The notes: generated by a model not told the origin, from the sequence alone. Shown: positions 1-64,000, counted from the stretch's first letter. The stretch: DNA of 64,000 bases from Candidatus Latescibacterota bacterium (GCA_965207885.1 OZ242311.1:2400001-2464000); one strand, 5' to 3'. Numbers and translations: made by a program.

Positions 1-226
1 CCGCTGCATGGACCATGGCCTCCACCGCTGTGCGATCCGACACATCGGCCCGGATCGCCATAGCCTGTCCTCCATCCCGCTCAATCTCGATCACAGCACT
101 TTCGGCCGCCTGAGCATGGGCGGCGTAGTTGACCACCACCGCCGCACCCTGGCGCGCCAGTTCTCGGGAGATCGCCCGGCCGATTCCTCGTCCCCCGCCG
201 GTCACCACGGCAACGCGATTTTCCAT
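1..226 (-). CDS. SDR family NAD(P)-dependent oxidoreductase (FabG-like), 5' part only; runs off the window edge
   Basis: Not in the ORF track. Manual translation from ATG at 226 gives MENRVAVVTGGGRGIGRAISRELARQGAAVVVNY...ADVSD, with the SDR TGxxxGIG motif. Confidence 0.9.
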   Translation of the reverse strand, partial: MENRVAVVTGGGRGIGRAISRELARQGAAVVVNYAAHAQAAESAVIEIERDGGQAMAIRADVSDRTAVEAMVHAA

Positions 227-301
227 ACCTCGAAGAGGGGATGGTTTTGTATCGTTCTCCATAATTCCGGCCTCCAGGACAATTTATGAAAAATCGTCAC
301 C

Positions 302-1498
302 TCAAAGTTCCGCACTCGACGCTTCCCCATAGGGCAGTGGATAGAGCGGTTTCATCTCATCGTGTCGATCCGCAATCTGTGGGATAGAGATCGGTCGATG
401 CGCCGCCTTCGACTCGTTGACCGCGACTGCTCCGGCACATGTGCGCGCCGCTTCATAGACATTGATCTCCGACATACAATCGTTCTCGATCGAGTGGATC
501 AAGTCCATCCAACTGAAGAACTCCACACCGCCATGCCCTACCTTCCTGACCATATCCTGGGTGATCCACTCCGGTAGTGGAACCGGCGGCACCTCAATCG
601 GACGCATCTCGTAAGGCCCGGTATAAGGCTTGGGTCCGGCGCCGTCCTCCACCAGACATCCGTAAAGCCCCGTACTGTCCGGGGGCGCAGGCAGATACCC
701 CGTAGATTCGATCGTGCCCTTCGTACCCCACACCGATTTTGTAATTTCCTTGTAGGGACGCCTCGCTGCCTTTGAACACTGGACCCGTGCAATCGCCCCG
801 GAGGCCGTCCGAAACAGAGCCACATCGTGGTCGTCCACGTTCCGGCTGGGCAGATTCTTGCGATTGCCGTAGGCAAAAACCTCCGTGAAGTCCTCTCCCA
901 GAAACCACCGGGCCGTGTCCACAGCATAGATGCCGGCTCCGGCAGACACAGATTCCTGTGCCTTCACCCCGTAGCCCATCCGGAAACCCTCTTTTTTCAT
1001 GAGTCCGCCTCCGCCCTGCTGCCGAATATCCTGTAAATATTCGCAGATCACGTAATAGATTTCCCCCACCTGGCCATCGTCGATCAACTGCTTCATCTTC
1101 ACTGACTCCGGGATCCACCGGTCCGGGCAGTCCATCTGGACCTTCAGATGCTGGCGTTCGGCCATCGTGATAATTTTCCAGAGCCGTTCCATGGACTCGT
1201 TTTCCATCGGCGTCTCAACCATCACATGCTTGCCGGCATCCAGCGCTGCCAGCACCATCTGCCCGTGGATATGACAGGGCGAACAGATACACAGAATGTC
1301 CAGGTCCGTGTCCGAAAGCAAGTCCGCGTAATGCGTGGTTGTCTTGCCTATGTCCAGTTCTTTAGCCGTGTTCTGCAGCCGCTCCTCGTTCACATCACAG
1401 ATCACAGCGCACTCGGTCTGCTCAAGGTATTCGTGGGTTAGACGAACATGGCTTCTTCCGTGACCGAGCCCGACCACACCGACCTTGTAAGTCTTCAT
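302..1498 (-). CDS. Gfo/Idh/MocA family oxidoreductase
   Basis: KVGVVGLGHG Rossmann start and AGKHVMVETPM (variant of the EKP motif). Start trimmed to MKTYK. Confidence 0.88.
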   Translation of the reverse strand: MKTYKVGVVGLGHGRSHVRLTHEYLEQTECAVICDVNEERLQNTAKELDIGKTTTHYADLLSDTDLDILCICSPCHIHGQMVLAALDAGKHVMVETPMENESMERLWKIITMAERQHLKVQMDCPDRWIPESVKMKQLIDDGQVGEIYYVICEYLQDIRQQGGGGLMKKEGFRMGYGVKAQESVSAGAGIYAVDTARWFLGEDFTEVFAYGNRKNLPSRNVDDHDVALFRTASGAIARVQCSKAARRPYKEITKSVWGTKGTIESTGYLPAPPDSTGLYGCLVEDGAGPKPYTGPYEMRPIEVPPVPLPEWITQDMVRKVGHGGVEFFSWMDLIHSIENDCMSEINVYEAARTCAGAVAVNESKAAHRPISIPQIADRHDEMKPLYPLPYGEASSAEL

Positions 1499-1632
1499 TT
1501 CCAGCACCCCCACCTTTAAATGAATTCCTCAAAAAAAACTGGCGTCCCTTGGATATCCGTTTAATTCAAGAATACGATCAAGGACCACCAGAAAGAAATG
1601 AGGACAGAAATACGAGAATAGTCCGCAAAATC

Positions 1633-1670
1633 AACGCCGGGGATTTGGATCTCTCCATGCCCCCGGCGTT
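1633..1670 (-). terminator. Stem-loop, probable terminator after the PorV-like gene
   Basis: AACGCCGGGG...CCCCGGCGTT perfect 10-bp inverted repeat about 20 nt past the stop codon. Confidence 0.6.
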
Positions 1671-1691
1671 AGGCATACCATTATAGACGCC

Positions 1692-2630
1692 TCAGAACGT
1701 CCCATTCACCGTGAATCTCAAAGGTGCGTTGAAGAATTTGCTATGGGTGTAAGCGATATCTACACTGAGCGATGCGGCACCGAAAGCCCGCTTGAGCCCG
1801 GCACCGACGCTGAAATCCTCGGCGTCGTAATTCCACTTGTATCCCCCCCTCAGTGCCAGTGTATTGGCCAACCAAAGTTCAGCACCCATGTGAACGCGTC
1901 CTTCGTAATCAATCGCAAACACGTTCTCTGCTGAAAGTGTCAGGTAAGTGGGATCTCCCACCTTCCCGATCACCTCCATGGCCCCGGCGATTGTGTAAAC
2001 CACCGGCATAAAAGAGCTCTCTGCGATAACGGTGTTGTCCTGCCCGAAGTTCTTCAGGGTCATCGCCAACCGGAAAGACTGGAAACCAGTGTAGAAAAGC
2101 GTACCGACGCTGGCATCAAAAGTCGTATTCGAATCTTCGAACAGAGACTCTTGAAGGTACCTGAAGTTTGCACCGAAAGAGAGCCTATCGGTGAACTGGT
2201 AGGCATAGGCAACACCGAACGCGATGTCGTCCCCCTCTACCATCTTGCCGGTGCCCATGGGTTCGAAAATAGTCGTCTCCTCAAATGGCTTCGTCCGGAA
2301 CGACACCATGCTGACCCCGAAGACCGAAGCACCTAAACGATAAGCCACGGCACCCGAGTAGAGTTTTGAATCGGCAAACCAGCGATTGTAAGAAAAGGTA
2401 TATGCAGCCCTCTCGATGTGGGTCAGACCAGCCGGATTCCAGAAGATGCTATTGATATCGTTAGAAATGGCCATATACGCAGATCCCATCGCCGCAGGGC
2501 GAGCCGATTGGCCAATCTTCACAAAGTTGAACCCGGTCGTACCCAGTTTCTTGAAGATGGCCTCTGCATCCACGGCCAGAAACGGCCCCATTAGTGCGGC
2601 CAAAGTGGCTATCAACAGACTGCGTCTCAT
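1692..2630 (-). CDS. PorV/PorQ family (UPF0164) outer-membrane beta-barrel protein
   Basis: Signal peptide, FVKIGQSARPAAMGSAY..NDINSIFWNPAGL PorV/FadL-type signature, C-terminal Phe. SD AAGGAGG before ATG 2630. Confidence 0.85.
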   Translation of the reverse strand: MRRSLLIATLAALMGPFLAVDAEAIFKKLGTTGFNFVKIGQSARPAAMGSAYMAISNDINSIFWNPAGLTHIERAAYTFSYNRWFADSKLYSGAVAYRLGASVFGVSMVSFRTKPFEETTIFEPMGTGKMVEGDDIAFGVAYAYQFTDRLSFGANFRYLQESLFEDSNTTFDASVGTLFYTGFQSFRLAMTLKNFGQDNTVIAESSFMPVVYTIAGAMEVIGKVGDPTYLTLSAENVFAIDYEGRVHMGAELWLANTLALRGGYKWNYDAEDFSVGAGLKRAFGAASLSVDIAYTHSKFFNAPLRFTVNGTF

Positions 2631-2658
2631 TTTTATGCCTCCTTTCATGGTCGCACGG

Positions 2659-4875
2659 TTATTTGACAATCATAAAAGTCCCTGTCTTCTTCTCGCCTTC
2701 GCTCCCCGGCATCAGCGACTCCACCACGAAGAAATACTTCCCCGTCGAGACCTTCGACGCGAAATTCAGTACCACCTGATTCCAACTCGTCTCTCCCCGA
2801 ATCGGGGACCTCGTCCGCACCGGGTTATCGACTACCGCGACCAGATCTCCAGAGACGGTAAAGATCGAGATCTTGCACCTTCTGGGCACATTCACAAACC
2901 GGATCTCTTCGCTACCGCCCGGGTAGCGGTGGATGTCGTCGAGTCTGAACGGGTTGGGTACCACAATCACCGGATCCTCGAAACGGTCTTTCTTATCGGA
3001 AGCCACCACAAATGGTATGCTTTGCAGGTGCGTCCTCGTCTCGGGCGCGCCGTGTCCGCTCTCCAGGGAAGGAATCGCCATCCCTGTACCGTTCCAGTCG
3101 GTGTGCCCAGTGTCGTAGCTTCGGACGGAGTACCAATAACTGAACCCCGCGAGCGAGGAGGCATCCTTGTAGCTGTGTGTGCCAGTCGAGAGGTCCACCA
3201 GAAGCTCCCAGGGGCCCATAGACGTGAGTTCCGACCGGTAGATCCGGTAGCCAGCTACATCCCGCGCCTCGGCGGTCCCCATATAGTCGGGGTCTTCGGC
3301 GGCCTCTGCGTCGGCAGACCAGGACAGCAGGTTGTTCCCGTCCTCGTCGCTTTCCACCGTGAATCTGATGTCGGGTGGCGCGTCAGGGATATCGTAGTTG
3401 TTGGCGTAGGCAAACCGGGCCCGATCCAGGTGCTGAGCCAGTGCCCGTTCGCCGTCGGACACCTGAGCCTGGGCACCCGGCTGCCTGCTCCACCCAAAAA
3501 TGTCCACCGTTTCTCCTGAGCTTGCAAATTCGGCTCCGGTGCCGGCCACCCAGGCCACCACGACCTTAGCTTTGTCGCCGGGTCCCAGATCGTAGGGACC
3601 ATAGGTCTGGGCAAAGCCCATGTTCATAAGCTCTGTGGGATTGTCCTGGGGGTGATTTGGCGAGATGGGGCGCGTCCCCTGCCCGGTCATCTCCAGGTAG
3701 ATCTCTTCGTCGGACATAGGATGCTCCGGCGTATCGATGTCGTCCAGGCTGCGGATTTGCCACCAGAAGGGGAAGGCTGGCTGGTCGGGATTCTTCGGTG
3801 CTACATAGACCTCGTCGTCCTGGGCGAATCCGTCGGTCGGATCGGCGTCTAACAGAGCCAGCCCGATATACTGAAATGCCCGGAGCTGCCCTTCTTTGAG
3901 AAGGCCGGAGTTTCGGACATTGCCCGGGGCCTCGGCCAGCCGGGCGGGCTCTCCCGTGTCATCGGCCTGGTCAAAGGGATAGTCGCCGTCATAGACGTAC
4001 TGGATCTTTTTTCCCCTCAGATCCGCGTGGCCATCGAAATTGGGCGCTTCGCTGTACTTGAACCAGTCGTCCTGCACGCGGGTGCTCACATCCTCCCAGC
4101 CACTGGTCCAGCCCTCCCACATGTGCCCTGCCCGGGAGACTCTGGGCAGATTGAAAAATGAAAGGTAGGTATCGTTCAACTGCTTTGTTCCGGTATTCTC
4201 CAGAATGACCTCTTGAATGATGAAGTCGTCGTAGTCCGGGTAGCCCCACGCCTTGGCCTTTCGAGTCACGACAATCCCGGTTTCGGTGCCCCACTGCGTA
4301 ATCAAGATTTCCTCGGGCTGGGTGTCGTTGGGAATGTACCGATTGTAGTCGAAGTTGTGGATCTCCGTCACATCGTTGACCACCGGCGGTGCTCCCGGCC
4401 AGTAGTTGGCCGTCACTGATCCAGTCGCCGGGGAGACCGTCCGCACTCCCAGGTCTTTCTCCGGACCGGCGGAGGCATCGTAGGTCATCGGCACGATATC
4501 CTCTGTGACGATCCGGGGGTTGGACATCGACACATTGTAGAAGCCGTTCTCGTCCTTTGTCAGCACATAGATGCCCTCTCCCTGGCTGGTGTGAGTCGAA
4601 CGGTCCGCAAAGTCGATGCTCTCCTTAACTCCCCAGTAGTCTTCAAAGTCTCCCTCCAAAATGGGAGCGCCGGGGTACATCAGGCCCGCGTCCCACAGCC
4701 TCGTCCAACTCCTGGTCATGCCCTCGGTCTTACCCTGGATGCCGTTGCTGCGATAGCCCGACCAGAGCAGCCCCCGGGTCAGGTTCCGCATCGGCGCAGC
4801 CTGGGCCCAAAGGCTACACGGCAGGAACAACAGCGACAGCACCACAGGCCAGAGGCCTATTCTCACTATTCGCAT
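2659..4875 (-). CDS. Secreted protein with an FnIII-like module and a T9SS type-A/FlgD-like C-terminal domain
   Basis: Signal peptide; LSWS..VAGYRIYRS..YWYSVRSYD FnIII pattern; C-terminal VVPNPF..IRFVNVP..ISIFTVSGDLV..W..STGKYFFVV..GTFMIVK. Confidence 0.75.
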   Translation of the reverse strand: MRIVRIGLWPVVLSLLFLPCSLWAQAAPMRNLTRGLLWSGYRSNGIQGKTEGMTRSWTRLWDAGLMYPGAPILEGDFEDYWGVKESIDFADRSTHTSQGEGIYVLTKDENGFYNVSMSNPRIVTEDIVPMTYDASAGPEKDLGVRTVSPATGSVTANYWPGAPPVVNDVTEIHNFDYNRYIPNDTQPEEILITQWGTETGIVVTRKAKAWGYPDYDDFIIQEVILENTGTKQLNDTYLSFFNLPRVSRAGHMWEGWTSGWEDVSTRVQDDWFKYSEAPNFDGHADLRGKKIQYVYDGDYPFDQADDTGEPARLAEAPGNVRNSGLLKEGQLRAFQYIGLALLDADPTDGFAQDDEVYVAPKNPDQPAFPFWWQIRSLDDIDTPEHPMSDEEIYLEMTGQGTRPISPNHPQDNPTELMNMGFAQTYGPYDLGPGDKAKVVVAWVAGTGAEFASSGETVDIFGWSRQPGAQAQVSDGERALAQHLDRARFAYANNYDIPDAPPDIRFTVESDEDGNNLLSWSADAEAAEDPDYMGTAEARDVAGYRIYRSELTSMGPWELLVDLSTGTHSYKDASSLAGFSYWYSVRSYDTGHTDWNGTGMAIPSLESGHGAPETRTHLQSIPFVVASDKKDRFEDPVIVVPNPFRLDDIHRYPGGSEEIRFVNVPRRCKISIFTVSGDLVAVVDNPVRTRSPIRGETSWNQVVLNFASKVSTGKYFFVVESLMPGSEGEKKTGTFMIVK

Positions 4876-4906
4876 CTTGAAACCTCCTTGTGATAATAAG
4901 GAGCGC

Positions 4907-4940
4907 CTGGGATTGAGCCACAGCCTGTGTTCAATCCCAG
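4907..4940. other. Intercistronic stem-loop without a U-tract
   Basis: CTGGGATTGA-gcCACAG / CTGTGt-TCAATCCCAG inverted repeat between the receptor and CTD genes. Confidence 0.55.
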
Positions 4941-4969
4941 ACCCTGAGATATAAAACAGAGTTGACCTG

Positions 4970-7900
4970 TCAGAAGGATACCATCACCCCCAGTTCGATC
5001 TCCCTTGGAAACCCGGCATATCGACTCAGTTCTCCGGTATCGCCGAACTGTTTGTACTTGCCGCTGTCGGGTCTTGGCCGATCCAGACCGTTTTTCCACC
5101 AGTCCACATCCGGCCTGGGCTGTAGATCGCGCTGGTTAAACAGGTTCCTGACGTTGAAATAGAGTGTAGGGCGCACCTGGTTGCGAAGCTGGAATCGCTT
5201 CACAAAGGCCAGGTCGGTCCGGGTATGCATAGGTCCGAACCACCACTTCGGTGGTTCGCCAGGTAGTGCGAACCGCCTGGCCCTCCCCTCCTGCATCCGA
5301 TAGACCATCGTGACGCTGATGTCGCCCCACACCGGTCCATAGTCCGTCGGCGAGTGATACACAAACACCACCGATCCGAAACCCGGTCGTTCGGTCCCAA
5401 AGGTCCCCTGCGCTGTGTTCCGTCCCCGGGGGTTTACGTTAAACTGTTTGTAGGACCACATGCCTGGCCAATCCTCCATTTCTTTAATCTCGGATTCCTT
5501 CGTTGGGTCGTAGTCCGCCGCGGTGCCATTCTGGATGGCCCGGAGCCGTTCGTTGGCCCGATGGCCGAATTCCTGGATCTCATCGGCGGTCAGCAGCACC
5601 GGTACTTCCGCTCCGGAATCGCTGCTGTTCACCTGCCCGTCGCCGTTGGTGTCCCGGGAGTGCGTCACATAGTAGTTGGATCCGGTGGCGACCCAGTTCG
5701 AGTCGGGCACAAAGTAGGTCCGCCACCACCCGGACTGGCGTGCGGCCGACACCCACTGCTTATTGTACGAAACCAGGAATGAGAACCCGTGGCTGAGATT
5801 CTTCCTCAGCGAGAGTTCGATGCCCCGGACATCCTCATAGGAGTTATTCCTCCAGTCAGCCCCACCGCGCTGGGGAGCCTGCTTCTGCGGGTCCCACCAG
5901 TAGCTATTGCCGTAGAAGAACTGATCCGTCCCACTCTTGTAGAAGACCGTCAGAGAACTGATGTAGTCCCCGACAAAGTTCCAGTCGGTCCCGACCTCGA
6001 AGCTGGTGGTCGTTTCATACTTAATGTGGTTCCAGAATCCGGACCAGTCCCGCGAGTCCGATTGGTTTCCGACCTCTGTCGGGTCGATCTGTCCGTTGTT
6101 GTTGAAATCCGCTGCCCGGGCTCGACTGACCCATCCATACTGAGCGATGTACCATGTGGAGGGCAACTGGCGGAACACGCCAAAGGAGTAGCGGATCGTA
6201 GCTCTGTCGGTGATCGGGTGTGAGACCCCAACCCGGGGGCTCCAGGCCTGCAAGGCCTTGGCATCCACCAGGGGGATGAGCTGTTGGCGCGTCCACGATT
6301 TGGTCATCGGCGCCATCGACCAGAGTCCGTGTTCGCCCTGAGGCACCTGGGTGCCCCAATCCAGTCGGTCATAGCGAGCGCCCACGTTCAGGACCAGCCC
6401 GTGAAACTCCATCTTGTCCTGGATGTACCAGGACGACTGGATAGGTTCCCACGGCGTATCCCTGGTATATGGCTTCCCGGCTACGCGCAGGGCAAAACTC
6501 GTCATACTTCGCCAGCGTTCCCATACGGTCAGCACCTTGTCGAACGCGACCTCGAACCCACTCTTGACGAAGTGACCCTTTGTGATCTGGCTGGAGAAAT
6601 CGAGCTTGAAGTTGACCCGTTCTCGCTTCGTAAGCTGATACTCGGTTCTCGTCGAGGGAGCGGCCGTGAAGTAGCCGTCCGCGTCCCGGCGAATGTCCTC
6701 GGTAAGGCCTTCTCCGTATTGATCTACCGGTACGTTGGTGGTGTCCTGGTTATCTCGGAAAAAGGAAAGCTTCGCCTCGTAAAATGTCTTGGGCGTCAGG
6801 ATGTGGGTCAGCGATACATAGACCAGGTCGTTTTTATACTTGACCTGCCCGGCCCCACTCCCCTCAGGGAGAAAGATGTCGCGGCCCAACTGCCTTCTGG
6901 CGCCTGAGCCTCCCCAGTAGCTTCCTGAACGACCGTAGATGCCCCCCACGCCCACCTTGAACTTTGAACGAGCGATCCCGGTCAGTTTGTAGGAGGTCTC
7001 GATGTTGCCAGGAGAGGCGACCCAACCCGATTTTCGATCCGGGTAGAGGTAGAAGCCGCGCTGTTTGCCCTCTGGAAATATCGCCGCCAACCCCCGATAT
7101 CTGGCCGAGGTAAAAAAGGAGGCATTTTCGACCACCGGTCCAGACAGAGTCCCCTCTATGCGGTGGCCGATCACGCCGGTGTAGTCGATCCGCTCGTGCA
7201 CCCTCCGTCCGGTCACCGGGTCGGTTTCGCCCGTCCAGTTCGAATCGTTCCACTTCATCTTATCTTCATAATAGGGACTGTCATAGACGTTGCTGCCCCA
7301 GTGCTTTTTCCCGGCTGGATTCAACAGGTAATCCAGGTTGCCGTGGAAGTCCCTGCTCCCCTCCTTTGTCACAATGTTGACAACACCCGCCTGGGCGTTG
7401 CCGTACTCGGCCTCCATCCCGCCTGTAACCACGGCGAGTTCCTGAACAGCACTGGAGTTGACGCTCTGAAAATTTCGGCTGGCGTGCGACCGCCGCTCCA
7501 CATTGACTGCAGACATGGGTACTCCATCGACGTAGTAAACCACGTCACTGCTCCCGGAGCCAGATGACGACGTGTCTCCACCCCGGATTGAAGTGTCTCC
7601 GTCCAGACCGACCCCGGCCAGGAGCTCAAGTACCTGTTCGGTGTCCTTGACGATGGGAGCGACCTCCTCGACGTTGGAGTTGTCCAGGATGTATTTGGTG
7701 GTTGTCCTGTCCGGCTCCACTGGGGGCCGCTCAGCAACGACCACGATTGCAGCCATATCCAGGGTGGTCTCCTTCAGGGCAAAATCTACAGTCGTCGTAA
7801 AATCAGCGATGGCCTGGACGTCCGTCTTAGAAATCTGGTCGTAGCCGATCATGGACGCTGTCAGCGTGTAGGTCCCCGGATTCACCAGCAAGATCAAGTA

Positions 7901-8101
7901 GTCCCCATCTGGCCCCGTGGTGGTGCCCTGTGAGGTGCCCTCGATGATCACATTTGCCCCGGGCAACGCCTGGCCGTTGCTGTCAACGATCTGACCTTTA
8001 ATCTTTCCTGTGGTTCCGGCAACCACCTGCTCGGAGGTCGCCGAGAACAGCAGCAGAAAGGCGAGCAACCCTACAATCCAGAAAACACGATCACTCTTCA
8101 T
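4970..8101 (-). CDS. TonB-dependent receptor with N-terminal carboxypeptidase-regulatory-like domain
   Basis: GTTGKIKGQIVD..LPGANVIIEGT; plug motifs SIRGG, YYVDGVP, TGGMEAEYGNAQAGVVNIVTKEG; ends NLFN..PREIELGVMVSF. Confidence 0.92.
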   Translation of the reverse strand: MKSDRVFWIVGLLAFLLLFSATSEQVVAGTTGKIKGQIVDSNGQALPGANVIIEGTSQGTTTGPDGDYLILLVNPGTYTLTASMIGYDQISKTDVQAIADFTTTVDFALKETTLDMAAIVVVAERPPVEPDRTTTKYILDNSNVEEVAPIVKDTEQVLELLAGVGLDGDTSIRGGDTSSSGSGSSDVVYYVDGVPMSAVNVERRSHASRNFQSVNSSAVQELAVVTGGMEAEYGNAQAGVVNIVTKEGSRDFHGNLDYLLNPAGKKHWGSNVYDSPYYEDKMKWNDSNWTGETDPVTGRRVHERIDYTGVIGHRIEGTLSGPVVENASFFTSARYRGLAAIFPEGKQRGFYLYPDRKSGWVASPGNIETSYKLTGIARSKFKVGVGGIYGRSGSYWGGSGARRQLGRDIFLPEGSGAGQVKYKNDLVYVSLTHILTPKTFYEAKLSFFRDNQDTTNVPVDQYGEGLTEDIRRDADGYFTAAPSTRTEYQLTKRERVNFKLDFSSQITKGHFVKSGFEVAFDKVLTVWERWRSMTSFALRVAGKPYTRDTPWEPIQSSWYIQDKMEFHGLVLNVGARYDRLDWGTQVPQGEHGLWSMAPMTKSWTRQQLIPLVDAKALQAWSPRVGVSHPITDRATIRYSFGVFRQLPSTWYIAQYGWVSRARAADFNNNGQIDPTEVGNQSDSRDWSGFWNHIKYETTTSFEVGTDWNFVGDYISSLTVFYKSGTDQFFYGNSYWWDPQKQAPQRGGADWRNNSYEDVRGIELSLRKNLSHGFSFLVSYNKQWVSAARQSGWWRTYFVPDSNWVATGSNYYVTHSRDTNGDGQVNSSDSGAEVPVLLTADEIQEFGHRANERLRAIQNGTAADYDPTKESEIKEMEDWPGMWSYKQFNVNPRGRNTAQGTFGTERPGFGSVVFVYHSPTDYGPVWGDISVTMVYRMQEGRARRFALPGEPPKWWFGPMHTRTDLAFVKRFQLRNQVRPTLYFNVRNLFNQRDLQPRPDVDWWKNGLDRPRPDSGKYKQFGDTGELSRYAGFPREIELGVMVSF

Positions 8102-8131
8102 ATTCTTCTCCTTTTATTAACAGGTTGCGGA

Positions 8132-8827
8132 TCACATATAAAACTTCACTCCAGCCCCGATGTCGAACAAGTGAAACGGATGGGTCTTTTTCACACCCCA
8201 GTTCAGGAAGGGTCTGAGTTCCCCAACGATCACATTGTAACTCACACGCAGGTCCAGGGCAGCCTTCGGTCCCAGGAAGATCTGCATCCCAGCCCCTCCG
8301 CTTACACCCAGCGCTGTCCGCGTATCGTCGATCGCCTCCAGGAGCAGGGTCTGATCCAGCGTAGCTCCCCCTTGTTCGGGAAAGATGAGCCCGCTCACCT
8401 TAGAATGGTAGTTGTGGAATCCGGCTCCAACGGTAAGATAGGGAACGCTTCCTTCGCCTTCGAACTTCTTATTCTTCAGGGCAAAAAGCCAGTTGACCGT
8501 CAGGCTGTTAAAGGTCATATCGGACTTGGCCTGTGGACTTGTGTAGTCCCTTCCATCCTTGAACCGAAACGTCCGCTCTTCGAGACTGCCGCCCGCAAAC
8601 TTCGAGTAATAGTACTCTACTTCCACGATCCGTGCCGGACTGGTTACAAAGTGCGCAGCAGCCCCAAGCTTGAATCCCTCGGTGTACATATCCCTGAAGT
8701 TAAACAGCGGCGAATAAAGCTCGGCGAACACGCCGAACCCCCCTCTGTGGCCCTCTTCCTGAGCCACAGCAAAAGCCGTGGGCGACAACACCCACAAAAG
8801 AATCCATAAACCCATGATCTTTCTCAT
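8132..8827 (-). CDS. Small outer-membrane beta-barrel protein (OmpA/OmpW-like strands)
   Basis: Signal peptide, PYLTVGAGF, amphipathic strands, ends IGAGVKFYM. SD GGAGG before ATG 8827. Confidence 0.7.
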   Translation of the reverse strand: MRKIMGLWILLWVLSPTAFAVAQEEGHRGGFGVFAELYSPLFNFRDMYTEGFKLGAAAHFVTSPARIVEVEYYYSKFAGGSLEERTFRFKDGRDYTSPQAKSDMTFNSLTVNWLFALKNKKFEGEGSVPYLTVGAGFHNYHSKVSGLIFPEQGGATLDQTLLLEAIDDTRTALGVSGGAGMQIFLGPKAALDLRVSYNVIVGELRPFLNWGVKKTHPFHLFDIGAGVKFYM

Positions 8828-8876
8828 AAACACCTCCTTGAAGATACGCAGTCATTTTTCGATCAACCCACTCGTC

Positions 8877-9995
8877 TCAGATGATCTCCCTTTCCGGACC
8901 GAGCCGATTGTAAAACTGGGGGATATAGACCTTCCGGCCACCCTCGTTGATCGAGATTAGCGAACTGATTGCCGCAGCGCAGCTCTTTGCCGCTTCGTAA
9001 ACGTTGATAAATGGCAGCCTATCGTCTAAAATCGCATCTACGAAGTCGCGGCAGTTGTGGTACGTACCGCCGCCGTGACCGGTTCTTTTGGCAACTTCGG
9101 CATCCAGTTCGAGCCCTACCAACTCCAAGGGCTCAATCTCTCCGGGAAGCCCACCCTCCTCCTGTGCATGTGCAATACCGAGTACTCCATTACGCCGATC
9201 TCCCTCAACGGCCGCCCTGGTGCCGTATAGCGACTTGTAGAGGTTGCAGCCGGGCCAGGCCATCGCCTTGCAACAGGCAATCTTTACCGTCACCCCACCG
9301 GTCGTCCTGAAAATTGCTGTCTCCCAGTCGTTGACTGTCCGATATGGCGAGTAAATGCGGTTTCCCAATCCGACCACCTCGGTGAAGTCCTGCCCGATGA
9401 TCCAGCGGATGTCGTCGATCGCGTGAATGCCGCCGCCAGAAGAGATACTCTCCTGCGTCGTCGTACCGAACCCGTCCCGCCAGGTCTTTTTCCCATCTCT
9501 TACAAACAGGTACACCAGGCTGTGTGTATATTCAGACTCGGCGTAGCATACCTCGCCGATTGTGCCATCTTTCACCAGCCGCCTCAGGGTGATCGTGCGT
9601 GGATCCCACCGGCTATTCTGCTCCATGGCCAGCTTCAGGCCTGTTCGTTCTACCGCCTTGACGATCTCCATGCACTGGTGCAGCTTGTCGGCATTCTCCA
9701 CCATCGGAATGGTCGTCAGGATGTGCTTTCCCGCCTCCAGGGCCGCCAGACACTCATCTCCGTGGCGAAATCCCGGCGTGCCCGTGCATATGAAGTCCAC
9801 GTCCTGGTCGGCCAGCAGGTCCCCGTAGTCTGTATAGACTCTGGGCACCCCGTATTCCCTGGCGAACTGGTTCGCCTTTTCCTCGTCTATATCGCACACC
9901 GCAGCGACATCCACTTCGTCGATGTAGTCGTGGAATGTCCTCAGATGCGACTCCCCGAATCCAAGCCCCACGATCCCGGCCTTCAAGGTAGCCAT
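8877..9995 (-). CDS. Gfo/Idh/MocA family oxidoreductase
   Basis: KAGIVGLGFG and LEAGKHILTTIPM. Shares GHGG and INVYEAAxxCA with the 302-1498 paralog. Confidence 0.88.
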   Translation of the reverse strand: MATLKAGIVGLGFGESHLRTFHDYIDEVDVAAVCDIDEEKANQFAREYGVPRVYTDYGDLLADQDVDFICTGTPGFRHGDECLAALEAGKHILTTIPMVENADKLHQCMEIVKAVERTGLKLAMEQNSRWDPRTITLRRLVKDGTIGEVCYAESEYTHSLVYLFVRDGKKTWRDGFGTTTQESISSGGGIHAIDDIRWIIGQDFTEVVGLGNRIYSPYRTVNDWETAIFRTTGGVTVKIACCKAMAWPGCNLYKSLYGTRAAVEGDRRNGVLGIAHAQEEGGLPGEIEPLELVGLELDAEVAKRTGHGGGTYHNCRDFVDAILDDRLPFINVYEAAKSCAAAISSLISINEGGRKVYIPQFYNRLGPEREII

Positions 9996-10105
9996 CGATA
10001 CCCTCCGACAGATAACAATCCTAAGTCACGCAAATGGAAACATTGCAACAAATGACCCCCAAGCAATACGATTTCTTTCTAAAACGCACCAACTGTTCTA
10101 TTCAT

Positions 10106-10150
10106 TTAGTGAAACTTCACTAATTTTTATGATTAGTTAAGATTCACTAA
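10106..10150. promoter_or_regulatory. Tandem 18-bp palindromic operators
   Basis: TTAGTGAAacTTCACTAA (10106-10123) and TTAGTTAAgaTTCACTAA (10133-10150), starts 27 bp apart. Confidence 0.65.
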
Positions 10151-10157
10151 TTTTTGC

Positions 10158-10186
10158 TTGACATAAAAATCTATCTTTCTGATATT
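10158..10186 (+). promoter_or_regulatory. Sigma70-like promoter with no downstream + strand gene
   Basis: TTGACA-N17-GATATT. Confidence 0.5.
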
Positions 10187-10191
10187 GAAAG

Positions 10192-10277
10192 GCGCAATGA
10201 GAGAAATTATAATATTTTCTCACATTGCTCTGGCCATTAGCTCCTCCGCGCAAGGTTGGTAGCTAATGGCTTTTTTT
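10192..10277 (+). ncRNA. Candidate two-hairpin small RNA ending in an intrinsic terminator
   Basis: Hairpin GCAATGaGAGAAA/TTTCTCaCATTGC, then GGCCATTAGCT/AGCTAATGGCT plus a T-run; CCTCC at the start of loop 2; promoter directly upstream. Confidence 0.45.
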
Positions 10278-10341
10278 ATGCGCCTTGCGAATAATACGCT
10301 TCAACTCTTTTCTCTTATACCCGATTTCAGATCGACTGGAC

Positions 10342-11034
10342 TTACTGCGTGCGCTTTACCCATTGCCTCATGCCGGTGTCGAAGTGATCCCACACTGCCT
10401 GCCGCATCCCGTTTGGATCACGCGCCTTCAGAGCGAGGAAGATCCGCTCGTGGTTCTGGAAGTGTTCCAGGTCAATGCTCTCCCAATCCCACCACTCGCG
10501 GTGCGCCGTAACGAAAAATTCACTCAGTACTCGTCCAAGAGCCTGAGTCGCCTGGTTCCCCGTTGCTTCGTAGGTCGCAAAGTGAAACGCCCAGTCGTGC
10601 GTATAAAACTCGACAGGACGTTCTAACGCCTCCCGCATCGCTTCCAGGTGTTGCCCCATCACTTCCAGCTGATCTTCAGTTACGCGCTCTATTACCATCT
10701 CCACAATTCCAATATCCACCGCCCGCCGCAATTCGTACATCTCTATAATCGTCTTTTTATTTATGGATGGAACAAAGCTCAGATACTTAAACAAAGCCTG
10801 AGGATCGAACTCTTTGACACTGATCCCATGCTTGGGACGAGCTTCCAGAACGCCTATTGCCTCTAAGATCTTGACCGCTTCTCGAACGGAGGCACGACTC
10901 ACACCAAACGCTTCTGCCATCTCTCGCTCTGTGGCCAACCTGTCTCCGGGCATCAATCCATTCTGCAAAATATGGTTCTTGATTGCACCGATGATCCTCT
11001 TACTCAGATTTTCTTTTTCAATGCTATTAAACAA
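10342..11034 (-). CDS. FadR/GntR family transcriptional regulator
   Basis: PGDRLATEREMAEAFGVSRASVREAVKILE HTH and FCD domain (ELRRAVD, DWAFH..ATGN). Start reassigned to TTG 11034 after GGGAGA. Confidence 0.9.
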   Translation of the reverse strand: MFNSIEKENLSKRIIGAIKNHILQNGLMPGDRLATEREMAEAFGVSRASVREAVKILEAIGVLEARPKHGISVKEFDPQALFKYLSFVPSINKKTIIEMYELRRAVDIGIVEMVIERVTEDQLEVMGQHLEAMREALERPVEFYTHDWAFHFATYEATGNQATQALGRVLSEFFVTAHREWWDWESIDLEHFQNHERIFLALKARDPNGMRQAVWDHFDTGMRQWVKRTQ

Positions 11035-11103
11035 ATTCCATTCTCCCGGCCTTTCATTGTACAGATATTGGTTTACAAAACCAGCCATATCATTATATGG
11101 TAT

Positions 11104-11154
11104 AATGGTCAGACCATTGGTAAAAATAATACACTTATTCACATCATCTGTCAA
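11104..11154 (-). promoter_or_regulatory. Promoter and FadR-type operator of the GntR gene
   Basis: Minus strand TTGACA-N17-TATTAT, followed by the palindrome AATGGTCnGACCATT (11104-11118), which matches the FadR-subfamily TGGT-N3-ACCA box. Confidence 0.75.
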
Positions 11155-11260
11155 GGATTTTTTGATTCATATAGGCTTCGGGATGAAATGTTTGAGGAGA
11201 AGGTATAAACAGTTGACCTCTTGTGAATTGGTGAACCTTACTCTTTGGAAGGGTCTGGCA

Positions 11261-12937
11261 TCAGGTTGCCGGAATGACGGGAAATACGATGTGAGACGGA
11301 TACTGTCTCGAGTGATGTACGGTCTGACGAGCCGGGCGCATCTCTGTATCGGTGCCGAATTCGTGGCCGGTATTTGGGTTGCGGTCAAAGCGCGGAAAGT
11401 TGGACGACGAAATTTCGACACGGATGCAGTGGCCTTTCCGAAACACGTTGCCGGTGACACTGAGGTCGATTTCGTATTCGTAGATCTGGTTGGGTTCGAG
11501 CAGGGTTGGGTTGGTAAGGCTTTCGCGGTAGCGAGCACGCAAGATGCCGTCGCAGAGGTTTTTGGCGTAACCCGTGGGGGAGACATCTACCAGCTTGGCC
11601 GTCCAGTCGGTGTCCGGGCTGTCGGTGGCGGCGTAGAGCACGGCTTTGATTGGTCCGGTGACTTCCAGGTCGGCTTCCAGGGAAGCCGAGGTGTAACAGA
11701 GCACATCGCTGCGCATCTCGACCGGGCGCTGATCATAGGGCCCCCAGGGCACGATGTGGGGCGAGCAGCAGTTGTTGCCACCCAGGGTCTGGACGGGGTA
11801 CCGAGGGTCGTAGATGAAGTGGTCCGAAGTCTCTCCTTCTGGGAGGGTGGGAGACAGGCTCCCGTCGCCGAGCAGGGTGTTGGCAGTGCCGCGGGAATGG
11901 AGATACCATTTCTGCCACCGGGTGCGTGCCAGGGGCCATTCGTTTTCATTGCGCCATTCGTTGGTGCCCATGATGAAGATACGCAGAGGCGGTTCATCTA
12001 CGATGCCGTTGTCGATGCCTTTGAGCCAGTAGTCGAACCAGCGCAGTTCCAGAGCCTCTAAGTCCACCATTGAGTGGTCGCCGAAGTCGATGTCGCCTGT
12101 TCGGGGAGAGGCGCTCAAGACGTGGGGCCACGGCCCGACGATGAGCTTACTTTGCCGGGCTTCGGGGGTGCGGCCGTGCTGCCGCAGACCGTTGAAGTTG
12201 GTGAAGGTGTTTGCGGCGTAAAGGTCATACCAGCCACCCATGTTGAATGCGGGGACAGCGATGTCACCCCACCGTTTTTCGTCATTGATTTCGTCCCAGT
12301 AATCGTCGTAGGCGGCGTGTTGAATCCAGTCTTTCCAGAAGCCGAGGTTGCGCCCGGCCTGTTCGTCCATTTCTATGAGGGGGAGATAACGAAAGGCTTC
12401 AGTCCAGTTGTGGTATTCGATGCTCTGGGCAGTGCGAGCGGTGGTGCGCATGCCCCAGGTCATGAGGACGTTGAGCTGAAGGGCACCACCGGGATAGACC
12501 AGCCCGCTGAAGTAGTCACAGCAGATGACGCGAGGGGCAAGGCAGGTGAGATACTGGCTTCTGTGCGGTGCGCTTTGCCACTGGACCAGGCCCAGGTACG
12601 AAGCACCGGACATACCAATTTTGCCGTTGCTCCATTCCTGGCGACCGATCCATTCCTGGGTGTCGTAGCCGTCTTTGTCTTCCCGGAAAGGATAGTCATT
12701 GCCCTCCGAGTCCCAGCGACCGCGACAGTCCTGCATCACACAGGCGTAGCCGCAATTGGCCAGCCGCCGGGCTTTTTCGATCATGATATCGGTGTTATTG
12801 CTGTAGGGAGTACGCATCAAGACAGTGGGGAATTTTCCCGCGGCTCTGGGGAGGTAGATATCAGCGGATAGATTAACTCTGTCCCGCATCGGGACTTTTA
12901 CGTCCAGTTGCATATCTACGTCGTAATTGGGTTCCAT
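11261..12937 (-). CDS. CocE/NonD family hydrolase (peptidase S15-like)
   Basis: VPMRDRVNLSADIYLP, RTPY, GASYLG nucleophile elbow, GGWYD, GPWPH, SSNFPRFDRNPN. Confidence 0.92.
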   Translation of the reverse strand: MEPNYDVDMQLDVKVPMRDRVNLSADIYLPRAAGKFPTVLMRTPYSNNTDIMIEKARRLANCGYACVMQDCRGRWDSEGNDYPFREDKDGYDTQEWIGRQEWSNGKIGMSGASYLGLVQWQSAPHRSQYLTCLAPRVICCDYFSGLVYPGGALQLNVLMTWGMRTTARTAQSIEYHNWTEAFRYLPLIEMDEQAGRNLGFWKDWIQHAAYDDYWDEINDEKRWGDIAVPAFNMGGWYDLYAANTFTNFNGLRQHGRTPEARQSKLIVGPWPHVLSASPRTGDIDFGDHSMVDLEALELRWFDYWLKGIDNGIVDEPPLRIFIMGTNEWRNENEWPLARTRWQKWYLHSRGTANTLLGDGSLSPTLPEGETSDHFIYDPRYPVQTLGGNNCCSPHIVPWGPYDQRPVEMRSDVLCYTSASLEADLEVTGPIKAVLYAATDSPDTDWTAKLVDVSPTGYAKNLCDGILRARYRESLTNPTLLEPNQIYEYEIDLSVTGNVFRKGHCIRVEISSSNFPRFDRNPNTGHEFGTDTEMRPARQTVHHSRQYPSHIVFPVIPAT

Positions 12938-12968
12938 GGGGGCTCCTTCTGACATGTATCCTTTATTA

Positions 12969-15497
12969 CTAATGCTCGTTCGAGACACGCTTGTTTTTCG
13001 ACCGTCTTCCATAGTGGAAGCCGATCTCGCGTGTGGCCGTCTCACCACTCACCAGGTCCGTGATTGTCACTTCCAGGACGTTGATACCGGGTTTGGTCTT
13101 GCTCAAATCCAGCTCTACATACTCATTTTCACTCGATTCCGATCCGACCTGCTCGTAGGTCACTGAGACCTGAGGTTTCTTGCTCCTGAGGAGGGATCGG
13201 AACCCAGAGGCAACCATTCCGACAATCCCCACCGAACCTTCGGGGCTGAACCGAACCAGATATTGCACCTTGTAGCGGGTCTGACCAAAAGCGTCTTTAT
13301 TCAGGTTGTAGATCTCGAAATAGGCATAGACCTTCTGATCCGATTTGTAGGCACGGGAGGGCATCGGCACCACCCAGATATTGCCCTTCCGAAATCTGTT
13401 GTTCGATCCTTTATCGCCGATGGCGGAAGCGAGCTCAATGTCGCTCATCTGGAGCGTCATCGACCGGTAGTCCTCAATCTCCAGCGACTGTTTATAGACC
13501 CCGACGTGTCCTGCGATCAGGTCCTTGAGGTGAACCTGAAGTTCGTATTTTCCCGGTGGCACCTGGACCTGAAGCACATCGGGGACAAACGTCCCTTTTG
13601 CCCAGTCGGCTTCTCCGGTATTTCGATAGGAAAACGTATCTGTCGTTCGATAGATGTTGGTGTGGCCTTCGTCCGCCAGTGCCAGTGCAGCCTGCACATG
13701 GATCATCGAACCCGTGTCCTTTTCGACGAATTCTAATTGTTTGGGTGAAATGCCGTAATAGACTTCGAGCGTGGTCTGCCCATCGGGGCCTCGGAAGTCG
13801 GCCAGGTCGTAGTAGAAGTGGAGAGCAGAGCCTCGGAGGCTGGGACGGTAATAGTCCGGGGTTGCGACAACAGTCCTTTCAAAGACGAGTTTGGGCGCAT
13901 ATTCGAGCATTCGCGCCGTGTATTTCAACTGTCTTTGCCCGGCAGGTATCGGGGGAATCGGGGCAAAGTCGTAGGTGCGGTTGCCCAGTTCGTCGGTAAA
14001 GGTAAACTCGATGCCGTTCTGGATCTGTGTATAAGTCCAGGTCTCCCAGGGAACTGTATTGACCTCGTTGTCGATCGTGAGGGGCGTATAGCCCTGGAAA
14101 TTGAGCCGAGTCTTTATATCCAGGATATCATCGGAAAGGCTCCCGAGTTCATCTTCTTGTGGAGTGGGAATATTCTGCAACATAAGGCGATCCAGATCCG
14201 AATCCGTCGATCCCGAAAGCGCTTCAACATTCTCATCATCCAGGATGGGATCTCCAACGGCTGTCCCTTCAGCCATCTGACGAGGGTCAACGGTGATGTC
14301 ATCGGACAGAGCGTCACGGCGCGTCCGGACCGGGAAGACCGGTCCGGTAAAAGTCAAATAGTTGGCCTCGGGTCCATACATATCCACCGCCATCCGGGTG
14401 CGCACGGCCTCAACTTCGGCATTCACACTGAGTTGCCTCAGGTCGGACCGCGACCTGAAGTCGGGCTCCCCATAGCGGATATAGACCTCTCCCCGCCGGT
14501 CCCAGGGATGGGGTCCCGCAGCGAAGAAGGTGCGGGCATACCACACCCGGCGGTAGTGCTCGATGATACGCTCGTTGATAGGGGTCAGGATATCGGAATC
14601 CCGACGCATCCAGAACTGCTCCAGATAGGCCTGGCGCTTCGCTGCTTCAGCGATAGCCCGATAATCGTCGAGTTCTTTCCTGGAGGCCACGAGTGAGATA
14701 TCCGTATAGATCTGGCGTTCCCCTTCGTTCAGGTTCTGTAGATAGCGTTCGAAGTACTCCAGGGCTGATTCGAAGCGCTCATGGAAGAAATAGCCCTGGG
14801 CCACCAGGGGCAGGAGCCGGAACTCCTGGGGATTGGCCTCAAGGTAAGGGATGAGGTAGGTGTTAATCTTGTCATATTGCCTGGCCCGCACGCAGGAAAG
14901 CCCGAATGCGTAGAGGCCATCCGGGTCATTGGACTCCAGTTTAACGTATTTTAAATAGTATCCAATCGCCTTTTGGTGATCCCCCCGAAAGTGTTCGTAG
15001 GCCTCTCCGAGAAGCAAGTAGGCCGGGGCGTAAGCCGAATCGATCTTGGCCGCCCGCTTGCCCTCGCCCACAGCACGTCGGAAATTGTAGAAGGCCGCCA
15101 GTCCTTTGCCAGGCATCTTGACGTGGGTCAGCCCCAAACCCACGCGGGCATTGGGGAGGTTGGGATCGAGTTCCCTGGCCGCTGCGAAGGCATCTTTGGC
15201 TACCTCGAAGTCTTCCTTCTTGAGGGCAGCGTAGCCGAGCCGGATCTGAAGGGCGGCGTCTTTCGGGTATGCCTCGGCCAGGCGGGCAAATGTATCAACG
15301 GCCTTGCCCAACTCGTTCGCTCGCATCTGTTGCTCTCCCAGGGCGATCATAGAGTCCCGCTCGGCTTTGGAGAGGACTTGTGGTGCCGCCTCGGACGGTA
15401 GATCCTGGGCAGAGATGGCAAGTGTGAGGATCCAGATTGACGTCCAGGGGACCCAAAAAGAGAAAGTAAAACGCCGAAATCCGACAGAAACTCCCAT
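12969..15497 (-). CDS. TPR-repeat GWxTD-domain protein
   Basis: N-terminal hydrophobic segment, TPR-like helices, FWMRRD..NERIIEHYRRVWYA..PWDRRGEVYIRYGEPD and WETWTY. Confidence 0.82.
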   Translation of the reverse strand: MGVSVGFRRFTFSFWVPWTSIWILTLAISAQDLPSEAAPQVLSKAERDSMIALGEQQMRANELGKAVDTFARLAEAYPKDAALQIRLGYAALKKEDFEVAKDAFAAARELDPNLPNARVGLGLTHVKMPGKGLAAFYNFRRAVGEGKRAAKIDSAYAPAYLLLGEAYEHFRGDHQKAIGYYLKYVKLESNDPDGLYAFGLSCVRARQYDKINTYLIPYLEANPQEFRLLPLVAQGYFFHERFESALEYFERYLQNLNEGERQIYTDISLVASRKELDDYRAIAEAAKRQAYLEQFWMRRDSDILTPINERIIEHYRRVWYARTFFAAGPHPWDRRGEVYIRYGEPDFRSRSDLRQLSVNAEVEAVRTRMAVDMYGPEANYLTFTGPVFPVRTRRDALSDDITVDPRQMAEGTAVGDPILDDENVEALSGSTDSDLDRLMLQNIPTPQEDELGSLSDDILDIKTRLNFQGYTPLTIDNEVNTVPWETWTYTQIQNGIEFTFTDELGNRTYDFAPIPPIPAGQRQLKYTARMLEYAPKLVFERTVVATPDYYRPSLRGSALHFYYDLADFRGPDGQTTLEVYYGISPKQLEFVEKDTGSMIHVQAALALADEGHTNIYRTTDTFSYRNTGEADWAKGTFVPDVLQVQVPPGKYELQVHLKDLIAGHVGVYKQSLEIEDYRSMTLQMSDIELASAIGDKGSNNRFRKGNIWVVPMPSRAYKSDQKVYAYFEIYNLNKDAFGQTRYKVQYLVRFSPEGSVGIVGMVASGFRSLLRSKKPQVSVTYEQVGSESSENEYVELDLSKTKPGINVLEVTITDLVSGETATREIGFHYGRRSKNKRVSNEH

Positions 15498-15816
15498 TGT
15501 ACACCTCCACTCTCTACACCGGTGGGATCTTGACTGTGAAGATGGATCCTTTTCCAACTGCCATCATATTTCCAGGGCTTCAGAATAATATAAGGTTTGC
15601 TAACAGGGGAAGTCAAGCGGCAGGTACAATCCGGTCTCGTTATATTGCTGTGTCCTCGTGAAGTCCTGGATGAAAAAACTCCTTTTGAAATTTTTTAAAA
15701 AAAGCTAACTTAAACCAAAGACTGTCAGGCCGGGTTTCCCAGGTACACTCTTGACGCGAAATCTATTCAGTTGGAGACGAGGCCCACCATATAAGTAATC
15801 GTTTAACTGGACATTA

Positions 15817-17013
15817 GTGAATATGCAGAAGCTCACTGTTTCACGAGATGACGAAGTCTATGAGGCTTTTGCCGACATTGCCCGGACGCTGGATGGCATC
15901 CTCGTCTGCACTTACCGCGAGAGCCTGGCTCATGGCCCCTGGCCCTTCTCGCGGATCGTAGTGCGCCACAGCGAGGACGGTGGCTACACCTGGCAGCCCA
16001 GGCAAGTAGTCATTGAGAAGGATGGCGAGAAGGGGGAAGGGCGACTGAACTGTTCCCGCATCACAGTCTGCCGGGATGGAACCCTGTTGCTGATCGTAGA
16101 TTTCTATGCGCCCGGTCGGGACCGGTTGGTGAATCCGGTCGAGAACCTGCTGTTCTGGAGCAGTGATTCGGGCCGGACCTGGGAAGGGCCTGTAGAGACG
16201 GGCATCACCGATGGGATCGTGCCTTCCATCAAGGAGCTCTCCAACGGCGATCTGCTCGTCGGTGTGACCCGTCAGCGTTCTACGGACGGGAGGCTCTCCG
16301 GCCTGAAGGAGGAGCAGACAATCTATCGTTCCGGCGACGGTGGTCGAACCTGGGAGGGACCCTCAGTAGTTCCAGCCCCGCCTTACCTGCGGCTAAACGA
16401 AGGCGATTTTGCCGAACTGGACGATGGCACGGTGGTCTGCTATATGCGTGAAGATGGGGAGCGGTTCACGGGTTGGAAGAGTACTTCGGACGACGGTGGT
16501 CGCACATGGTCTGAAGCCTTTCGCAGCCAGATGCACTCCTGCCTGGGCCGTCCATCGGTCGGCCGGGTTCGGTCTGGCGAGATCGTAGTCACCTACCGCT
16601 TCTGCTCTGCTGTATCCACCAGCCTGGCCCTGTATGTAGAGACTACCGCCGAGGCGGTTCGCCGAGACGATCCGAACCCGAATGATTACGCGACCGACTA
16701 TCGCCAGGCCAGGTTCGCCTTTCTGGACAATGACCGCAGCCTTCATCCCGATAGCGGCTATTCCGGGTGGGTGCAACTCCCCAGCGGCGATCTGTACGTG
16801 GTCAATTACATTACCGATGACGCCCCCCGAGCTTTTATTCGGGGCTACATTGTCTCTCGTCATGATTGGTTTTTGTTTCCGGAAGGCGCTGTGCCGTGGC
16901 TGCACCCATCATCCGCCCAGCCCTATGTGGAGCTGTCCGCCGAGTGGACCCGGAAGCAGCATGAGCGCAACCGGACGCAGGACTGGTCGCGCTATGTGCC
17001 CACACAGAAGTAA
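15817..17013 (+). CDS. Sialidase-like BNR/Asp-box beta-propeller protein
   Basis: Four Asp boxes (SEDGGYTW, SSDSGRTW, SGDGGRTW, SDDGGRTW) and DSGYS. Confidence 0.8.
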   Translation: MNMQKLTVSRDDEVYEAFADIARTLDGILVCTYRESLAHGPWPFSRIVVRHSEDGGYTWQPRQVVIEKDGEKGEGRLNCSRITVCRDGTLLLIVDFYAPGRDRLVNPVENLLFWSSDSGRTWEGPVETGITDGIVPSIKELSNGDLLVGVTRQRSTDGRLSGLKEEQTIYRSGDGGRTWEGPSVVPAPPYLRLNEGDFAELDDGTVVCYMREDGERFTGWKSTSDDGGRTWSEAFRSQMHSCLGRPSVGRVRSGEIVVTYRFCSAVSTSLALYVETTAEAVRRDDPNPNDYATDYRQARFAFLDNDRSLHPDSGYSGWVQLPSGDLYVVNYITDDAPRAFIRGYIVSRHDWFLFPEGAVPWLHPSSAQPYVELSAEWTRKQHERNRTQDWSRYVPTQK

Positions 17014-17114
17014 GGAATATTGGCACTCGATTTGCCATTATCTATGTTTTGCAATGCAGGTCCCCATCAGTTGCGCTATCTGGCGGGGATTTTCTATACA
17101 TGTGGTGGAGAATA

Positions 17115-19181
17115 ATGATCCGGAATATTCTGCATATAGGAATGGGTGTGGGTGTGGTCTTTTTGGGACTGGTCGCCCTGGTGGAGTTACTGGGGTATGT
17201 GACCTGGTACCTGATGCCCAGGGATGCGGAGTCAATGCAACAGGCGTCTGAGTTTGAGGCGATTATGGGCAGGCTGGTGCAAAGTCCCACAGAGGGAGCT
17301 ATACAGGTTGTGGTGCCAGACCGACATCCTAAGACAGCAAAAGCCGTGCATCGGGTGATGGAATGGCCGGAGAGAAGGGGACGGCAGTTTCGGGAAGCCC
17401 CAATGCTTCAAAAGAGGGTGGCGGTGGGTGAGTTGCCACCAGTTGAGGAACGGCTGCCGGAAAATCCGCTGGTGATCGTGCCGCCCCATCAGAATGGGCC
17501 TTATGGAGGCACCTGGACGCGGTTTGCAACGGGACCGAGAGATATAGGCATCGTGGAGGCGCGATTTGCTTATGAAGGATTGGTGAGATGGGATCCGATG
17601 GGGCAGAAAATTCTTCCCAATCTGGCAACGCACTGGGAGATAGCCGATGGGGGACGAACGTACACATTCTGGCTGCGAAAGGGGGTGCGCTGGTCAGATG
17701 GACATCCCTTTACAGTAGAGGATATTTTCTTCTGGCATGAAAATGTGTTGCGTAACGAGGAACTGACACCGGTGGTGGCGCGGGATTTTCAGCGGGGAGG
17801 CGAGGTGATGGCGATAGAGAAAGTCGATGCGTACACGGTGCGTTTTCGCTTCAAGCGACCCAATGGTCTTTTTTTGAAATTGCTGGCGTGGGGGCGCGGA
17901 TACGAAATGTTGCGGTATCCGGCGCATTATATGGCGCAGTTTCATCCGCGGTATGTGCCGCTGGAGAAATTGGAATCGATGGCGGGGGAACACGGTTTTG
18001 ATTTCTGGCACCAGCTTTTTCAAGACAAGCGGGACTGGCGGAACCCGGATATTCCCAGGCTGTGGCCGTGGGTTGTCGTGGCGCCGCCACCGGCTCGTCC
18101 TTCTGTATTCGAGCGCAATCCCTATTATTGGAAGGTGGATCCAGAGGGGAACCAGCTTCCTTATATTGATCGTATGACTTTTGAGATTTACGACCGCGAG
18201 ACGATCAATCTCAAAGCGATCAACGGGGAGATCGGGATGCAGGGGAGGCACATTCTGATCGAAAATTATTCTTTGTTTATGGAGAATCAGTCGCGTGGAG
18301 GGTACCGGGTGTTGCACTGGATTACTGGAGGGACCGGGGGAGAGTGTGTTGCACTGAATTTGAACCATAAGGATCCGGTGATGCGCGAAATTATATGGGA
18401 CCGTCGGTTCCGCATTGCGCTGTCATATGCGATTGATCGGGAGGCGATTAACGAGGTCGGTGGGTTTGGTATCGGTCAGCCCAGACAACCGGCGCCTTTG
18501 CAGACATCGGTGCATTATTCAGAGGCTTTTGAAAAAGCATATATCGAATATGAGCCGGATAAGGCCAACGCGCTTTTGGACGATATGGGGCTGGTGGAGA
18601 GAGATCGGTCCGGTATGCGATTGCGTCCGGATGGCAAGCCGATCAGGGTGGCAATTGAAACGATGTCGATCAACAATCGGGTGCTGGAATTGGTGGCGAA
18701 TTATTGGACGGCGGTTGGGGTGAAGACGGAGATCAAAGAGGAAGCCCGACAGCTTTATTACGAGCGAAGAAAGGCATTGATACACGATGCGGCAACTGCG
18801 GGGGGTGAGGTTCAGAACCCACTTTTGGAGCCGCGCCTGTTTGTCCCTTATAATGTGGGATCGAGCCATGCGATTGGGTTCACGCATTGGCTTTTGACCA
18901 ATGGAAAACGGGGGGAGACGCCCACGGGAGATATGCGGCGCTGCATTGAACTGTTCTGGCAGATTGAGGAGACACCGGACGAGGCCGAACAAATTCGGCT
19001 ATTTGGAGAGATTATAGAGCTGAATCGGAAAAATCTCTGGGTGATTGGAACAATCGGGAGTATGCCTTCGATTATGCTGGTACACAATACATTTCGGAAT
19101 GTGCCGGAGGTCGCCATGGCATCGTGGTCAGTTCGCACGCCCGCGAATACGGCGGTTGAGTGTTATGCGATTGAGCCATAG
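17115..19181 (+). CDS. ABC transporter substrate-binding protein, family 5 (peptide/oligosaccharide)
   Basis: GELPPVEERLPENP, YGGTW, LRKGVRWSDGHPFT, ERNPYYWKVDPEGNQLPYID. N-terminal TM anchor; no permease adjacent. Confidence 0.9.
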   Translation: MIRNILHIGMGVGVVFLGLVALVELLGYVTWYLMPRDAESMQQASEFEAIMGRLVQSPTEGAIQVVVPDRHPKTAKAVHRVMEWPERRGRQFREAPMLQKRVAVGELPPVEERLPENPLVIVPPHQNGPYGGTWTRFATGPRDIGIVEARFAYEGLVRWDPMGQKILPNLATHWEIADGGRTYTFWLRKGVRWSDGHPFTVEDIFFWHENVLRNEELTPVVARDFQRGGEVMAIEKVDAYTVRFRFKRPNGLFLKLLAWGRGYEMLRYPAHYMAQFHPRYVPLEKLESMAGEHGFDFWHQLFQDKRDWRNPDIPRLWPWVVVAPPPARPSVFERNPYYWKVDPEGNQLPYIDRMTFEIYDRETINLKAINGEIGMQGRHILIENYSLFMENQSRGGYRVLHWITGGTGGECVALNLNHKDPVMREIIWDRRFRIALSYAIDREAINEVGGFGIGQPRQPAPLQTSVHYSEAFEKAYIEYEPDKANALLDDMGLVERDRSGMRLRPDGKPIRVAIETMSINNRVLELVANYWTAVGVKTEIKEEARQLYYERRKALIHDAATAGGEVQNPLLEPRLFVPYNVGSSHAIGFTHWLLTNGKRGETPTGDMRRCIELFWQIEETPDEAEQIRLFGEIIELNRKNLWVIGTIGSMPSIMLVHNTFRNVPEVAMASWSVRTPANTAVECYAIEP

Positions 19182-19195
19182 CCCGTACAGGGTGA

Positions 19196-20968
19196 TTACT
19201 CTTCCAGTGCCGAAAGTTGAGCGGTTTGTTCAATTTTACCATCGACAATGCCCATGTATCCAATTAGCATTTCGTCAAAACTTTGCTCACCCCAGCGAAC
19301 CGTTGCGGATGGATCGGGGTTGAGTTTGTTTTTTGCCGAGTTGTCAAAGACGGCATGGCTGACTATGCGCGTTCCAGCGGGCAGGTGTTTGGGGGTTGAG
19401 AGGGCGTAGAACCGCTGCCAGTTGAACGTGTAATTTGGCACGGAGAGCAGGGTTTCGCGGGTTCCATCGGGAAAATGTGCCACATAGCGGAAGCCCGCGC
19501 CCCGGAAGTGCATGTGGGGGAAGAGGGTGTAGAGGGTGGCATCCTGTTCAAAGATTTTTACGGATGAATCGCGATGGGCACTCGCATGCGGTGGGATTTT
19601 AATTTTCGGATTGGCGGGACCGACCACGCGGTGTTCGCGCAGGTTTTGTGCGTCGGTGAAATACAACCCGAGTTTGCTTTCATCCACTTCGGGGCGTCCT
19701 GTGGTCGTGTAGTGGATTTGAAACTGGATTCTGCTCCCTTTGGGGAGTAGTTGCGCCGTGCCTTTGGGCAGCATGACACCGTCCATGCCCGGTACATAAG
19801 AGGCAAAGATGCCGTCTAACCACCGGTTCTTTTTGACGGTTTTCATTTTGTGCCCTTTGGGATAGATCACGCGTGCCAGTGCGTGGTGCATGGCGGCGCG
19901 ATTTCCCGGCAGAAATTCGGTGCCGCGCACTCGCACATCGCGGTCTATGGGCACTGTAATTTTGAGATAGCGATAGTCGATAATGCCGGTTGCGGGGATT
20001 TCTTGCCGTTCCAATGCGATGACCAGGTCGGGCTCTCCATAAGCCCATGTTGTGGCTTGTGTCGGGTTTTCGGATAGTGGGTCAGGGCCATCGCCGCGGG
20101 GCGATCCGGCTTCGATCCAGTGAACGAGGGTTTGTTCTTCTTGTTGTGTGAGCGACAGGTCGTTGCTGAATGTGCCTATGTGTGGGTCTGCATGCCAGGG
20201 GGGCATGCGGCGTGTGCGCACGACTTCGCGCATCATTGGAGACCAGCCCGCGACTTCTTTGTGATCGGTCATGTCAAAGGGGGCTATGCCGCCGGTTTGG
20301 TGACAGGTGACGCATTTGTTTCGCAAAATGGGTGCGATCTGCTTGGCATAAGAGATCTGTTTGTGTTGTGCGCGGTTTTTGCCCGGCAGGGCAATCAGGC
20401 AGCCGGGTGATGCAACGGCTTTGACGGCGATTTTTTCACCTTTGAGATGGGTGATGAGTGCATCGGCGAGATAATGGTTGGATGCACTGGGTTTTTGCGC
20501 TTCGTAATTCAGACGATCGTCGATGGGACCCCGGTAGGGGATGTGCCATGTTTTGGGATCGATGACAAGTGCCTCAGCCGTGCGGTGCAGGTCGAGCGAT
20601 TCGGCGACGAGTTGCGTTTCGTCAATGAGGATGGGATAGTCGATGGAGAAGGCGTCGGCTTCCTCGCGTACGCTTTCGCGGTCGTCTTGTAAGTTGGCAT
20701 TGAGCATTAAAAATTGTACGCCTTTAGGCGCGTATTCATCGCGTATTGCGTTGAGGTCGTGCACAGCATTGCGCACAATCGGGCAACCATTACCCTGGAC
20801 GAATAAGACGATGGCAGATGCATCTGAGTACTCGTGGAGTGTGTGGAATTCGCCGTTCTGGTCATAAAGGCCAAAATCGTCAACGACAATATCCACGGAT
20901 TGTGGTGTTTCGGGAATGGCAGAACAGCCGATGAAGAGACAGGATAGGATGTACAATAGGTGTTTCAT
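19196..20968 (-). CDS. Redoxin + cytochrome c + copper type II monooxygenase-like fusion, probable lipoprotein
   Basis: Lipobox-like FIGC, GCPIV redoxin with YRGPIDD, CVTCH haem motif, MPPW, and Cu-ligand motifs MHH, QIHY, PHMH, DEM. Confidence 0.8.
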   Translation of the reverse strand: MKHLLYILSCLFIGCSAIPETPQSVDIVVDDFGLYDQNGEFHTLHEYSDASAIVLFVQGNGCPIVRNAVHDLNAIRDEYAPKGVQFLMLNANLQDDRESVREEADAFSIDYPILIDETQLVAESLDLHRTAEALVIDPKTWHIPYRGPIDDRLNYEAQKPSASNHYLADALITHLKGEKIAVKAVASPGCLIALPGKNRAQHKQISYAKQIAPILRNKCVTCHQTGGIAPFDMTDHKEVAGWSPMMREVVRTRRMPPWHADPHIGTFSNDLSLTQQEEQTLVHWIEAGSPRGDGPDPLSENPTQATTWAYGEPDLVIALERQEIPATGIIDYRYLKITVPIDRDVRVRGTEFLPGNRAAMHHALARVIYPKGHKMKTVKKNRWLDGIFASYVPGMDGVMLPKGTAQLLPKGSRIQFQIHYTTTGRPEVDESKLGLYFTDAQNLREHRVVGPANPKIKIPPHASAHRDSSVKIFEQDATLYTLFPHMHFRGAGFRYVAHFPDGTRETLLSVPNYTFNWQRFYALSTPKHLPAGTRIVSHAVFDNSAKNKLNPDPSATVRWGEQSFDEMLIGYMGIVDGKIEQTAQLSALEE

Positions 20969-20979
20969 AATATCTCCAT

Positions 20980-21882
20980 TTAAAACTCTCTACTTCGCAA
21001 CAATTCCAGTACGCGCTCGAGGTCGTCATTGCTGTAAAATTCGATTTCGATTTTGCCTTTGGAGCCTCTGCGGCTGATGTTGACCGCTGTGCCAAAATAA
21101 CGCTGGAGATCTTCTTCGAGAAATAGCAAGTTGGGGTCTTTGGGTGGCGTGGATTTTTTGGGCGTGGTGTCTTCTTTGAGTGCTTTGACGAGGGCTTCTG
21201 TGCGGCGAACCGATAATTCCTGTGCAATAATCCGCTGGCATAGGGCAATTTGTTGTTCCGCGTTGTCAAGGCCCAGCAGTGCGCGGGCGTGACCTGCAGA
21301 TATCTGCCCGGCTTGGAGTGCGTCGAGGACTTCTGGTGTCAATGCGAGGAGGCGCAAGGTGTTGGCAATGGTCGAGCGGTCTTTGCCCACATGTTCGGCA
21401 ACTTCTTCCTGTGTTAGAAAACACTCCTCTATGAGCATGCGATAGGCTTTGGCTTCTTCTATGGGGTTGAGATTTTCCCGCTGGATGTTTTCTATCAGCG
21501 AGAGTTCCATCATTTCCTGGTCTGTCCCCACATCCATAACAATCGCAGGTACGACCGCGAGTTCGGCCTGACGCGCTGCGCGGAAACGTCGCTCGCCTGC
21601 GATCAGTTGATAGCCCGAGCCAAAGCGGCGCACAGAAACAGGCTGTATGATGCCTTTTTCGCGGATTGATTGCGCCAATTCTCCCACGGCTTTGGGATCG
21701 AATTCCGTGCGTGGCTGGTGGGGATTAGGTTCAATATCATCAATGGGTATTTCGATGATTTGCCGTTGGGTCTGTCCCGTAGGCGAAGGAGCAATTTCCG
21801 ATGTGATTTTTTCGGCAGGAGCTGTATCTGCACCGGGAATCAGGGCGCCCAATCCCTTGCCGAGGGCATTGCGTTTAGCCAT
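20980..21882 (-). CDS. parB: Chromosome partitioning protein ParB/Spo0J
   Basis: [41 protein letters not shown]. Confidence 0.96.
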
Positions 21883-22636
21883 TGATGACCTCCCCGGCTA
21901 AGTTCATGTAATTTTGCGCGCCGGTAGATATAATATCGTAGAGGATGATGGGTTTGCCAAAGCTGGGTGCTTCGCCGAGTTTGACATTGCGAGTGATAAT
22001 CGTGTTATAGACGCGGTCGCCAAAATGCGATTTGGTTTCTTCGGCAACCTGGCGCGCCAGATTGAGACGTCCGTCGTACATTGTGAGCAGTACGCCTTCA
22101 ATGGCGAGATGGGGGTTGAGGTGTTGCTGCACGAGGCGCAGGGTGTTGAGCAATTTGCTCAGGCCCTCGAGCGCGTAGTATTCGCATTGTATGGGAATGA
22201 GCACGGAGTCGGCTGCCGTCAGCGCGTTGAGCGTGAGCAATCCCAGTGAGGGAGGGCAGTCGATGATGATGAAGTCGTAGGTTTCGCGCGCTTGCGAGAG
22301 GGCATTTTTGAGTCGTTGTTCGCGCGAAATGATGGAGACCATTTCCACTTCGGCACCAGTGAGGCGAATGTGAGATGGCGCTATGCTGAGAAAGGGCAGG
22401 TCGCTCTGATAGATGACTTCCATTAAAGGTACGTCTTCGAGGAGTACTTCGTACACACAGGGCGTTTGTTCATCTACCTCAATGCCACATCCGCTGGACG
22501 CGTTGGCCTGTGGGTCTATGTCGAGTAGCAGGGTTTTCTTTTCAGCAGTAGCCAGACACGCAGATAGGTTGACGGCTGTGGTGGTTTTGCCCACGCCGCC
22601 TTTTTGATTGGCTATGGCAATGACCCGTGCAGACAT
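21875..22636 (-). CDS. parA: Chromosome partitioning ATPase ParA/Soj
   Basis: [40 protein letters not shown]. Confidence 0.96.
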
Positions 22637-22907
22637 CCAAAACCCCGTAAATTTACATATAAATAAAAATATTCAAGTTCTCGAAATATAGTGTACGCAC
22701 GGGGGAAAATCAAGCACGGGTGTTTGTTTTGCCTTGACATAGGTTGGGAAGTCGCAAATATTTATTTTTTCCCTGGGCCACGTGGATCGCCGCGAAGAGG
22801 GGCGTTGGGAAAACAATGTGTTCTGCCGTTAGTCTGGACACTTTGTTTTAGCTATAGAAGGCAGAAAATGAAAGTATTGCGTTCATACTCGAAAGAAAAA
22901 GTGGTTC

Positions 22908-25283
22908 ATGCGTAATATCGTCTATATATCAATTCTAACCGCTTTGTCACTCGTTTGCCCACTAACGGCCCAGGCAGAGACCAGCTTGAGCGGTACGGTA
23001 ACTGATTCGGACACTGGCGAGCCGTTGGCTGGGGCCGCTATTCGCCTCGTGGGCACCTTGCAGTGGAGATCCACGGACATGAAAGGTCAGTTCGTGTTTT
23101 CAGTTGTGCCTCCGGGTACTTACAAGGTGGAAATCAGCCTGATCGGTTATGTACCCCTCACCGAAACCGTGCAGATGGTCTCTGGCGAGCAAGCTCGCTT
23201 GACCGTTGCTCTGACCCTCAACCCCGTGTATATGAACGAAGTGCTAGTCATGGGCGATCGGCCCTTTTCGGCGGCCTCCTCGCGGGCGGTGCGGCAATTC
23301 GATCTGCGCATCCGGCCCAACCGCACGGCCCATCAGATGCTGCAACTGGCACCTGGCCTTGTCATCGCCCAACACGGCGGCGGCGGAAAAGCCGAGCAGA
23401 TCTTTTTGCGCGGCTTTGATGCGGACCATGGCACCGATGTGGCGATCTCGGTAGATGGGGTCCCCGTGAATATGGTCTCCCACGGACATGGACAAGGCTA
23501 TGCCGACATGCATTTCCTCATTCCCGAAGTCGTTGAGGGGCTGGACGTCAGGAAAGGGCCGTACTTCGCCGCATTTGGCAATTTGGCTACCGCCGGAGCC
23601 GTTGCCTACCACACTCGCAATTATCTTGATGACAATGCCATTCATCTCGAAATCGGCGGGTTTAATACGATCCAATACACCATGCTCTACCAGGTTCCGC
23701 TGGCCGATATCGATCAAAGCATCTATTTCGCCGGCAAGTACTATCGCACCGATGGCCCGGTTGACCAGCCACAGGGTCTGCAGCGACTCAATATTTTCGG
23801 CAAGTACCACAACCAAATCTCTGACCGCTCTACCCTCACTGTGACCGGCAGCGGGTTCAGCTCGGCTTGGGACGCCTCTGGACAGATTCCCCAGCGGGCC
23901 GTAGCGCAGGGCCTCATTGACCGCTGGGGGGTGATTGATGATATGGAGGGCGGCACCACCGGACGCCAAGATTTCCATATCAATTTCCACGCCGAAGGGC
24001 CGGGCATCAGTTCCTTTGATCTACTGGCGTATTTGGTCAACTACCAGTTCAAACTGTTTTCCAATTTTACGTTCTTCCTCGACGATCCCGAGCGCGGCGA
24101 CGGCATCGAACAAACCGATAACCGCCAAGTCGCTGGCATCAACAGCCGCTATACTTTCTATCACAACTTGGGCCCGTACTCGATCCATACGACACTGGGG
24201 GGCGGCCTGCGTGCCGATAATGCGGCCGTGGCGTTGTGGAAAAGCCCCGACCGCCAACGCCTAAACCCTCTGGTTGAGGCCGATGTAATAGAGCGCAACC
24301 TGTTCCTGTGGGGGCAACAGGAGATTGTCCTCACGCCGCGCCTGCAATTGGTGCTGGGGTTGCGCGGCGATTATTTTACCTTCAATGTTGACGACCACCT
24401 CGAAGGGCGTCCCACCGATCTGCCCCATGCCTCGGGCTTTGCCCACGCCGCCATTCTCAGTCCGAAAGCGGCCCTGGTGTATAGTCCCAGTCGCACCTTA
24501 GATCTTTTTGCCAATTTTGGCACCGGATTTCACTCTAACGACGCCCGCAACAACGTTATCGATGCCCGGGCTTCACAGATTCTTCGGACCATGCGGCGCA
24601 ATGGACAAAGCGAGGCTGACATTGCTGCGGAGTTGGCAGGGCGATACATTGATCCGGGACATCTCGAAGAAGGCACCCTGCCCCGGTCTGTGGGGGCCGA
24701 AACAGGTCTTCAGGCTCGGTTGTTCAACCGATTGAATTTGGGAGCGGCACTGTGGTGGATGGACTTGGAAAGCGAATTTGTTTTTGTCGGCGATGCTGGC
24801 ACCACGGAAGCCAGTGGGAAAACCCGGCGGGCGGGACTGGATATGGAAGCCCGTCTCCAAATACACCCCTCGCTGTGGGCGGATATCGATCTCAATCTCG
24901 CTCAAGGTGAGGCTGTAAATGAACCAGAAGGTGCCAACGAGATTCCGCTGGCTCCCAACCTGACCTCTACTGGCGGCTTGACATGGCGTCATCCCACGGG
25001 CCTGGAAGGCAGCTTGCGCTACCGCCATATTGGCAACCGACCTGCCAACGAGGATGGTAGCATCACGGCCACTGGCTATACCGTGGTTGATTTCAATGGC
25101 GTCTATCGCCGAGGGGTCTGGAGGCTCAATTTGGGCGTCGAGAACGTGTTGAATACGACTTGGAGCGAAGCGCAATTCGACACGGAATCGCGCCTACAGG
25201 ATGAAGTAGAACCTGTCTCGGAGATCCACTTCACTCCGGGAAATCCCATCAATATGCGGCTGGGAGTGAGTTTTATGTTTTAG
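22908..25283 (+). CDS. TonB-dependent receptor with His-rich plug (probable metal transporter)
   Basis: QHGGGGKAEQIFLRGFDADHGTD, SHGHGQGYAD, KGPY, C-terminal IHFTPG..LGVSFMF. Confidence 0.9.
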   Translation: MRNIVYISILTALSLVCPLTAQAETSLSGTVTDSDTGEPLAGAAIRLVGTLQWRSTDMKGQFVFSVVPPGTYKVEISLIGYVPLTETVQMVSGEQARLTVALTLNPVYMNEVLVMGDRPFSAASSRAVRQFDLRIRPNRTAHQMLQLAPGLVIAQHGGGGKAEQIFLRGFDADHGTDVAISVDGVPVNMVSHGHGQGYADMHFLIPEVVEGLDVRKGPYFAAFGNLATAGAVAYHTRNYLDDNAIHLEIGGFNTIQYTMLYQVPLADIDQSIYFAGKYYRTDGPVDQPQGLQRLNIFGKYHNQISDRSTLTVTGSGFSSAWDASGQIPQRAVAQGLIDRWGVIDDMEGGTTGRQDFHINFHAEGPGISSFDLLAYLVNYQFKLFSNFTFFLDDPERGDGIEQTDNRQVAGINSRYTFYHNLGPYSIHTTLGGGLRADNAAVALWKSPDRQRLNPLVEADVIERNLFLWGQQEIVLTPRLQLVLGLRGDYFTFNVDDHLEGRPTDLPHASGFAHAAILSPKAALVYSPSRTLDLFANFGTGFHSNDARNNVIDARASQILRTMRRNGQSEADIAAELAGRYIDPGHLEEGTLPRSVGAETGLQARLFNRLNLGAALWWMDLESEFVFVGDAGTTEASGKTRRAGLDMEARLQIHPSLWADIDLNLAQGEAVNEPEGANEIPLAPNLTSTGGLTWRHPTGLEGSLRYRHIGNRPANEDGSITATGYTVVDFNGVYRRGVWRLNLGVENVLNTTWSEAQFDTESRLQDEVEPVSEIHFTPGNPINMRLGVSFMF

Positions 25284-25329
25284 CAATATCTTTGAAAACA
25301 GCAGCGTCGTTTGACGACATACATACACG

Positions 25330-25360
25330 AGTGCCCGCCTCCTCAATGGAAGCGGGCACT
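25330..25360. terminator. Hairpin between the convergent receptor and ppdK genes
   Basis: AGTGCCCGC...GCGGGCACT inverted repeat. Confidence 0.55.
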
Positions 25361-25380
25361 GTTGTGTACAAAATTGGCGA

Positions 25381-28026
25381 TTACTCTTCCAGTGCAGCGT
25401 GGGCGGCTGCGAGGCGGGCGATGGGTACGCGGAAGGGTGAGCAGGAGACGTAGTCCATGCCGATGTTGTGGCAGAAGTGTACGGAGGATGGATCGCCGCC
25501 GTGTTCGCCGCAGATACCCACTTTGAGATCGCCGCGGGCGTCGCGTCCGTTTTTGGTGCCGAGTTCGACGAGTTGCCCCACGCCGGTCTGGTCGAGGGTC
25601 TGGAAGGGATCGTTTTCGAGGATGCCCTTTTCGACGTATTCGCCCAGGAATTTGCCGGCGTCATCGCGCGAGTAACCATAGGTCATTTGCGTGAGGTCAT
25701 TGGTGCCAAACGAGAAAAATTCTGCGTGTTCGGCAATTTCGGCAGCGGTGAGGGCAGCGCGGGGAATTTCGATCATGGTGCCGATGAGATACGCGACGCG
25801 CTTGCCGGTTTCACTTTCCACTGCGCGAGCCACGCGGTCTGTCATGATTTTGAGTTCGGTAAATTCTTTGACTGCGCCGACGAGTGGGATCATGATTTCG
25901 GGAACGGCTTTGGATCCCACATTGGCGGCGGCTTCGAGGATGGCACGCACCTGCATTTCGTAAATTTCTGGATAGGTGATGCCCAGCCGGCAGCCGCGGT
26001 GCCCGAGCATGGGATTAAATTCGTTGAGGGATTCGACCTTGTCCTGAATCACGCGCAATGAGGTATCGAGCCGCCTTGCCATTTCCTCTTGCTGGTCGCT
26101 CTCGTGTGGGAGAAACTCGTGCAGGGGGGGATCGAGCAGGCGAACGGTTACGGGCAGCCCTGCCATGGCAATGAAAATGCCTTCAAAGTCGCCGCGCTGG
26201 ATGGGCAATAGTTTTTCGAGGGCACGACGGCGGCCCTGTTCGTCATCGGCGAGAATCATTTCGCGTACGATATTGATGCGGTCGCCTTCGAAGAACATGT
26301 GTTCCGTTCGGCACAGGCCAATGCCTTCGGCACCAAACTCGCGTGCAACAGCCGAATCGTGTGGTGTGTCCGCATTGGTGCGCACATTGAGTGTGCGAAT
26401 CTCGTCGGCCCAGCCCATTAAGGTGGCAAAATCACCCGAAAGTTCGGGTTCCTGTGTGGGGACCTGGCCGAGCATGACTTCGCCCGTAGATCCGTCAATG
26501 GAGACCCAGTCGCCGCCTTTGACAACGGTATCGCCAACGGAGAATTGATTCGCTGTGTAGTCGATGACGAGATCGCCACAACCAGCTACACAGCATTTGC
26601 CCATACCGCGGGCAACCACAGCGGCGTGTGAGGTCATGCCCCCGCGTGCGGTGAGAATGCCCTGTGCGGCGTTCATGCCGCCGATATCTTCGGGCGAGGT
26701 TTCAAGACGCACCAGCAGAACTTGTTCGCCCTGTTCGGCGGCTTCTTCGGCTTCTTCAGCGAGAAAGACGACCTTTCCCGATGCAGCACCCGGTGAAGCG
26801 GGCAATCCCGTAGCCAATACACTGCGTTCAACTGAGGGATCGAAAGTGGGGTGCAGGAGTTGGTCGAGTTGTTCGGGTTCCACGCGCTGTACGGCTTCGC
26901 TCCGGGTGATCAGTCCTTCGTTGACCATGTCAACGGCAATTTTGACGGCGGCAGCCGCAGTGCGTTTGCCACCTCGGGTTTGCAGCATCCAGAGTTTGCT
27001 CTGTTGCACGGTAAATTCGATGTCCTGCATGTCTCGATAGTGCTTTTCAAGTGTTTGATAGATGCCTTCGAGTGTTTGATATGCTTCGGGCTGTCTGCTC
27101 TTCAGGCGTTCTACAGGCTCGGGCGTGCGCACGCCTGCAACCACGTCTTCGCCCTGCGCGTTGGTGAGAAATTCGCCGTAAAAGATGTTTTCACCCGTGG
27201 AGGGGTCGCGCGTAAATGCAACGCCTGTGGCGCAGTCATCGCCCATGTTGCCATAGACCATGGACTGTACGTTGACGGCTGTTCCCCAGTCTCCAGGGAT
27301 ATTTTCCAGACGCCGATAGGTGATGGCGCGATCCGCCTGCCATGAGCCAAATACTGCACCAATACCGCCCCAGAGTTGCTCGATGGGGTCGGTGGGGAAA
27401 TTTTGTCCCGTGCGTGTTTGGACGATGTCTTTGAACATATCGACGAGAGTTTTGAGATCCTCTACGGTCATGTCGAGGTCGTCTTCGATACCGCGCTTTT
27501 CTTTGACTTCCTCAATAGCGGCTTCAAAGGGGTCTATTTCGAGGCCCTCAGGAGTCACGCCCATTACCACATCGCCATAGGTTTGGATGAAGCGGCGATA
27601 AGAGTCCCATCCAAAACGCGGGTTGTTGCTCCTGGCTATGAGACCTTCTGTGATTTCATCGTTGAGACCGAGGTTGAGCACGGTTTCCATCATGCCGGGC
27701 ATGGAGACGCGCGCACCCGAGCGCACGGAGAGAAGCAATGGGTTTGTCGCATCTCCGAATTTGCTGCCCATCACATTTTCGAGTTTGGCAACGTTGTCCA
27801 GGACCTGTTTTTCAAGGGCGTCGGGATATTGTTTGTCGTTATCGTAATAATACGTGCAAACTTCGGTGGTAATGGTAAATCCAGCGGGCACGGGAATGCC
27901 AAGGCCCGACATTTCTGCGAGGTTCGCACCTTTACCACCGAGTAAGTTGCGCATTTCTGCAGAGCCTTCGGCTTTGCCATCGCCAAAGAAATAGACGTAT
28001 TTTTCTTCTTGTTGTGCTGTTGCCAT
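25381..28026 (-). CDS. ppdK: Pyruvate, phosphate dikinase
   Basis: LLGGKGANLAEM, SVRSGARVSMPGMM, GGMTSHAAVVARG phospho-His motif, GIGLCRTEHMF, FSFGTNDLTQ. Confidence 0.98.
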   Translation of the reverse strand: MATAQQEEKYVYFFGDGKAEGSAEMRNLLGGKGANLAEMSGLGIPVPAGFTITTEVCTYYYDNDKQYPDALEKQVLDNVAKLENVMGSKFGDATNPLLLSVRSGARVSMPGMMETVLNLGLNDEITEGLIARSNNPRFGWDSYRRFIQTYGDVVMGVTPEGLEIDPFEAAIEEVKEKRGIEDDLDMTVEDLKTLVDMFKDIVQTRTGQNFPTDPIEQLWGGIGAVFGSWQADRAITYRRLENIPGDWGTAVNVQSMVYGNMGDDCATGVAFTRDPSTGENIFYGEFLTNAQGEDVVAGVRTPEPVERLKSRQPEAYQTLEGIYQTLEKHYRDMQDIEFTVQQSKLWMLQTRGGKRTAAAAVKIAVDMVNEGLITRSEAVQRVEPEQLDQLLHPTFDPSVERSVLATGLPASPGAASGKVVFLAEEAEEAAEQGEQVLLVRLETSPEDIGGMNAAQGILTARGGMTSHAAVVARGMGKCCVAGCGDLVIDYTANQFSVGDTVVKGGDWVSIDGSTGEVMLGQVPTQEPELSGDFATLMGWADEIRTLNVRTNADTPHDSAVAREFGAEGIGLCRTEHMFFEGDRINIVREMILADDEQGRRRALEKLLPIQRGDFEGIFIAMAGLPVTVRLLDPPLHEFLPHESDQQEEMARRLDTSLRVIQDKVESLNEFNPMLGHRGCRLGITYPEIYEMQVRAILEAAANVGSKAVPEIMIPLVGAVKEFTELKIMTDRVARAVESETGKRVAYLIGTMIEIPRAALTAAEIAEHAEFFSFGTNDLTQMTYGYSRDDAGKFLGEYVEKGILENDPFQTLDQTGVGQLVELGTKNGRDARGDLKVGICGEHGGDPSSVHFCHNIGMDYVSCSPFRVPIARLAAAHAALEE

Positions 28027-28162
28027 TGCGTCCTCCAAAGGGGTTCAAATCAGGGCACGACAGTGTGCCCCCGGGATATTTGGGCAGGAAAAAATATAAC
28101 AGGGCAAAAAAACGAGCAAGGATTTTGTTGGAATTGAGAAGGATAAGGCGGAGATGGGCTGA

Positions 28163-29401
28163 CTACTCATTACTGGAAGTATCAGGCTGTGAGGTATTGA
28201 TGGTATCGGGCTGTGGAGTATCGATAGTGTCAGACTGTAGGGTATTAATGGTGTCGGGTTGTGGCGTATTGATAGTGTCGGGTTGGAGCGCTTGGAATGA
28301 TTCAATCGATGATTTTACTTGATTGAACTGAGTATTGCTTTCCCAGCCGAGGATGGTTTGCAAAATGCTGCGCCGCCCCACATAGATACGCAAATCAGCG
28401 GTAGATCCAAAACTCAGAGCGATAGGGGTTTGCTTGACTGCGACTTCCAGACCAAAGGTGCGAACATTGCCTTCGATGACGGCATACCCATGAACTTCTG
28501 ATACTTCACCCTGACCGATAAAACCCTCGCGGTCGGTAAAGAGGTTGCTCAATATTTCAACGGGTTGGCCGGGGCGCACCTTCCACGCACTGGTTTCGGC
28601 CATCCAGGCACCGATGACTGTACCTTCGCCTTCTCCTGCGATGATCATGACAACGGCTCCCTGACTGGCCTGCATGCCGGGATAGAGATCCTGGCGGGCC
28701 ACCACGCCATTGACTGGCGCGCGCAGGGTTGCGCGTTCGAGGGCTTCGTGCGCGGCTTCGAGATTGTGTTTTGCCTTGTCCAGAGATGCTTGGGTTTGGC
28801 GCATTGCCGCTTCGGCCTGTTGAATTTCGGCGGGTAGGGGACCGCGTCTCACCAGGTTGAGATTTTCGAGTTCAACTTTTAAGCTGGCTTCAGCCAGGTC
28901 GTAATTGGTTTTGGCGCGTTCGTAGTCTTCCTGACTGAAGAGCCGCTGGCCTTCATAGAGAGCTTGTGCGCGTTTGAGGTCCTGTTGCCGGGCTGTGAGG
29001 TTAATGCGCGCTTGCTCAACACGCGATTCGGCTATTTTGATTTCTTCGGGGGTTGGCTGTGCGCGCAGCAGGGCAAGCCGCGCCTGTGCGGCTTCGAGGT
29101 TGGCCATTTCCCGTTTGATTTCCTGTTCTGCGGTTGCCGCTGCCGCTCTTAAATTGCCGTCGTAGAGTCGGGCGACGGGTTGACCGGCTATGACGGAGTC
29201 GCCGGGTTCTGCGAGGATTTCGTGGATGTCCTGGCTCATGGGCGAGTTGATAAATATTTTATCTCCTGGTTCTACAATGCCTTGAGCCATCACAACATCG
29301 TCAATCTGGATCAGTGCAAGGGCGAGTGCAATGGCACCAATCACACCGAAGACCCAGAGTAGCCATTTGACAATTCTGCCTTTTCGGCGACGGCGCATCA
29401 T
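28163..29401 (-). CDS. HlyD family periplasmic adaptor / membrane-fusion protein
   Basis: N-terminal TM, lipoyl-like half motifs (EPGDSVIAGQPV, LRAPVNGVV), long coiled coil. Confidence 0.85.
   Translation of the reverse strand: MMRRRRKGRIVKWLLWVFGVIGAIALALALIQIDDVVMAQGIVEPGDKIFINSPMSQDIHEILAEPGDSVIAGQPVARLYDGNLRAAAATAEQEIKREMANLEAAQARLALLRAQPTPEEIKIAESRVEQARINLTARQQDLKRAQALYEGQRLFSQEDYERAKTNYDLAEASLKVELENLNLVRRGPLPAEIQQAEAAMRQTQASLDKAKHNLEAAHEALERATLRAPVNGVVARQDLYPGMQASQGAVVMIIAGEGEGTVIGAWMAETSAWKVRPGQPVEILSNLFTDREGFIGQGEVSEVHGYAVIEGNVRTFGLEVAVKQTPIALSFGSTADLRIYVGRRSILQTILGWESNTQFNQVKSSIESFQALQPDTINTPQPDTINTLQSDTIDTPQPDTINTSQPDTSSNE
28178..28286 (-). repeat. About 4.5 copies of a 24-bp in-frame tandem repeat (QPDTINTx)
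   Basis: Protein tail QPDTINTP-QPDTINTL-QSDTIDTP-QPDTINTS-QPDT. Confidence 0.85.
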
Positions 29402-29478
29402 GGGATTATTTTTTTCCTTTTGCTTGACAGATTTTGGCAGAATGGTATATTTTACAATTCTATACCAAAATCCTGGAT

Positions 29479-29551
29479 GGGCGCGTAGCTCAGGCGGTAG
29501 AGCAACGGCCTTTTAAGCCGTGGGTCGCAGGTTCGAATCCTGCCGCGCTCA
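29479..29551 (+). tRNA. tRNA-Lys(UUU), CCA not encoded
   Basis: GGGCGCG/CGCGCTC acceptor stem, anticodon arm ACGGC-CTTTTAA-GCCGT, GGTTCGAATCC T-arm; TTGACA..TATATT promoter upstream. Confidence 0.96.
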
Positions 29552-29563
29552 CTATTACAAAAC

Positions 29564-29597
29564 GGCCCTGAATCACAATGATTTCAGGGCTTTTTTT
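29564..29597 (+). terminator. Intrinsic terminator after tRNA-Lys
   Basis: GCCCTGAA...TTCAGGGC followed by T7. Confidence 0.85.
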
Positions 29598-29762
29598 GCG
29601 CCCCTTGCGAGTAAATATAGTAAATAAATCTATTATATTGTTTTTAAAAGGTCAAGAAAGTTATAAATAAAAATTATGATTTGGGACCGCTATATTGCGA
29701 GGTAACTTGACATCACAACGGGTATTAAATATATTGTGAATCAACGAACTCAAGAATAGGAG

Positions 29763-30509
29763 ATGTTTGTGCTTACTCGCGAAAAATTGAATGCGCAGTC
29801 CCGGGCATTTGAAACAGCACCTCTGGAAGATATTTTGATCTGGGCATGGGAGACGTTGGGTTCCCGCGTGGCGTTTGGTACTGCTTTTGGTGCCAGCGGC
29901 ATGGTTTTGCTCGATGTGATGCAAAAGGTCGCGCCACAAATTCCCGTATTTACAATTGACACGGGTTTTCTGTTTCCCGAAACTCTGAGTTTGATCGACC
30001 GCGTGGAAGCGCGCTATGGGATTGAGATTGAGCGGGTGCATTCTCGTTTGAGTGTTGAAGAGCAAGCGCGTGATTACGGTGATGAACTCTACAAGCGGGA
30101 TGCCGACCGGTGTTGCTGGTTGCGAAAAGTCGAGCCTTTGCAGCGCAAGTTGGCCCAGTTGAATGGCTGGATTAACAGCCGCCGGCGAGATCAGGGCGAT
30201 ACCCGCAGCCAAATTTCCATTCTGGAATATTATGAGACAGATGGTCGCGCGTTGCTCAAATTGAATCCCATGGCACCGTGGACGCGCAAACAGGTCTGGG
30301 ATTATATTGTCGAACACGATGTGCCCTATAATCCTTTGATGGATCAGGGCTTTGCCACGATAGGGTGCTGGCCCTGCACTAAAGCTGTGGATGCAGATGC
30401 AGACGAACGCGCGGGTCGCTGGGCGGATTCGGACAAGACAGAGTGCGGTATTCACACCTTTTTACAGCCTATTGATGCGGCGGTTAATGCCGTGCCTGTT
30501 GAATCTTGA
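29763..30509 (+). CDS. cysH: APS/PAPS reductase ([4Fe-4S] APS-type motifs)
   Basis: IDTGFLFPET, CCWLRKVEPL, TIGCWPCT, ERAGRW, KTECGIH. Confidence 0.93.
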   Translation: MFVLTREKLNAQSRAFETAPLEDILIWAWETLGSRVAFGTAFGASGMVLLDVMQKVAPQIPVFTIDTGFLFPETLSLIDRVEARYGIEIERVHSRLSVEEQARDYGDELYKRDADRCCWLRKVEPLQRKLAQLNGWINSRRRDQGDTRSQISILEYYETDGRALLKLNPMAPWTRKQVWDYIVEHDVPYNPLMDQGFATIGCWPCTKAVDADADERAGRWADSDKTECGIHTFLQPIDAAVNAVPVES

Positions 30510-30619
30510 CATAATGTCGAAAATAGTATTATTTGGATGTAATCGCGGCCCTCTCGTGGGGTCGTTTTTGGTTTATGAAAAAGCGTGGCTAATTTCATAA
30601 TAACGGCTAAAGGCCATTT

Positions 30620-31564
30620 ATGCGTAGCAAAAAGCTATCAAAGCGTTCTGGCATCCGACACTCGGTTCTCGATGCGATAGGCAATACGCCGCTGTTGCGT
30701 ATCCGGGAATTGGGTGACAAGATTGAGCCAGGGGTTGAAATCTGGGCGAAGTTGGAGATGTTTAACCCGGGCGGGTCGGTCAAAGATCGCCCCGCGTTGC
30801 AGATGATTGAAGATGCCGAAAAAGCAGGGGTGCTCACGCCGGAGAAAGTGATTCTGGATTCGACTTCGGGCAATACGGGTATTGCGTATGCCATGATCGG
30901 CGCGGCAAAGGGATACCGCGTCGAGTTGGTCATGCCCGAGAGTGTGAGTATTGAGCGGCGATACGTCATTCAGTCTTATGGATCTGATCTGGTGTTGAGC
31001 GACCCTCTCGAAGGCTCAGATGGTGCGATTTTAAAATGTCGGGAAATTTTGGCTTCAAATCCCGATTTGTATTACAAGCCCGATCAATACAATAATCCAT
31101 CCAATTCCAGGGCGCATTATTTGCACACGGCACCGGAAATCTGGTCGCAGACACGGGGCAGGGTGACGCATTTTGTGGCGACGTTGGGCACGAGTGGTAC
31201 TGTAATGGGTACTGGCAGAGGGCTGAAGGCATTTAATCCCGATGTGCAGATTATTGCCGTTGAGCCACCCGAATTTCACGGGATTGAGGGCCTGAAAAAT
31301 ATGGATGTGTCCATTGTGCCCGGCATTTACGATCCGTCGGTGTGGGACCAGAAGATACGGATTGAAACAGAAGATGCGTATGATATTGCGCGGTGGTTGA
31401 CGCGAGATATGGGTTTGCTGGTGGGGCAGTCTTGTGGTGCGGCGATGGCCGCTGCTCTAAAAGTTGCCGAGACTCTGGATGAAGGGGTCATCGTCACATT
31501 GTTTCCCGATAGTGGTGAAAAGTACATGAGTACGCCCCTGTGGCGGCTCGATCCCGCGGGGTAG
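30620..31564 (+). CDS. cysM: PLP-dependent cysteine synthase, CysM-like (probably sulfur-carrier dependent)
   Basis: IGNTPL, NPGGSVKDR, TSGNTGI, GTSGT; adjacent to mec and cysO. Confidence 0.8.
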   Translation: MRSKKLSKRSGIRHSVLDAIGNTPLLRIRELGDKIEPGVEIWAKLEMFNPGGSVKDRPALQMIEDAEKAGVLTPEKVILDSTSGNTGIAYAMIGAAKGYRVELVMPESVSIERRYVIQSYGSDLVLSDPLEGSDGAILKCREILASNPDLYYKPDQYNNPSNSRAHYLHTAPEIWSQTRGRVTHFVATLGTSGTVMGTGRGLKAFNPDVQIIAVEPPEFHGIEGLKNMDVSIVPGIYDPSVWDQKIRIETEDAYDIARWLTRDMGLLVGQSCGAAMAAALKVAETLDEGVIVTLFPDSGEKYMSTPLWRLDPAG

Positions 31565-31566
31565 AG

Positions 31567-32022
31567 ATGTTTGACAAAGCGATTTGGGACGCCATGTTTG
31601 TCCACGCACAGCGGGAATACCCGGCTGAGTGTTGTGGTATTGTGACCGAAGATACTTCGGGTGTGCAGACGATTCATCCGTGTGAGAATATCCAGGATAA
31701 ATTGCACGCTGCCGATCCCGAAACCCATCCGCGCACTTCCAGGACGGCCTATCGCATGAACGATATGCATGTGATGAAAATTCAATCGGAGGCGGAACAA
31801 GTGGGCGGGCGGATTGTCGCGATCTATCATTCTCATATCGATGTGGATGCTTATTTTTCTCAAGAGGATCAAGATGCGGCGACATTTTTTGGTGAACCAA
31901 CCTATCCGGGCGTGGTTTATCCCATTATTCCAGTAAAAAATGCCCGGGTAGATGTCGGCGGAGAAAAAGTTTTTCAATGGCGTGATTCGTCGTCAAAATT
32001 TGAGGAAGTGGAAATTCGGTGA
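31567..32022 (+). CDS. mec: JAMM/Mov34 (M67) metallopeptidase, Mec-like
   Basis: EYPAECCG and YHSH..AYFSQED JAMM motif. Confidence 0.85.
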   Translation: MFDKAIWDAMFVHAQREYPAECCGIVTEDTSGVQTIHPCENIQDKLHAADPETHPRTSRTAYRMNDMHVMKIQSEAEQVGGRIVAIYHSHIDVDAYFSQEDQDAATFFGEPTYPGVVYPIIPVKNARVDVGGEKVFQWRDSSSKFEEVEIR

Positions 32023-32044
32023 AATATAAAAAAGGAGGTAACAA

Positions 32045-32329
32045 ATGGCTGTGACAGTTCGGATTCCAACGCCTCTGCGCAAATTTACAGGTGATCAATC
32101 CGATGTAGAAGTGCAGGGCGCGACGGTTGGGGAAGCTATCGACAATCTCGAAGCACAGCATGCGGGCATTAAGGAACACATGGTCGATGAGTCGGGTGCT
32201 ATTCGACGCTTTGTGAATGTGTATGTCAATGAAGAGGATATTCGTTTTCTGGATGGACCCGATACTGACCTCAGAGATGGCGATCAGGTGACTATTGTGC
32301 CTGCGATTGCCGGTGGGTGTTCCTTTTAA
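32045..32329 (+). CDS. cysO: Ubiquitin-like sulfur carrier (MoaD/ThiS/CysO family) with C-terminal extension GG-CSF
   Basis: VRIPTPLRKFT, RRFVNVYVNEEDIRFL, IVPAIAGG followed by CSF-stop. Confidence 0.85.
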   Translation: MAVTVRIPTPLRKFTGDQSDVEVQGATVGEAIDNLEAQHAGIKEHMVDESGAIRRFVNVYVNEEDIRFLDGPDTDLRDGDQVTIVPAIAGGCSF

Positions 32330-32345
32330 TCGATATATCTGACTT

Positions 32346-32777
32346 ATGATGCACATTTCCGCTAAAGGTGACTACGGTTTGCGCGCGGTCTTAGACCTGT
32401 GTTTGCACGATGGGGAAGGGCCAGTTTTGCGTACCGATATCGCTGCGCGGCAAAATATCCCCGCAGCGTATTTGGTACAGTTGCTCAATCTTTTGCGAAA
32501 AGCTGGTTTGGTACACAGTATTCGTGGTCCCAAAGGCGGACATGTGTTGTTGAAACGTCCGGATGAACTGACTGTGGAAGAGGTATTGGCTGCTCTGGAG
32601 GGACCCGTCAATTTGGTGGATAAGCGCGAGAAGGCTGAGGATGCGGGAACAGATGTGCTCAATGATGTGTGGGAAGCTGTGGGGACTGCTGTACACGATG
32701 TACTGTCATCGGTGACATTTGCCGATTTGTGTCGAAAGTACCGGGCGCGTCAGATGCCTGTCACATTCCGGATATGA
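32346..32777 (+). CDS. Rrf2 family transcriptional regulator (CymR-like)
   Basis: SAKGDYGLRA, IAARQNIP..YLVQL, SIRGPKGG; lacks the IscR three-Cys cluster. Confidence 0.88.
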   Translation: MMHISAKGDYGLRAVLDLCLHDGEGPVLRTDIAARQNIPAAYLVQLLNLLRKAGLVHSIRGPKGGHVLLKRPDELTVEEVLAALEGPVNLVDKREKAEDAGTDVLNDVWEAVGTAVHDVLSSVTFADLCRKYRARQMPVTFRI

Positions 32778-33700
32778 TTATGGATGGCGCGAAAACTGGA
32801 CATACGGTGTTGGACCTCGTGGGCAACACGCCCATGGTAAAGTTGAACTCGATAAGACCTGCAAATGGTGCTCAGCTTTGGGCGAAATTGGAATTTTTTA
32901 ATCCGGCGGGTAGTGTAAAAGATCGCACGGCTCTCGCTATGGTTGAGGCAGCAGAAAAAAGTGGACAACTCAAGCCCGGTATGACCATTGTGGAACCGAC
33001 CAGTGGCAATACGGGTATTGGCCTTGCCATGGTGGCTGCAATAAAAAATTATCGGCTGATCATTACCATGCCCGAAGGCGTCAGCGACGAGCGCACCCGA
33101 TTGCTCAAAGCTTATGGTGCCGAGGTTGTGCTAACACCCACCCGCGAGGGGATGCGCGGTGCGATTGAAAAAGCGTGGACGCTTAAGGATAAAAATTGTT
33201 TTATTCCGATGCAGTTTGAAAATCCCGCCAATCCCGAGATTCACCGGCAGACCACTGCCCGCGAGATGATTTCACAACTCGAGGGCGTTCCCGATGCTTT
33301 TGTCGCAGGTGTGGGAACAGGTGGCACTGTGACCGGTGTGGGCGAAGTCTTTAAGCAAGTGCGATCAGATGTCGTGATCGTCGGGGTGGAGCCAGGGGAT
33401 TCTGCAGTGTTATCGGGCGGAGAACCCGGTCCTACTGAGATCGATGGCCTGGGCGCAGGCATGATTCCAGATGTGCTGAATACGGAAATACTGGATCGCG
33501 TGATTGCCGTATCCAATTCGGATGCGCGCAAGATGTCAAAGCGATTGGCGCGCGAAGAGGGCCTGCTGGTGGGGATTTCGTCTGGTGCAGCAGCACACGC
33601 AGCCGTTGTTGTCGCTTCAGCGATGAGACCCCAACAGATGGTCGCAACGGTATTGTGCGATACCGGTGAACGGTATTTGGGCACGTTTTTGTTTGGGTGA
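32774..33700 (+). CDS. cysK: Cysteine synthase A
   Basis: VGNTPMVKL, NPAGSVKDR, EPTSGNTGIGLA, QFENPANP, GVGTGGT; ATGA overlap with the Rrf2 stop. Confidence 0.9.
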   Translation: MIMDGAKTGHTVLDLVGNTPMVKLNSIRPANGAQLWAKLEFFNPAGSVKDRTALAMVEAAEKSGQLKPGMTIVEPTSGNTGIGLAMVAAIKNYRLIITMPEGVSDERTRLLKAYGAEVVLTPTREGMRGAIEKAWTLKDKNCFIPMQFENPANPEIHRQTTAREMISQLEGVPDAFVAGVGTGGTVTGVGEVFKQVRSDVVIVGVEPGDSAVLSGGEPGPTEIDGLGAGMIPDVLNTEILDRVIAVSNSDARKMSKRLAREEGLLVGISSGAAAHAAVVVASAMRPQQMVATVLCDTGERYLGTFLFG

Positions 33701-33711
33701 TGCACGCGGAC

Positions 33712-33751
33712 AAAAAAACCCGGCATCTGTTTGAGATTGCCGGGGCTTTTT
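33712..33751. terminator. Bidirectional terminator between cysK and rpsT
   Basis: A-run, CCCGGCA...TGCCGGG, T-run. Confidence 0.75.
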
Positions 33752-33766
33752 GTTTGTGCAGATATT

Positions 33767-34024
33767 TTACGACTCAAGGTCAGCGACGTGGCGCCGTACT
33801 CTCGATTTGTAGCGGGCGGCCGCATTGCGGTGGATAACGCCTTTTTTGGCTGTTTTGTCAATGATGGACTGCGTGCGATTGATCAGTGCCTCTGCTTCTT
33901 CTTTGCTATTTGTCTCCAATATTTTTTTTAGAGAAGTACGCAAAGACGAGCGCGTACTCTTATTGCGGAGCCTGGCTCTTTCAGCTTGGCGCATGCGTTT
34001 TTTTGAAGATGCCAATGTGGGCAA
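33767..34024 (-). CDS. rpsT: 30S ribosomal protein S20
   Basis: SSKKRMRQAERARLRNKS..IDKTAKKGVIHRNAAARYKSR; TTG start after AAGGAGGTG. Confidence 0.95.
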   Translation of the reverse strand: MPTLASSKKRMRQAERARLRNKSTRSSLRTSLKKILETNSKEEAEALINRTQSIIDKTAKKGVIHRNAAARYKSRVRRHVADLES

Positions 34025-34182
34025 GGGATTCACCTCCTTAGAGAGTTTTCCGAAATTCAGAGTACGAAATGTAAACATTTACAGGTATTTGCACAACCCA
34101 TTTTTCATTTTCTTGTTTTTTTCTGCTTCTGTCTTATTTTATCGCTCAGGTCTTTAATCAAATCCAATCGGGAGGAATCACA

Positions 34183-35133
34183 ATGGCATCAACTATTTAT
34201 GTCGGCACAATTGGTCAGGGTGTTTGGCGAAGCGAAGATGGCGGCGACTCATGGCGGCGTACGAGCAGCGGTATGTTCTCGGAATCGGATATTCGCGCCA
34301 TTGCCGTGCATCCAGACAATGCGTCAATTCTGTTTGCGGGTACAGAGGCCGGTATTTATCGCTCGCAAAATGGGGGAGACAACTGGGAAAAATTGGATTC
34401 GCCAATGAACGGTATGCAAATCTGGTCTCTTGCGATTCATCCCAGAAGTCCAAATACGGTTTATGCTGGCACATGTCCTTCTGCGTTGTTTCGGTCGGAC
34501 GATGGCGGTGAGACATGGAAGCAACTTTCCGTGGAACTCGTCGAGGATTGCGGTGCGATTATTCCGCGCGTCACGACTATTATCATAGATCCGACAGATG
34601 ATCAGACCGTCTATGCGGGTATTGAAATCGATGGCATGCGGATTAGCAGAGACGGCGGTGAGACATGGACATCTGGTAATGAGGGCCTTTCGAGCCTGGA
34701 CATTCACGGCCTCGCGCTTGTGCCCGGAAGTCCAAAAACACTTGTGGCTGGCACCAATAATGATGTGTGCCTTACAACCGATATGATAAATTGGACACGG
34801 CTCAATGTGAAAGCAGAGTTTCCCTGGCCCTATTGCAGGGGGGTGCTCTATATGTCAAGTGGTCGGGTGTATGTCGGCGCGGGAAATGGTCCGCCAGGCG
34901 ATGAAGGGGGGCTGTTCTACACGTCTGATCTGGGACATTCGTGGGAGCGCGCTGATCTGAATGGCAATACCAACAGCACGGTCTGGGCGATTGTTCACAA
35001 TCCCGCTGTGCCGGATTTGATGATAGCGTATAGTATTGCCGGACAAATTTTTAGCAGCACCGATAATGGCGATTCCTGGACGAAGTTCACCCGCGAGTTC
35101 GGGGAGGTTCGCGCGGTGGCTATTGCGCAGTGA
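34183..35133 (+). CDS. BNR/Asp-box repeat beta-propeller protein (VPS10/YCF48-like)
   Basis: Repeated RSxDGGxxW motifs. Confidence 0.8.
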   Translation: MASTIYVGTIGQGVWRSEDGGDSWRRTSSGMFSESDIRAIAVHPDNASILFAGTEAGIYRSQNGGDNWEKLDSPMNGMQIWSLAIHPRSPNTVYAGTCPSALFRSDDGGETWKQLSVELVEDCGAIIPRVTTIIIDPTDDQTVYAGIEIDGMRISRDGGETWTSGNEGLSSLDIHGLALVPGSPKTLVAGTNNDVCLTTDMINWTRLNVKAEFPWPYCRGVLYMSSGRVYVGAGNGPPGDEGGLFYTSDLGHSWERADLNGNTNSTVWAIVHNPAVPDLMIAYSIAGQIFSSTDNGDSWTKFTREFGEVRAVAIAQ

Positions 35134-35151
35134 TGCAGGTGGGGATGGTGG

Positions 35152-36804
35152 CTAAGCGAGTTTCTCTTCGGCGGCTGACCAGGTTCCGCATCTGATTTCC
35201 AGCAGGTGATCCACTGGCGTCGTAAATGTCATCAATACGCGGAAAGCAGTGGGGGCGGACTCGCTGCCCCGCAACGCCCAGAAGCGATGGGCATACGCAC
35301 CCGGTCCGATGGAAATGGCGTCGTTGTTTATGTGGTAGGTCGCATATCTGGATTTGAGGAATGCGACCTCTGCGGCCTGGCCACGCACGATACCACTGTC
35401 AAAATCCAGTTCGCCGCCGGGTACAAAATCGCACGCAATTTGAAATGGCACGCGGTCATAGCCCTCTGATTTTACGTGCAGATTAAATCCGCTATCCACT
35501 TCTTCAATTTCCAATACTGTGGTTAGCGGCGGCAGGGCGTACACATCTCTTTCTTTTCGCAAGTTGTAAAATTCCTCAAATGCGACCTCGCGCCCCAATG
35601 GCAGGTCATAACCGGGTCTGCCTCCATCTGAACTTCGGCTTATGTGCGTCATTCTGATTTTGCCATCTACTTCCTCAAAGGTCTCGCCTGAAAATTGTGC
35701 GATAGAAAAATAGCTCGCGCACAGGTTCACCGAGGCCAATTCCACGTCTCCGTGTTTTACGCCAAATGGCGATGTTATACCTGCACCTGCTGTGGCACTC
35801 GTTTTTTCGCGCCGCACGCGCCACAATTGAGCGGTTGGGTAAACCCTGGCGTACGACTCGGGCAAAGGCTCGCGCTCAAGGTTATCTACTCGCCATTCGG
35901 GGTGGGTTAAAAATGGTTCGAGTGCCCATGGCAAACCGCCGGGGGATATGGCGTATAACCAGTCTGCGACTGCCGCGTAAAATCCATTTTCTTCCCGCCG
36001 CGCCATGTTGTAATAGCTATCGACCATACCTACCAGTACAACGCGGGTGCCGTGGTCCTGTCTGCGGGAAAAACTCGTTACAACGGTTCCGTCTGCATGT
36101 AACATGTGATAGGACAAATCCAGATTTTGACGCACGGGTTCCAGAAGGTGGGGGCGATTGAGCGCGTCGGAAGCCAGTCTGAGGGCGCGATTGCAGATGG
36201 CGTTATACGTGCCTGCACTGCGCTCGATGTATTCGCCATCGGCATTGTTGTCTATTGTTTCGGCGAGATAGCTTTCAATGGTGTCCATTCCATCCAGATC
36301 GGGGAATAATTCCAGCGCCTGGGAAAGCGCGGCGACCAATACCCAGCGGTGATTCGGCGTGTGGAATCCGCCCGCGATCATGCCCGGTACAGCCGTTTGA
36401 ATAATTTCTCCGAGTACTTCGGCTATCTGGCCTGCGCCATCATCACCTGCTTTGCGAGCCGCGCGGACTACTGGTGCGAGTCCCTCGACCAGAAATCCCG
36501 TGTCTGGCGATGAATCAAAATTGGTCGTTATCAGATCAAAACATCCACTCTCCCGGCGAATTTTTCGAGCAAAAGCCGCACCTGCGAGAATGCGTGCCAG
36601 AATTTCTTCGCTTTGATAATATCGACCGCCTTCCAGAAGGTAGGCATAGCCCAGGGTGGATACCGCGCTCACATTTGTCGCACCGGCAATACCATCGCTG
36701 ACAAACCCACCGTAATCTTCTCGTCCTGCATCCATAATCTGACGGGGCAACATAGTTTCTATCTGTTCATTCAGATTTTCCAATAGTGCTTCGTATTTTA
36801 GCAT
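35152..36804 (-). CDS. Hypothetical protein (possibly heparinase II/III-like fold)
   Basis: Long ORF with GGFHTPNHRWV and DGEYIERSAGTYN; the fold suggestion is inference. Confidence 0.6.
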   Translation of the reverse strand: MLKYEALLENLNEQIETMLPRQIMDAGREDYGGFVSDGIAGATNVSAVSTLGYAYLLEGGRYYQSEEILARILAGAAFARKIRRESGCFDLITTNFDSSPDTGFLVEGLAPVVRAARKAGDDGAGQIAEVLGEIIQTAVPGMIAGGFHTPNHRWVLVAALSQALELFPDLDGMDTIESYLAETIDNNADGEYIERSAGTYNAICNRALRLASDALNRPHLLEPVRQNLDLSYHMLHADGTVVTSFSRRQDHGTRVVLVGMVDSYYNMARREENGFYAAVADWLYAISPGGLPWALEPFLTHPEWRVDNLEREPLPESYARVYPTAQLWRVRREKTSATAGAGITSPFGVKHGDVELASVNLCASYFSIAQFSGETFEEVDGKIRMTHISRSSDGGRPGYDLPLGREVAFEEFYNLRKERDVYALPPLTTVLEIEEVDSGFNLHVKSEGYDRVPFQIACDFVPGGELDFDSGIVRGQAAEVAFLKSRYATYHINNDAISIGPGAYAHRFWALRGSESAPTAFRVLMTFTTPVDHLLEIRCGTWSAAEEKLA

Positions 36805-36909
36805 GAATAACCCCCATGGGTGAACGACTTCCAGCAAACCGAAGACCTGCCCAATATATCCCCAATTTGCCCGTACTTCAAGAGAACTCGTTTCCCACAG
36901 GGGCCTGAT

Positions 36910-37554
36910 TCAATGCAAACTGAAACGGATCGGGATGGTCATGCGTACCGCAATTGCTCTGTCATTTTGCATGGCTGGCTCGAACAGAAATTGCCTGACC
37001 GCCTCCAGAGCTGCAGCGCGAAAAATCTCGGGGCCTTTTAAAACTCGCGGTTCGGCTACGCGCCCTTCTCTGGTCACTATAAACGCCATAATCACCTGGC
37101 CCTGTAAACCCGCTCTGCGGGCCATCTCTGGATAAACCGGGTTCACGAACTTGATCAACTCGGGTTTCTGTTCCACGATCCAGAATTCCAAAATTTCTTC
37201 CTCTACTTCCACATCGTTCTTCTGCAGCGGTGGTGGGATATCGACGACAGGTGCATCGAAATCCAGTTCTGTATCGGCTATGGTCACATCATCGGGCACG
37301 TCTTTGTCTTCTGTTTCAATGGGTACGGAGGGTCTTGGCAGAGGTGGCAATCGCTTCTTCTGATGTGTCTCGGGAATATCTTCAACCTTAAGGACTTCAA
37401 TAACTTTTTTGGTCGATTTAGAGTCGATCTTCATATCTGGAAACAATATGGCCAATCCGACCATCAGAAACAGCGTCAATGAAGTAGAACGTCTCATCAC
37501 CTTTGGATAATTTGCTTTCAAATCGGCATCTGCATGTTTTTTGCGAATCATCAT
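36910..37554 (-). CDS. tonB: Energy transducer TonB
   Basis: TM anchor, Pro-rich linker, PVYPEMARRAGLQGQV..FEPAMQ..IPIRFSL. Confidence 0.9.
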   Translation of the reverse strand: MMIRKKHADADLKANYPKVMRRSTSLTLFLMVGLAILFPDMKIDSKSTKKVIEVLKVEDIPETHQKKRLPPLPRPSVPIETEDKDVPDDVTIADTELDFDAPVVDIPPPLQKNDVEVEEEILEFWIVEQKPELIKFVNPVYPEMARRAGLQGQVIMAFIVTREGRVAEPRVLKGPEIFRAAALEAVRQFLFEPAMQNDRAIAVRMTIPIRFSLH

Positions 37555-37568
37555 TTTCTCCTTTTTAA

Positions 37569-37588
37569 AGTATTAAAATTTTAATAGT
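37569..37588. promoter_or_regulatory. Putative BlaI-family operator upstream of tonB
   Basis: Perfect 16-bp palindrome TATTAAAATTTTAATA; near-identical copy upstream of the BlaI gene. Confidence 0.6.
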
Positions 37589-37627
37589 TCATCTCAAAAA
37601 AATATCTATTGGTTTATTATCATAACA

Positions 37628-39658
37628 TCAGTATCCTCCCTTTAGCGGACCTTCAGGACAAAAGGTATGAGCCAGTACATCGAGTTGTCGCATCTGAAGC
37701 GCCTTTGTGCGGTTAGGTGCATAGATCCCCATAGTGATTAAAAAGAAGCGAGTCTGAGCGACATCAAAGAGTGCATAACTCTTAAACGGTCCACCTTGCC
37801 ATGCGCGTGTATTCTCCCACAGTCCTTCCAGACAGACGGCCAATTTTCCCAGGAACTCTGTCTGGTAAATATTTACCTCCCCAGACGATGTTTGATCGCC
37901 GCCATAAAAACGGCTCGATACGTCATCCCATTTTTGCAAACACCAATCTGGCGTCAATTGATCGGGATGTACACCATCTTCCCAATATACCCACAACCAC
38001 AATTGTCGCCGATCTACTTGACGCGCCAGTGCCACAAAGTTCTCATTTGCATACTCATCCATTACTTCATAGCCCACCGGCACCCGCAGGCGCCAGCCAA
38101 ATTGCCGTGATAGGGCTTCAGAATGCTCGGTATTTTCTCCCGCGTGATACAGGATGGTTTCGAGCCATTTCGACATAGAGGCATCAATCGCCGACACAAT
38201 GCGGTCGCTATTGAGCGCGACTTGTTCAGCCACGCCTTGCTCATCTGTAGCTTTGACGACCACAACTATCTGATCAGATGCCCACACATCGCGGTGAATT
38301 ACTGTCTCATTTTTGGAACGCCCGGTAAACAGCGGCTGCAAGTCCTTCGCCAGAATACCATTTGCAGATGAAACAAGGATCAAATTGCGGTAAGCCCGAA
38401 AATCCCGAAACGCTTCAGGAGAGACATATACGAGATCAAATACGTACTCGGGTTGCGGCGTCAATACCGGGTCTAACAGTAAATCTTCCAGTACTGGTTT
38501 TAATTTTTCTCGGGTTGCGCCATCGGCCACAATCACAATTTTACTGGTTAGCCCAATGCCCCGGGGCAATGGATTGCCGATAAGCACATCTGCCAGCGGT
38601 TTGCTCCACCGGGCAATTTTCAGATGGGCTTCGGCTCGACCGGGCACGTCAATGAGGGGTCCAATTTTTACAGCAATGACACAGACAAATAGAAATATCG
38701 CGAGCCAGATGGCACTGTGCGACAGCGATGGGCGGCGCTGGCTGAGCAGATATTCAAAGCGTTTTACCAGATTCGGATGGCGATTTATAATGCCCAATCC
38801 TATTGGGCGCACCCTGCCAATCATTTCTGTCAGGCGCGTCAGACAGATCGCATAATCACGTGCATTGTGACCGCGATGCGCGGCATAATCATCGCAGGCC
38901 ATTTCTCGTGTTAGTGACAGTTGCCGACTCAGCCACCAGATACCCGGATTGCACCACAAAACAACTTCTACGAGGCGCTGCACCAGAATGCCCAGGGCAT
39001 CTCTGCGTTGAACATGCGCGATTTCATGCTTGAGAATTTGCTCCAGTTCAGGCGCTGACAGTTGCGATATGAGATGTTGCGGTATGAGTACGACCTGGCG
39101 AGAAATACCCAGAACTGAGGGACTGGCAATAGCATCTGAAATTCGCAAACCCACATCCACTGAGCCAATCCATCTGCGTTTGTACCGCTCAAACAGAGCC
39201 TGAAGATCTTTTCCCGCCCACTTTCCAGATCGCTTCAACCGCATCATCTGATAATATCCCAGTGCTATGCGCCCGAGCATTGCACTGGCAACGGCGAGCC
39301 ATAAAATCCAGACGACAATTGGCCAGGAAGATGTGCCGTGGCTCGACCGGGTTTTCACAGGCGTTGCTATTTGTGGTTGTGATGTCTCACTGGCGAGATT
39401 GGTATCCAGAACTCTGGTTGGAAGTATCGTTGCGTCCGATTCATCTGCAGCTTCGTATGGTGCAGGTGTGACGAGAAACAGAGGCATAATCGCCACACCA
39501 ATCACGGCGACCCACAACAGGCGGTGCAACAAAGACGCAGGCACGCGCAAACGCGAGAGCACTGCCACAATCATTGCAGCCAAAAACCCCATCCAGATCC
39601 CATTCAGCAGATAAAACACGCTGAGCCGGGCAATGGTATCAATCCATTCGCCCATCAT
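37628..39658 (-). CDS. BlaR1/MecR1-type M56 peptidase fused to a DUF4837-like extracytoplasmic domain
   Basis: TM helices, HEIAHVQRRD, WCNP, REMACDD; C-terminal half has TPQPEYVF, DVWASDQ, GLWEN..GGPFKSY, YAP. Confidence 0.8.
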   Translation of the reverse strand: MMGEWIDTIARLSVFYLLNGIWMGFLAAMIVAVLSRLRVPASLLHRLLWVAVIGVAIMPLFLVTPAPYEAADESDATILPTRVLDTNLASETSQPQIATPVKTRSSHGTSSWPIVVWILWLAVASAMLGRIALGYYQMMRLKRSGKWAGKDLQALFERYKRRWIGSVDVGLRISDAIASPSVLGISRQVVLIPQHLISQLSAPELEQILKHEIAHVQRRDALGILVQRLVEVVLWCNPGIWWLSRQLSLTREMACDDYAAHRGHNARDYAICLTRLTEMIGRVRPIGLGIINRHPNLVKRFEYLLSQRRPSLSHSAIWLAIFLFVCVIAVKIGPLIDVPGRAEAHLKIARWSKPLADVLIGNPLPRGIGLTSKIVIVADGATREKLKPVLEDLLLDPVLTPQPEYVFDLVYVSPEAFRDFRAYRNLILVSSANGILAKDLQPLFTGRSKNETVIHRDVWASDQIVVVVKATDEQGVAEQVALNSDRIVSAIDASMSKWLETILYHAGENTEHSEALSRQFGWRLRVPVGYEVMDEYANENFVALARQVDRRQLWLWVYWEDGVHPDQLTPDWCLQKWDDVSSRFYGGDQTSSGEVNIYQTEFLGKLAVCLEGLWENTRAWQGGPFKSYALFDVAQTRFFLITMGIYAPNRTKALQMRQLDVLAHTFCPEGPLKGGY

Positions 39659-40044
39659 GTTTCATCCTCCTCTGCCTTCTGAATCATTTTGTGAATGCGG
39701 GCAAGGTCTTGCGCATCGAGTTCTTCATTTTCCACCAGATTGAGTACCAGAGTTTCTGGCGAATTGTCGAAAAAGCGACTCATCAGATACTGAATGGCGC
39801 TTCGCTGTGCATCCTCTCGCCCCACGATTGGATAATACACAAAAGCTCTGCCTTCTTTTTCATGCCGCAAATAACCCTTCTGTTCCAGAATGCGCAATAT
39901 TGTCAATACCGTGCTATACGCCGGAGATTCACGTCCAGCGAGTGTGTTGACAACCTCGCTCACTGTAGCCGAGCCGCGATCCCAAATCACCCGCATCAAT
40001 CTCAGTTCGGCATCTGTCAGAGTAGGGGATCTTCGCCTGCCCAT
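39655..40044 (-). CDS. BlaI/MecI/CopY family repressor
   Basis: LTDAELRLMRVIW, AYSTVLTILRILEQKGY, GRAFVYYP. Confidence 0.93.
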   Translation of the reverse strand: MGRRRSPTLTDAELRLMRVIWDRGSATVSEVVNTLAGRESPAYSTVLTILRILEQKGYLRHEKEGRAFVYYPIVGREDAQRSAIQYLMSRFFDNSPETLVLNLVENEELDAQDLARIHKMIQKAEEDET

Positions 40045-40055
40045 ATATAGCCCTC

Positions 40056-40129
40056 ACTATTAAAAATTTAATACTTTCAAAACAAATATGACCAAGAAGA
40101 AAGTGAATGTCAATTAAAAAATTAATAGT
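40056..40129 (-). promoter_or_regulatory. BlaI-gene promoter with two operator copies
   Basis: ACTATTAAAAATTTAATACT (40056-40075), degenerate copy 40112-40127, and minus-strand TTGACA-N17-CATATT between them. Confidence 0.6.
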
Positions 40130-40202
40130 TCAACAGAAAAAAAGACAAACTGGTAGGAGGGAGACGCCCTCGCGCTCCAAAATCCCAAACGGGGACACGG
40201 GG

Positions 40203-41183
40203 TCACTTGAACTTCAAGGGCTTGCCTTCACGGGCGGATTGATAAACCGCTTCGAGGAGTGCTACTGTGCGGCGGCCTTCGCGTCCATCTACGGATAAGG
40301 GCGTTCCTCTGGTCACGGCATTTACCACGTCTTCGACTATGCTGTGGACGTTATTTTCTACGCTGTCGAGTTTTTCCTGAAGCCCTGTGCCGTAAACCGT
40401 CATTTCGCCATTTAGAACGTCGTGTAGCAAAATGCCGCCTTCTGTTCCGTGTACCTCGGCGCTGAAATACACACTCTGGGGAAAGGTCGTGGTGCCCAGG
40501 ATTGTGCCTTTTGCTCCGTTCTCGAAATTCAGGATTGCCAGCCCGATGTCTTCGGTCTCAATCTCGTGATTTACAATGTCGATTTCACCGTACACGGAAA
40601 CCGGGTCGCCCATAAACCAGCTCAATACGTCAAGCAGATGGGCGCCCTGATTGGCCAATGAGCCACCGCCATCCATAGCCCATGTTCCGCGCCAACCATC
40701 GTCGTGGCGAAAATATTCGTCATTGCGGAACCACTTAAAACGCACTTCACCCAAAATCATCTTGCCCAGCCAGCCTTCCCGAATCGCGGTTGCTATCTTG
40801 ACATTGCCATCCACGTATCGGCTTTGATAATCTACACCGCACAACACACCGGCATCTTCACAAGCCGCAATGAGCCGATCACACGCTTCGGTGCTCACAT
40901 CCATGGGTTTGGTGGTTATCACGTGCTTGCCCGCTTTTGCCGCTTCAATTCCAACCTGGGCATGTTTGCCGCTCGGCGTCATCACCATGACGACATCCAC
41001 ATCATCTCGCGCAAACACATGTTCCATATTTATAACGCAGTCCGTCTCCAATTCCTGTGCCACTTCCTCGGCCAGATCGCCGTGCAGATCGCACACGACC
41101 CTCAAATCTGCCCCGGCTGTCTCTTTAATCAACCGCGCCCTGTTACGCCCCATGCCCAGGCCAATAACGCCGAAACCGACCAT
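40203..41183 (-). CDS. Gfo/Idh/MocA family oxidoreductase
   Basis: GVIGLGMG, AGKHVITTKPM, WRGTWAMDGGGSLANQGAH. Confidence 0.92.
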   Translation of the reverse strand: MVGFGVIGLGMGRNRARLIKETAGADLRVVCDLHGDLAEEVAQELETDCVINMEHVFARDDVDVVMVMTPSGKHAQVGIEAAKAGKHVITTKPMDVSTEACDRLIAACEDAGVLCGVDYQSRYVDGNVKIATAIREGWLGKMILGEVRFKWFRNDEYFRHDDGWRGTWAMDGGGSLANQGAHLLDVLSWFMGDPVSVYGEIDIVNHEIETEDIGLAILNFENGAKGTILGTTTFPQSVYFSAEVHGTEGGILLHDVLNGEMTVYGTGLQEKLDSVENNVHSIVEDVVNAVTRGTPLSVDGREGRRTVALLEAVYQSAREGKPLKFK

Positions 41184-41206
41184 ATTATCCTCCTATCGTC
41201 TATTCT

Positions 41207-42214
41207 TCATGCACAATCGGGATGGCCTTCTTTCCACCGCCCGAAGGGAACATCGGTCTGTCCGTCCTGATTGATTTTCGACATCGCCTTTCGGGTGTCT
41301 GACCACATTTGGGTCCACACTTTTGCATCTCTCAATTCGCGCTCTGGATGTTTGCGGCTGCGCGCGACAAAGCCCGGAAATGCCTCGCGTCCAGTCGTTT
41401 GACCGATGGGATTATACCGCAGATCAAAGCTCCAGCGGATTTTATCGCTTACATTGGGCAGCGATCCGTGTACTGTGCACTTGGGAAGAAAAATGACATC
41501 TCCCCGTTTGACCGGTAGCGGTATCATGCGTTCGGCTTCAAACAGCGATTCGGGTATCTGGCGCCCACCCGCTGTTTTGGGTCCATTTCCAAAATACGAT
41601 GGGCAATGTGTCAAAAGCCCGTGTTTGTGGCTGCCGGGTACGACTTTTAGAGGGCCTTGTTCAATACCGACGTCTTCGAGTGCAAACCACACGGTCAACA
41701 TATTTGTCTCATCTGCTTCTGGTACAACCACGCCCTGATCTTGATGCCAGATCGTTTCTCCCAAAACCGGATTTCCAAACTGGTTTTTGGGCAGAATATG
41801 CTCGGGTGGTTTAATCCGCACATGTTGTACGGGATTCGAGTATATCTCTGGTCCGATGAGCGATTCCACACAATCGAGCAGGGATTCAGCTGTAAAGGCA
41901 TTGAGAACAGCCTGTCCCGCCCAGAAAGGCGTGTCTGGTTTCACATTTTGAAATGGTAGCGAGAAATCGAAATACTGTTTGTGTACATCGCCCGTTTCAA
42001 TACAGACCGCGACGAATCGCTCGGCGAAATCAAGGTCTTCGAACAAGGAAGAAATCTCTTCTTGTTCGTAAAGATCGCGGACTAAGGTGTCGAGTACATC
42101 TGTATATTCTTCAATCACAGGATCCAACACGGTTTTTGGATCCAACACGCCCTCCACCACCAGATAGCCTTCTTCTTCAAACTGTGCGGTCTGCTCGGCA
42201 GTTAGGCAACCCAT
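41207..42214 (-). CDS. Phytanoyl-CoA dioxygenase (PhyH) family Fe(II)/2OG oxygenase
   Basis: FEEEGYLVV, WHQD, VVPGSH, HGSLPN..RWSFDLRY. Confidence 0.9.
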   Translation of the reverse strand: MGCLTAEQTAQFEEEGYLVVEGVLDPKTVLDPVIEEYTDVLDTLVRDLYEQEEISSLFEDLDFAERFVAVCIETGDVHKQYFDFSLPFQNVKPDTPFWAGQAVLNAFTAESLLDCVESLIGPEIYSNPVQHVRIKPPEHILPKNQFGNPVLGETIWHQDQGVVVPEADETNMLTVWFALEDVGIEQGPLKVVPGSHKHGLLTHCPSYFGNGPKTAGGRQIPESLFEAERMIPLPVKRGDVIFLPKCTVHGSLPNVSDKIRWSFDLRYNPIGQTTGREAFPGFVARSRKHPERELRDAKVWTQMWSDTRKAMSKINQDGQTDVPFGRWKEGHPDCA

Positions 42215-42279
42215 GGTATTTCTCCTTTTTGTGGGACGTTTAACAGCTTTTGCTATAAATCAATTTCAGAGCCCAGGCG

Positions 42280-43170
42280 CTATTGTTCTGCTGCGACCAG
42301 CGTTAGCGCACCGGGCATAATTTCAAATATCAGTTCTTTGGAGCCTTTCCCAACCTCGCCATCAAATTGAAACCAATCACTTTTCTCGCGTGTGATATGG
42401 ACTTTTTGGGCTCGAAATATCTCGACGCCGGGCATGCGGTCAAAAGTGCCATTAAAAAGTCGATAGGTATTCAACACCAGGCGAATCCACCCCGGATGTG
42501 TAAACACGCATACATCGAGAAGTCCATCATCTGGCATCGCTTGAGGGGCTATGGTTGCGCCGCCTCCAAAGTCTGGCATGTTAGCTATGACAACGAACAA
42601 AGGCGTGCGCTCAATTTCACTATCAGAATCCAATCTCAATCGCAATGTCTGAGGGCGATATGAGAGAAGCGACAGCGCAGTGAGCACCAGATAGGGCAAG
42701 AATCCGCGGCGCCCCGTCCGGTTTGCATACCGATGGGCAACCACTGCGTCTAAGCCAATACCCGCCGTAGAAAAAAACAGGGCGTTGCCCACGCGCCCCA
42801 CATCGAGTTTTCTAATCTCTGGCTGAATAAAAGCGCGACAGGCTTTTGCCGGGTCAAGAGATAAATTCAACGCACGCGCAAACGCATTGCCCGATCCAGC
42901 GGGTACTACTCCCAGGGGTATCTCTGTGCCGAGTAGCGCGCTTCCAACTTCGTTAATGGTGCCATCGCCTCCAATGGCGACCACCAGATCGAATCCCATT
43001 TCGGATGCGCTTGTTGCCAATTCCGTGGCGTGCCCCGCGTACTGCGTCACTTCAAGGGCGAAATCCATCCCCGCTTTCTCACACGCGGCAATCACGCGAG
43101 ATCGAATATTGCGGTGTACTCCTGCATGTGGATTCGCAATGAAGAGCACGCGAGAGAATTGCACACTCAT
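42280..43170 (-). CDS. Diacylglycerol kinase family lipid kinase (YegS/DagK-like)
   Basis: IANPHAG, GGDGTINEV, PAGSGNAFAR, DDGLLDV, FDGE. Confidence 0.92.
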   Translation of the reverse strand: MSVQFSRVLFIANPHAGVHRNIRSRVIAACEKAGMDFALEVTQYAGHATELATSASEMGFDLVVAIGGDGTINEVGSALLGTEIPLGVVPAGSGNAFARALNLSLDPAKACRAFIQPEIRKLDVGRVGNALFFSTAGIGLDAVVAHRYANRTGRRGFLPYLVLTALSLLSYRPQTLRLRLDSDSEIERTPLFVVIANMPDFGGGATIAPQAMPDDGLLDVCVFTHPGWIRLVLNTYRLFNGTFDRMPGVEIFRAQKVHITREKSDWFQFDGEVGKGSKELIFEIMPGALTLVAAEQ

Positions 43171-43754
43171 GTATGTAAAAAATCGACCAGGGTCTGACCG
43201 ATATCTCTCAAAATTTTTGGCGAAGGTTGTGATACATCGATTTGTTGCACGATTTCTTTGGGATAATGCTCCAATACAGCAATTGTTTGACGGTCGTACA
43301 CATCGAATCTCTTGCGAATAATTTGTTCATTTGCGTCATCAATGCGATATGCCACGAGCGCGCGTCCAAAGAGGCGTTTGATCAGTACATCGCGGTCTGG
43401 ACAATCCAATAAGATGATCAACTTTACATTTAAGTCTTCATCGGCCATTTGAGCCTGGGCCAGTGTGCGCGGTAGGCCATCTAAAATCAATGTCTGTTCG
43501 TCGGGCTTGAAATCGCCAAAATCAGCCAGGCGCAGCATGCGTTCTCGCCACAGTGCAACGACAAATTCGTCGGGCACCAACTCGCCTTTGCGAATACTCG
43601 CCAAAGCCATTTCCCCGGGCTGGCTATTGACGTCCAATGCCCTGAGCATATCGCCACTTGAAAAATGGTATAAACCTGGTATTTGTTTTAACACACTTCC
43701 CCATGTGCCCTTGCCAGCACCAGGGGGCCCAAATAATAAGACAGTATCATACAT
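43167..43754 (-). CDS. adk: Adenylate kinase family nucleoside monophosphate kinase (short LID)
   Basis: GPPGAGKGT, SSGDMLR, GELVPD, LDGLPRT. Confidence 0.8.
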   Translation of the reverse strand: MYDTVLLFGPPGAGKGTWGSVLKQIPGLYHFSSGDMLRALDVNSQPGEMALASIRKGELVPDEFVVALWRERMLRLADFGDFKPDEQTLILDGLPRTLAQAQMADEDLNVKLIILLDCPDRDVLIKRLFGRALVAYRIDDANEQIIRKRFDVYDRQTIAVLEHYPKEIVQQIDVSQPSPKILRDIGQTLVDFLHT

Positions 43755-43778
43755 CGGTATAACTCCCTCGATTGTTTT

Positions 43779-43807
43779 TTGACAGAATGGAAATGTGAGT
43801 GTATAAT
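43779..43807 (+). promoter_or_regulatory. Consensus sigma70 promoter
   Basis: TTGACA-N17-TATAAT exact match. Confidence 0.8.
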
Positions 43808-43854
43808 TAAGCTATCAGCGATCAATGCGATAAGAGTTAAAAGCATCTCCCATC

Positions 43855-43934
43855 CTGGACGCCTGCTTTAGGCATGCAGGCGTGACGATAGGAATAGCGA
43901 TTGTCATCGCGGCAGGATTAAAGCCGCGATCCAG
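43855..43934. repeat. Inverted pair of REP-like palindromes (BIME-like)
   Basis: CTGGACGCCTGC..GCAGGCGTGAC and GTCATCGCGGC..GCCGCGATCCAG share GTCA...TCCAG ends in opposite orientation. Confidence 0.6.
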
Positions 43935-43978
43935 AAGGTTTTTTCTTACCGCTGTCCGCTTTCTTACAGGAGAACATC

Positions 43979-44596
43979 ATGAACCTCGATCCCGCTGCCA
44001 TCTCGCTGAAAAAAAATGGCGATAAAATTGAAGCTCTTATCCATGGGAAGACCTCATTTGTCGATCGCCTTGCCCGCGCGTTTCCCCACAGCAATCCCGA
44101 TCAATTTGTCAGTTTGATGGACGAATTGGGGCACGAAATTGGCATTATTGAAAATCCCAAAAAACTCGACGATACTTCGCGCAATTTGCTCGAAGCCGAA
44201 CTCAAAGCCATCTACTTTGTCCCGACCATCAGTGCCATAACTTCCGTCGTAGCCAAAGGCACGGGCAGTCAGTGGACTGTTGATACCGACGATGGCGAAT
44301 ATACTTTCCGCATTCTGGGTCGAGATGCACTCAAGGGCGATGAACCGCCTGCAATTGAAATCACGGATGAAAATGGCAAGCGATACAAAATTGACAATTA
44401 CTGGGATCTCGATGCGGAAAGCCGGGACCTGACTTCTGACCTGTTGCCCGATAAAGTTATCAAGGCGCGCTATTACACCCGATCGATCTCGAGTAGTAGA
44501 AGTGGCAGAGGCAGAGGTTCGAGCAGTCGCGGTGGTAGTAGTAGTGGCGGTAGTAGCGGTAGTAGCGGCATGGGCGGATCGATTGGCATACGATGA
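43979..44596 (+). CDS. DUF1854-like protein with Gly/Ser-rich tail
   Basis: RAFPHSNPDQFVSL..GHEIGII..YFVPTI..WTVDTDDG; low-complexity C-terminus. Confidence 0.7.
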   Translation: MNLDPAAISLKKNGDKIEALIHGKTSFVDRLARAFPHSNPDQFVSLMDELGHEIGIIENPKKLDDTSRNLLEAELKAIYFVPTISAITSVVAKGTGSQWTVDTDDGEYTFRILGRDALKGDEPPAIEITDENGKRYKIDNYWDLDAESRDLTSDLLPDKVIKARYYTRSISSSRSGRGRGSSSRGGSSSGGSSGSSGMGGSIGIR

Positions 44597-44617
44597 TTCG
44601 CCGGGCATAGTGATCTG

Positions 44618-45787
44618 CTACCGCACCCCTAACAATAAGTCGGCCAGCAACTGATCCAGACGCTCATAGCCCAATCCAATGCGCCCCATTGCATCGATAT
44701 CAAATTGCACTTGTTTGAGTTCCAGCGATTTTTCCGGGCTGTATTTGCCCAGATGCTGTTCGTATTCGGGGTTCTGGTTTCCAATTTCTTGCAAGATTCC
44801 CTGAATTTCGGCATCTGCTTCAAATTGTGCCGCTTTATCCCTTAAGATATTGTACGTACGCATACACCCTGCGGCAAAATCCCATACCCCTTCTTCGTCT
44901 TCTGTGCGAAATGCGTGTGCGTCGAAGTGTCTTGGACCCGCATAACCGTTGTTTTCGAGCAAGCGCACGAGCAAAAAGGCACTTTTGTAATCTTCTGAGC
45001 CAAACCGAAAGTCCTGATCATAGCGCCCAAAACGCTGGTCGTTTAAGTCGATGTGGAAGAGTTTGCCCGCTTCGAGTGCTTGCGCCACGCCGTGATGGAA
45101 ATTTAAGCCCGCCATGTGTTCGTGTGCAACTTCCGGGTTGACGCCCACCATTTCGGGGTAATCCAGCGTTTCGATAAATGCCAGATAATGCCCGGTTGTG
45201 GGAAAGTACATATCGGCGCGCGGTTCATTGGGTTTGGCTTCGAGTGCGAAATTCAAATCGTATTTCTGGTCGCGCACGTAGTCGCACAAATAATTTAAGC
45301 CATCTCTGTAGCGTTTGAGGGCATCGATGGGATCTTTTGCCACGTTGCATTCGGCGCCTTCGCGTCCACCCCAAAATACATAGGTTTTTGCACCCAATTC
45401 GACGCCTAAATCAATGGCTTGCATAATTTTTTGCAACCCATAAGCGCGAATTTTGGGATCGTTGGACGTAAAGCCCCCATCCTTAAATACGGGATGAGAA
45501 AATGTATTGGTGGTTGCCATGGGCACGACCATGCCGCAATTTTTTAGTGCGTTTTTGAAACCGCTTACGATTTTATCGCGCTGTTGTAGTGTGGCATCAA
45601 TTGGCACGAGGTCGTTATCGTGCAGGTTAATGCCCCATGCGCCCAGTTCGCTCAAGCGTTGCACAATCCGCTCGGGCGCAAGTGTTTGGCGCGTTGGGTC
45701 GCCAAAGGGATCGCGTCCGGGATTTCCCACTGTCCACAAACCAAATGAAAATTTATCTTCTCTTGTGGGCGTATATACATCGGCCAT
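44618..45787 (-). CDS. xylA: Xylose isomerase (class I, short type)
   Basis: [56 protein letters not shown]. Confidence 0.95.
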
Positions 45788-45906
45788 TGGACCTCCTCAA
45801 AATACGAATTAAAAATGCCAATAAAGCGTTGCAACTTCCGCGTGCAAAATATCATGGTGAAGTCTGACTGTCAATGGACATTTCCACAACTCATCGGGAG
45901 CACAAA

Positions 45907-47142
45907 ATGATTATTCGCGATCCCGTTCACGGCGATATGTCGTTTAATGAATCCGAACGCCGGGTTATGGACACGCGACAAATGCAACGCCTGCGCGGCG
46001 TGCGCCAAACAGGATCGGCATATCTGGTCTATCCGGGCTGTGTCCACACGCGTTTTGAACACTCGCTGGGCACAACGGCGATGTCGCGGCGCGTGCTCGA
46101 TGTCTTGAGACGCGGTGGCGCGCAAATCGAATCCGAGCAGGCCGATGCGGTCGCATTGGCCGCGCTGGTTCACGACATTTCGCACTTGCCCTTTGGACAT
46201 ACGTTTGAAGATGAACGCAAGCTCTTTCCCCGCCACGACACAGCCGCCCGCATGAAACATTTCTTAACGCAAACAGAAATCGCGCAAGCACTCGATGCTT
46301 CGGGCCTGCGCGATACGGTGATTTCTCTGCTTACAGATAAATCGTTTTCACCGGCGTGGATGCAGCAGATTGTGTCCAGCACCATCGATGCCGACTTGCT
46401 CGATTATTTGCGTCGCGATGCGTATTTTGCAGGCCTGCGTCAGGATTATGACGACCGAATTTTTAGCACCTTTATGCTTGCCGATGAAAATCTCGCGATT
46501 GATGTGACCCGTCTCAGTACGCGCACCGAGTTGCTGCACTTGTTACGGCTGCGCTATTTTCTTACCGAGCGCGTTTATTATCACCACGCCAAAGTGTCAT
46601 CGGGTGCTATGATTGCCAAAGCCGTCGAGATCGCCACCGAACACGGTCTTGCTGAAACCGATCTTTACACTTTGACGGACGATGCCCTTTTTCGCCATTT
46701 GCTCGGCTATAAAGACCCGCGCATTGACCGTTTGATCAACGGCGTTTGCGAACGGCGGCTGCTCAAACGCGCCTATATGATTTCGACTGCCGAAGTGGGG
46801 CGCCGGGGGCGCGATGAGTTGATTGCCACCTACAATCGATCTGTCGAGAGTAGGCAGCAGATTGAGCGGCAAATCGCCGATGCTGTGACCATTAACCCCG
46901 ACCAGGTTATTCTCTACTGCCCGGATATCTCTGCCATCAAAGAAGCGCGCGTGCGCGTTGTTACGCAAAATGGCTTGAGCCGCCTGAACGATCCCCCAGA
47001 CAATCCGCCTTTTGATGTAAAGGTCGTGGAAGACCAGTATGAACGGCTCTGGAAATTTTACATTTTTGCACCCGAAGGTTATAGAGAGCGCGTTGGAAAA
47101 GTGTGCGAGCGCGTATTTGGCGAATCAAATGCGCTGGTATAA
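45907..47142 (+). CDS. HD-domain phosphohydrolase (SAMHD1/dNTPase-like)
   Basis: IRDPVHG, QRLRGVRQ, HTRFEHSLG, HDISHLPFGH, DADLLDYLRRD, VYYH. Confidence 0.9.
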   Translation: MIIRDPVHGDMSFNESERRVMDTRQMQRLRGVRQTGSAYLVYPGCVHTRFEHSLGTTAMSRRVLDVLRRGGAQIESEQADAVALAALVHDISHLPFGHTFEDERKLFPRHDTAARMKHFLTQTEIAQALDASGLRDTVISLLTDKSFSPAWMQQIVSSTIDADLLDYLRRDAYFAGLRQDYDDRIFSTFMLADENLAIDVTRLSTRTELLHLLRLRYFLTERVYYHHAKVSSGAMIAKAVEIATEHGLAETDLYTLTDDALFRHLLGYKDPRIDRLINGVCERRLLKRAYMISTAEVGRRGRDELIATYNRSVESRQQIERQIADAVTINPDQVILYCPDISAIKEARVRVVTQNGLSRLNDPPDNPPFDVKVVEDQYERLWKFYIFAPEGYRERVGKVCERVFGESNALV

Positions 47143-47148
47143 CGATCT

Positions 47149-47652
47149 TTATTGGGACCGTTGTGATCGGTGTTTGACGCGATCAAATAACGGCGTGTCT
47201 GCCTGTCCCTCTATCTTTTTGTGGCATGAAGGGCATAGACTGATTAGATTGCTCAGTTGATTGGCCTCTTTTGGAGAGTCGAAAAGCCGGTACGGTATTT
47301 TGTGATGTACATCCATCTGCCGGCCGAGCGCGTCTTCTGTAATCCCACAAGACGCGCAACAAAACCCATCGCGCGCACGCGCCTTGTCCGCTTGAATTTT
47401 CCAATTTCCCCCGCGATACTCTGGACGACCTTCCAGCACGAGTTCAAAATCCTCTTCAGATTCCCAATGGGTTCTGCACTCGTTGCTGCAAAATTGGGAG
47501 CGCATGCCCTTTTCAATATACCAGCGCGGCTGGGCAAATCGCTTGTCGCATTGCATACATCGCACGGTGATATCGTCTTCGCGCCGAACTTTTTGTTCTT
47601 CTTCAAACGATAGGCGCATTTGCGGCGATGATAGATACTTTTTGTTGTTCAT
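47149..47652 (-). CDS. HNH endonuclease with N-terminal Zn-binding motif
   Basis: CMQC..FCSNEC, RDGFCCASCG, DVHHKIP..NQLSNLISLCPSCH. Confidence 0.85.
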   Translation of the reverse strand: MNNKKYLSSPQMRLSFEEEQKVRREDDITVRCMQCDKRFAQPRWYIEKGMRSQFCSNECRTHWESEEDFELVLEGRPEYRGGNWKIQADKARARDGFCCASCGITEDALGRQMDVHHKIPYRLFDSPKEANQLSNLISLCPSCHKKIEGQADTPLFDRVKHRSQRSQ

Positions 47653-47815
47653 CGTTTTAAAACCTCACACATCAATAGCGCACTTGATTAGTCCAAATAT
47701 AGGTTGGAATAAATTGCAAGTCCATAGAAAGAATAGATTGTGCCCCACGTAGAGATTGGATATTGTATCTGAATTTATTATACTATCCGCACTTATACCT
47801 GAACAGGAGAAACCC

Positions 47816-50194
47816 GTGTTTAAGAATTATATCACAATCGCGATCCGCAATTTTTGGGGACAAAAAACCCATTCCATCATCAATATTGCGGGCCTTTCCG
47901 TGGGCCTGACCTGTAGTTTTTTAATTTTTATGTGGATCACCCACGAACTCAGCTACAATCAATTCCATTTGGAAGGCGACCGAATTTACCGCCTCATGCG
48001 GCATCATCACGGCATGAATAAGATCTCGACATTGTCTTCTATCCCCCAGCCAAGTGCCAAATTGCTGGAAGAGCGATATCCCGAAGTGACCGAGACCGTG
48101 CTTGTGACCTGGACTCAGCCCATGCTTTTGACACAGGGGAAACAGACTTTTCGGGATCGCGGATATCACGCTGGACCGGCCTTTTTTAAGATTTTCACCT
48201 TTCCTCTCATCCTGGGCGATCCCGAAACAGCGCTTTCGGAACCGAATAATATCGCCATCTCAGAGCGACTGGCCGAGAAGTATTTCGGAGAGGATTGGAG
48301 AAGTATTGCGATGGGGCAGATATTTGTGGTGAATAGTACGCACGCCCTGATGCAATACGATAACAAAAGTTTTAAGGTGACCGGGGTTTTTGAAAACATG
48401 CCCGTAAATTCGACGCTGAGATATGACTGTATTTTGCCAATGGCATCTTATTTGGCCAATAAACGCAGTTTTTCTCAGTGGACGGTAAATCACCTTCGGC
48501 TATACGTTCAGTTGCAAAAGGATGTCAATATCGATCAATTCAATGCCAAAATAAAAAATATTATTAGAGAGAATGATAAGACGGTTACAAGCGATGCTTT
48601 TTTACAACCCTTTCAGGATATCCATCTGTATTCCGACTACAGGAATGGCAAACTGGTCGGTGGTCGGATTGACTATGTGCGGATGTTTATTGTCGTGGCT
48701 GTGTTCATCATCCTGATCGCGAGTATCAACTTTATGAATCTATCGACTGCGCGTTCTACGCAACGCGCCCGGGAAATCGGGATTCGCAAGGTTGCCGGGG
48801 CACATAAAACAATTCTAATTGGGCAGTTTATGGGAGAATCTCTCATGATGACCATGTTCGCTGCCATTCTGGCTCTGGTTATGGTCATTTTGGTTTTGCC
48901 GTCGTTTAGCGATTTGATTAATCAGACGCTCACGACTGATCTTTTTAGTATCGAGATTCTTCTCATTTTTTTTGGTATTGCGATTGTAACCGGTTTGCTC
49001 GCGGGAAGCTATCCCGCTTTTTTCCTGTCCAATTTTAATCCCGTCGTTGTTTTGCACGGTACTTTTACACCGGGGTCGGGTTCGAGTCAGTTGCGCCGGG
49101 TGCTGGTGGTATTCCAATTTGGTCTTTCTATTTTGCTCATTATCGGTACGCTGACGGTTTATGAGCAGATTGCGTATATGCGAAATAAAGATCTGGGAAT
49201 TGACCGCGATAATCTGGTGTATATACGGTTGGAAGGTGCAGCTAAGCGGCAGTATGAGACTTTCAGACGCGAACTTTTGCAACAGCCGGGCATTGTCGGT
49301 GTGACCAGTACCGCACACAATCCACTCAGGGTAACGAGTACCGGAACAAATGCCATGTGGGCGGGTCGAGATCCCAGTTCAGAACATATTTTTCACAGGT
49401 TACAGGCCAACTACGATGTGGTCAATACCCTGCAAATGGAGCTTGTTCACGGGCGCGAATTTTCCAGAGATTTTCCCGGTGATCTCAGAAGTTTTATCGT
49501 GAATGAAGAAATGGCTCGAGCCATGGGCATGGAAAACCCGGTTGGCACCCTTCTGCGGTTTGGTCGCGAGGGTCCAATTATTGGTGTGGTTAAAAATTTT
49601 CATTTCCAATCACTGTACACCGCCATCGAACCGCTGATTATTCTTCTGAGTCCCGCCCGGACGGAGTATTTATTTGTTCGTATTGCCGCGGGACAAACGG
49701 CTGAGACTATTGCAGGTATTGAGAGGGTATTTAAGAAATTCAATGATCGTCCTTTTGAATTTTCTTTTCAGGACGAACAGTTTGAAAGGATGTATCGCAA
49801 CGAAAGCACAATGGGCACTCTGGCCACTTTTTTTGCCATTTTCGCCATTTTTATTTCTTGCTTGGGTCTGTTTGGTCTGGCGTCCTATACCGCCGAACAA
49901 CGCACTAAGGAAATCGGTATTAGAAAAATTCTCGGTGCGTCCATTCCCAATCTCGTCATTCTGCTTTCCAAAGAGTTCATCAGGCTGGTTGTCGTCTCCT
50001 TTGCTCTGGCCGCCCCGCTGGCCTATCACTTTATGAACGAGTGGTTAAATGATTTTGCCTATCACACATCTCTGGGATGGCGCGTCTTTGTTTTCGCTGG
50101 CGTCCTGTCTCTGATTATCGCCTGTATCACTGTGAGCTATCAAGCGATCAAAGTTGCCATGGCCAATCCGGTTGAATCGCTGCGGTATGAGTAG
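47816..50194 (+). CDS. ABC transporter permease (MacB/FtsX type, duplicated domains)
   Basis: FKNYITIAIRN, INFMNLSTARS..RAREIGIRKVAGA, EQRTKEIGIRKILGAS, ANPVESLRYE. Confidence 0.93.
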   Translation: MFKNYITIAIRNFWGQKTHSIINIAGLSVGLTCSFLIFMWITHELSYNQFHLEGDRIYRLMRHHHGMNKISTLSSIPQPSAKLLEERYPEVTETVLVTWTQPMLLTQGKQTFRDRGYHAGPAFFKIFTFPLILGDPETALSEPNNIAISERLAEKYFGEDWRSIAMGQIFVVNSTHALMQYDNKSFKVTGVFENMPVNSTLRYDCILPMASYLANKRSFSQWTVNHLRLYVQLQKDVNIDQFNAKIKNIIRENDKTVTSDAFLQPFQDIHLYSDYRNGKLVGGRIDYVRMFIVVAVFIILIASINFMNLSTARSTQRAREIGIRKVAGAHKTILIGQFMGESLMMTMFAAILALVMVILVLPSFSDLINQTLTTDLFSIEILLIFFGIAIVTGLLAGSYPAFFLSNFNPVVVLHGTFTPGSGSSQLRRVLVVFQFGLSILLIIGTLTVYEQIAYMRNKDLGIDRDNLVYIRLEGAAKRQYETFRRELLQQPGIVGVTSTAHNPLRVTSTGTNAMWAGRDPSSEHIFHRLQANYDVVNTLQMELVHGREFSRDFPGDLRSFIVNEEMARAMGMENPVGTLLRFGREGPIIGVVKNFHFQSLYTAIEPLIILLSPARTEYLFVRIAAGQTAETIAGIERVFKKFNDRPFEFSFQDEQFERMYRNESTMGTLATFFAIFAIFISCLGLFGLASYTAEQRTKEIGIRKILGASIPNLVILLSKEFIRLVVVSFALAAPLAYHFMNEWLNDFAYHTSLGWRVFVFAGVLSLIIACITVSYQAIKVAMANPVESLRYE

Positions 50195-50227
50195 AGGCAC
50201 AGGCAAAGAATTAAATGGAGGAACTCA

Positions 50228-51004
50228 ATGGAATCCCTGCCCCTGCTTTCGGGCCATGCAATGCCTATTGTCGGTCTCGGTACCTGGCCGATGAGAGGTA
50301 ATCAATGTAAAGAGGTCATTAAACAGGCTCTCGAATTGGGCTATACGCACTTCGATACGGCCTGGATCTACCAGAATCAGCGCGAAATAGGCGAAGCCCT
50401 GCGGGAGGTCGGTGCTGATCGCTCAAAACTTTTTATAACCTCCAAAGTCGGTAGAGATTATCTGCAATATGACGTCGCGCTAAGACAGGCCGATGAGATT
50501 CTCCAGCTTCTCCAGATGGACTATGTGGATCTGTTGCTCGTTCACTGGCCCAACGAGACCGTGCCGATGGAAGGGTTCATTCGCGCTTTCAACGAGTTTT
50601 TCGATGCGGGTAAAGCGAGAAGTATTGGGGTTAGCAACTTTTCGGTCGAACAAATGGAACGCGCCCGTTCGCTATCTACAGCACCTATCAGTGTCAATCA
50701 GATTAAATATCATCCGGGTTACGAACAGCGAGATGTTTTGCAATGGTGCCTGGAAAACGATGTGGTGGTGACTGCGTATTCCCCTCTGGGGAAGAAGGAT
50801 ATTCTTCGGGATCCCGTCCTGCTGGACATCGCCCGTATCCACGATAAGACCTCTGCACATGTCGCCCTCAAGTGGCTGCTGCAAAAAGGCATGATCGTTA
50901 TTCCCAAAGCGAGTTCCCGAGCACATCTCCAGGCGAATCTCGATGTTTTTGACTGGTCCCTATCTGAAAGCGAGATGCAGTCCATTGACCGCATAGCGGG
51001 GTAA
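50228..51004 (+). CDS. Aldo/keto reductase
   Basis: GLGTW, DTAWIY, FITSK, DLLLVHWP, IGVSNF, AYSPLG, IPKAS. Confidence 0.93.
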   Translation: MESLPLLSGHAMPIVGLGTWPMRGNQCKEVIKQALELGYTHFDTAWIYQNQREIGEALREVGADRSKLFITSKVGRDYLQYDVALRQADEILQLLQMDYVDLLLVHWPNETVPMEGFIRAFNEFFDAGKARSIGVSNFSVEQMERARSLSTAPISVNQIKYHPGYEQRDVLQWCLENDVVVTAYSPLGKKDILRDPVLLDIARIHDKTSAHVALKWLLQKGMIVIPKASSRAHLQANLDVFDWSLSESEMQSIDRIAG

Positions 51005-51009
51005 ACGAA

Positions 51010-52644
51010 ATGGATGAGAAAAACAGGCCCAATGTCGTTCTTATCATTACGGACGATCAGGGGTACGGAACTGTGGGGGTACACGGGAATGATCAGGTCA
51101 GGACGCCATATATGGATCGGTTGGCCAATGAAGGGGTGGCGTTTGACCGTTTCTACGGGCATCCGCTGTGTTCGCCTTCTCGAGCCGCATTGATGACGGG
51201 GCGGTATTTCTATCGAACCGGAATCCTACACACGTCTCGAGGGGGTGCATTAATGTCGGGCGATGAGGTCACTGCCGCCGAGCTGTTTCGAGATGCCGGG
51301 TACCGCACCGGGATTTTTGGGAAGTGGCATCTCGGTGACAATTACCCAATGAGGCCCATGGACCAGGGATTTGAGAAAGCTGTGTGGCACAAAGGAGGGG
51401 GGATCGGGCAAGCCCCCGTAAGGCCAAATAGCTACTTTGACTCACTTCTGTGGCGAGAAGGAGAAGATTTCCAGGCGAAAGGGTACTGCACGGATGTCTT
51501 CTTTGACGAGGCCCTCGCGTTTATCGAGGAATATCAAAGCGAGCCGTTTTTTATCTATATTCCGACGAATGCGCCGCACGGTCCTCTCGAGATCAGTGAC
51601 GAATATGCGGATCCCTATCGCGAGATGGGTCTGGATGACAGCGTCGCACGAATCTATGGGATGGTCGAGAATATCGATGACAATATTGGGCGACTCCTGG
51701 AACTGCTGGAACGTCTCGGGCTGGATGAAGATACAATAATCATCTTTACGTCCGACCACGGTCCCGCGGGCGGCAGGTACAATGCCGGACTCAGATCCAC
51801 AAAAGGAGATGTGTACGAAGGCGGGATTCGCGTTCCGTATTTCATGAGGTGGCCGAAAGGGATGCCGGCTGGTTTCAAAACCGACAAGATTGCCTCACAT
51901 ATCGATGTTCTGCCCACTTTGTTGTCGCTTTGTAACGTGGATTCTCCCTCTGATCTCAGGATGGATGGCGTGGATCTGACGCCCCTGATTCGAGGTCATG
52001 ATGTGGAATGGCTTGATCGCACACTTTTCATTCAGACACACCGGGGGAGCCGTCCGCGACAGTACCACAACTGTACGGCGCTCACCCAACGCTACAAGTG
52101 GTTGGGTTATCCCGGTACCGGTGGACAGTGGGATTTTGAGACTTCTTCGACTGACCTCGTGATGGAGCTGTACGATCTCGAAGACGACTCTGGCGAAGAG
52201 AAAGAGATAGGTGGCCAGATGCCCGATCTTGTAGCGCAGATGAGGAAAGACTACGACGCCTGGTTCGACGATGTGGCTTCGGATTGGCAGGTGGGGGTCA
52301 TTCACATTGGGAATTCGGCCGAGAATCCTCTCACGCTGTGCCGCTATCAGGATTCAGAATACATATCCGAACTGCCACACGGCTGGCGTGTGAAGGTCGA
52401 ACAGAGCGGAACCTATGAGTTTCGAATCAACCGTGAGTCGCTAAATGGCGCGGGTGCCCTCGGGGTTCAGTGGCAGGGGGATACTCAGAGAAGCCCGCTG
52501 GCTGCGGGAGAGAATACAGGACGATTCGAGCTTGAAGCGGGGGACGGCAATCTGGAGATCTGGTTCGAGCTCGAAGATATAGGTCGCGTGACGTTTTCAA
52601 GCAATTTGACGATTGGGGATGTGGAGGTGGATTACCTGGGGTAG
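51010..52644 (+). CDS. Arylsulfatase (formylglycine-dependent, S1)
   Basis: PNVVLIITDDQG, CSPSRAALMTGR, GKWHLG, SDHG, YEGGIRVP; no signal peptide. Confidence 0.95.
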   Translation: MDEKNRPNVVLIITDDQGYGTVGVHGNDQVRTPYMDRLANEGVAFDRFYGHPLCSPSRAALMTGRYFYRTGILHTSRGGALMSGDEVTAAELFRDAGYRTGIFGKWHLGDNYPMRPMDQGFEKAVWHKGGGIGQAPVRPNSYFDSLLWREGEDFQAKGYCTDVFFDEALAFIEEYQSEPFFIYIPTNAPHGPLEISDEYADPYREMGLDDSVARIYGMVENIDDNIGRLLELLERLGLDEDTIIIFTSDHGPAGGRYNAGLRSTKGDVYEGGIRVPYFMRWPKGMPAGFKTDKIASHIDVLPTLLSLCNVDSPSDLRMDGVDLTPLIRGHDVEWLDRTLFIQTHRGSRPRQYHNCTALTQRYKWLGYPGTGGQWDFETSSTDLVMELYDLEDDSGEEKEIGGQMPDLVAQMRKDYDAWFDDVASDWQVGVIHIGNSAENPLTLCRYQDSEYISELPHGWRVKVEQSGTYEFRINRESLNGAGALGVQWQGDTQRSPLAAGENTGRFELEAGDGNLEIWFELEDIGRVTFSSNLTIGDVEVDYLG

Positions 52645-52742
52645 GGATAAAACGGTGCGGAATTGTAAAGATGGATGTAAGGTGTCTATTCAAAGCTGTA
52701 ACCTATTTTGTTTTTTTGAGAAAATTCAGTCCGAACATTTGA

Positions 52743-52901
52743 TACATTCGAGAACGTATGAATGACCTTGGTGTGCCAAATGAGGCTCTAACACTTACAG
52801 GTGGGATTCACGGTACGTGGAATTGGTTGCCGTGGTTTGATGTGACAATGATTCAGGTGGATCGGTTTTTGCAACGAACATGGAAGACAATAGAGAAATG
52901 A
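52743..52901 (+). pseudogene. Orphan 3' tail of an alpha/beta-hydrolase-like gene
   Basis: Manual translation YIRERMNDLGVPNEALTLTGGIHGTWNWLPWFDVTMIQVDRFL...stop; the stop overlaps the GH117 ATG (ATGA). Confidence 0.5.
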
Positions 52902-54013
52902 CTGATGGAATAGAGAAGCCACTAAGTGTAGCAATGAAACGGCATCGGTGTGATGATAGTGAGAATGAGTTATATACGCGTTTTCGTTATTCTCCTGTCG
53001 AAGGGCTTGGTTACGAGCCTGGTGTTGGGCGAAGAGATCCGAGTTCGATTATCAAGGTTGGCGATCTTTATTACGTCTGGTACACACATTGCACTGATAC
53101 GAGATATAAATGGTTGAACGCAGACTTGTGGTATGCGACGAGTCCCGATGGGTATGTATGGACAGAGCTTGGTCCAGCCGTGGAGCGTGGTCCGGCAGGT
53201 GCCTGGGATGATTACAGTGTGTTTACATGTAATATTCTCGTCGCCGATGGCAGATACTATCTGGTTTATCAGGCCGAGACCATGCCCGAACGCGGTTTGG
53301 GTATCAACGTAGTGGGCATGGCAAAGGCAGACTCTCCGGATGGGCCGTGGGAGAAGTTGCCTGAGCCAGTCTTGGAAACCGCTCCTGATGGAAAATTTGA
53401 GGTGCCAGATCTAGATCAGGTGCATAAACGGAAAGTTATTAAAAAAGGGTCGTGGGATAGTGCTGCAGTTCACGATCCGGGGCTTTTGGTGCGCGATGGC
53501 AAGTACTGGCTATATTACAAAGGGCATGGAGTCGGAGATATCATGTTTGCCGATTCGAAGTGGGGCGTGGCGATTGCTGATCACCCTGAGGGCCCTTATG
53601 AGAAACATCCGCTGAATCCAATTACAAATAGCGGGCACGAGGTCTGGGTTTGGCCCTGGAAAACAGGTGTGGCTGCAATGGTTGATTGGGCGGGTCCTGA
53701 GAAGGGATCAATTCAATACGCGGAGGATGGCTTGAACTTTGAGGTGATGGCAACGCTGGAAGATATTCCACCTGCAGGAGGGGCTTATATTCCCGATAAA
53801 TTTACGGATACAAAAGATGGCAAGGGGTTTAGCTGGGGGCTGTGTCATTACGGACGGTCCGACTGGAATTTTCTGGTGCGCTTCGATTGTGATCTGGAAA
53901 GAGGACGGGAAAAACAGCTTGCCTGGTCTTATTTCCAGCACTACAGCACGATCCGCGATGTGATGATTAATCCAGAAAGGTTCAATGTGCCACCAGAGGC
54001 GTTGCTGGGATGA
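52898..54013 (+). CDS. Glycoside hydrolase family 117 (3,6-anhydro-L-galactosidase-like)
   Basis: SxAxxR signature (LSVAMKR), RRDPS, ADLWYATS, SVFT, VHDP, YYKG, NSGHE. Confidence 0.82.
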   Translation: MTDGIEKPLSVAMKRHRCDDSENELYTRFRYSPVEGLGYEPGVGRRDPSSIIKVGDLYYVWYTHCTDTRYKWLNADLWYATSPDGYVWTELGPAVERGPAGAWDDYSVFTCNILVADGRYYLVYQAETMPERGLGINVVGMAKADSPDGPWEKLPEPVLETAPDGKFEVPDLDQVHKRKVIKKGSWDSAAVHDPGLLVRDGKYWLYYKGHGVGDIMFADSKWGVAIADHPEGPYEKHPLNPITNSGHEVWVWPWKTGVAAMVDWAGPEKGSIQYAEDGLNFEVMATLEDIPPAGGAYIPDKFTDTKDGKGFSWGLCHYGRSDWNFLVRFDCDLERGREKQLAWSYFQHYSTIRDVMINPERFNVPPEALLG

Positions 54014-54043
54014 TAGAATTTTGAAGCTGTAATTTATGATGAT

Positions 54044-55153
54044 ATGAGCGAAATCGTTAAGATAAGAACGCGGCTGTTCGAAGTGCCATTGGCGGAGGTG
54101 CTGGTCGATGCCAAGCATGGCGACCATAGTCACTTCGAGTTGATTACCGTGACGATAACACTGAAGGATGGGTACGAGGGAACCGGGTACACTTATACCG
54201 GTGGTCGCGGTGGCAGGTCGATTAAAGCTATGATCGACGCGGATCTGGCTCCCAGGTTGATTGCCAGGAATGGGGCGGATGTGGAAGAGATCAACGATTG
54301 GTGCGAATGGTATATTCATTACGTCGGTCGTGGCGGGGTTTCGTCATTTGCGATATCGGCGATCGACATCGCTCTTTGGGATATCCGCTGCAAACGCAAG
54401 GACCTGCCCTTGTGGAAAGTTTCGGGTGGGGCGGGTGCGAGTTGCAAAGCCTATGGTGGAGGTATTGATCTGAATTTTCCTCTCCCGAAACTCCTCGATA
54501 ACATCCGTCGCTATCTCGATAAGGGTTTCAATGGGGTCAAGATCAAGGTTGGGCAACCCACTCTGGATGAGGATGTAGATCGGGTCCGGGCAGTTCGAAA
54601 GCTTATTGGTCCAGATATTGCTTTCATGGTCGATGCAAACTACTCGATGAGTGTCCAGTACGCTATTGAGGCGGCTAACCGATTTAAGGCGTTCGATATC
54701 CTGTGGTTTGAGGAGCCTACGCTTCCAGATGACTATCTGGGTTATGCCGAGATTGCCGATGCTACGGGAGTGCCTCTATCGATGGGCGAGAACCTTCATA
54801 CGATACATGAATTTGGCTACGCTTTTGAACAGGCTAAGCTCTCTTATATTCAGCCTGATGCTTCCAATTGTATGGGGATTACCGGCTGGCTAAAGGTTGC
54901 CGAATTGTCGCGTAAGTACGAAGTTCCAATATGCTCTCATGGCATGCAGGAGTTGCACGTCAGTCTGGTTTCTGCGCAACCCAATGCAGGTTGGATGGAG
55001 TACCACAGCTTTCCAATCGACGAATACACGAAGCGTCCGTTGAAGATCGAAAACCACCGGGCGATTGCGCCTGATGATCCTGGAATCGGCGTAGAATTCG
55101 ACTGGTCTAAACTCGAACCTTATTGCGTCTCTGATCTGGTATTCGGCGAATAA
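54044..55153 (+). CDS. Mandelate racemase/enolase superfamily, 3,6-anhydro-L-galactonate cycloisomerase-like
   Basis: [55 protein letters not shown]. Closely resembles Vibrio EJY3 ACI as I recall it; adjacent to GH117. Confidence 0.8.
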
Positions 55154-55173
55154 GCGTCTGGTTCCTCATCGAA

Positions 55174-56289
55174 TCACGGTGAAATTTGCAACTTGCCGAA
55201 ATGAATATGAGTACGCGGCGTATCTGGTGTGCCGCTGTCCCACACGCAACGGAAGTCCCCCGGCGCAATTTCAATAAGTGTGGGATAAGAGTTCTTAATC
55301 CCGGCATCGTAGAAGGTTTTCTCTTCGCTCCAGGTGTCTCCGGGATTTTTTGTTTTGTACCGCAGAGAAGTCCGACCTCCGTTGGGAAATCCCGGTGCTT
55401 TTACTCTTTGGGGAGGCCCGTCGCTGTACACATAGATATGCGTGCCATTCGAGGATCGGCCAAAGAAAGCTTTTGACTTGGCGTTGTGCAGGTCGGGTTC
55501 GGGTTTGGCGACACTCCAGGTCTGGCCACCGTCACGGCTTACGCTCGAATAGGCTCTGGGCGGGTCCGTCGTGCGATCGGTTTCGTCGTAATCGGCCGTT
55601 CGCATGACAATCCATAGTTCCTTTGGTGTTTCTCCCGGCGCGATATTTCCCTCATGTAGGAAAACACGAGCATTGGTGGGTTGGGGAATATATGCTTCGA
55701 GCTTCCATTCCAGCAGGCTGGTACTGCTGAGAACGAAGTGGTCACGCGAACCGCGTGGGTCTTCTTGCAGCGTGTTGCGGTGGGCTGGCAGGAGATACTT
55801 GCGTACCGAGTCGATCTCTGTGGCAACGATGCTCGAGCACGTGATGAGCGGCCCTGCATAGTGCATCGCCATTTCCACCTGTGTCCAGGAATAACCGCCA
55901 TCTGCGGTGAATGCACCGACCAGTTGAGATTCTTCGCTATTCTTCTGAGCTATCGGGCAGCGCATCGCAAAGCACCAAATGACGTCCTGTCCGGGGGCGC
56001 GGTAAAGAACTGGATTCGCGTAGGCAAATTGCACTATACCCTGACGCTGGCGATGATCGAATATCATCACGGGTTCCTCCCAGGTATCCCCATCGTCGGT
56101 TGAGAGCGTCGCGAGAATGTCTCCCATGTCTTTCTTGCCGTTGACCATCGCCCCGAAGGCCACAATGAGATGCCTCTTCTTCTGCCCTGGAATAATGACC
56201 GGTTGCCACACGCGCCAGGCCTGCGGATGCTGCTCAACCCGGCGAACTACGCGAAGGTCCATAACATCTCCTCGATAATTCTGCATCAT
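55174..56289 (-). CDS. Sialidase-like BNR protein
   Basis: STDDGDTW, TADGGYSW, SRDGGQTW Asp boxes; SYPTL. Confidence 0.8.
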   Translation of the reverse strand: MMQNYRGDVMDLRVVRRVEQHPQAWRVWQPVIIPGQKKRHLIVAFGAMVNGKKDMGDILATLSTDDGDTWEEPVMIFDHRQRQGIVQFAYANPVLYRAPGQDVIWCFAMRCPIAQKNSEESQLVGAFTADGGYSWTQVEMAMHYAGPLITCSSIVATEIDSVRKYLLPAHRNTLQEDPRGSRDHFVLSSTSLLEWKLEAYIPQPTNARVFLHEGNIAPGETPKELWIVMRTADYDETDRTTDPPRAYSSVSRDGGQTWSVAKPEPDLHNAKSKAFFGRSSNGTHIYVYSDGPPQRVKAPGFPNGGRTSLRYKTKNPGDTWSEEKTFYDAGIKNSYPTLIEIAPGDFRCVWDSGTPDTPRTHIHFGKLQISP

Positions 56290-56444
56290 CTATCTCCTCG
56301 ATTTGCGTTCAAAATTTTTTTAAATTTAAGATCTGCATAATTATCAGTACTTCCAAGCTGGAAATTACCCTCTGTTAAATCGCCATTCAATCTAAGGGGG
56401 TTGGGCATTGACATTCTATACAACTTTCATATAAGGAGGACAAT

Positions 56445-57461
56445 ATGACACCCATCAGACTTGGTGTTGTTGGTCTTGGTCTTGGTCAATGGATAGTAGA
56501 AACTGTGAAGAAAATCGAGGGTGCCCACGTTGTGGCAGCTGCTGAGAATATGCCTGCTCGATTGGACAGTATGGGTGGTTATAGAGCCTATGAGAAGAAA
56601 AATGATCTCAGGCTTTACGAAGATGCAGACCAGATGATGGATGCCGAATCGTTGGACGCGGTCGCACTTGCGGTGACGCCCAAACATCGCAGGGCGCTGA
56701 TTGAATCGGCTGGCAACAGGGGCATCCCAATGCTGATTGAGAAGCCCTGGGCAGGGACAGTGGAAAGTGGAAGAGCGTTGGTTGACTTGTGCAACAGTTT
56801 TGATTTGCCCTGTCAGGTCGAATTTCCGATCCGTTGTATGCCTGCAATGGTGCGGTTGCGAGAACTCCTGAAAGGTCCTCTCGGAAATGGGTGGATGGCG
56901 AATGGCAATCTGATGGTGGGCTGGTGTCCTCCGCCAGAATCAAAACACTGGGATCCGGAAAACCACAATGGGCTTATCAACGAGTGCTATGTACATCTTT
57001 TCGACACGCTGGCATTTTTACTGGGCAAGCCCAAATCCGTATTCTCATTTGGGGGATCGTTCAGAGGTAGCCCAATGCCGGATGCGGCCGCAGCAGTCAT
57101 TGAGTTCGAATCTGGAGCCTCCGCTTCGCTGACTTGTGGTGGCATTGGTGCTGCGTGTGCTGATGGCGGACATCTTCTGGATATTTGGACAGAGAACGGA
57201 CTGGCACGCATAACTGGCACGCAATGGCTACCGGATACGCTGGAATGGGCCTTGAGGGAGGCCAAAGAATCTACAGTCGAGACGTTTCAGGCGCCTGAGC
57301 GGACGACCCTGATGGAGTACAATATGCGTGCATTTTTCAACGCTGTCCGAAGTGGCACCCCTGTAGCTGCAACACCTGAAGACGGACTGATTGCGACAGC
57401 CGTCGCGATGGCCATTCAGGAATCTATTATTACGGGGAATCGCGTTGCGGTGGACTGTTAG
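56445..57461 (+). CDS. Gfo/Idh/MocA family oxidoreductase
   Basis: RLGVVGLGLG, LIEKPW, ECYVHLFD. Confidence 0.88.
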   Translation: MTPIRLGVVGLGLGQWIVETVKKIEGAHVVAAAENMPARLDSMGGYRAYEKKNDLRLYEDADQMMDAESLDAVALAVTPKHRRALIESAGNRGIPMLIEKPWAGTVESGRALVDLCNSFDLPCQVEFPIRCMPAMVRLRELLKGPLGNGWMANGNLMVGWCPPPESKHWDPENHNGLINECYVHLFDTLAFLLGKPKSVFSFGGSFRGSPMPDAAAAVIEFESGASASLTCGGIGAACADGGHLLDIWTENGLARITGTQWLPDTLEWALREAKESTVETFQAPERTTLMEYNMRAFFNAVRSGTPVAATPEDGLIATAVAMAIQESIITGNRVAVDC

Positions 57462-57494
57462 GCAAACTCGATTCTGATCCGCCCCCTCTCTGTT

Positions 57495-58382
57495 CTAACC
57501 CAGATCTGGCACTCGCCAGTTGGCATACCAGCGAGAGTCTTCTGGGGGTGCTTTATCCCCGCTCTGCATAGAAGCAAAATTTTTCATTCGGGGGCGGATC
57601 TCCTCGTCCCAGATACGCTCAATCTGCCCGTAGGTCAGCGGGGTGTGATCGGGTTTTAAACGCTCGTATTCCGTTAGAAGTTCTTTTGCTTTTTCAGATA
57701 TATGTGCTGCCGTATCAGCCGCCATTTCTTCTCCTGCTCGCCGGCTGGATGTATCCACATAATCGCCCTGGGCGAAATGAGGCCCTGGCACGTCCGGTCC
57801 GGGAAGCCGGGACAGATCTACACAGTCCGGGGCCACGGCCCACAGCAGCGATGTTTCGCCTCTTCCCGCGTGGCCTCCCATGCCCCGGTCGTCTTTGAAT
57901 CGGGATTCCCCTGTGCCCATACTCATAAGAGAATAGAGGCGGACGGAAACGTGTTGCTGGAGGATTTCAATTACAACGGGTACGTCCAGGCGGTGTGGTC
58001 CCGAATGTCCGGAGAAGAGCACGGCTACGTGAAATCCCAGGGCATCGACGGCGCGGATGTGATAGCAGAGATTTTTTAAAAAGATCCACGGTGGCACCGC
58101 TGTAAGCCAGGGGCGGACGTCACCCACCCGTTCGTGTGCCCAGGTCCCGTAGCCTCCCGATTCGTGGCAGTGCCAGTATTCGGGCGGGGCTACAATGCCT
58201 CCGAATGACCGGGCGGCCTGACACACTACTCCGTGGGCACGCAGCGCGTCCAGGCCCAGGGCGTTCACCGGCCCGTGGGGTTCACACAGGCCATAGGGCA
58301 AATACACCACTGGACAATCCTCAAAGGCGGCTTCCAGTTCATCGGGAAACATGCGTTCCCAGCGGACTTCTCTCCGTTCCAT
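57495..58382 (-). CDS. Creatininase family protein
   Basis: PYGLCEPHG..LGLD, SGH, GHAGRGETS. Confidence 0.85.
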   Translation of the reverse strand: MERREVRWERMFPDELEAAFEDCPVVYLPYGLCEPHGPVNALGLDALRAHGVVCQAARSFGGIVAPPEYWHCHESGGYGTWAHERVGDVRPWLTAVPPWIFLKNLCYHIRAVDALGFHVAVLFSGHSGPHRLDVPVVIEILQQHVSVRLYSLMSMGTGESRFKDDRGMGGHAGRGETSLLWAVAPDCVDLSRLPGPDVPGPHFAQGDYVDTSSRRAGEEMAADTAAHISEKAKELLTEYERLKPDHTPLTYGQIERIWDEEIRPRMKNFASMQSGDKAPPEDSRWYANWRVPDLG

Positions 58383-58587
58383 GGTTCAGGCTCCTTATGT
58401 TGAATGGAGAATGAGATAAAAGGCCGGATGAAATTTAGGCTATAAATAAAAAAAGGCTATGATTAATCTCATACATCCGCAAGTACGACAAAAGCACTTG
58501 ACAACTATTGCCGAAAACGCCTTCTTACCAGCCATCCATGCGCAAGAAACGGCCCTTGTAGTTCCTACACGTAGAGGAGATTAGAAG

Positions 58588-59604
58588 ATGGACGACGCGA
58601 TGCGTGAAACGTTCGCACGACAAGGCTATATCGTCGTGCCCAACGTGCTCAATCAACAGCAGTTGGACGAGCTCAATCAAGTCTACGATCAGCATATCCA
58701 CGAGCGGGAGGAGACGCTGTCCACGGCCCGCACTGACAAACAGAACCGTAAGAGCATCCGGGAGCGCGACACACGCCAGACAACAGATCGGCACGGCAAC
58801 ACCTACGTGGGGAGAAGGTTATGGAGCAAGGCCTACCGGGACCTGATCGACAACGAGACCATGCTGCCCATCCTTGAAGAGCTTCTCGGCGACCCGACGT
58901 GGGGCCATGCCCCAGCACATATGCCGGCAGAGCTCCGCCCCTTGTTCCGGCTGGATCACGACAATATACATTACAAGCCCGGCCGGAAACCGACAGACGG
59001 CGAGGACAAAGGCGGGACACTCCACGGCGGCCCTGGCAACTTTCATATCACGTGTGTGTATGAACTCAAGACAGTCGGACCAGATGACGGGGGCTTCGGG
59101 TGCGTTGTCGGCACACACAAGCCGGCCAATGAGCAGAAACTGACGGACATCGACGGCGACTGGCGGCGGAACTGGTGTGACACGGAGTGGACGTCGCAGC
59201 TGCCAAACTGGGATGAAGATGTGCCGGTGCACCGCGTCGAGGCCAGGGCTGGGGACTGCATTTTGTTCAGTGAGAAGCTCAAACACGGTACGATTCCGTG
59301 GGCAGGGAGCGACGAGCGCCGCACCCTCTTCTACAAGTATGTTCCTTTCGGTATGCACCACGGCGACGTCGCGTACGACACCAACGACCCCGAACTCACG
59401 GAGCGGCAGAAACGGATCCTGGAGTTCTCGCCGTGCTGGTTTAACGATCCCCGTGAGGACAAAGACTACTCCGCGAACCCTGCGCTTACAACGCTCCATC
59501 CGCTGGCGTGTGTGGAGAGCGATCCGGGTGTGTTGCTGCCGGGTATGTCGCCGCCGCACATCCGGCTGACGGACGAGACCAGGGCAATGCTGAGTGCCAA
59601 CTGA
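58588..59604 (+). CDS. PhyH-like Fe(II)/2OG oxygenase, copy 1 (H-x-G in place of H-x-D)
   Basis: FARQGYIVVPNVL, FRLDH, TLHGG, GGFGCVVGTHK, AGDCILFSEKLKHGT..ERR. Confidence 0.8.
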   Translation: MDDAMRETFARQGYIVVPNVLNQQQLDELNQVYDQHIHEREETLSTARTDKQNRKSIRERDTRQTTDRHGNTYVGRRLWSKAYRDLIDNETMLPILEELLGDPTWGHAPAHMPAELRPLFRLDHDNIHYKPGRKPTDGEDKGGTLHGGPGNFHITCVYELKTVGPDDGGFGCVVGTHKPANEQKLTDIDGDWRRNWCDTEWTSQLPNWDEDVPVHRVEARAGDCILFSEKLKHGTIPWAGSDERRTLFYKYVPFGMHHGDVAYDTNDPELTERQKRILEFSPCWFNDPREDKDYSANPALTTLHPLACVESDPGVLLPGMSPPHIRLTDETRAMLSAN

Positions 59605-59637
59605 AGATTCGAAACATAAAACAGCCTTTTTGTTTCG

Positions 59638-59674
59638 AAACCGTGGGTATTCAATTTGAATGCCTGCGGTTTTT
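59638..59674 (+). terminator. Intrinsic terminator after copy 1
   Basis: AAACCGTGGGTATTCAA/TTGAATGCCTGCGGTTT (G-U pairs) plus T-run. Confidence 0.7.
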
Positions 59675-59806
59675 GGTTTAATTGATGCTGGATTTGAGAT
59701 CCTTCACGTTTGGGAAGAGCCGACCAAAAATCATGATCGATGGCGTCAGAATTGTTTTCACGCTCTGCCCAACGGATTCTATATGGTCTGTAAGAAGAAG
59801 CAATAA
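59675..59806 (+). pseudogene. Orphan 3' tail of a probable class I SAM methyltransferase gene
   Basis: Manual translation GLIDAGFEILHVWEEP...LPNGFYMVCKKKQ-stop; no start codon. Confidence 0.5.
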
Positions 59807-59911
59807 GTACGACAAAAACACTTGACAACGACTGCTGAAAACTCCTTCTTACCAGCCATTCATGCGCAAGAAATGGCCCTTTTAGTTTCTACACATAGAG
59901 GAGATTAGAAG

Positions 59912-60928
59912 ATGGACAATGCGATGCGTGACACGTTCGCACGACAAGGCTATATCGTCGTGCCCAACGTGCTCAATCAACAGCAGTTGGACGAGCTCAA
60001 TCAAGTCTATGATCAGCATATCTTTGAGCGGGAGGAGACGCTGTCCACGGCCGGCACCGACAAACAGAACCGCTTCTACATCGGCGGGCGCGACACACGC
60101 CAGACAACTGACCGGCACGGCAACACCTACGTGGGGAGAAGGTTATGGAGCAAGGCCTACAGGGACCTGATCGACAACGAGACCATGCTGCCCATCCTTG
60201 AAGAGCTTCTCGGCGACCCGACGTGGGGCCATGCCCCAGCACATATGCCGGCAGAGCTTCGCCCCTTGTTCCGGTTAGATCACGACAATATACATTACAA
60301 GCCCAGCCGGAAACCGACAGACGGTGAGGACAAAGGCGGGACACTCCACGGCAGCCCGAGCAGCTTTCATATCACGTGTGTGTATGAACTCAAGACAGTC
60401 GGACCAGATGACGGAGGCTTCGGTTGCGTTGTCGGCACACACAAGCCGGCCAATGAGCAGAAACTGACGGACATCGACGGTGACTGGCGGCGAAACTGGT
60501 GCGACACGGAGTGGACGTCGCAACTGCCAAACTGGGATGACGATGTGCCGGTACACCGCGTCGAGGCCAGGGCTGGGGACTGCATTTTGTTCAGTGAGAA
60601 GCTCAAACACGGTACGATTCCATGGGCGGGGAGTGGCGAACGTCGCACCCTCTTCTACAAGTATGTTCCTTTCGGCATGCACCACGGCGACGCCGCGTAT
60701 GACACCAACGACCCCGAACTGACTGAGCGGCAGAAACGGATCCTGGAGTTCTCGCCGTGCTGGTTTAACGATCCCCGTGAGGACAAAGACTACTCCGCGA
60801 ATCCTGCGCTTACAACGCTCCATCCGCTGGCGTGTGTGGAGAGCGATCCGAGTGTGTTGCTGCCGGGCATGTCGCCGCCGCACATCCGGCTGACGGACGA
60901 GACCAGGGCAATGCTGAGTGCCGGCTAG
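59912..60928 (+). CDS. PhyH-like Fe(II)/2OG oxygenase, copy 2 (H-x-S)
   Basis: 17 of 338 residues differ from copy 1 by manual count; TLHGSPSS. Confidence 0.8.
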   Translation: MDNAMRDTFARQGYIVVPNVLNQQQLDELNQVYDQHIFEREETLSTAGTDKQNRFYIGGRDTRQTTDRHGNTYVGRRLWSKAYRDLIDNETMLPILEELLGDPTWGHAPAHMPAELRPLFRLDHDNIHYKPSRKPTDGEDKGGTLHGSPSSFHITCVYELKTVGPDDGGFGCVVGTHKPANEQKLTDIDGDWRRNWCDTEWTSQLPNWDDDVPVHRVEARAGDCILFSEKLKHGTIPWAGSGERRTLFYKYVPFGMHHGDAAYDTNDPELTERQKRILEFSPCWFNDPREDKDYSANPALTTLHPLACVESDPSVLLPGMSPPHIRLTDETRAMLSAG

Positions 60929-60957
60929 AACTTTTTGGCCAAATGATAGCGAAAATA

Positions 60958-60994
60958 GAAAAATGCCGTGAGATTTTTTCTCACGGCGTTTTTC
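60958..60994. terminator. Palindromic element / bidirectional terminator, copy A
   Basis: GAAAAATGCCGTGAGA-tttt-TTCTCACGGCGTTTTTC. Confidence 0.7.
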
Positions 60995-61020
60995 ATTGAT
61001 TCACCGTAGAGAAAGGAGCT

Positions 61021-62895
61021 GTGTCGATGAAGAAGCAAACCCCGGAAGCCATCCTGGCTGGATTTGAGAAACGGGTGGATGCAATGTTCCGCGCAGAATC
61101 GGGCACCCCCCTGGTGCGCGCCAAGAAGCAGAAACCACTCGGCCTGGGGCGCGGTAACTACGTTCGAGCCTACTCCTATTCCATCATGGCGTTTGCCGCG
61201 CGCTGCCTGTATCTAGGCGAGATGCTGGATGAGGCAAATGCCGCACTGGCCGAAAATGCCCAGCACTACCTCGATAACCCAAAGGACATAAATGACCGCG
61301 ACAGTTTCCACTGGCATGCGGAAATCGTCATGCGGCTGATCGAGATGTACGGCACCAACGGGACGGAGCATCCTGGCCGCATCACCAAAGAGACCGAGGC
61401 CTTCGCGCTCAAACCGGTCTGGCTTTATGCCAAAATGTGCTCGTGGCTAAGCAAGGCGGAGGTCAAGGACTCGCAGACCTGGCACATTTACGGGTCCGAG
61501 AACCATCATGCCATGGACTTCACGGTGAATTGGCACTTCTCCAAGCTCGCCAGGAATCTGCCCGAATATAGGAACCTCAAGTTTGATGACGGCGCCACGG
61601 CCGAGGATCACTACCGCGCCTGGAACGAGTACTTCATCGCTTACTGCCGTGAACGGGCCCGCAAGAGCCTGTGTATCGAAATGATGAGCGATGGATATAA
61701 CGCCACGCTGATCAGAGGATTCTATAACTTCTACGACTTCGGTGGTCCACCAGTACAGCGCTCGGCCGGGATGTTCCTCGATCTCTACTTTGCTTACTGG
61801 GCGCAAGAGCAGATTGGTGGGCATATGGGTGGCGGCGGGTCACGCAGAAAGGGGGAGAAAGCGTTCTACCAGAACCGGGATCACGGAAACGCTCCGTTGG
61901 CCTGGTTCTACTTCGCCATCGGCAAGCAACCAACGGTCAATGGTCATGACGTCAACGCTGCACTCAGCGCTTACCGCCCCCCGACCGTAGTGGCCGATAT
62001 CGCGTCCGACGTAAAGGGACGCGGCCGCTACGAAGTGCGACAGCGTACACAGGGTCTCGGGAAACAAGGCCATTCGTTTCCCATGGTGGCAGTTGCGAGC
62101 AAAGCGCCGAATCAATTGCGAACCGACGGTGGTGGCATTCTGCGCTACAGTTTCTGTGACTCTGCCTTCATCCTGGGTACCCCAATGACCGAGGCGCGAC
62201 CGCTGTCCGATTGGGTCGCGATCAGCGCACAGAATCGTTGGCAGGGTGTGATCTTTGCCGGCGAAGACGATGCCCGCATCGTTCCTCTTGTGCGTCCCGA
62301 GGACAACAGGGTCGTTCTCAATGCTCAGTGGTCCGTCCAAAGCAAGGGTAGCCTAATCACACAGAAGCTCAAGTACCACAAGGGTGGCGCCGAGATGAAC
62401 GTCTGGATGTCGGAAAAAGGCTTGAGCGCACCAGTTGAGGAAGATGGTGTGGTATTTGTGGAAGCAGAAGGCGCATGGGCAGCTATTCGCGTGTCCGATG
62501 GAGGCTTCATGTGGAAGGAGGGCTCATACACCGTCAAGGCTGAAGATGGCAGTACACGTAAGACGCCTCCCGGAAGGATCATGGCGCTTAAGGGCGAATA
62601 CGCCCCCATCATTCTCGAGGTTATGGCCAAGAGCGATCTCGATAGCTTCGACACGTTCAAAGCGAAGGTAAAAGGTTGTGAGATGAGCATGGATGGAGCC
62701 ATTCTTAGATACACCACGATCTACAGCGACCTGTTGACCTTCGACACCAGCTTTGAGAAAACGCCCAGCATTAACGGCAAGCCAGTCAACTACGCCCCGA
62801 AGAAGGTCTTTGAAAGCCCTTTTCTTAATGCCGACTACAATAGTGGTATCGTCACCATTAGTAAGGGTAAGCGGAAGAAGGTGTTGGAATTCTGA
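61021..62895 (+). CDS. Hypothetical protein, 624 aa (possibly lyase-like helical + beta-sandwich fold)
   Basis: Long ORF with SD AAGGAG; motifs GSENHHAM and IEMMSDGY. Function not recognised. Confidence 0.65.
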   Translation: MSMKKQTPEAILAGFEKRVDAMFRAESGTPLVRAKKQKPLGLGRGNYVRAYSYSIMAFAARCLYLGEMLDEANAALAENAQHYLDNPKDINDRDSFHWHAEIVMRLIEMYGTNGTEHPGRITKETEAFALKPVWLYAKMCSWLSKAEVKDSQTWHIYGSENHHAMDFTVNWHFSKLARNLPEYRNLKFDDGATAEDHYRAWNEYFIAYCRERARKSLCIEMMSDGYNATLIRGFYNFYDFGGPPVQRSAGMFLDLYFAYWAQEQIGGHMGGGGSRRKGEKAFYQNRDHGNAPLAWFYFAIGKQPTVNGHDVNAALSAYRPPTVVADIASDVKGRGRYEVRQRTQGLGKQGHSFPMVAVASKAPNQLRTDGGGILRYSFCDSAFILGTPMTEARPLSDWVAISAQNRWQGVIFAGEDDARIVPLVRPEDNRVVLNAQWSVQSKGSLITQKLKYHKGGAEMNVWMSEKGLSAPVEEDGVVFVEAEGAWAAIRVSDGGFMWKEGSYTVKAEDGSTRKTPPGRIMALKGEYAPIILEVMAKSDLDSFDTFKAKVKGCEMSMDGAILRYTTIYSDLLTFDTSFEKTPSINGKPVNYAPKKVFESPFLNADYNSGIVTISKGKRKKVLEF

Positions 62896-62911
62896 TTGCT
62901 GGGAGTGATAT

Positions 62912-63637
62912 ATGGGCGTAATGACAGATGAACAGAAGAAGCACTTTCGCGAAGCAGGATATCTGCTGGTGTCGGGTTTGATTCCCGAGCATGTGGTTCG
63001 CAAGGCTGAAGACGCGATGTGGGCGGCGTTGGAAATGGACCGTGACGACTCTGAAACCTGGGGGCGTGTGTCCGTGCATGCGATCAATCAACAGCATCGT
63101 GCATCGCCAGAAAATCGAATGTTGAGTTCGCCGGATATCCTGGCGTGTTATACAGATGATATTTTGATCGCAGTTTCTGAATTGACTGGTGTAGATCGCG
63201 AGGATATCCACGCGCCGACGCAGGTTATGACTCAGAACGCGTTTCCGACGGAAGGTGAATGGAGCCACTTGAAACCTCACCTGGATGGTGGATCCGATCC
63301 GGTAAAGTACAATCGTCCGACGTTTCCCATTCCAATCCTGGTGCATTCAATTCTGTATCTGAGTGATACAGCACCGCACGGGGGATGCACGTTTGGATGG
63401 CCTGGTTCACATCAAAAGCTTCAGGGTATTGCAGAGGACAACCCAGAGAAATATCCCTACTTGTGGGACGTGAATTCGGGTAAGGACACGGTAGATATTG
63501 GTGAAGGTGTGGAATTGGTGGCAAAGCGTGGAGACATTCTGTTTTACCAAAACTTTTTTTTGCATGCAGGAAGCAAGAATATCAATGACTATCCTCGGCT
63601 TGCATGTCGTAATACATGGAAGTGGAAGGCTGTATGA
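62912..63637 (+). CDS. PhyH family Fe(II)/2OG oxygenase
   Basis: FREAGYLLV, PHLDG (HxD), WPGSH, GDILF..HAGSKN..PR. Confidence 0.85.
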   Translation: MGVMTDEQKKHFREAGYLLVSGLIPEHVVRKAEDAMWAALEMDRDDSETWGRVSVHAINQQHRASPENRMLSSPDILACYTDDILIAVSELTGVDREDIHAPTQVMTQNAFPTEGEWSHLKPHLDGGSDPVKYNRPTFPIPILVHSILYLSDTAPHGGCTFGWPGSHQKLQGIAEDNPEKYPYLWDVNSGKDTVDIGEGVELVAKRGDILFYQNFFLHAGSKNINDYPRLACRNTWKWKAV

Positions 63638-63731
63638 GTGAAACAAAGAGCAGACTGGATGTTGGAGATCTCGGCGAGGAAAACATGGAATCAGACGGCA
63701 AAATACGAGATGGTAAATCGGAACATCATAT

Positions 63732-63848
63732 GACATTTGTCTTTGGGAAATGACGTTTTGTGGTTTTGAGCAGGAGACCATTCAACAGGAATACAAGCAA
63801 ATTCTCGATGCCTGGGAATCTGTTAAGAATTCAGATTTTTCAACTTGA
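63732..63848 (+). pseudogene. Possible orphan gene tail
   Basis: Manual translation DICLWEMTFCGFEQETIQQEYKQILDAW...stop; protein-like but no proper 5' part. Confidence 0.3.
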
Positions 63849-63910
63849 GCCGGAGTAACAAATGGAGATCAGATAGGACTCGAACTTTCCACAAATAATC
63901 TGTTCAAATT

Positions 63911-63948
63911 AGAAAAATGCCGCGAGAAGAAATCTCACGGCATTTTTT
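63911..63948. terminator. Palindromic element / bidirectional terminator, copy B (loop inverted relative to copy A)
   Basis: AGAAAAATGCCGCGAGAAGAAATCTCACGGCATTTTTT. Confidence 0.7.
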
Positions 63949-64000
63949 AGATTGTTTTTTTATAATTGTTTTTCTTGCTATTTGCCCAAAAATAACTATA

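Follow-up and report, generated by a model that had tools for sequence, protein, structure and literature searches.

Can a TonB-dependent receptor operon that encodes no SusD-like lipoprotein, and that carries instead a protein with a T9SS-type tail and a PorV-family barrel, serve nutrient uptake? This question is raised by a locus within a 64,000-nt stretch of DNA from a Candidatus Latescibacterota bacterium (hereafter, the window).

Organization of the locus

The four core ORFs are co-oriented on the minus strand in the order small beta-barrel, TonB-dependent receptor, 738-aa protein, and PorV/PorQ-family barrel, which is also their order from 5′ to 3′; the first two genes are 30 bp apart, the second and third are 94 bp apart, and the last two overlap by 11 bp (Table 1). 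The translated N-termini of all four proteins, judged by eye, are hydrophobic and signal-peptide-like. No SusD-family match (Pfam and NCBIfam) was obtained among the nine proteins scanned between positions 302 and 15557, and the adjacent susC-like and susD-like pair that defines a PUL does not occur at the locus. Thus, the initial annotation, which had described four closely spaced, co-oriented genes with signal peptides, flanked by two Gfo/Idh/MocA oxidoreductases and an SDR and lacking a SusD-like gene, was borne out.

Table 1. Features of the locus (positions counted from the first nucleotide of the window)
Feature	Position	Strand	Basis
SDR, N-terminal 87 aa, partial (runs off the window)	2–262	−	81% identity to L001 SDR
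Second Gfo/Idh/MocA oxidoreductase, locus-specific cargo	302–1513	−	Pfam
PorV/PorQ-family 14-strand-type outer-membrane barrel, 325 aa, last core gene	1692–2669	−	NF033709
738-aa protein, full ORF	2659–4875	−	no known family
738-aa protein, residues 629–738: linker and predicted T9SS-CTD-like seven-strand beta-sandwich	2662–2991	−	AF2, Foldseek
738-aa protein, residues about 496–628: predicted FN3-like domain	2992–3390	−	model, Foldseek
738-aa protein, residues 1–495: signal peptide (about 1–25) and large, mostly beta domain	3391–4875	−	AF2 model
TonB-dependent receptor, 1043 aa	4970–8101	−	Pfam CarboxypepD_reg 71.2 bits, Plug 33.1 bits
Small outer-membrane beta-barrel, 233 aa, core gene 1	8132–8833	−	Pfam OMP_b-brl
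Gfo/Idh/MocA oxidoreductase, locus-specific cargo outside the conserved core	8877–9995	−	Pfam GFO_IDH_MocA 76.6 bits
GntR/FCD-family transcription regulator	10342–11154	−	Pfam GntR 61.7 bits, FCD 78.2 bits

The full-length SDR of the orthologous locus L001 matched adh_short (206.8 bits), and the second Gfo/Idh/MocA gene is missing at that position in L001, which is 97% identical (blastn of the window against L001–L005). The GntR/FCD gene, which had gone unmentioned in the initial annotation, is co-oriented and lies directly upstream; phmmer found it only in the five near-identical loci L001–L005 among the 74 related loci collected, and its product is likely a local regulator. A TonB gene is present in the window (36910–37554), and no T9SS core genes were found elsewhere in the window or in a set of 63 neighbor proteins of the loci that were either recurrent or large. 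In the relevant passages of PMC12611786, SprA is described as FCB-specific and missing only in Chlorobiota, and the representatives named there include Gemmatimonas and Caldithrix and no Latescibacterota.

In the receptor, a carboxypeptidase-regulatory-like N-terminal extension (residues 34–110) is followed by a plug (residues 151–240) scoring above the Pfam cut-off of 23.9 bits, and the succession of plug and large barrel identifies a TonB-dependent receptor in the general sense. Against the SusC/RagA model TIGR04056, it scored 57.4 bits (cut-off, 368.25), the match covering the N-terminal extension alone, and it is thus not assigned to that type. The receptor family profile retrieved the plugs of FepA, CirA, and PirA from the PDB (down to 1e−14) and the N-terminal extension of SusC (1e−6). 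The barrel region, approximately 800 aa of conserved sequence with an aromatic terminal residue, matched no model. The score of the small barrel (28.7 bits) is precisely the OMP_b-brl cut-off value.

Conservation and distribution of the four-gene core

The gene arrangement is far beyond chance, because the same order and small gaps recur in several phyla: in the 74 related loci, 82 family genes had enough room on each side to be assessed, and 63 of these had both neighbors directly adjacent, the receptor 5′ and the PorV-like barrel 3′. Median gaps in the conserved cassettes were 18 bp (small barrel to receptor), 19 bp (receptor to 738 family), and 15.5 bp (738 family to PorV-like barrel). The gene after the receptor belonged to the 738 family in 69 cassettes (median gap, 19 bp), the PorV-like barrel directly followed the 738 family in 72 of the 93 cases with room, and in 57 of 70 cassettes the small barrel preceded the receptor (median gap, 18 bp). 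Homologs of the PorV-like barrel, the receptor, and the small barrel were present in 69, 66, and 57 of the 74 loci, respectively. Furthermore, divergence is correlated among the four components (Pearson coefficients of 0.78–0.96 for pairwise distances across 24 dereplicated cassettes).

As labelled, the loci comprised 46 from Latescibacterota, 13 from Neomarinimicrobiota, 4 from Calditrichota, and 1 from KSB1, the remainder being 4 from ‘Gemmatimonas’ MAGs, 5 from other bacteria, and 1 from a ‘Poseidoniales’ contig; the order was kept in exactly the phyla in which the initial annotation had proposed a synteny survey. Copy numbers reached at least 10 per genome, one chromosome carrying 10 loci. 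Species-representative genomes yielded 263 relatives, and 590 clusters of the 738 family were found at E ≤ 1e−30 among 1.84 billion representatives. Meanwhile, 19 of the 82 family genes were second copies lacking a barrel or receptor of their own, so one-to-one tethering cannot apply to every member. At locus L025, a 1067-aa protein with another N-terminus and the same CTD lies between a receptor and a PorV-like gene.

Neighboring genes in other loci encode sulfatases, PhyH dioxygenases, ceramidase-like amidases, esterases, and a DUF6785 membrane protein; ceramidase-like, GDPD, and PAP2 genes stand alongside the Neomarinimicrobiota cassettes, and sugar-type and sulfatase genes flank those of Latescibacterota. 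The system had been proposed to feed the flanking dehydrogenases. Such genes do flank this locus, but phmmer found the Gfo/Idh/MocA family in only 9–10 of the 74 loci, and since the flanking enzymes differ by locus, this supply would be specific to the present one. TPR/GWxTD proteins of unknown function, found beside the cassette in 33 of the 74 loci, would fit a surface-structure or adhesion unit, in which a tethered adhesin or S-layer-like protein sits on an anchor barrel and the receptor gene simply co-travels. The combination of FN3 and CTD in the 738-aa protein, an architecture frequent among T9SS adhesins, would suit such a unit as well. We nevertheless consider it very unlikely, given the strict adjacency of a TonB-dependent receptor with operon-like spacing in multiple phyla and the variable catabolic and transporter genes around the cassette.

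The 738-aa protein

No Pfam or NCBIfam model matched the 738-aa protein even at E ≤ 10, no PDB sequence matched residues 1–495, and no recognized ligand-binding or catalytic family was found for the N-terminal domain. The AF2 model of the protein (pLDDT 82.2, pTM 0.86) has beta strands at residues 505–588 in the FN3-like domain, for which FN3 structures were among the Foldseek matches, and one of the 61 distant family members had a Pfam fn3 match. The family alignment contains no conserved lipobox cysteine, and by its sequence, the protein is not a lipoprotein. For the N-terminal domain, the only Foldseek matches, to GH116, GH94, and related glycoside hydrolases and phosphorylases, were weak (E ~3e−6, TM 0.22–0.26), and acidic clusters (YDDF, DGD, and DDTG) are conserved there.

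These clusters and the weak fold likeness could indicate an ordinary T9SS cargo, that is, a released hydrolase or binding protein whose CTD is cleaved, with the barrel as its private shuttle and the receptor importing the products unattached. The 19 family genes that lack their own barrel would fit this arrangement too. However, GH116- and GH94-type enzymes carry an (alpha/alpha)6 barrel, whereas the model is nearly all beta, without the helical catalytic part expected of such enzymes. PorV is described as a shuttle of CTD cargo in parts of PMC5562754 and PMC10202324, but a private shuttle in each cassette is hard to justify for a cargo that is simply released, and the CTD of PorZ, the closest fold to the tail, is retained according to a passage of PMC10202324. 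We therefore regard a released cargo as unlikely.

The tail was modeled with seven strands (pLDDT 77.4), and its top PDB fold match by Foldseek was the PorZ CTD (5m11; E 2.4e−4, TMq 0.61, 21% identity), with the CTDs of NucA, RemZ, and RemA, and PorU, at ranks 12–31. The predicted structure, a compact Ig-like seven-strand sandwich at the extreme C-terminus, has the fold of a T9SS CTD of any type, described in part of PMC11285876 as a 3+4 sandwich. In the HMM libraries, the last 108 aa matched only CHU_C, the type-B CTD model (E 0.047), and a T9SS-dependent M6-like C-terminus (E 0.097); the CHU_C score of the 738-aa protein (PF13585, 14.2 bits) lies below the cut-off of 27 for type B. CHU_C matches occurred in 7 of the 61 distant family members, one of them above the cut-off (28 bits). 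PF18962 (Por_Secre_tail) and TIGR04183 gave no match at E ≤ 10 to the whole protein, its last 108 aa, or its last 279 aa, and a single distant member had a sub-threshold Por_Secre_tail match (20.1 versus 27 bits). No CTD was found among PDB sequences searched with the 738-family profile, and the family's CTD profile also retrieved Por_Secre_tail/FlgD_ig proteins that these loci encode. The tail is thus T9SS-CTD-like according to its predicted fold and weak family-level sequence links. A type-A T9SS/FlgD-like CTD had been proposed in the initial annotation; its T9SS character is retained in this form, whereas the type-A label was not supported by the HMM libraries, in which no type-A model matched significantly.

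The PorV-like barrel and its predicted docking

With 167.1 bits against NF033709 (cut-off, 90) and 35.7 bits against Pfam PorV (cut-off, 27), the 325-aa barrel belongs to the PorV/PorQ family. It falls below the equivalog cut-offs for PorV (NF033710, 65.7 versus 250), PorQ (NF033711, 73.9 versus 220), and PorV2 (41.4 versus 325). The family profile retrieved Flavobacterium (F. johnsoniae) PorV from the PDB (6h3i_F, 1.3e−20), and no PorP/SprF match was found at E ≤ 0.01. As had been suggested earlier, a PorV-family gene directly follows the 738-aa gene and is a dedicated paralog; every cassette contains one.

A weak Toluene_X/FadL match (E 2e−4) raises the alternative of a FadL-type channel, in which the barrel would pass hydrophobic or amphipathic substrates and the 738-aa protein would be its extracellular cap or substrate-delivery partner. 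The functional pair would then be the barrel and the 738-aa protein rather than the receptor and the 738-aa protein; the receptor would take another moiety of that substrate, and the T9SS would still be needed for export. The ceramidase-like, GDPD, and PAP2 genes of Neomarinimicrobiota hint at lipid-derived substrates, and PMC12578637 states in part that PorV is a FadL homologue and that FadL-type barrels bind surface proteins via loops. In contrast, the barrel scored 167 bits for the PorV/PorQ family versus 20 bits for FadL, the latter under the cut-off, and the flanks of the Latescibacterota cassettes are of the sugar and sulfatase type. We consider a FadL-type channel improbable.

When the complex of the CTD and the PorV-like barrel was predicted, ipSAE values of 0.89, 0.88, and 0.87 were obtained, versus 0.00 for the best of three controls; the partner pLDDT was at least 71, and the runs shared at least 90% of contacts. 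In a benchmark, 116 of 157 solved complexes reached this docking mark, versus 2 of 215 mismatched pairs. Binding of the CTD to the barrel, as in a PorZ–PorQ-type pair, is thus confidently predicted (ipSAE 0.88 versus 0.00), but similar complexes have already been solved, and the score may echo likeness to the solved PorV–CTD complexes 8gl6 and 8glk rather than this particular pair. The co-divergence of CTD and PorV was weak once shared history was removed (partial correlation, 0.20). According to passages of PMC10202324, PorZ keeps its CTD, which binds PorQ, and type-B cargo genes cluster with cognate PorP/SprF barrels, proposed as anchors for this uncleaved cargo. The fold of the tail is closest to that of PorZ, whose CTD stays on PorQ, and the CTD of the 738-aa protein may likewise be retained.

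Comparison with known systems

Like SusC/SusD (RagA/RagB; the PULs of Bacteroidota), the locus encodes a large TonB-dependent receptor with a carboxypeptidase-regulatory-like N-terminal extension, followed by a signal-peptide protein (surface exposure here being proposed), and has many paralogous copies per genome amid variable catabolic genes. Unlike SusC/SusD, it has no SusD-family protein, the partner is not a lipoprotein (no conserved lipobox cysteine), the receptor falls short of the SusC/RagA model (57 versus 368 bits), and the core includes two extra barrels. The PorZ–PorQ and PorU–PorV pairs of the P. gingivalis T9SS attachment complex similarly combine a CTD protein with a PorV/PorQ-family barrel, and the CTD fold nearest PorZ and the docking on the barrel are predicted here as well. 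PorZ has beta-propeller domains and a role in secretion itself, whereas the 738-aa protein has another N-terminus, its barrel lies under the PorQ and PorV equivalog cut-offs, and the operon, many copies of which can share one genome, also encodes a TonB receptor.

Type-B CTD cargo with PorP/SprF (for example, SprB–SprF) also places cargo and private barrel side by side, and the weak HMM matches of the 738 family lean to CHU_C (7 of 61); in contrast, the present barrel is of the PorV/PorQ family, has no gliding link, and is coupled to a TonB receptor. TbpA/TbpB and HpuA/HpuB of Proteobacteria are bipartite TonB receptors with surface lipoproteins exported by Slam. They share the concept of a co-encoded receptor, surface-displayed partner, and dedicated outer-membrane barrel, but the protein families are unrelated, the Slam partner is a lipoprotein, and the Slam barrel is a DUF560 translocator and not a tether.

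A proposed SusD-free uptake module

We propose, giving it slightly less than an even chance, that the locus is one copy of a conserved, multi-copy, SusD-free, PUL-like uptake module of non-Bacteroidia FCB phyla with a barrel-tethered, T9SS-exported partner, which would fill the role of SusC/SusD in Bacteroidia with a different construction. Judging from its signal peptide, the 738-aa protein would cross the inner membrane via Sec, and its CTD would route it through the outer membrane via the type IX system. It would then stay at the surface, its uncleaved CTD docked, as the fold and docking predictions suggest, on the co-encoded barrel at its extracellular face, by analogy with PorZ on PorQ and type-B cargo on PorP/SprF. 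The large N-terminal domain, kept next to the receptor, would capture or present substrate for TonB-energized import; we infer this role from the fixed place of the 738 gene directly after the receptor gene, which is the place of susD. The variable flanking genes would process the imported compound, here by means of two Gfo/Idh/MocA dehydrogenases and an SDR with a GntR regulator, and such variable catabolic neighbors, as in PULs, support the PUL-like reading. More tentatively, and with some doubt, these loci may represent a new class of TonB-dependent uptake used by Latescibacterota, Neomarinimicrobiota (SAR406), Calditrichota, KSB1, and relatives, in which the partner that captures the substrate at the surface would be a T9SS-secreted protein of a new family instead of a SusD-like lipoprotein, attached non-covalently through its uncleaved CTD to a private PorV-family barrel next to the receptor, with the small barrel completing the complex. 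We found no published description of the four-gene module.

PUL prediction based on SusC/SusD is blind to uptake loci in FCB phyla without SusD, which include abundant ocean and sediment lineages. The four-gene core, which occurs in hundreds of species genomes and in at least 10 copies in the richest, would offer a new way to locate such loci and their substrates. It also defines the large 738 family (590 clusters at E ≤ 1e−30), for which there is neither a Pfam model nor a solved relative. If the proposal is true, the T9SS would be directly tied to nutrient import, the core would mark PUL-like loci in phyla without SusD-based predictions, and the principle of PorZ–PorQ and PorP/SprF, in which a private barrel tethers a CTD protein, would be carried over from secretion machinery and gliding adhesins to nutrient acquisition.

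The four-gene core and its surroundings

The core of the window consists of four co-oriented genes encoding a small barrel, a TonB-dependent receptor, the 738-aa protein, and a PorV-like barrel, in that order, with spacings of 30 bp and 94 bp and an 11-bp overlap between the last two. The initial annotation had described a receptor operon that lacked SusD and possessed its own PorV, and this description was correct according to the ORFs and family scans, which included a search for SusD families that gave no match among the nine proteins scanned around the core. The genes it named were recovered, but it had overlooked the GntR regulator. A CocE/NonD hydrolase gene and a gene for a TPR/GWxTD protein lie still farther upstream. 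The PorV-like barrel scored below the cut-offs for the PorV, PorQ, and PorV2 equivalogs. A promoter and terminator scan yielded 11 promoter-like sites (5.7 expected) and seven terminator-like sites (9.4 expected); it predicted neither kind of site separating the four core genes and does not cover FCB-type promoters.

Features of the window and of related loci. L numbers denote loci among the 74 surveyed, L001 being the orthologous locus; the last column gives the number of these loci with a match when their ORFs were searched with the window's proteins
Feature	Locus	Positions	Strand	Details	Loci with match
SDR, first part	Window	2–262	Minus	Partial, 87 aa; 81% identity to L001 SDR	
Second Gfo/Idh/MocA oxidoreductase	Window	302–1513	Minus	403 aa; 72.4 bits	
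PorV/PorQ-family barrel	Window	1692–2669	Minus	325 aa; NF033709 167.1 vs 90	69/74
738-aa protein	Window	2659–4875	Minus	No Pfam or NCBIfam match; family none	
TonB-dependent receptor	Window	4970–8101	Minus	1043 aa; CarboxypepD_reg 71.2, Plug 33.1; SusC/RagA 57.4 vs 368	66/74
Small outer-membrane barrel	Window	8132–8833	Minus	233 aa; OMP_b-brl 28.7 bits, at cut-off	57/74
Gfo/Idh/MocA oxidoreductase	Window	8877–9995	Minus	372 aa; 76.6 bits	
Gfo/Idh/MocA (locus search)					10/74
GntR/FCD regulator	Window	10342–11154	Minus	270 aa; GntR 61.7, FCD 78.2 bits	5/74
S15 hydrolase (locus search)					4/74
TPR/GWxTD protein	Window	12969–15557	Minus		33/74
GWxTD protein	L007	13253–14623			
parA/parB pair	Window	20980–22636			
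Second TonB-dependent receptor	Window	22908–25283		791 aa	
TonB	Window	36910–37554			
Three PhyH dioxygenase paralogs	Window	58588–63637			
DUF6785/DUF6784 protein	L001	15666–17681		Would fall just past the window's left end	
DUF6785/DUF6784 protein	L007	14645–16630			
DUF6785/DUF6784 protein	L017	13287–15275			
DUF6785/DUF6784 protein	L043	4743–6725			
738-family ORF, stops early	L003	9770–11983			
PorV-like gene in two ORFs	L018	12198–13183			
1067-aa protein	L025	8274–11477			
~327-aa Por_Secre_tail protein	L050	2715–3698			
~327-aa Por_Secre_tail protein	L037	200–1183			
~327-aa Por_Secre_tail protein	L055	2713–3693			
~327-aa Por_Secre_tail protein	L040	1043–2032			

The second Gfo/Idh/MocA gene is missing from L001, a locus with 97% identity to the window, in the comparison over window positions 222–1519; there the SDR directly follows the PorV-like gene. 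L002–L005 keep the gene, and this difference among close relatives is a recent indel. Elsewhere, the window encodes TonB, a parA/parB pair, three PhyH dioxygenase paralogs, and a second, shorter TonB-dependent receptor that has no 738-family or PorV partner. When the small-barrel family profile was searched against the PDB, the sole match was the designed lectin MITSUBA-1 (E 4e−7), along short stretches at profile positions 136–178, probably a compositional or repeat effect.

Conservation and distribution of the cassette

A word-indexed search found 37 clusters of the 738 family, all unnamed or "hypothetical," and a profile search against 1.84 billion representative clusters returned 7698, 3068, and 590 at E ≤1e−3, ≤1e−10, and ≤1e−30, respectively, the weakest of which surely include FN3-only or tail-only matches. 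Among species-representative genomes, 263 stretches encode a 738-family relative, and the 74 loci surveyed came from the best 80 of these. By label, 46 loci belong to Latescibacterota, 13 to Neomarinimicrobiota/Marinimicrobia, four to Calditrichota, and one to KSB1; the others comprise four from a "Gemmatimonas" MAG, five from other bacteria, and one Poseidoniales-labelled contig. The last (L047, CAYPWN010000107.1) is 3.85 kb long, encodes a receptor together with a 738-family protein, and was assigned to a "Poseidoniales archaeon" MAG; in all likelihood it is bacterial and mis-binned. A single Latescibacterota chromosome (OZ253501.1) carries at least 10 loci.

The co-oriented order of small barrel, receptor, 738-family protein, and PorV-like barrel was nearly universal in these loci, with median gaps of 18, 19, and 15.5 bp. 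Family ORFs of 500 aa or longer numbered 98, and 82 of them had room on both sides; in 63 of these 82, the immediate upstream neighbor was the receptor gene and the immediate downstream neighbor the PorV-like gene. The remaining 19 were second copies, mostly from Neomarinimicrobiota, situated a few kilobases downstream from a complete cassette. The gene order recurs in Latescibacterota, Neomarinimicrobiota/Marinimicrobia, Calditrichota, and KSB1, as the synteny survey proposed with the initial annotation had sought. Pairwise co-divergence of the four components was high (Pearson 0.78–0.96; 24 dereplicated cassettes of 55 complete ones), indicating that the cassette evolves as a unit. The conserved four-gene module is almost certainly real. 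Individual breaks were also observed: the PorV-like gene of L018 is split in two ORFs, and the 738-family ORF of L003 stops early, yet tblastn aligns it to residue 738. Both are frameshifts, arising from assembly errors or the decay of individual cassettes.

The C-terminal domain of the 738-aa protein

The 738-aa protein had no match in Pfam or NCBIfam even at E ≤10. The initial annotation had assigned its C-terminal domain (CTD) to type A among type IX secretion system (T9SS) domains, but the HMMs do not show type A: matches of the last 108 residues were sub-threshold, the best being to CHU_C, a type-B model (E 0.047), followed by the tail of a T9SS-dependent M6-like protein (E 0.097). Using 29 homologs, AF2 modeled the final 110 residues with seven strands (pLDDT 77.4), and the model's best PDB fold match, and the sole one at E ≤0.001, was PorZ (5m11; E 2.4e−4, TMq 0.61, 21% identity). 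The substrate CTDs of NucA, RemZ, and RemA, from SprA-PorV cryo-EM entries, ranked 12th, 16th, and 31st, and PorU ranked 13th. In 61 distant family members, weak matches to CHU_C occurred in seven (one above the cut-off), to FlgD_ig in two, and to Por_Secre_tail in one, and 49 had no Pfam match whatsoever. The family tail profile found no relevant match among PDB sequences; it also detected unrelated small proteins encoded in the same loci that carry genuine Por_Secre_tail/FlgD_ig domains (L050, 44.4 bits; L026, 42.8 and 30.1 bits; L058, 42 bits). Taken together, the modeled fold, the distant relatives, and this cross-detection of genuine CTDs lead us to regard the tail as a divergent CTD of the T9SS type, not placed in one subtype.

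Predicted docking of the CTD on the PorV-like barrel

The mature PorV-like barrel (residues 38–325, 29-row alignment) was folded together with the C-terminal 110 residues of the 738-aa protein. The interface that the initial annotation had anticipated was predicted with ipSAE values of 0.89, 0.88, and 0.87, against 0.00 for the best of three controls, although these scores may mirror likeness to solved PorV-CTD complexes (8gl6, 8glk, and others). Partner pLDDT did not fall below 71, and 90% or more of contacts were common to the runs. The score threshold for a pass is reached by 116 of 157 solved complexes and two of 215 mismatched pairs, rates that are rough here, where our own alignments were used. 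The predicted barrel contacts lie in the N-terminal segment 40–52 and then at regular intervals, in 97–101, 124–139, 174–181, 212–222, 254–255, 281–284, and 312–313; together, these segments may be read as one face of the barrel, probably that of the long extracellular loops. In a mirror-tree test, the CTD-PorV partial correlation controlled for the receptor was only 0.20, so that this test does not specifically favor a co-evolved interface.

A variant cassette fits the idea of a "CTD slot": in L025, the position between a receptor and a PorV-like gene is taken by a gene for a 1067-aa protein that lacks any Pfam match and differs at its N-terminus yet shares the CTD (E 4e−14 against the family tail profile). 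The structural prediction suggests that the CTD probably docks on its private barrel, and we lean, with somewhat less confidence, toward T9SS export with retention at the surface. Comparable tethers have been described: PorZ keeps its CTD, with which it binds PorQ, and type-B cargo needs cognate PorP/SprF barrels, whose genes adjoin its own and for which an anchoring role has been proposed (PMC10202324). The same authors suggest that cognate PorV-like barrels shield CTDs against cleavage, and in the Bacteroidota BAM complex, FadL-type barrels hold surface proteins via their loops (PMC12578637).

T9SS core genes were absent from the 30 remaining proteins of the window and from 63 neighbor proteins that were recurrent or large, which says little, because the sequence scanned beyond each cassette spanned only approximately 10 kb per side. 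SprA is reported to be FCB-specific and, among the FCB representatives presented, absent only in Chlorobiota; these representatives include Gemmatimonas, Caldithrix, Fibrobacter, and Ignavibacterium but no member of Latescibacterota (PMC12611786). CTD proteins have been stated to be restricted to Bacteroidota (PMC10202324), but the genuine Por_Secre_tail sequences in Neomarinimicrobiota and Calditrichota loci speak against this. In Neomarinimicrobiota cassettes (L050, L037, L055, and L040), the small barrel and the receptor are separated by an extra protein of approximately 327 aa that bears a genuine Por_Secre_tail (44.4 bits). These cassettes also encode GDPD and ceramidase-like proteins, followed by a second 738-family paralog that has no barrel of its own.

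The N-terminal and FN3-like domains

The full-length model of the 738-aa protein was confident and nearly all beta (pLDDT 82.2, pTM 0.86), with a large domain at about residues 26–495 and an FN3-like domain at about 496–628. The only Foldseek matches of the large domain were GH116, GH94, and related glycoside-hydrolase/phosphorylase entries (E about 3e−6, TM 0.22–0.26, rmsd >10 Å), weak matches that we do not take to indicate an enzyme. The full-length family profile had no relative among PDB sequences, and the ESM Atlas gave no named look-alike of the N-terminal domain; its clusters, from Fidelibacterota, Gemmatimonadota, and Ignavibacteriota, contained only "hypothetical protein" entries, and in one cluster 17% of the members had Por_Secre_tail. 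Cluster membership of eight family members gave no informative names either. The acidic motifs YDDF, DGD, and DDTG are conserved in the family alignment, and most members have a GDxxGDGxxD-type insertion after a conserved ENTG motif (alignment columns about 373–390), which by eye looks calcium-binding. This insertion is absent from the window's protein (window positions 3700–3760) and from its closest relative in the alignment (P0002).

Flanking genes and the role of the module

The genes surrounding the core differ among loci. In 45 of the 74 loci, the cassette is followed by a gene for a polytopic membrane protein of approximately 660 aa, rich in hydrophobic segments and carrying DUF6785 and DUF6784; this protein is a candidate for the system's inner-membrane transporter. 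GWxTD proteins, often with TPR repeats, recur near cassettes at many loci; in one type of Latescibacterota cassette, they immediately follow the PorV-like gene. Other recurrent neighbors are sulfatases, PhyH dioxygenases, ceramidase-like proteins, GDPD, YdjC, BD-FAE esterase, a sodium:solute symporter, amidohydrolase, M20 peptidase, a beta-helix protein, GH4, and xylose-isomerase-like barrels. Past the point corresponding to the window's left edge, L001 encodes an SDR, an M20 peptidase, the DUF6785/DUF6784 protein, a third Gfo/Idh/MocA protein, and a sugar-type ABC transporter. The earlier suggestion that the system feeds the flanking dehydrogenases did not hold as a general link, with Gfo/Idh/MocA genes in 10 of the 74 loci, and is confined to the window's locus.

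We found no published description of this arrangement, of GWxTD, or of DUF6785 in searches of mainly open-access literature; the 2015 Latescibacteria genome paper refers to Plug-domain receptors only in generic terms, for B12 and iron. The module parallels SusCD in having a receptor with a proposed surface partner, many copies, and variable enzymes, but it is not a SusCD member, because it lacks SusD and its receptor is below the SusC/RagA cut-off. Its predicted tether resembles that of PorZ on PorQ or of type-B cargo on PorP/SprF, but its barrel is neither PorQ nor PorP and its cargo belongs to a new family. We regard the module as related to known kinds and built around a new protein family. 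Cooperation of the 738-aa protein with the receptor in substrate capture is suggested tentatively, at slightly less than even odds. The constant outer-membrane core accompanied by changing enzymes is a PUL pattern, which supports nutrient uptake as the general role of these cassettes.
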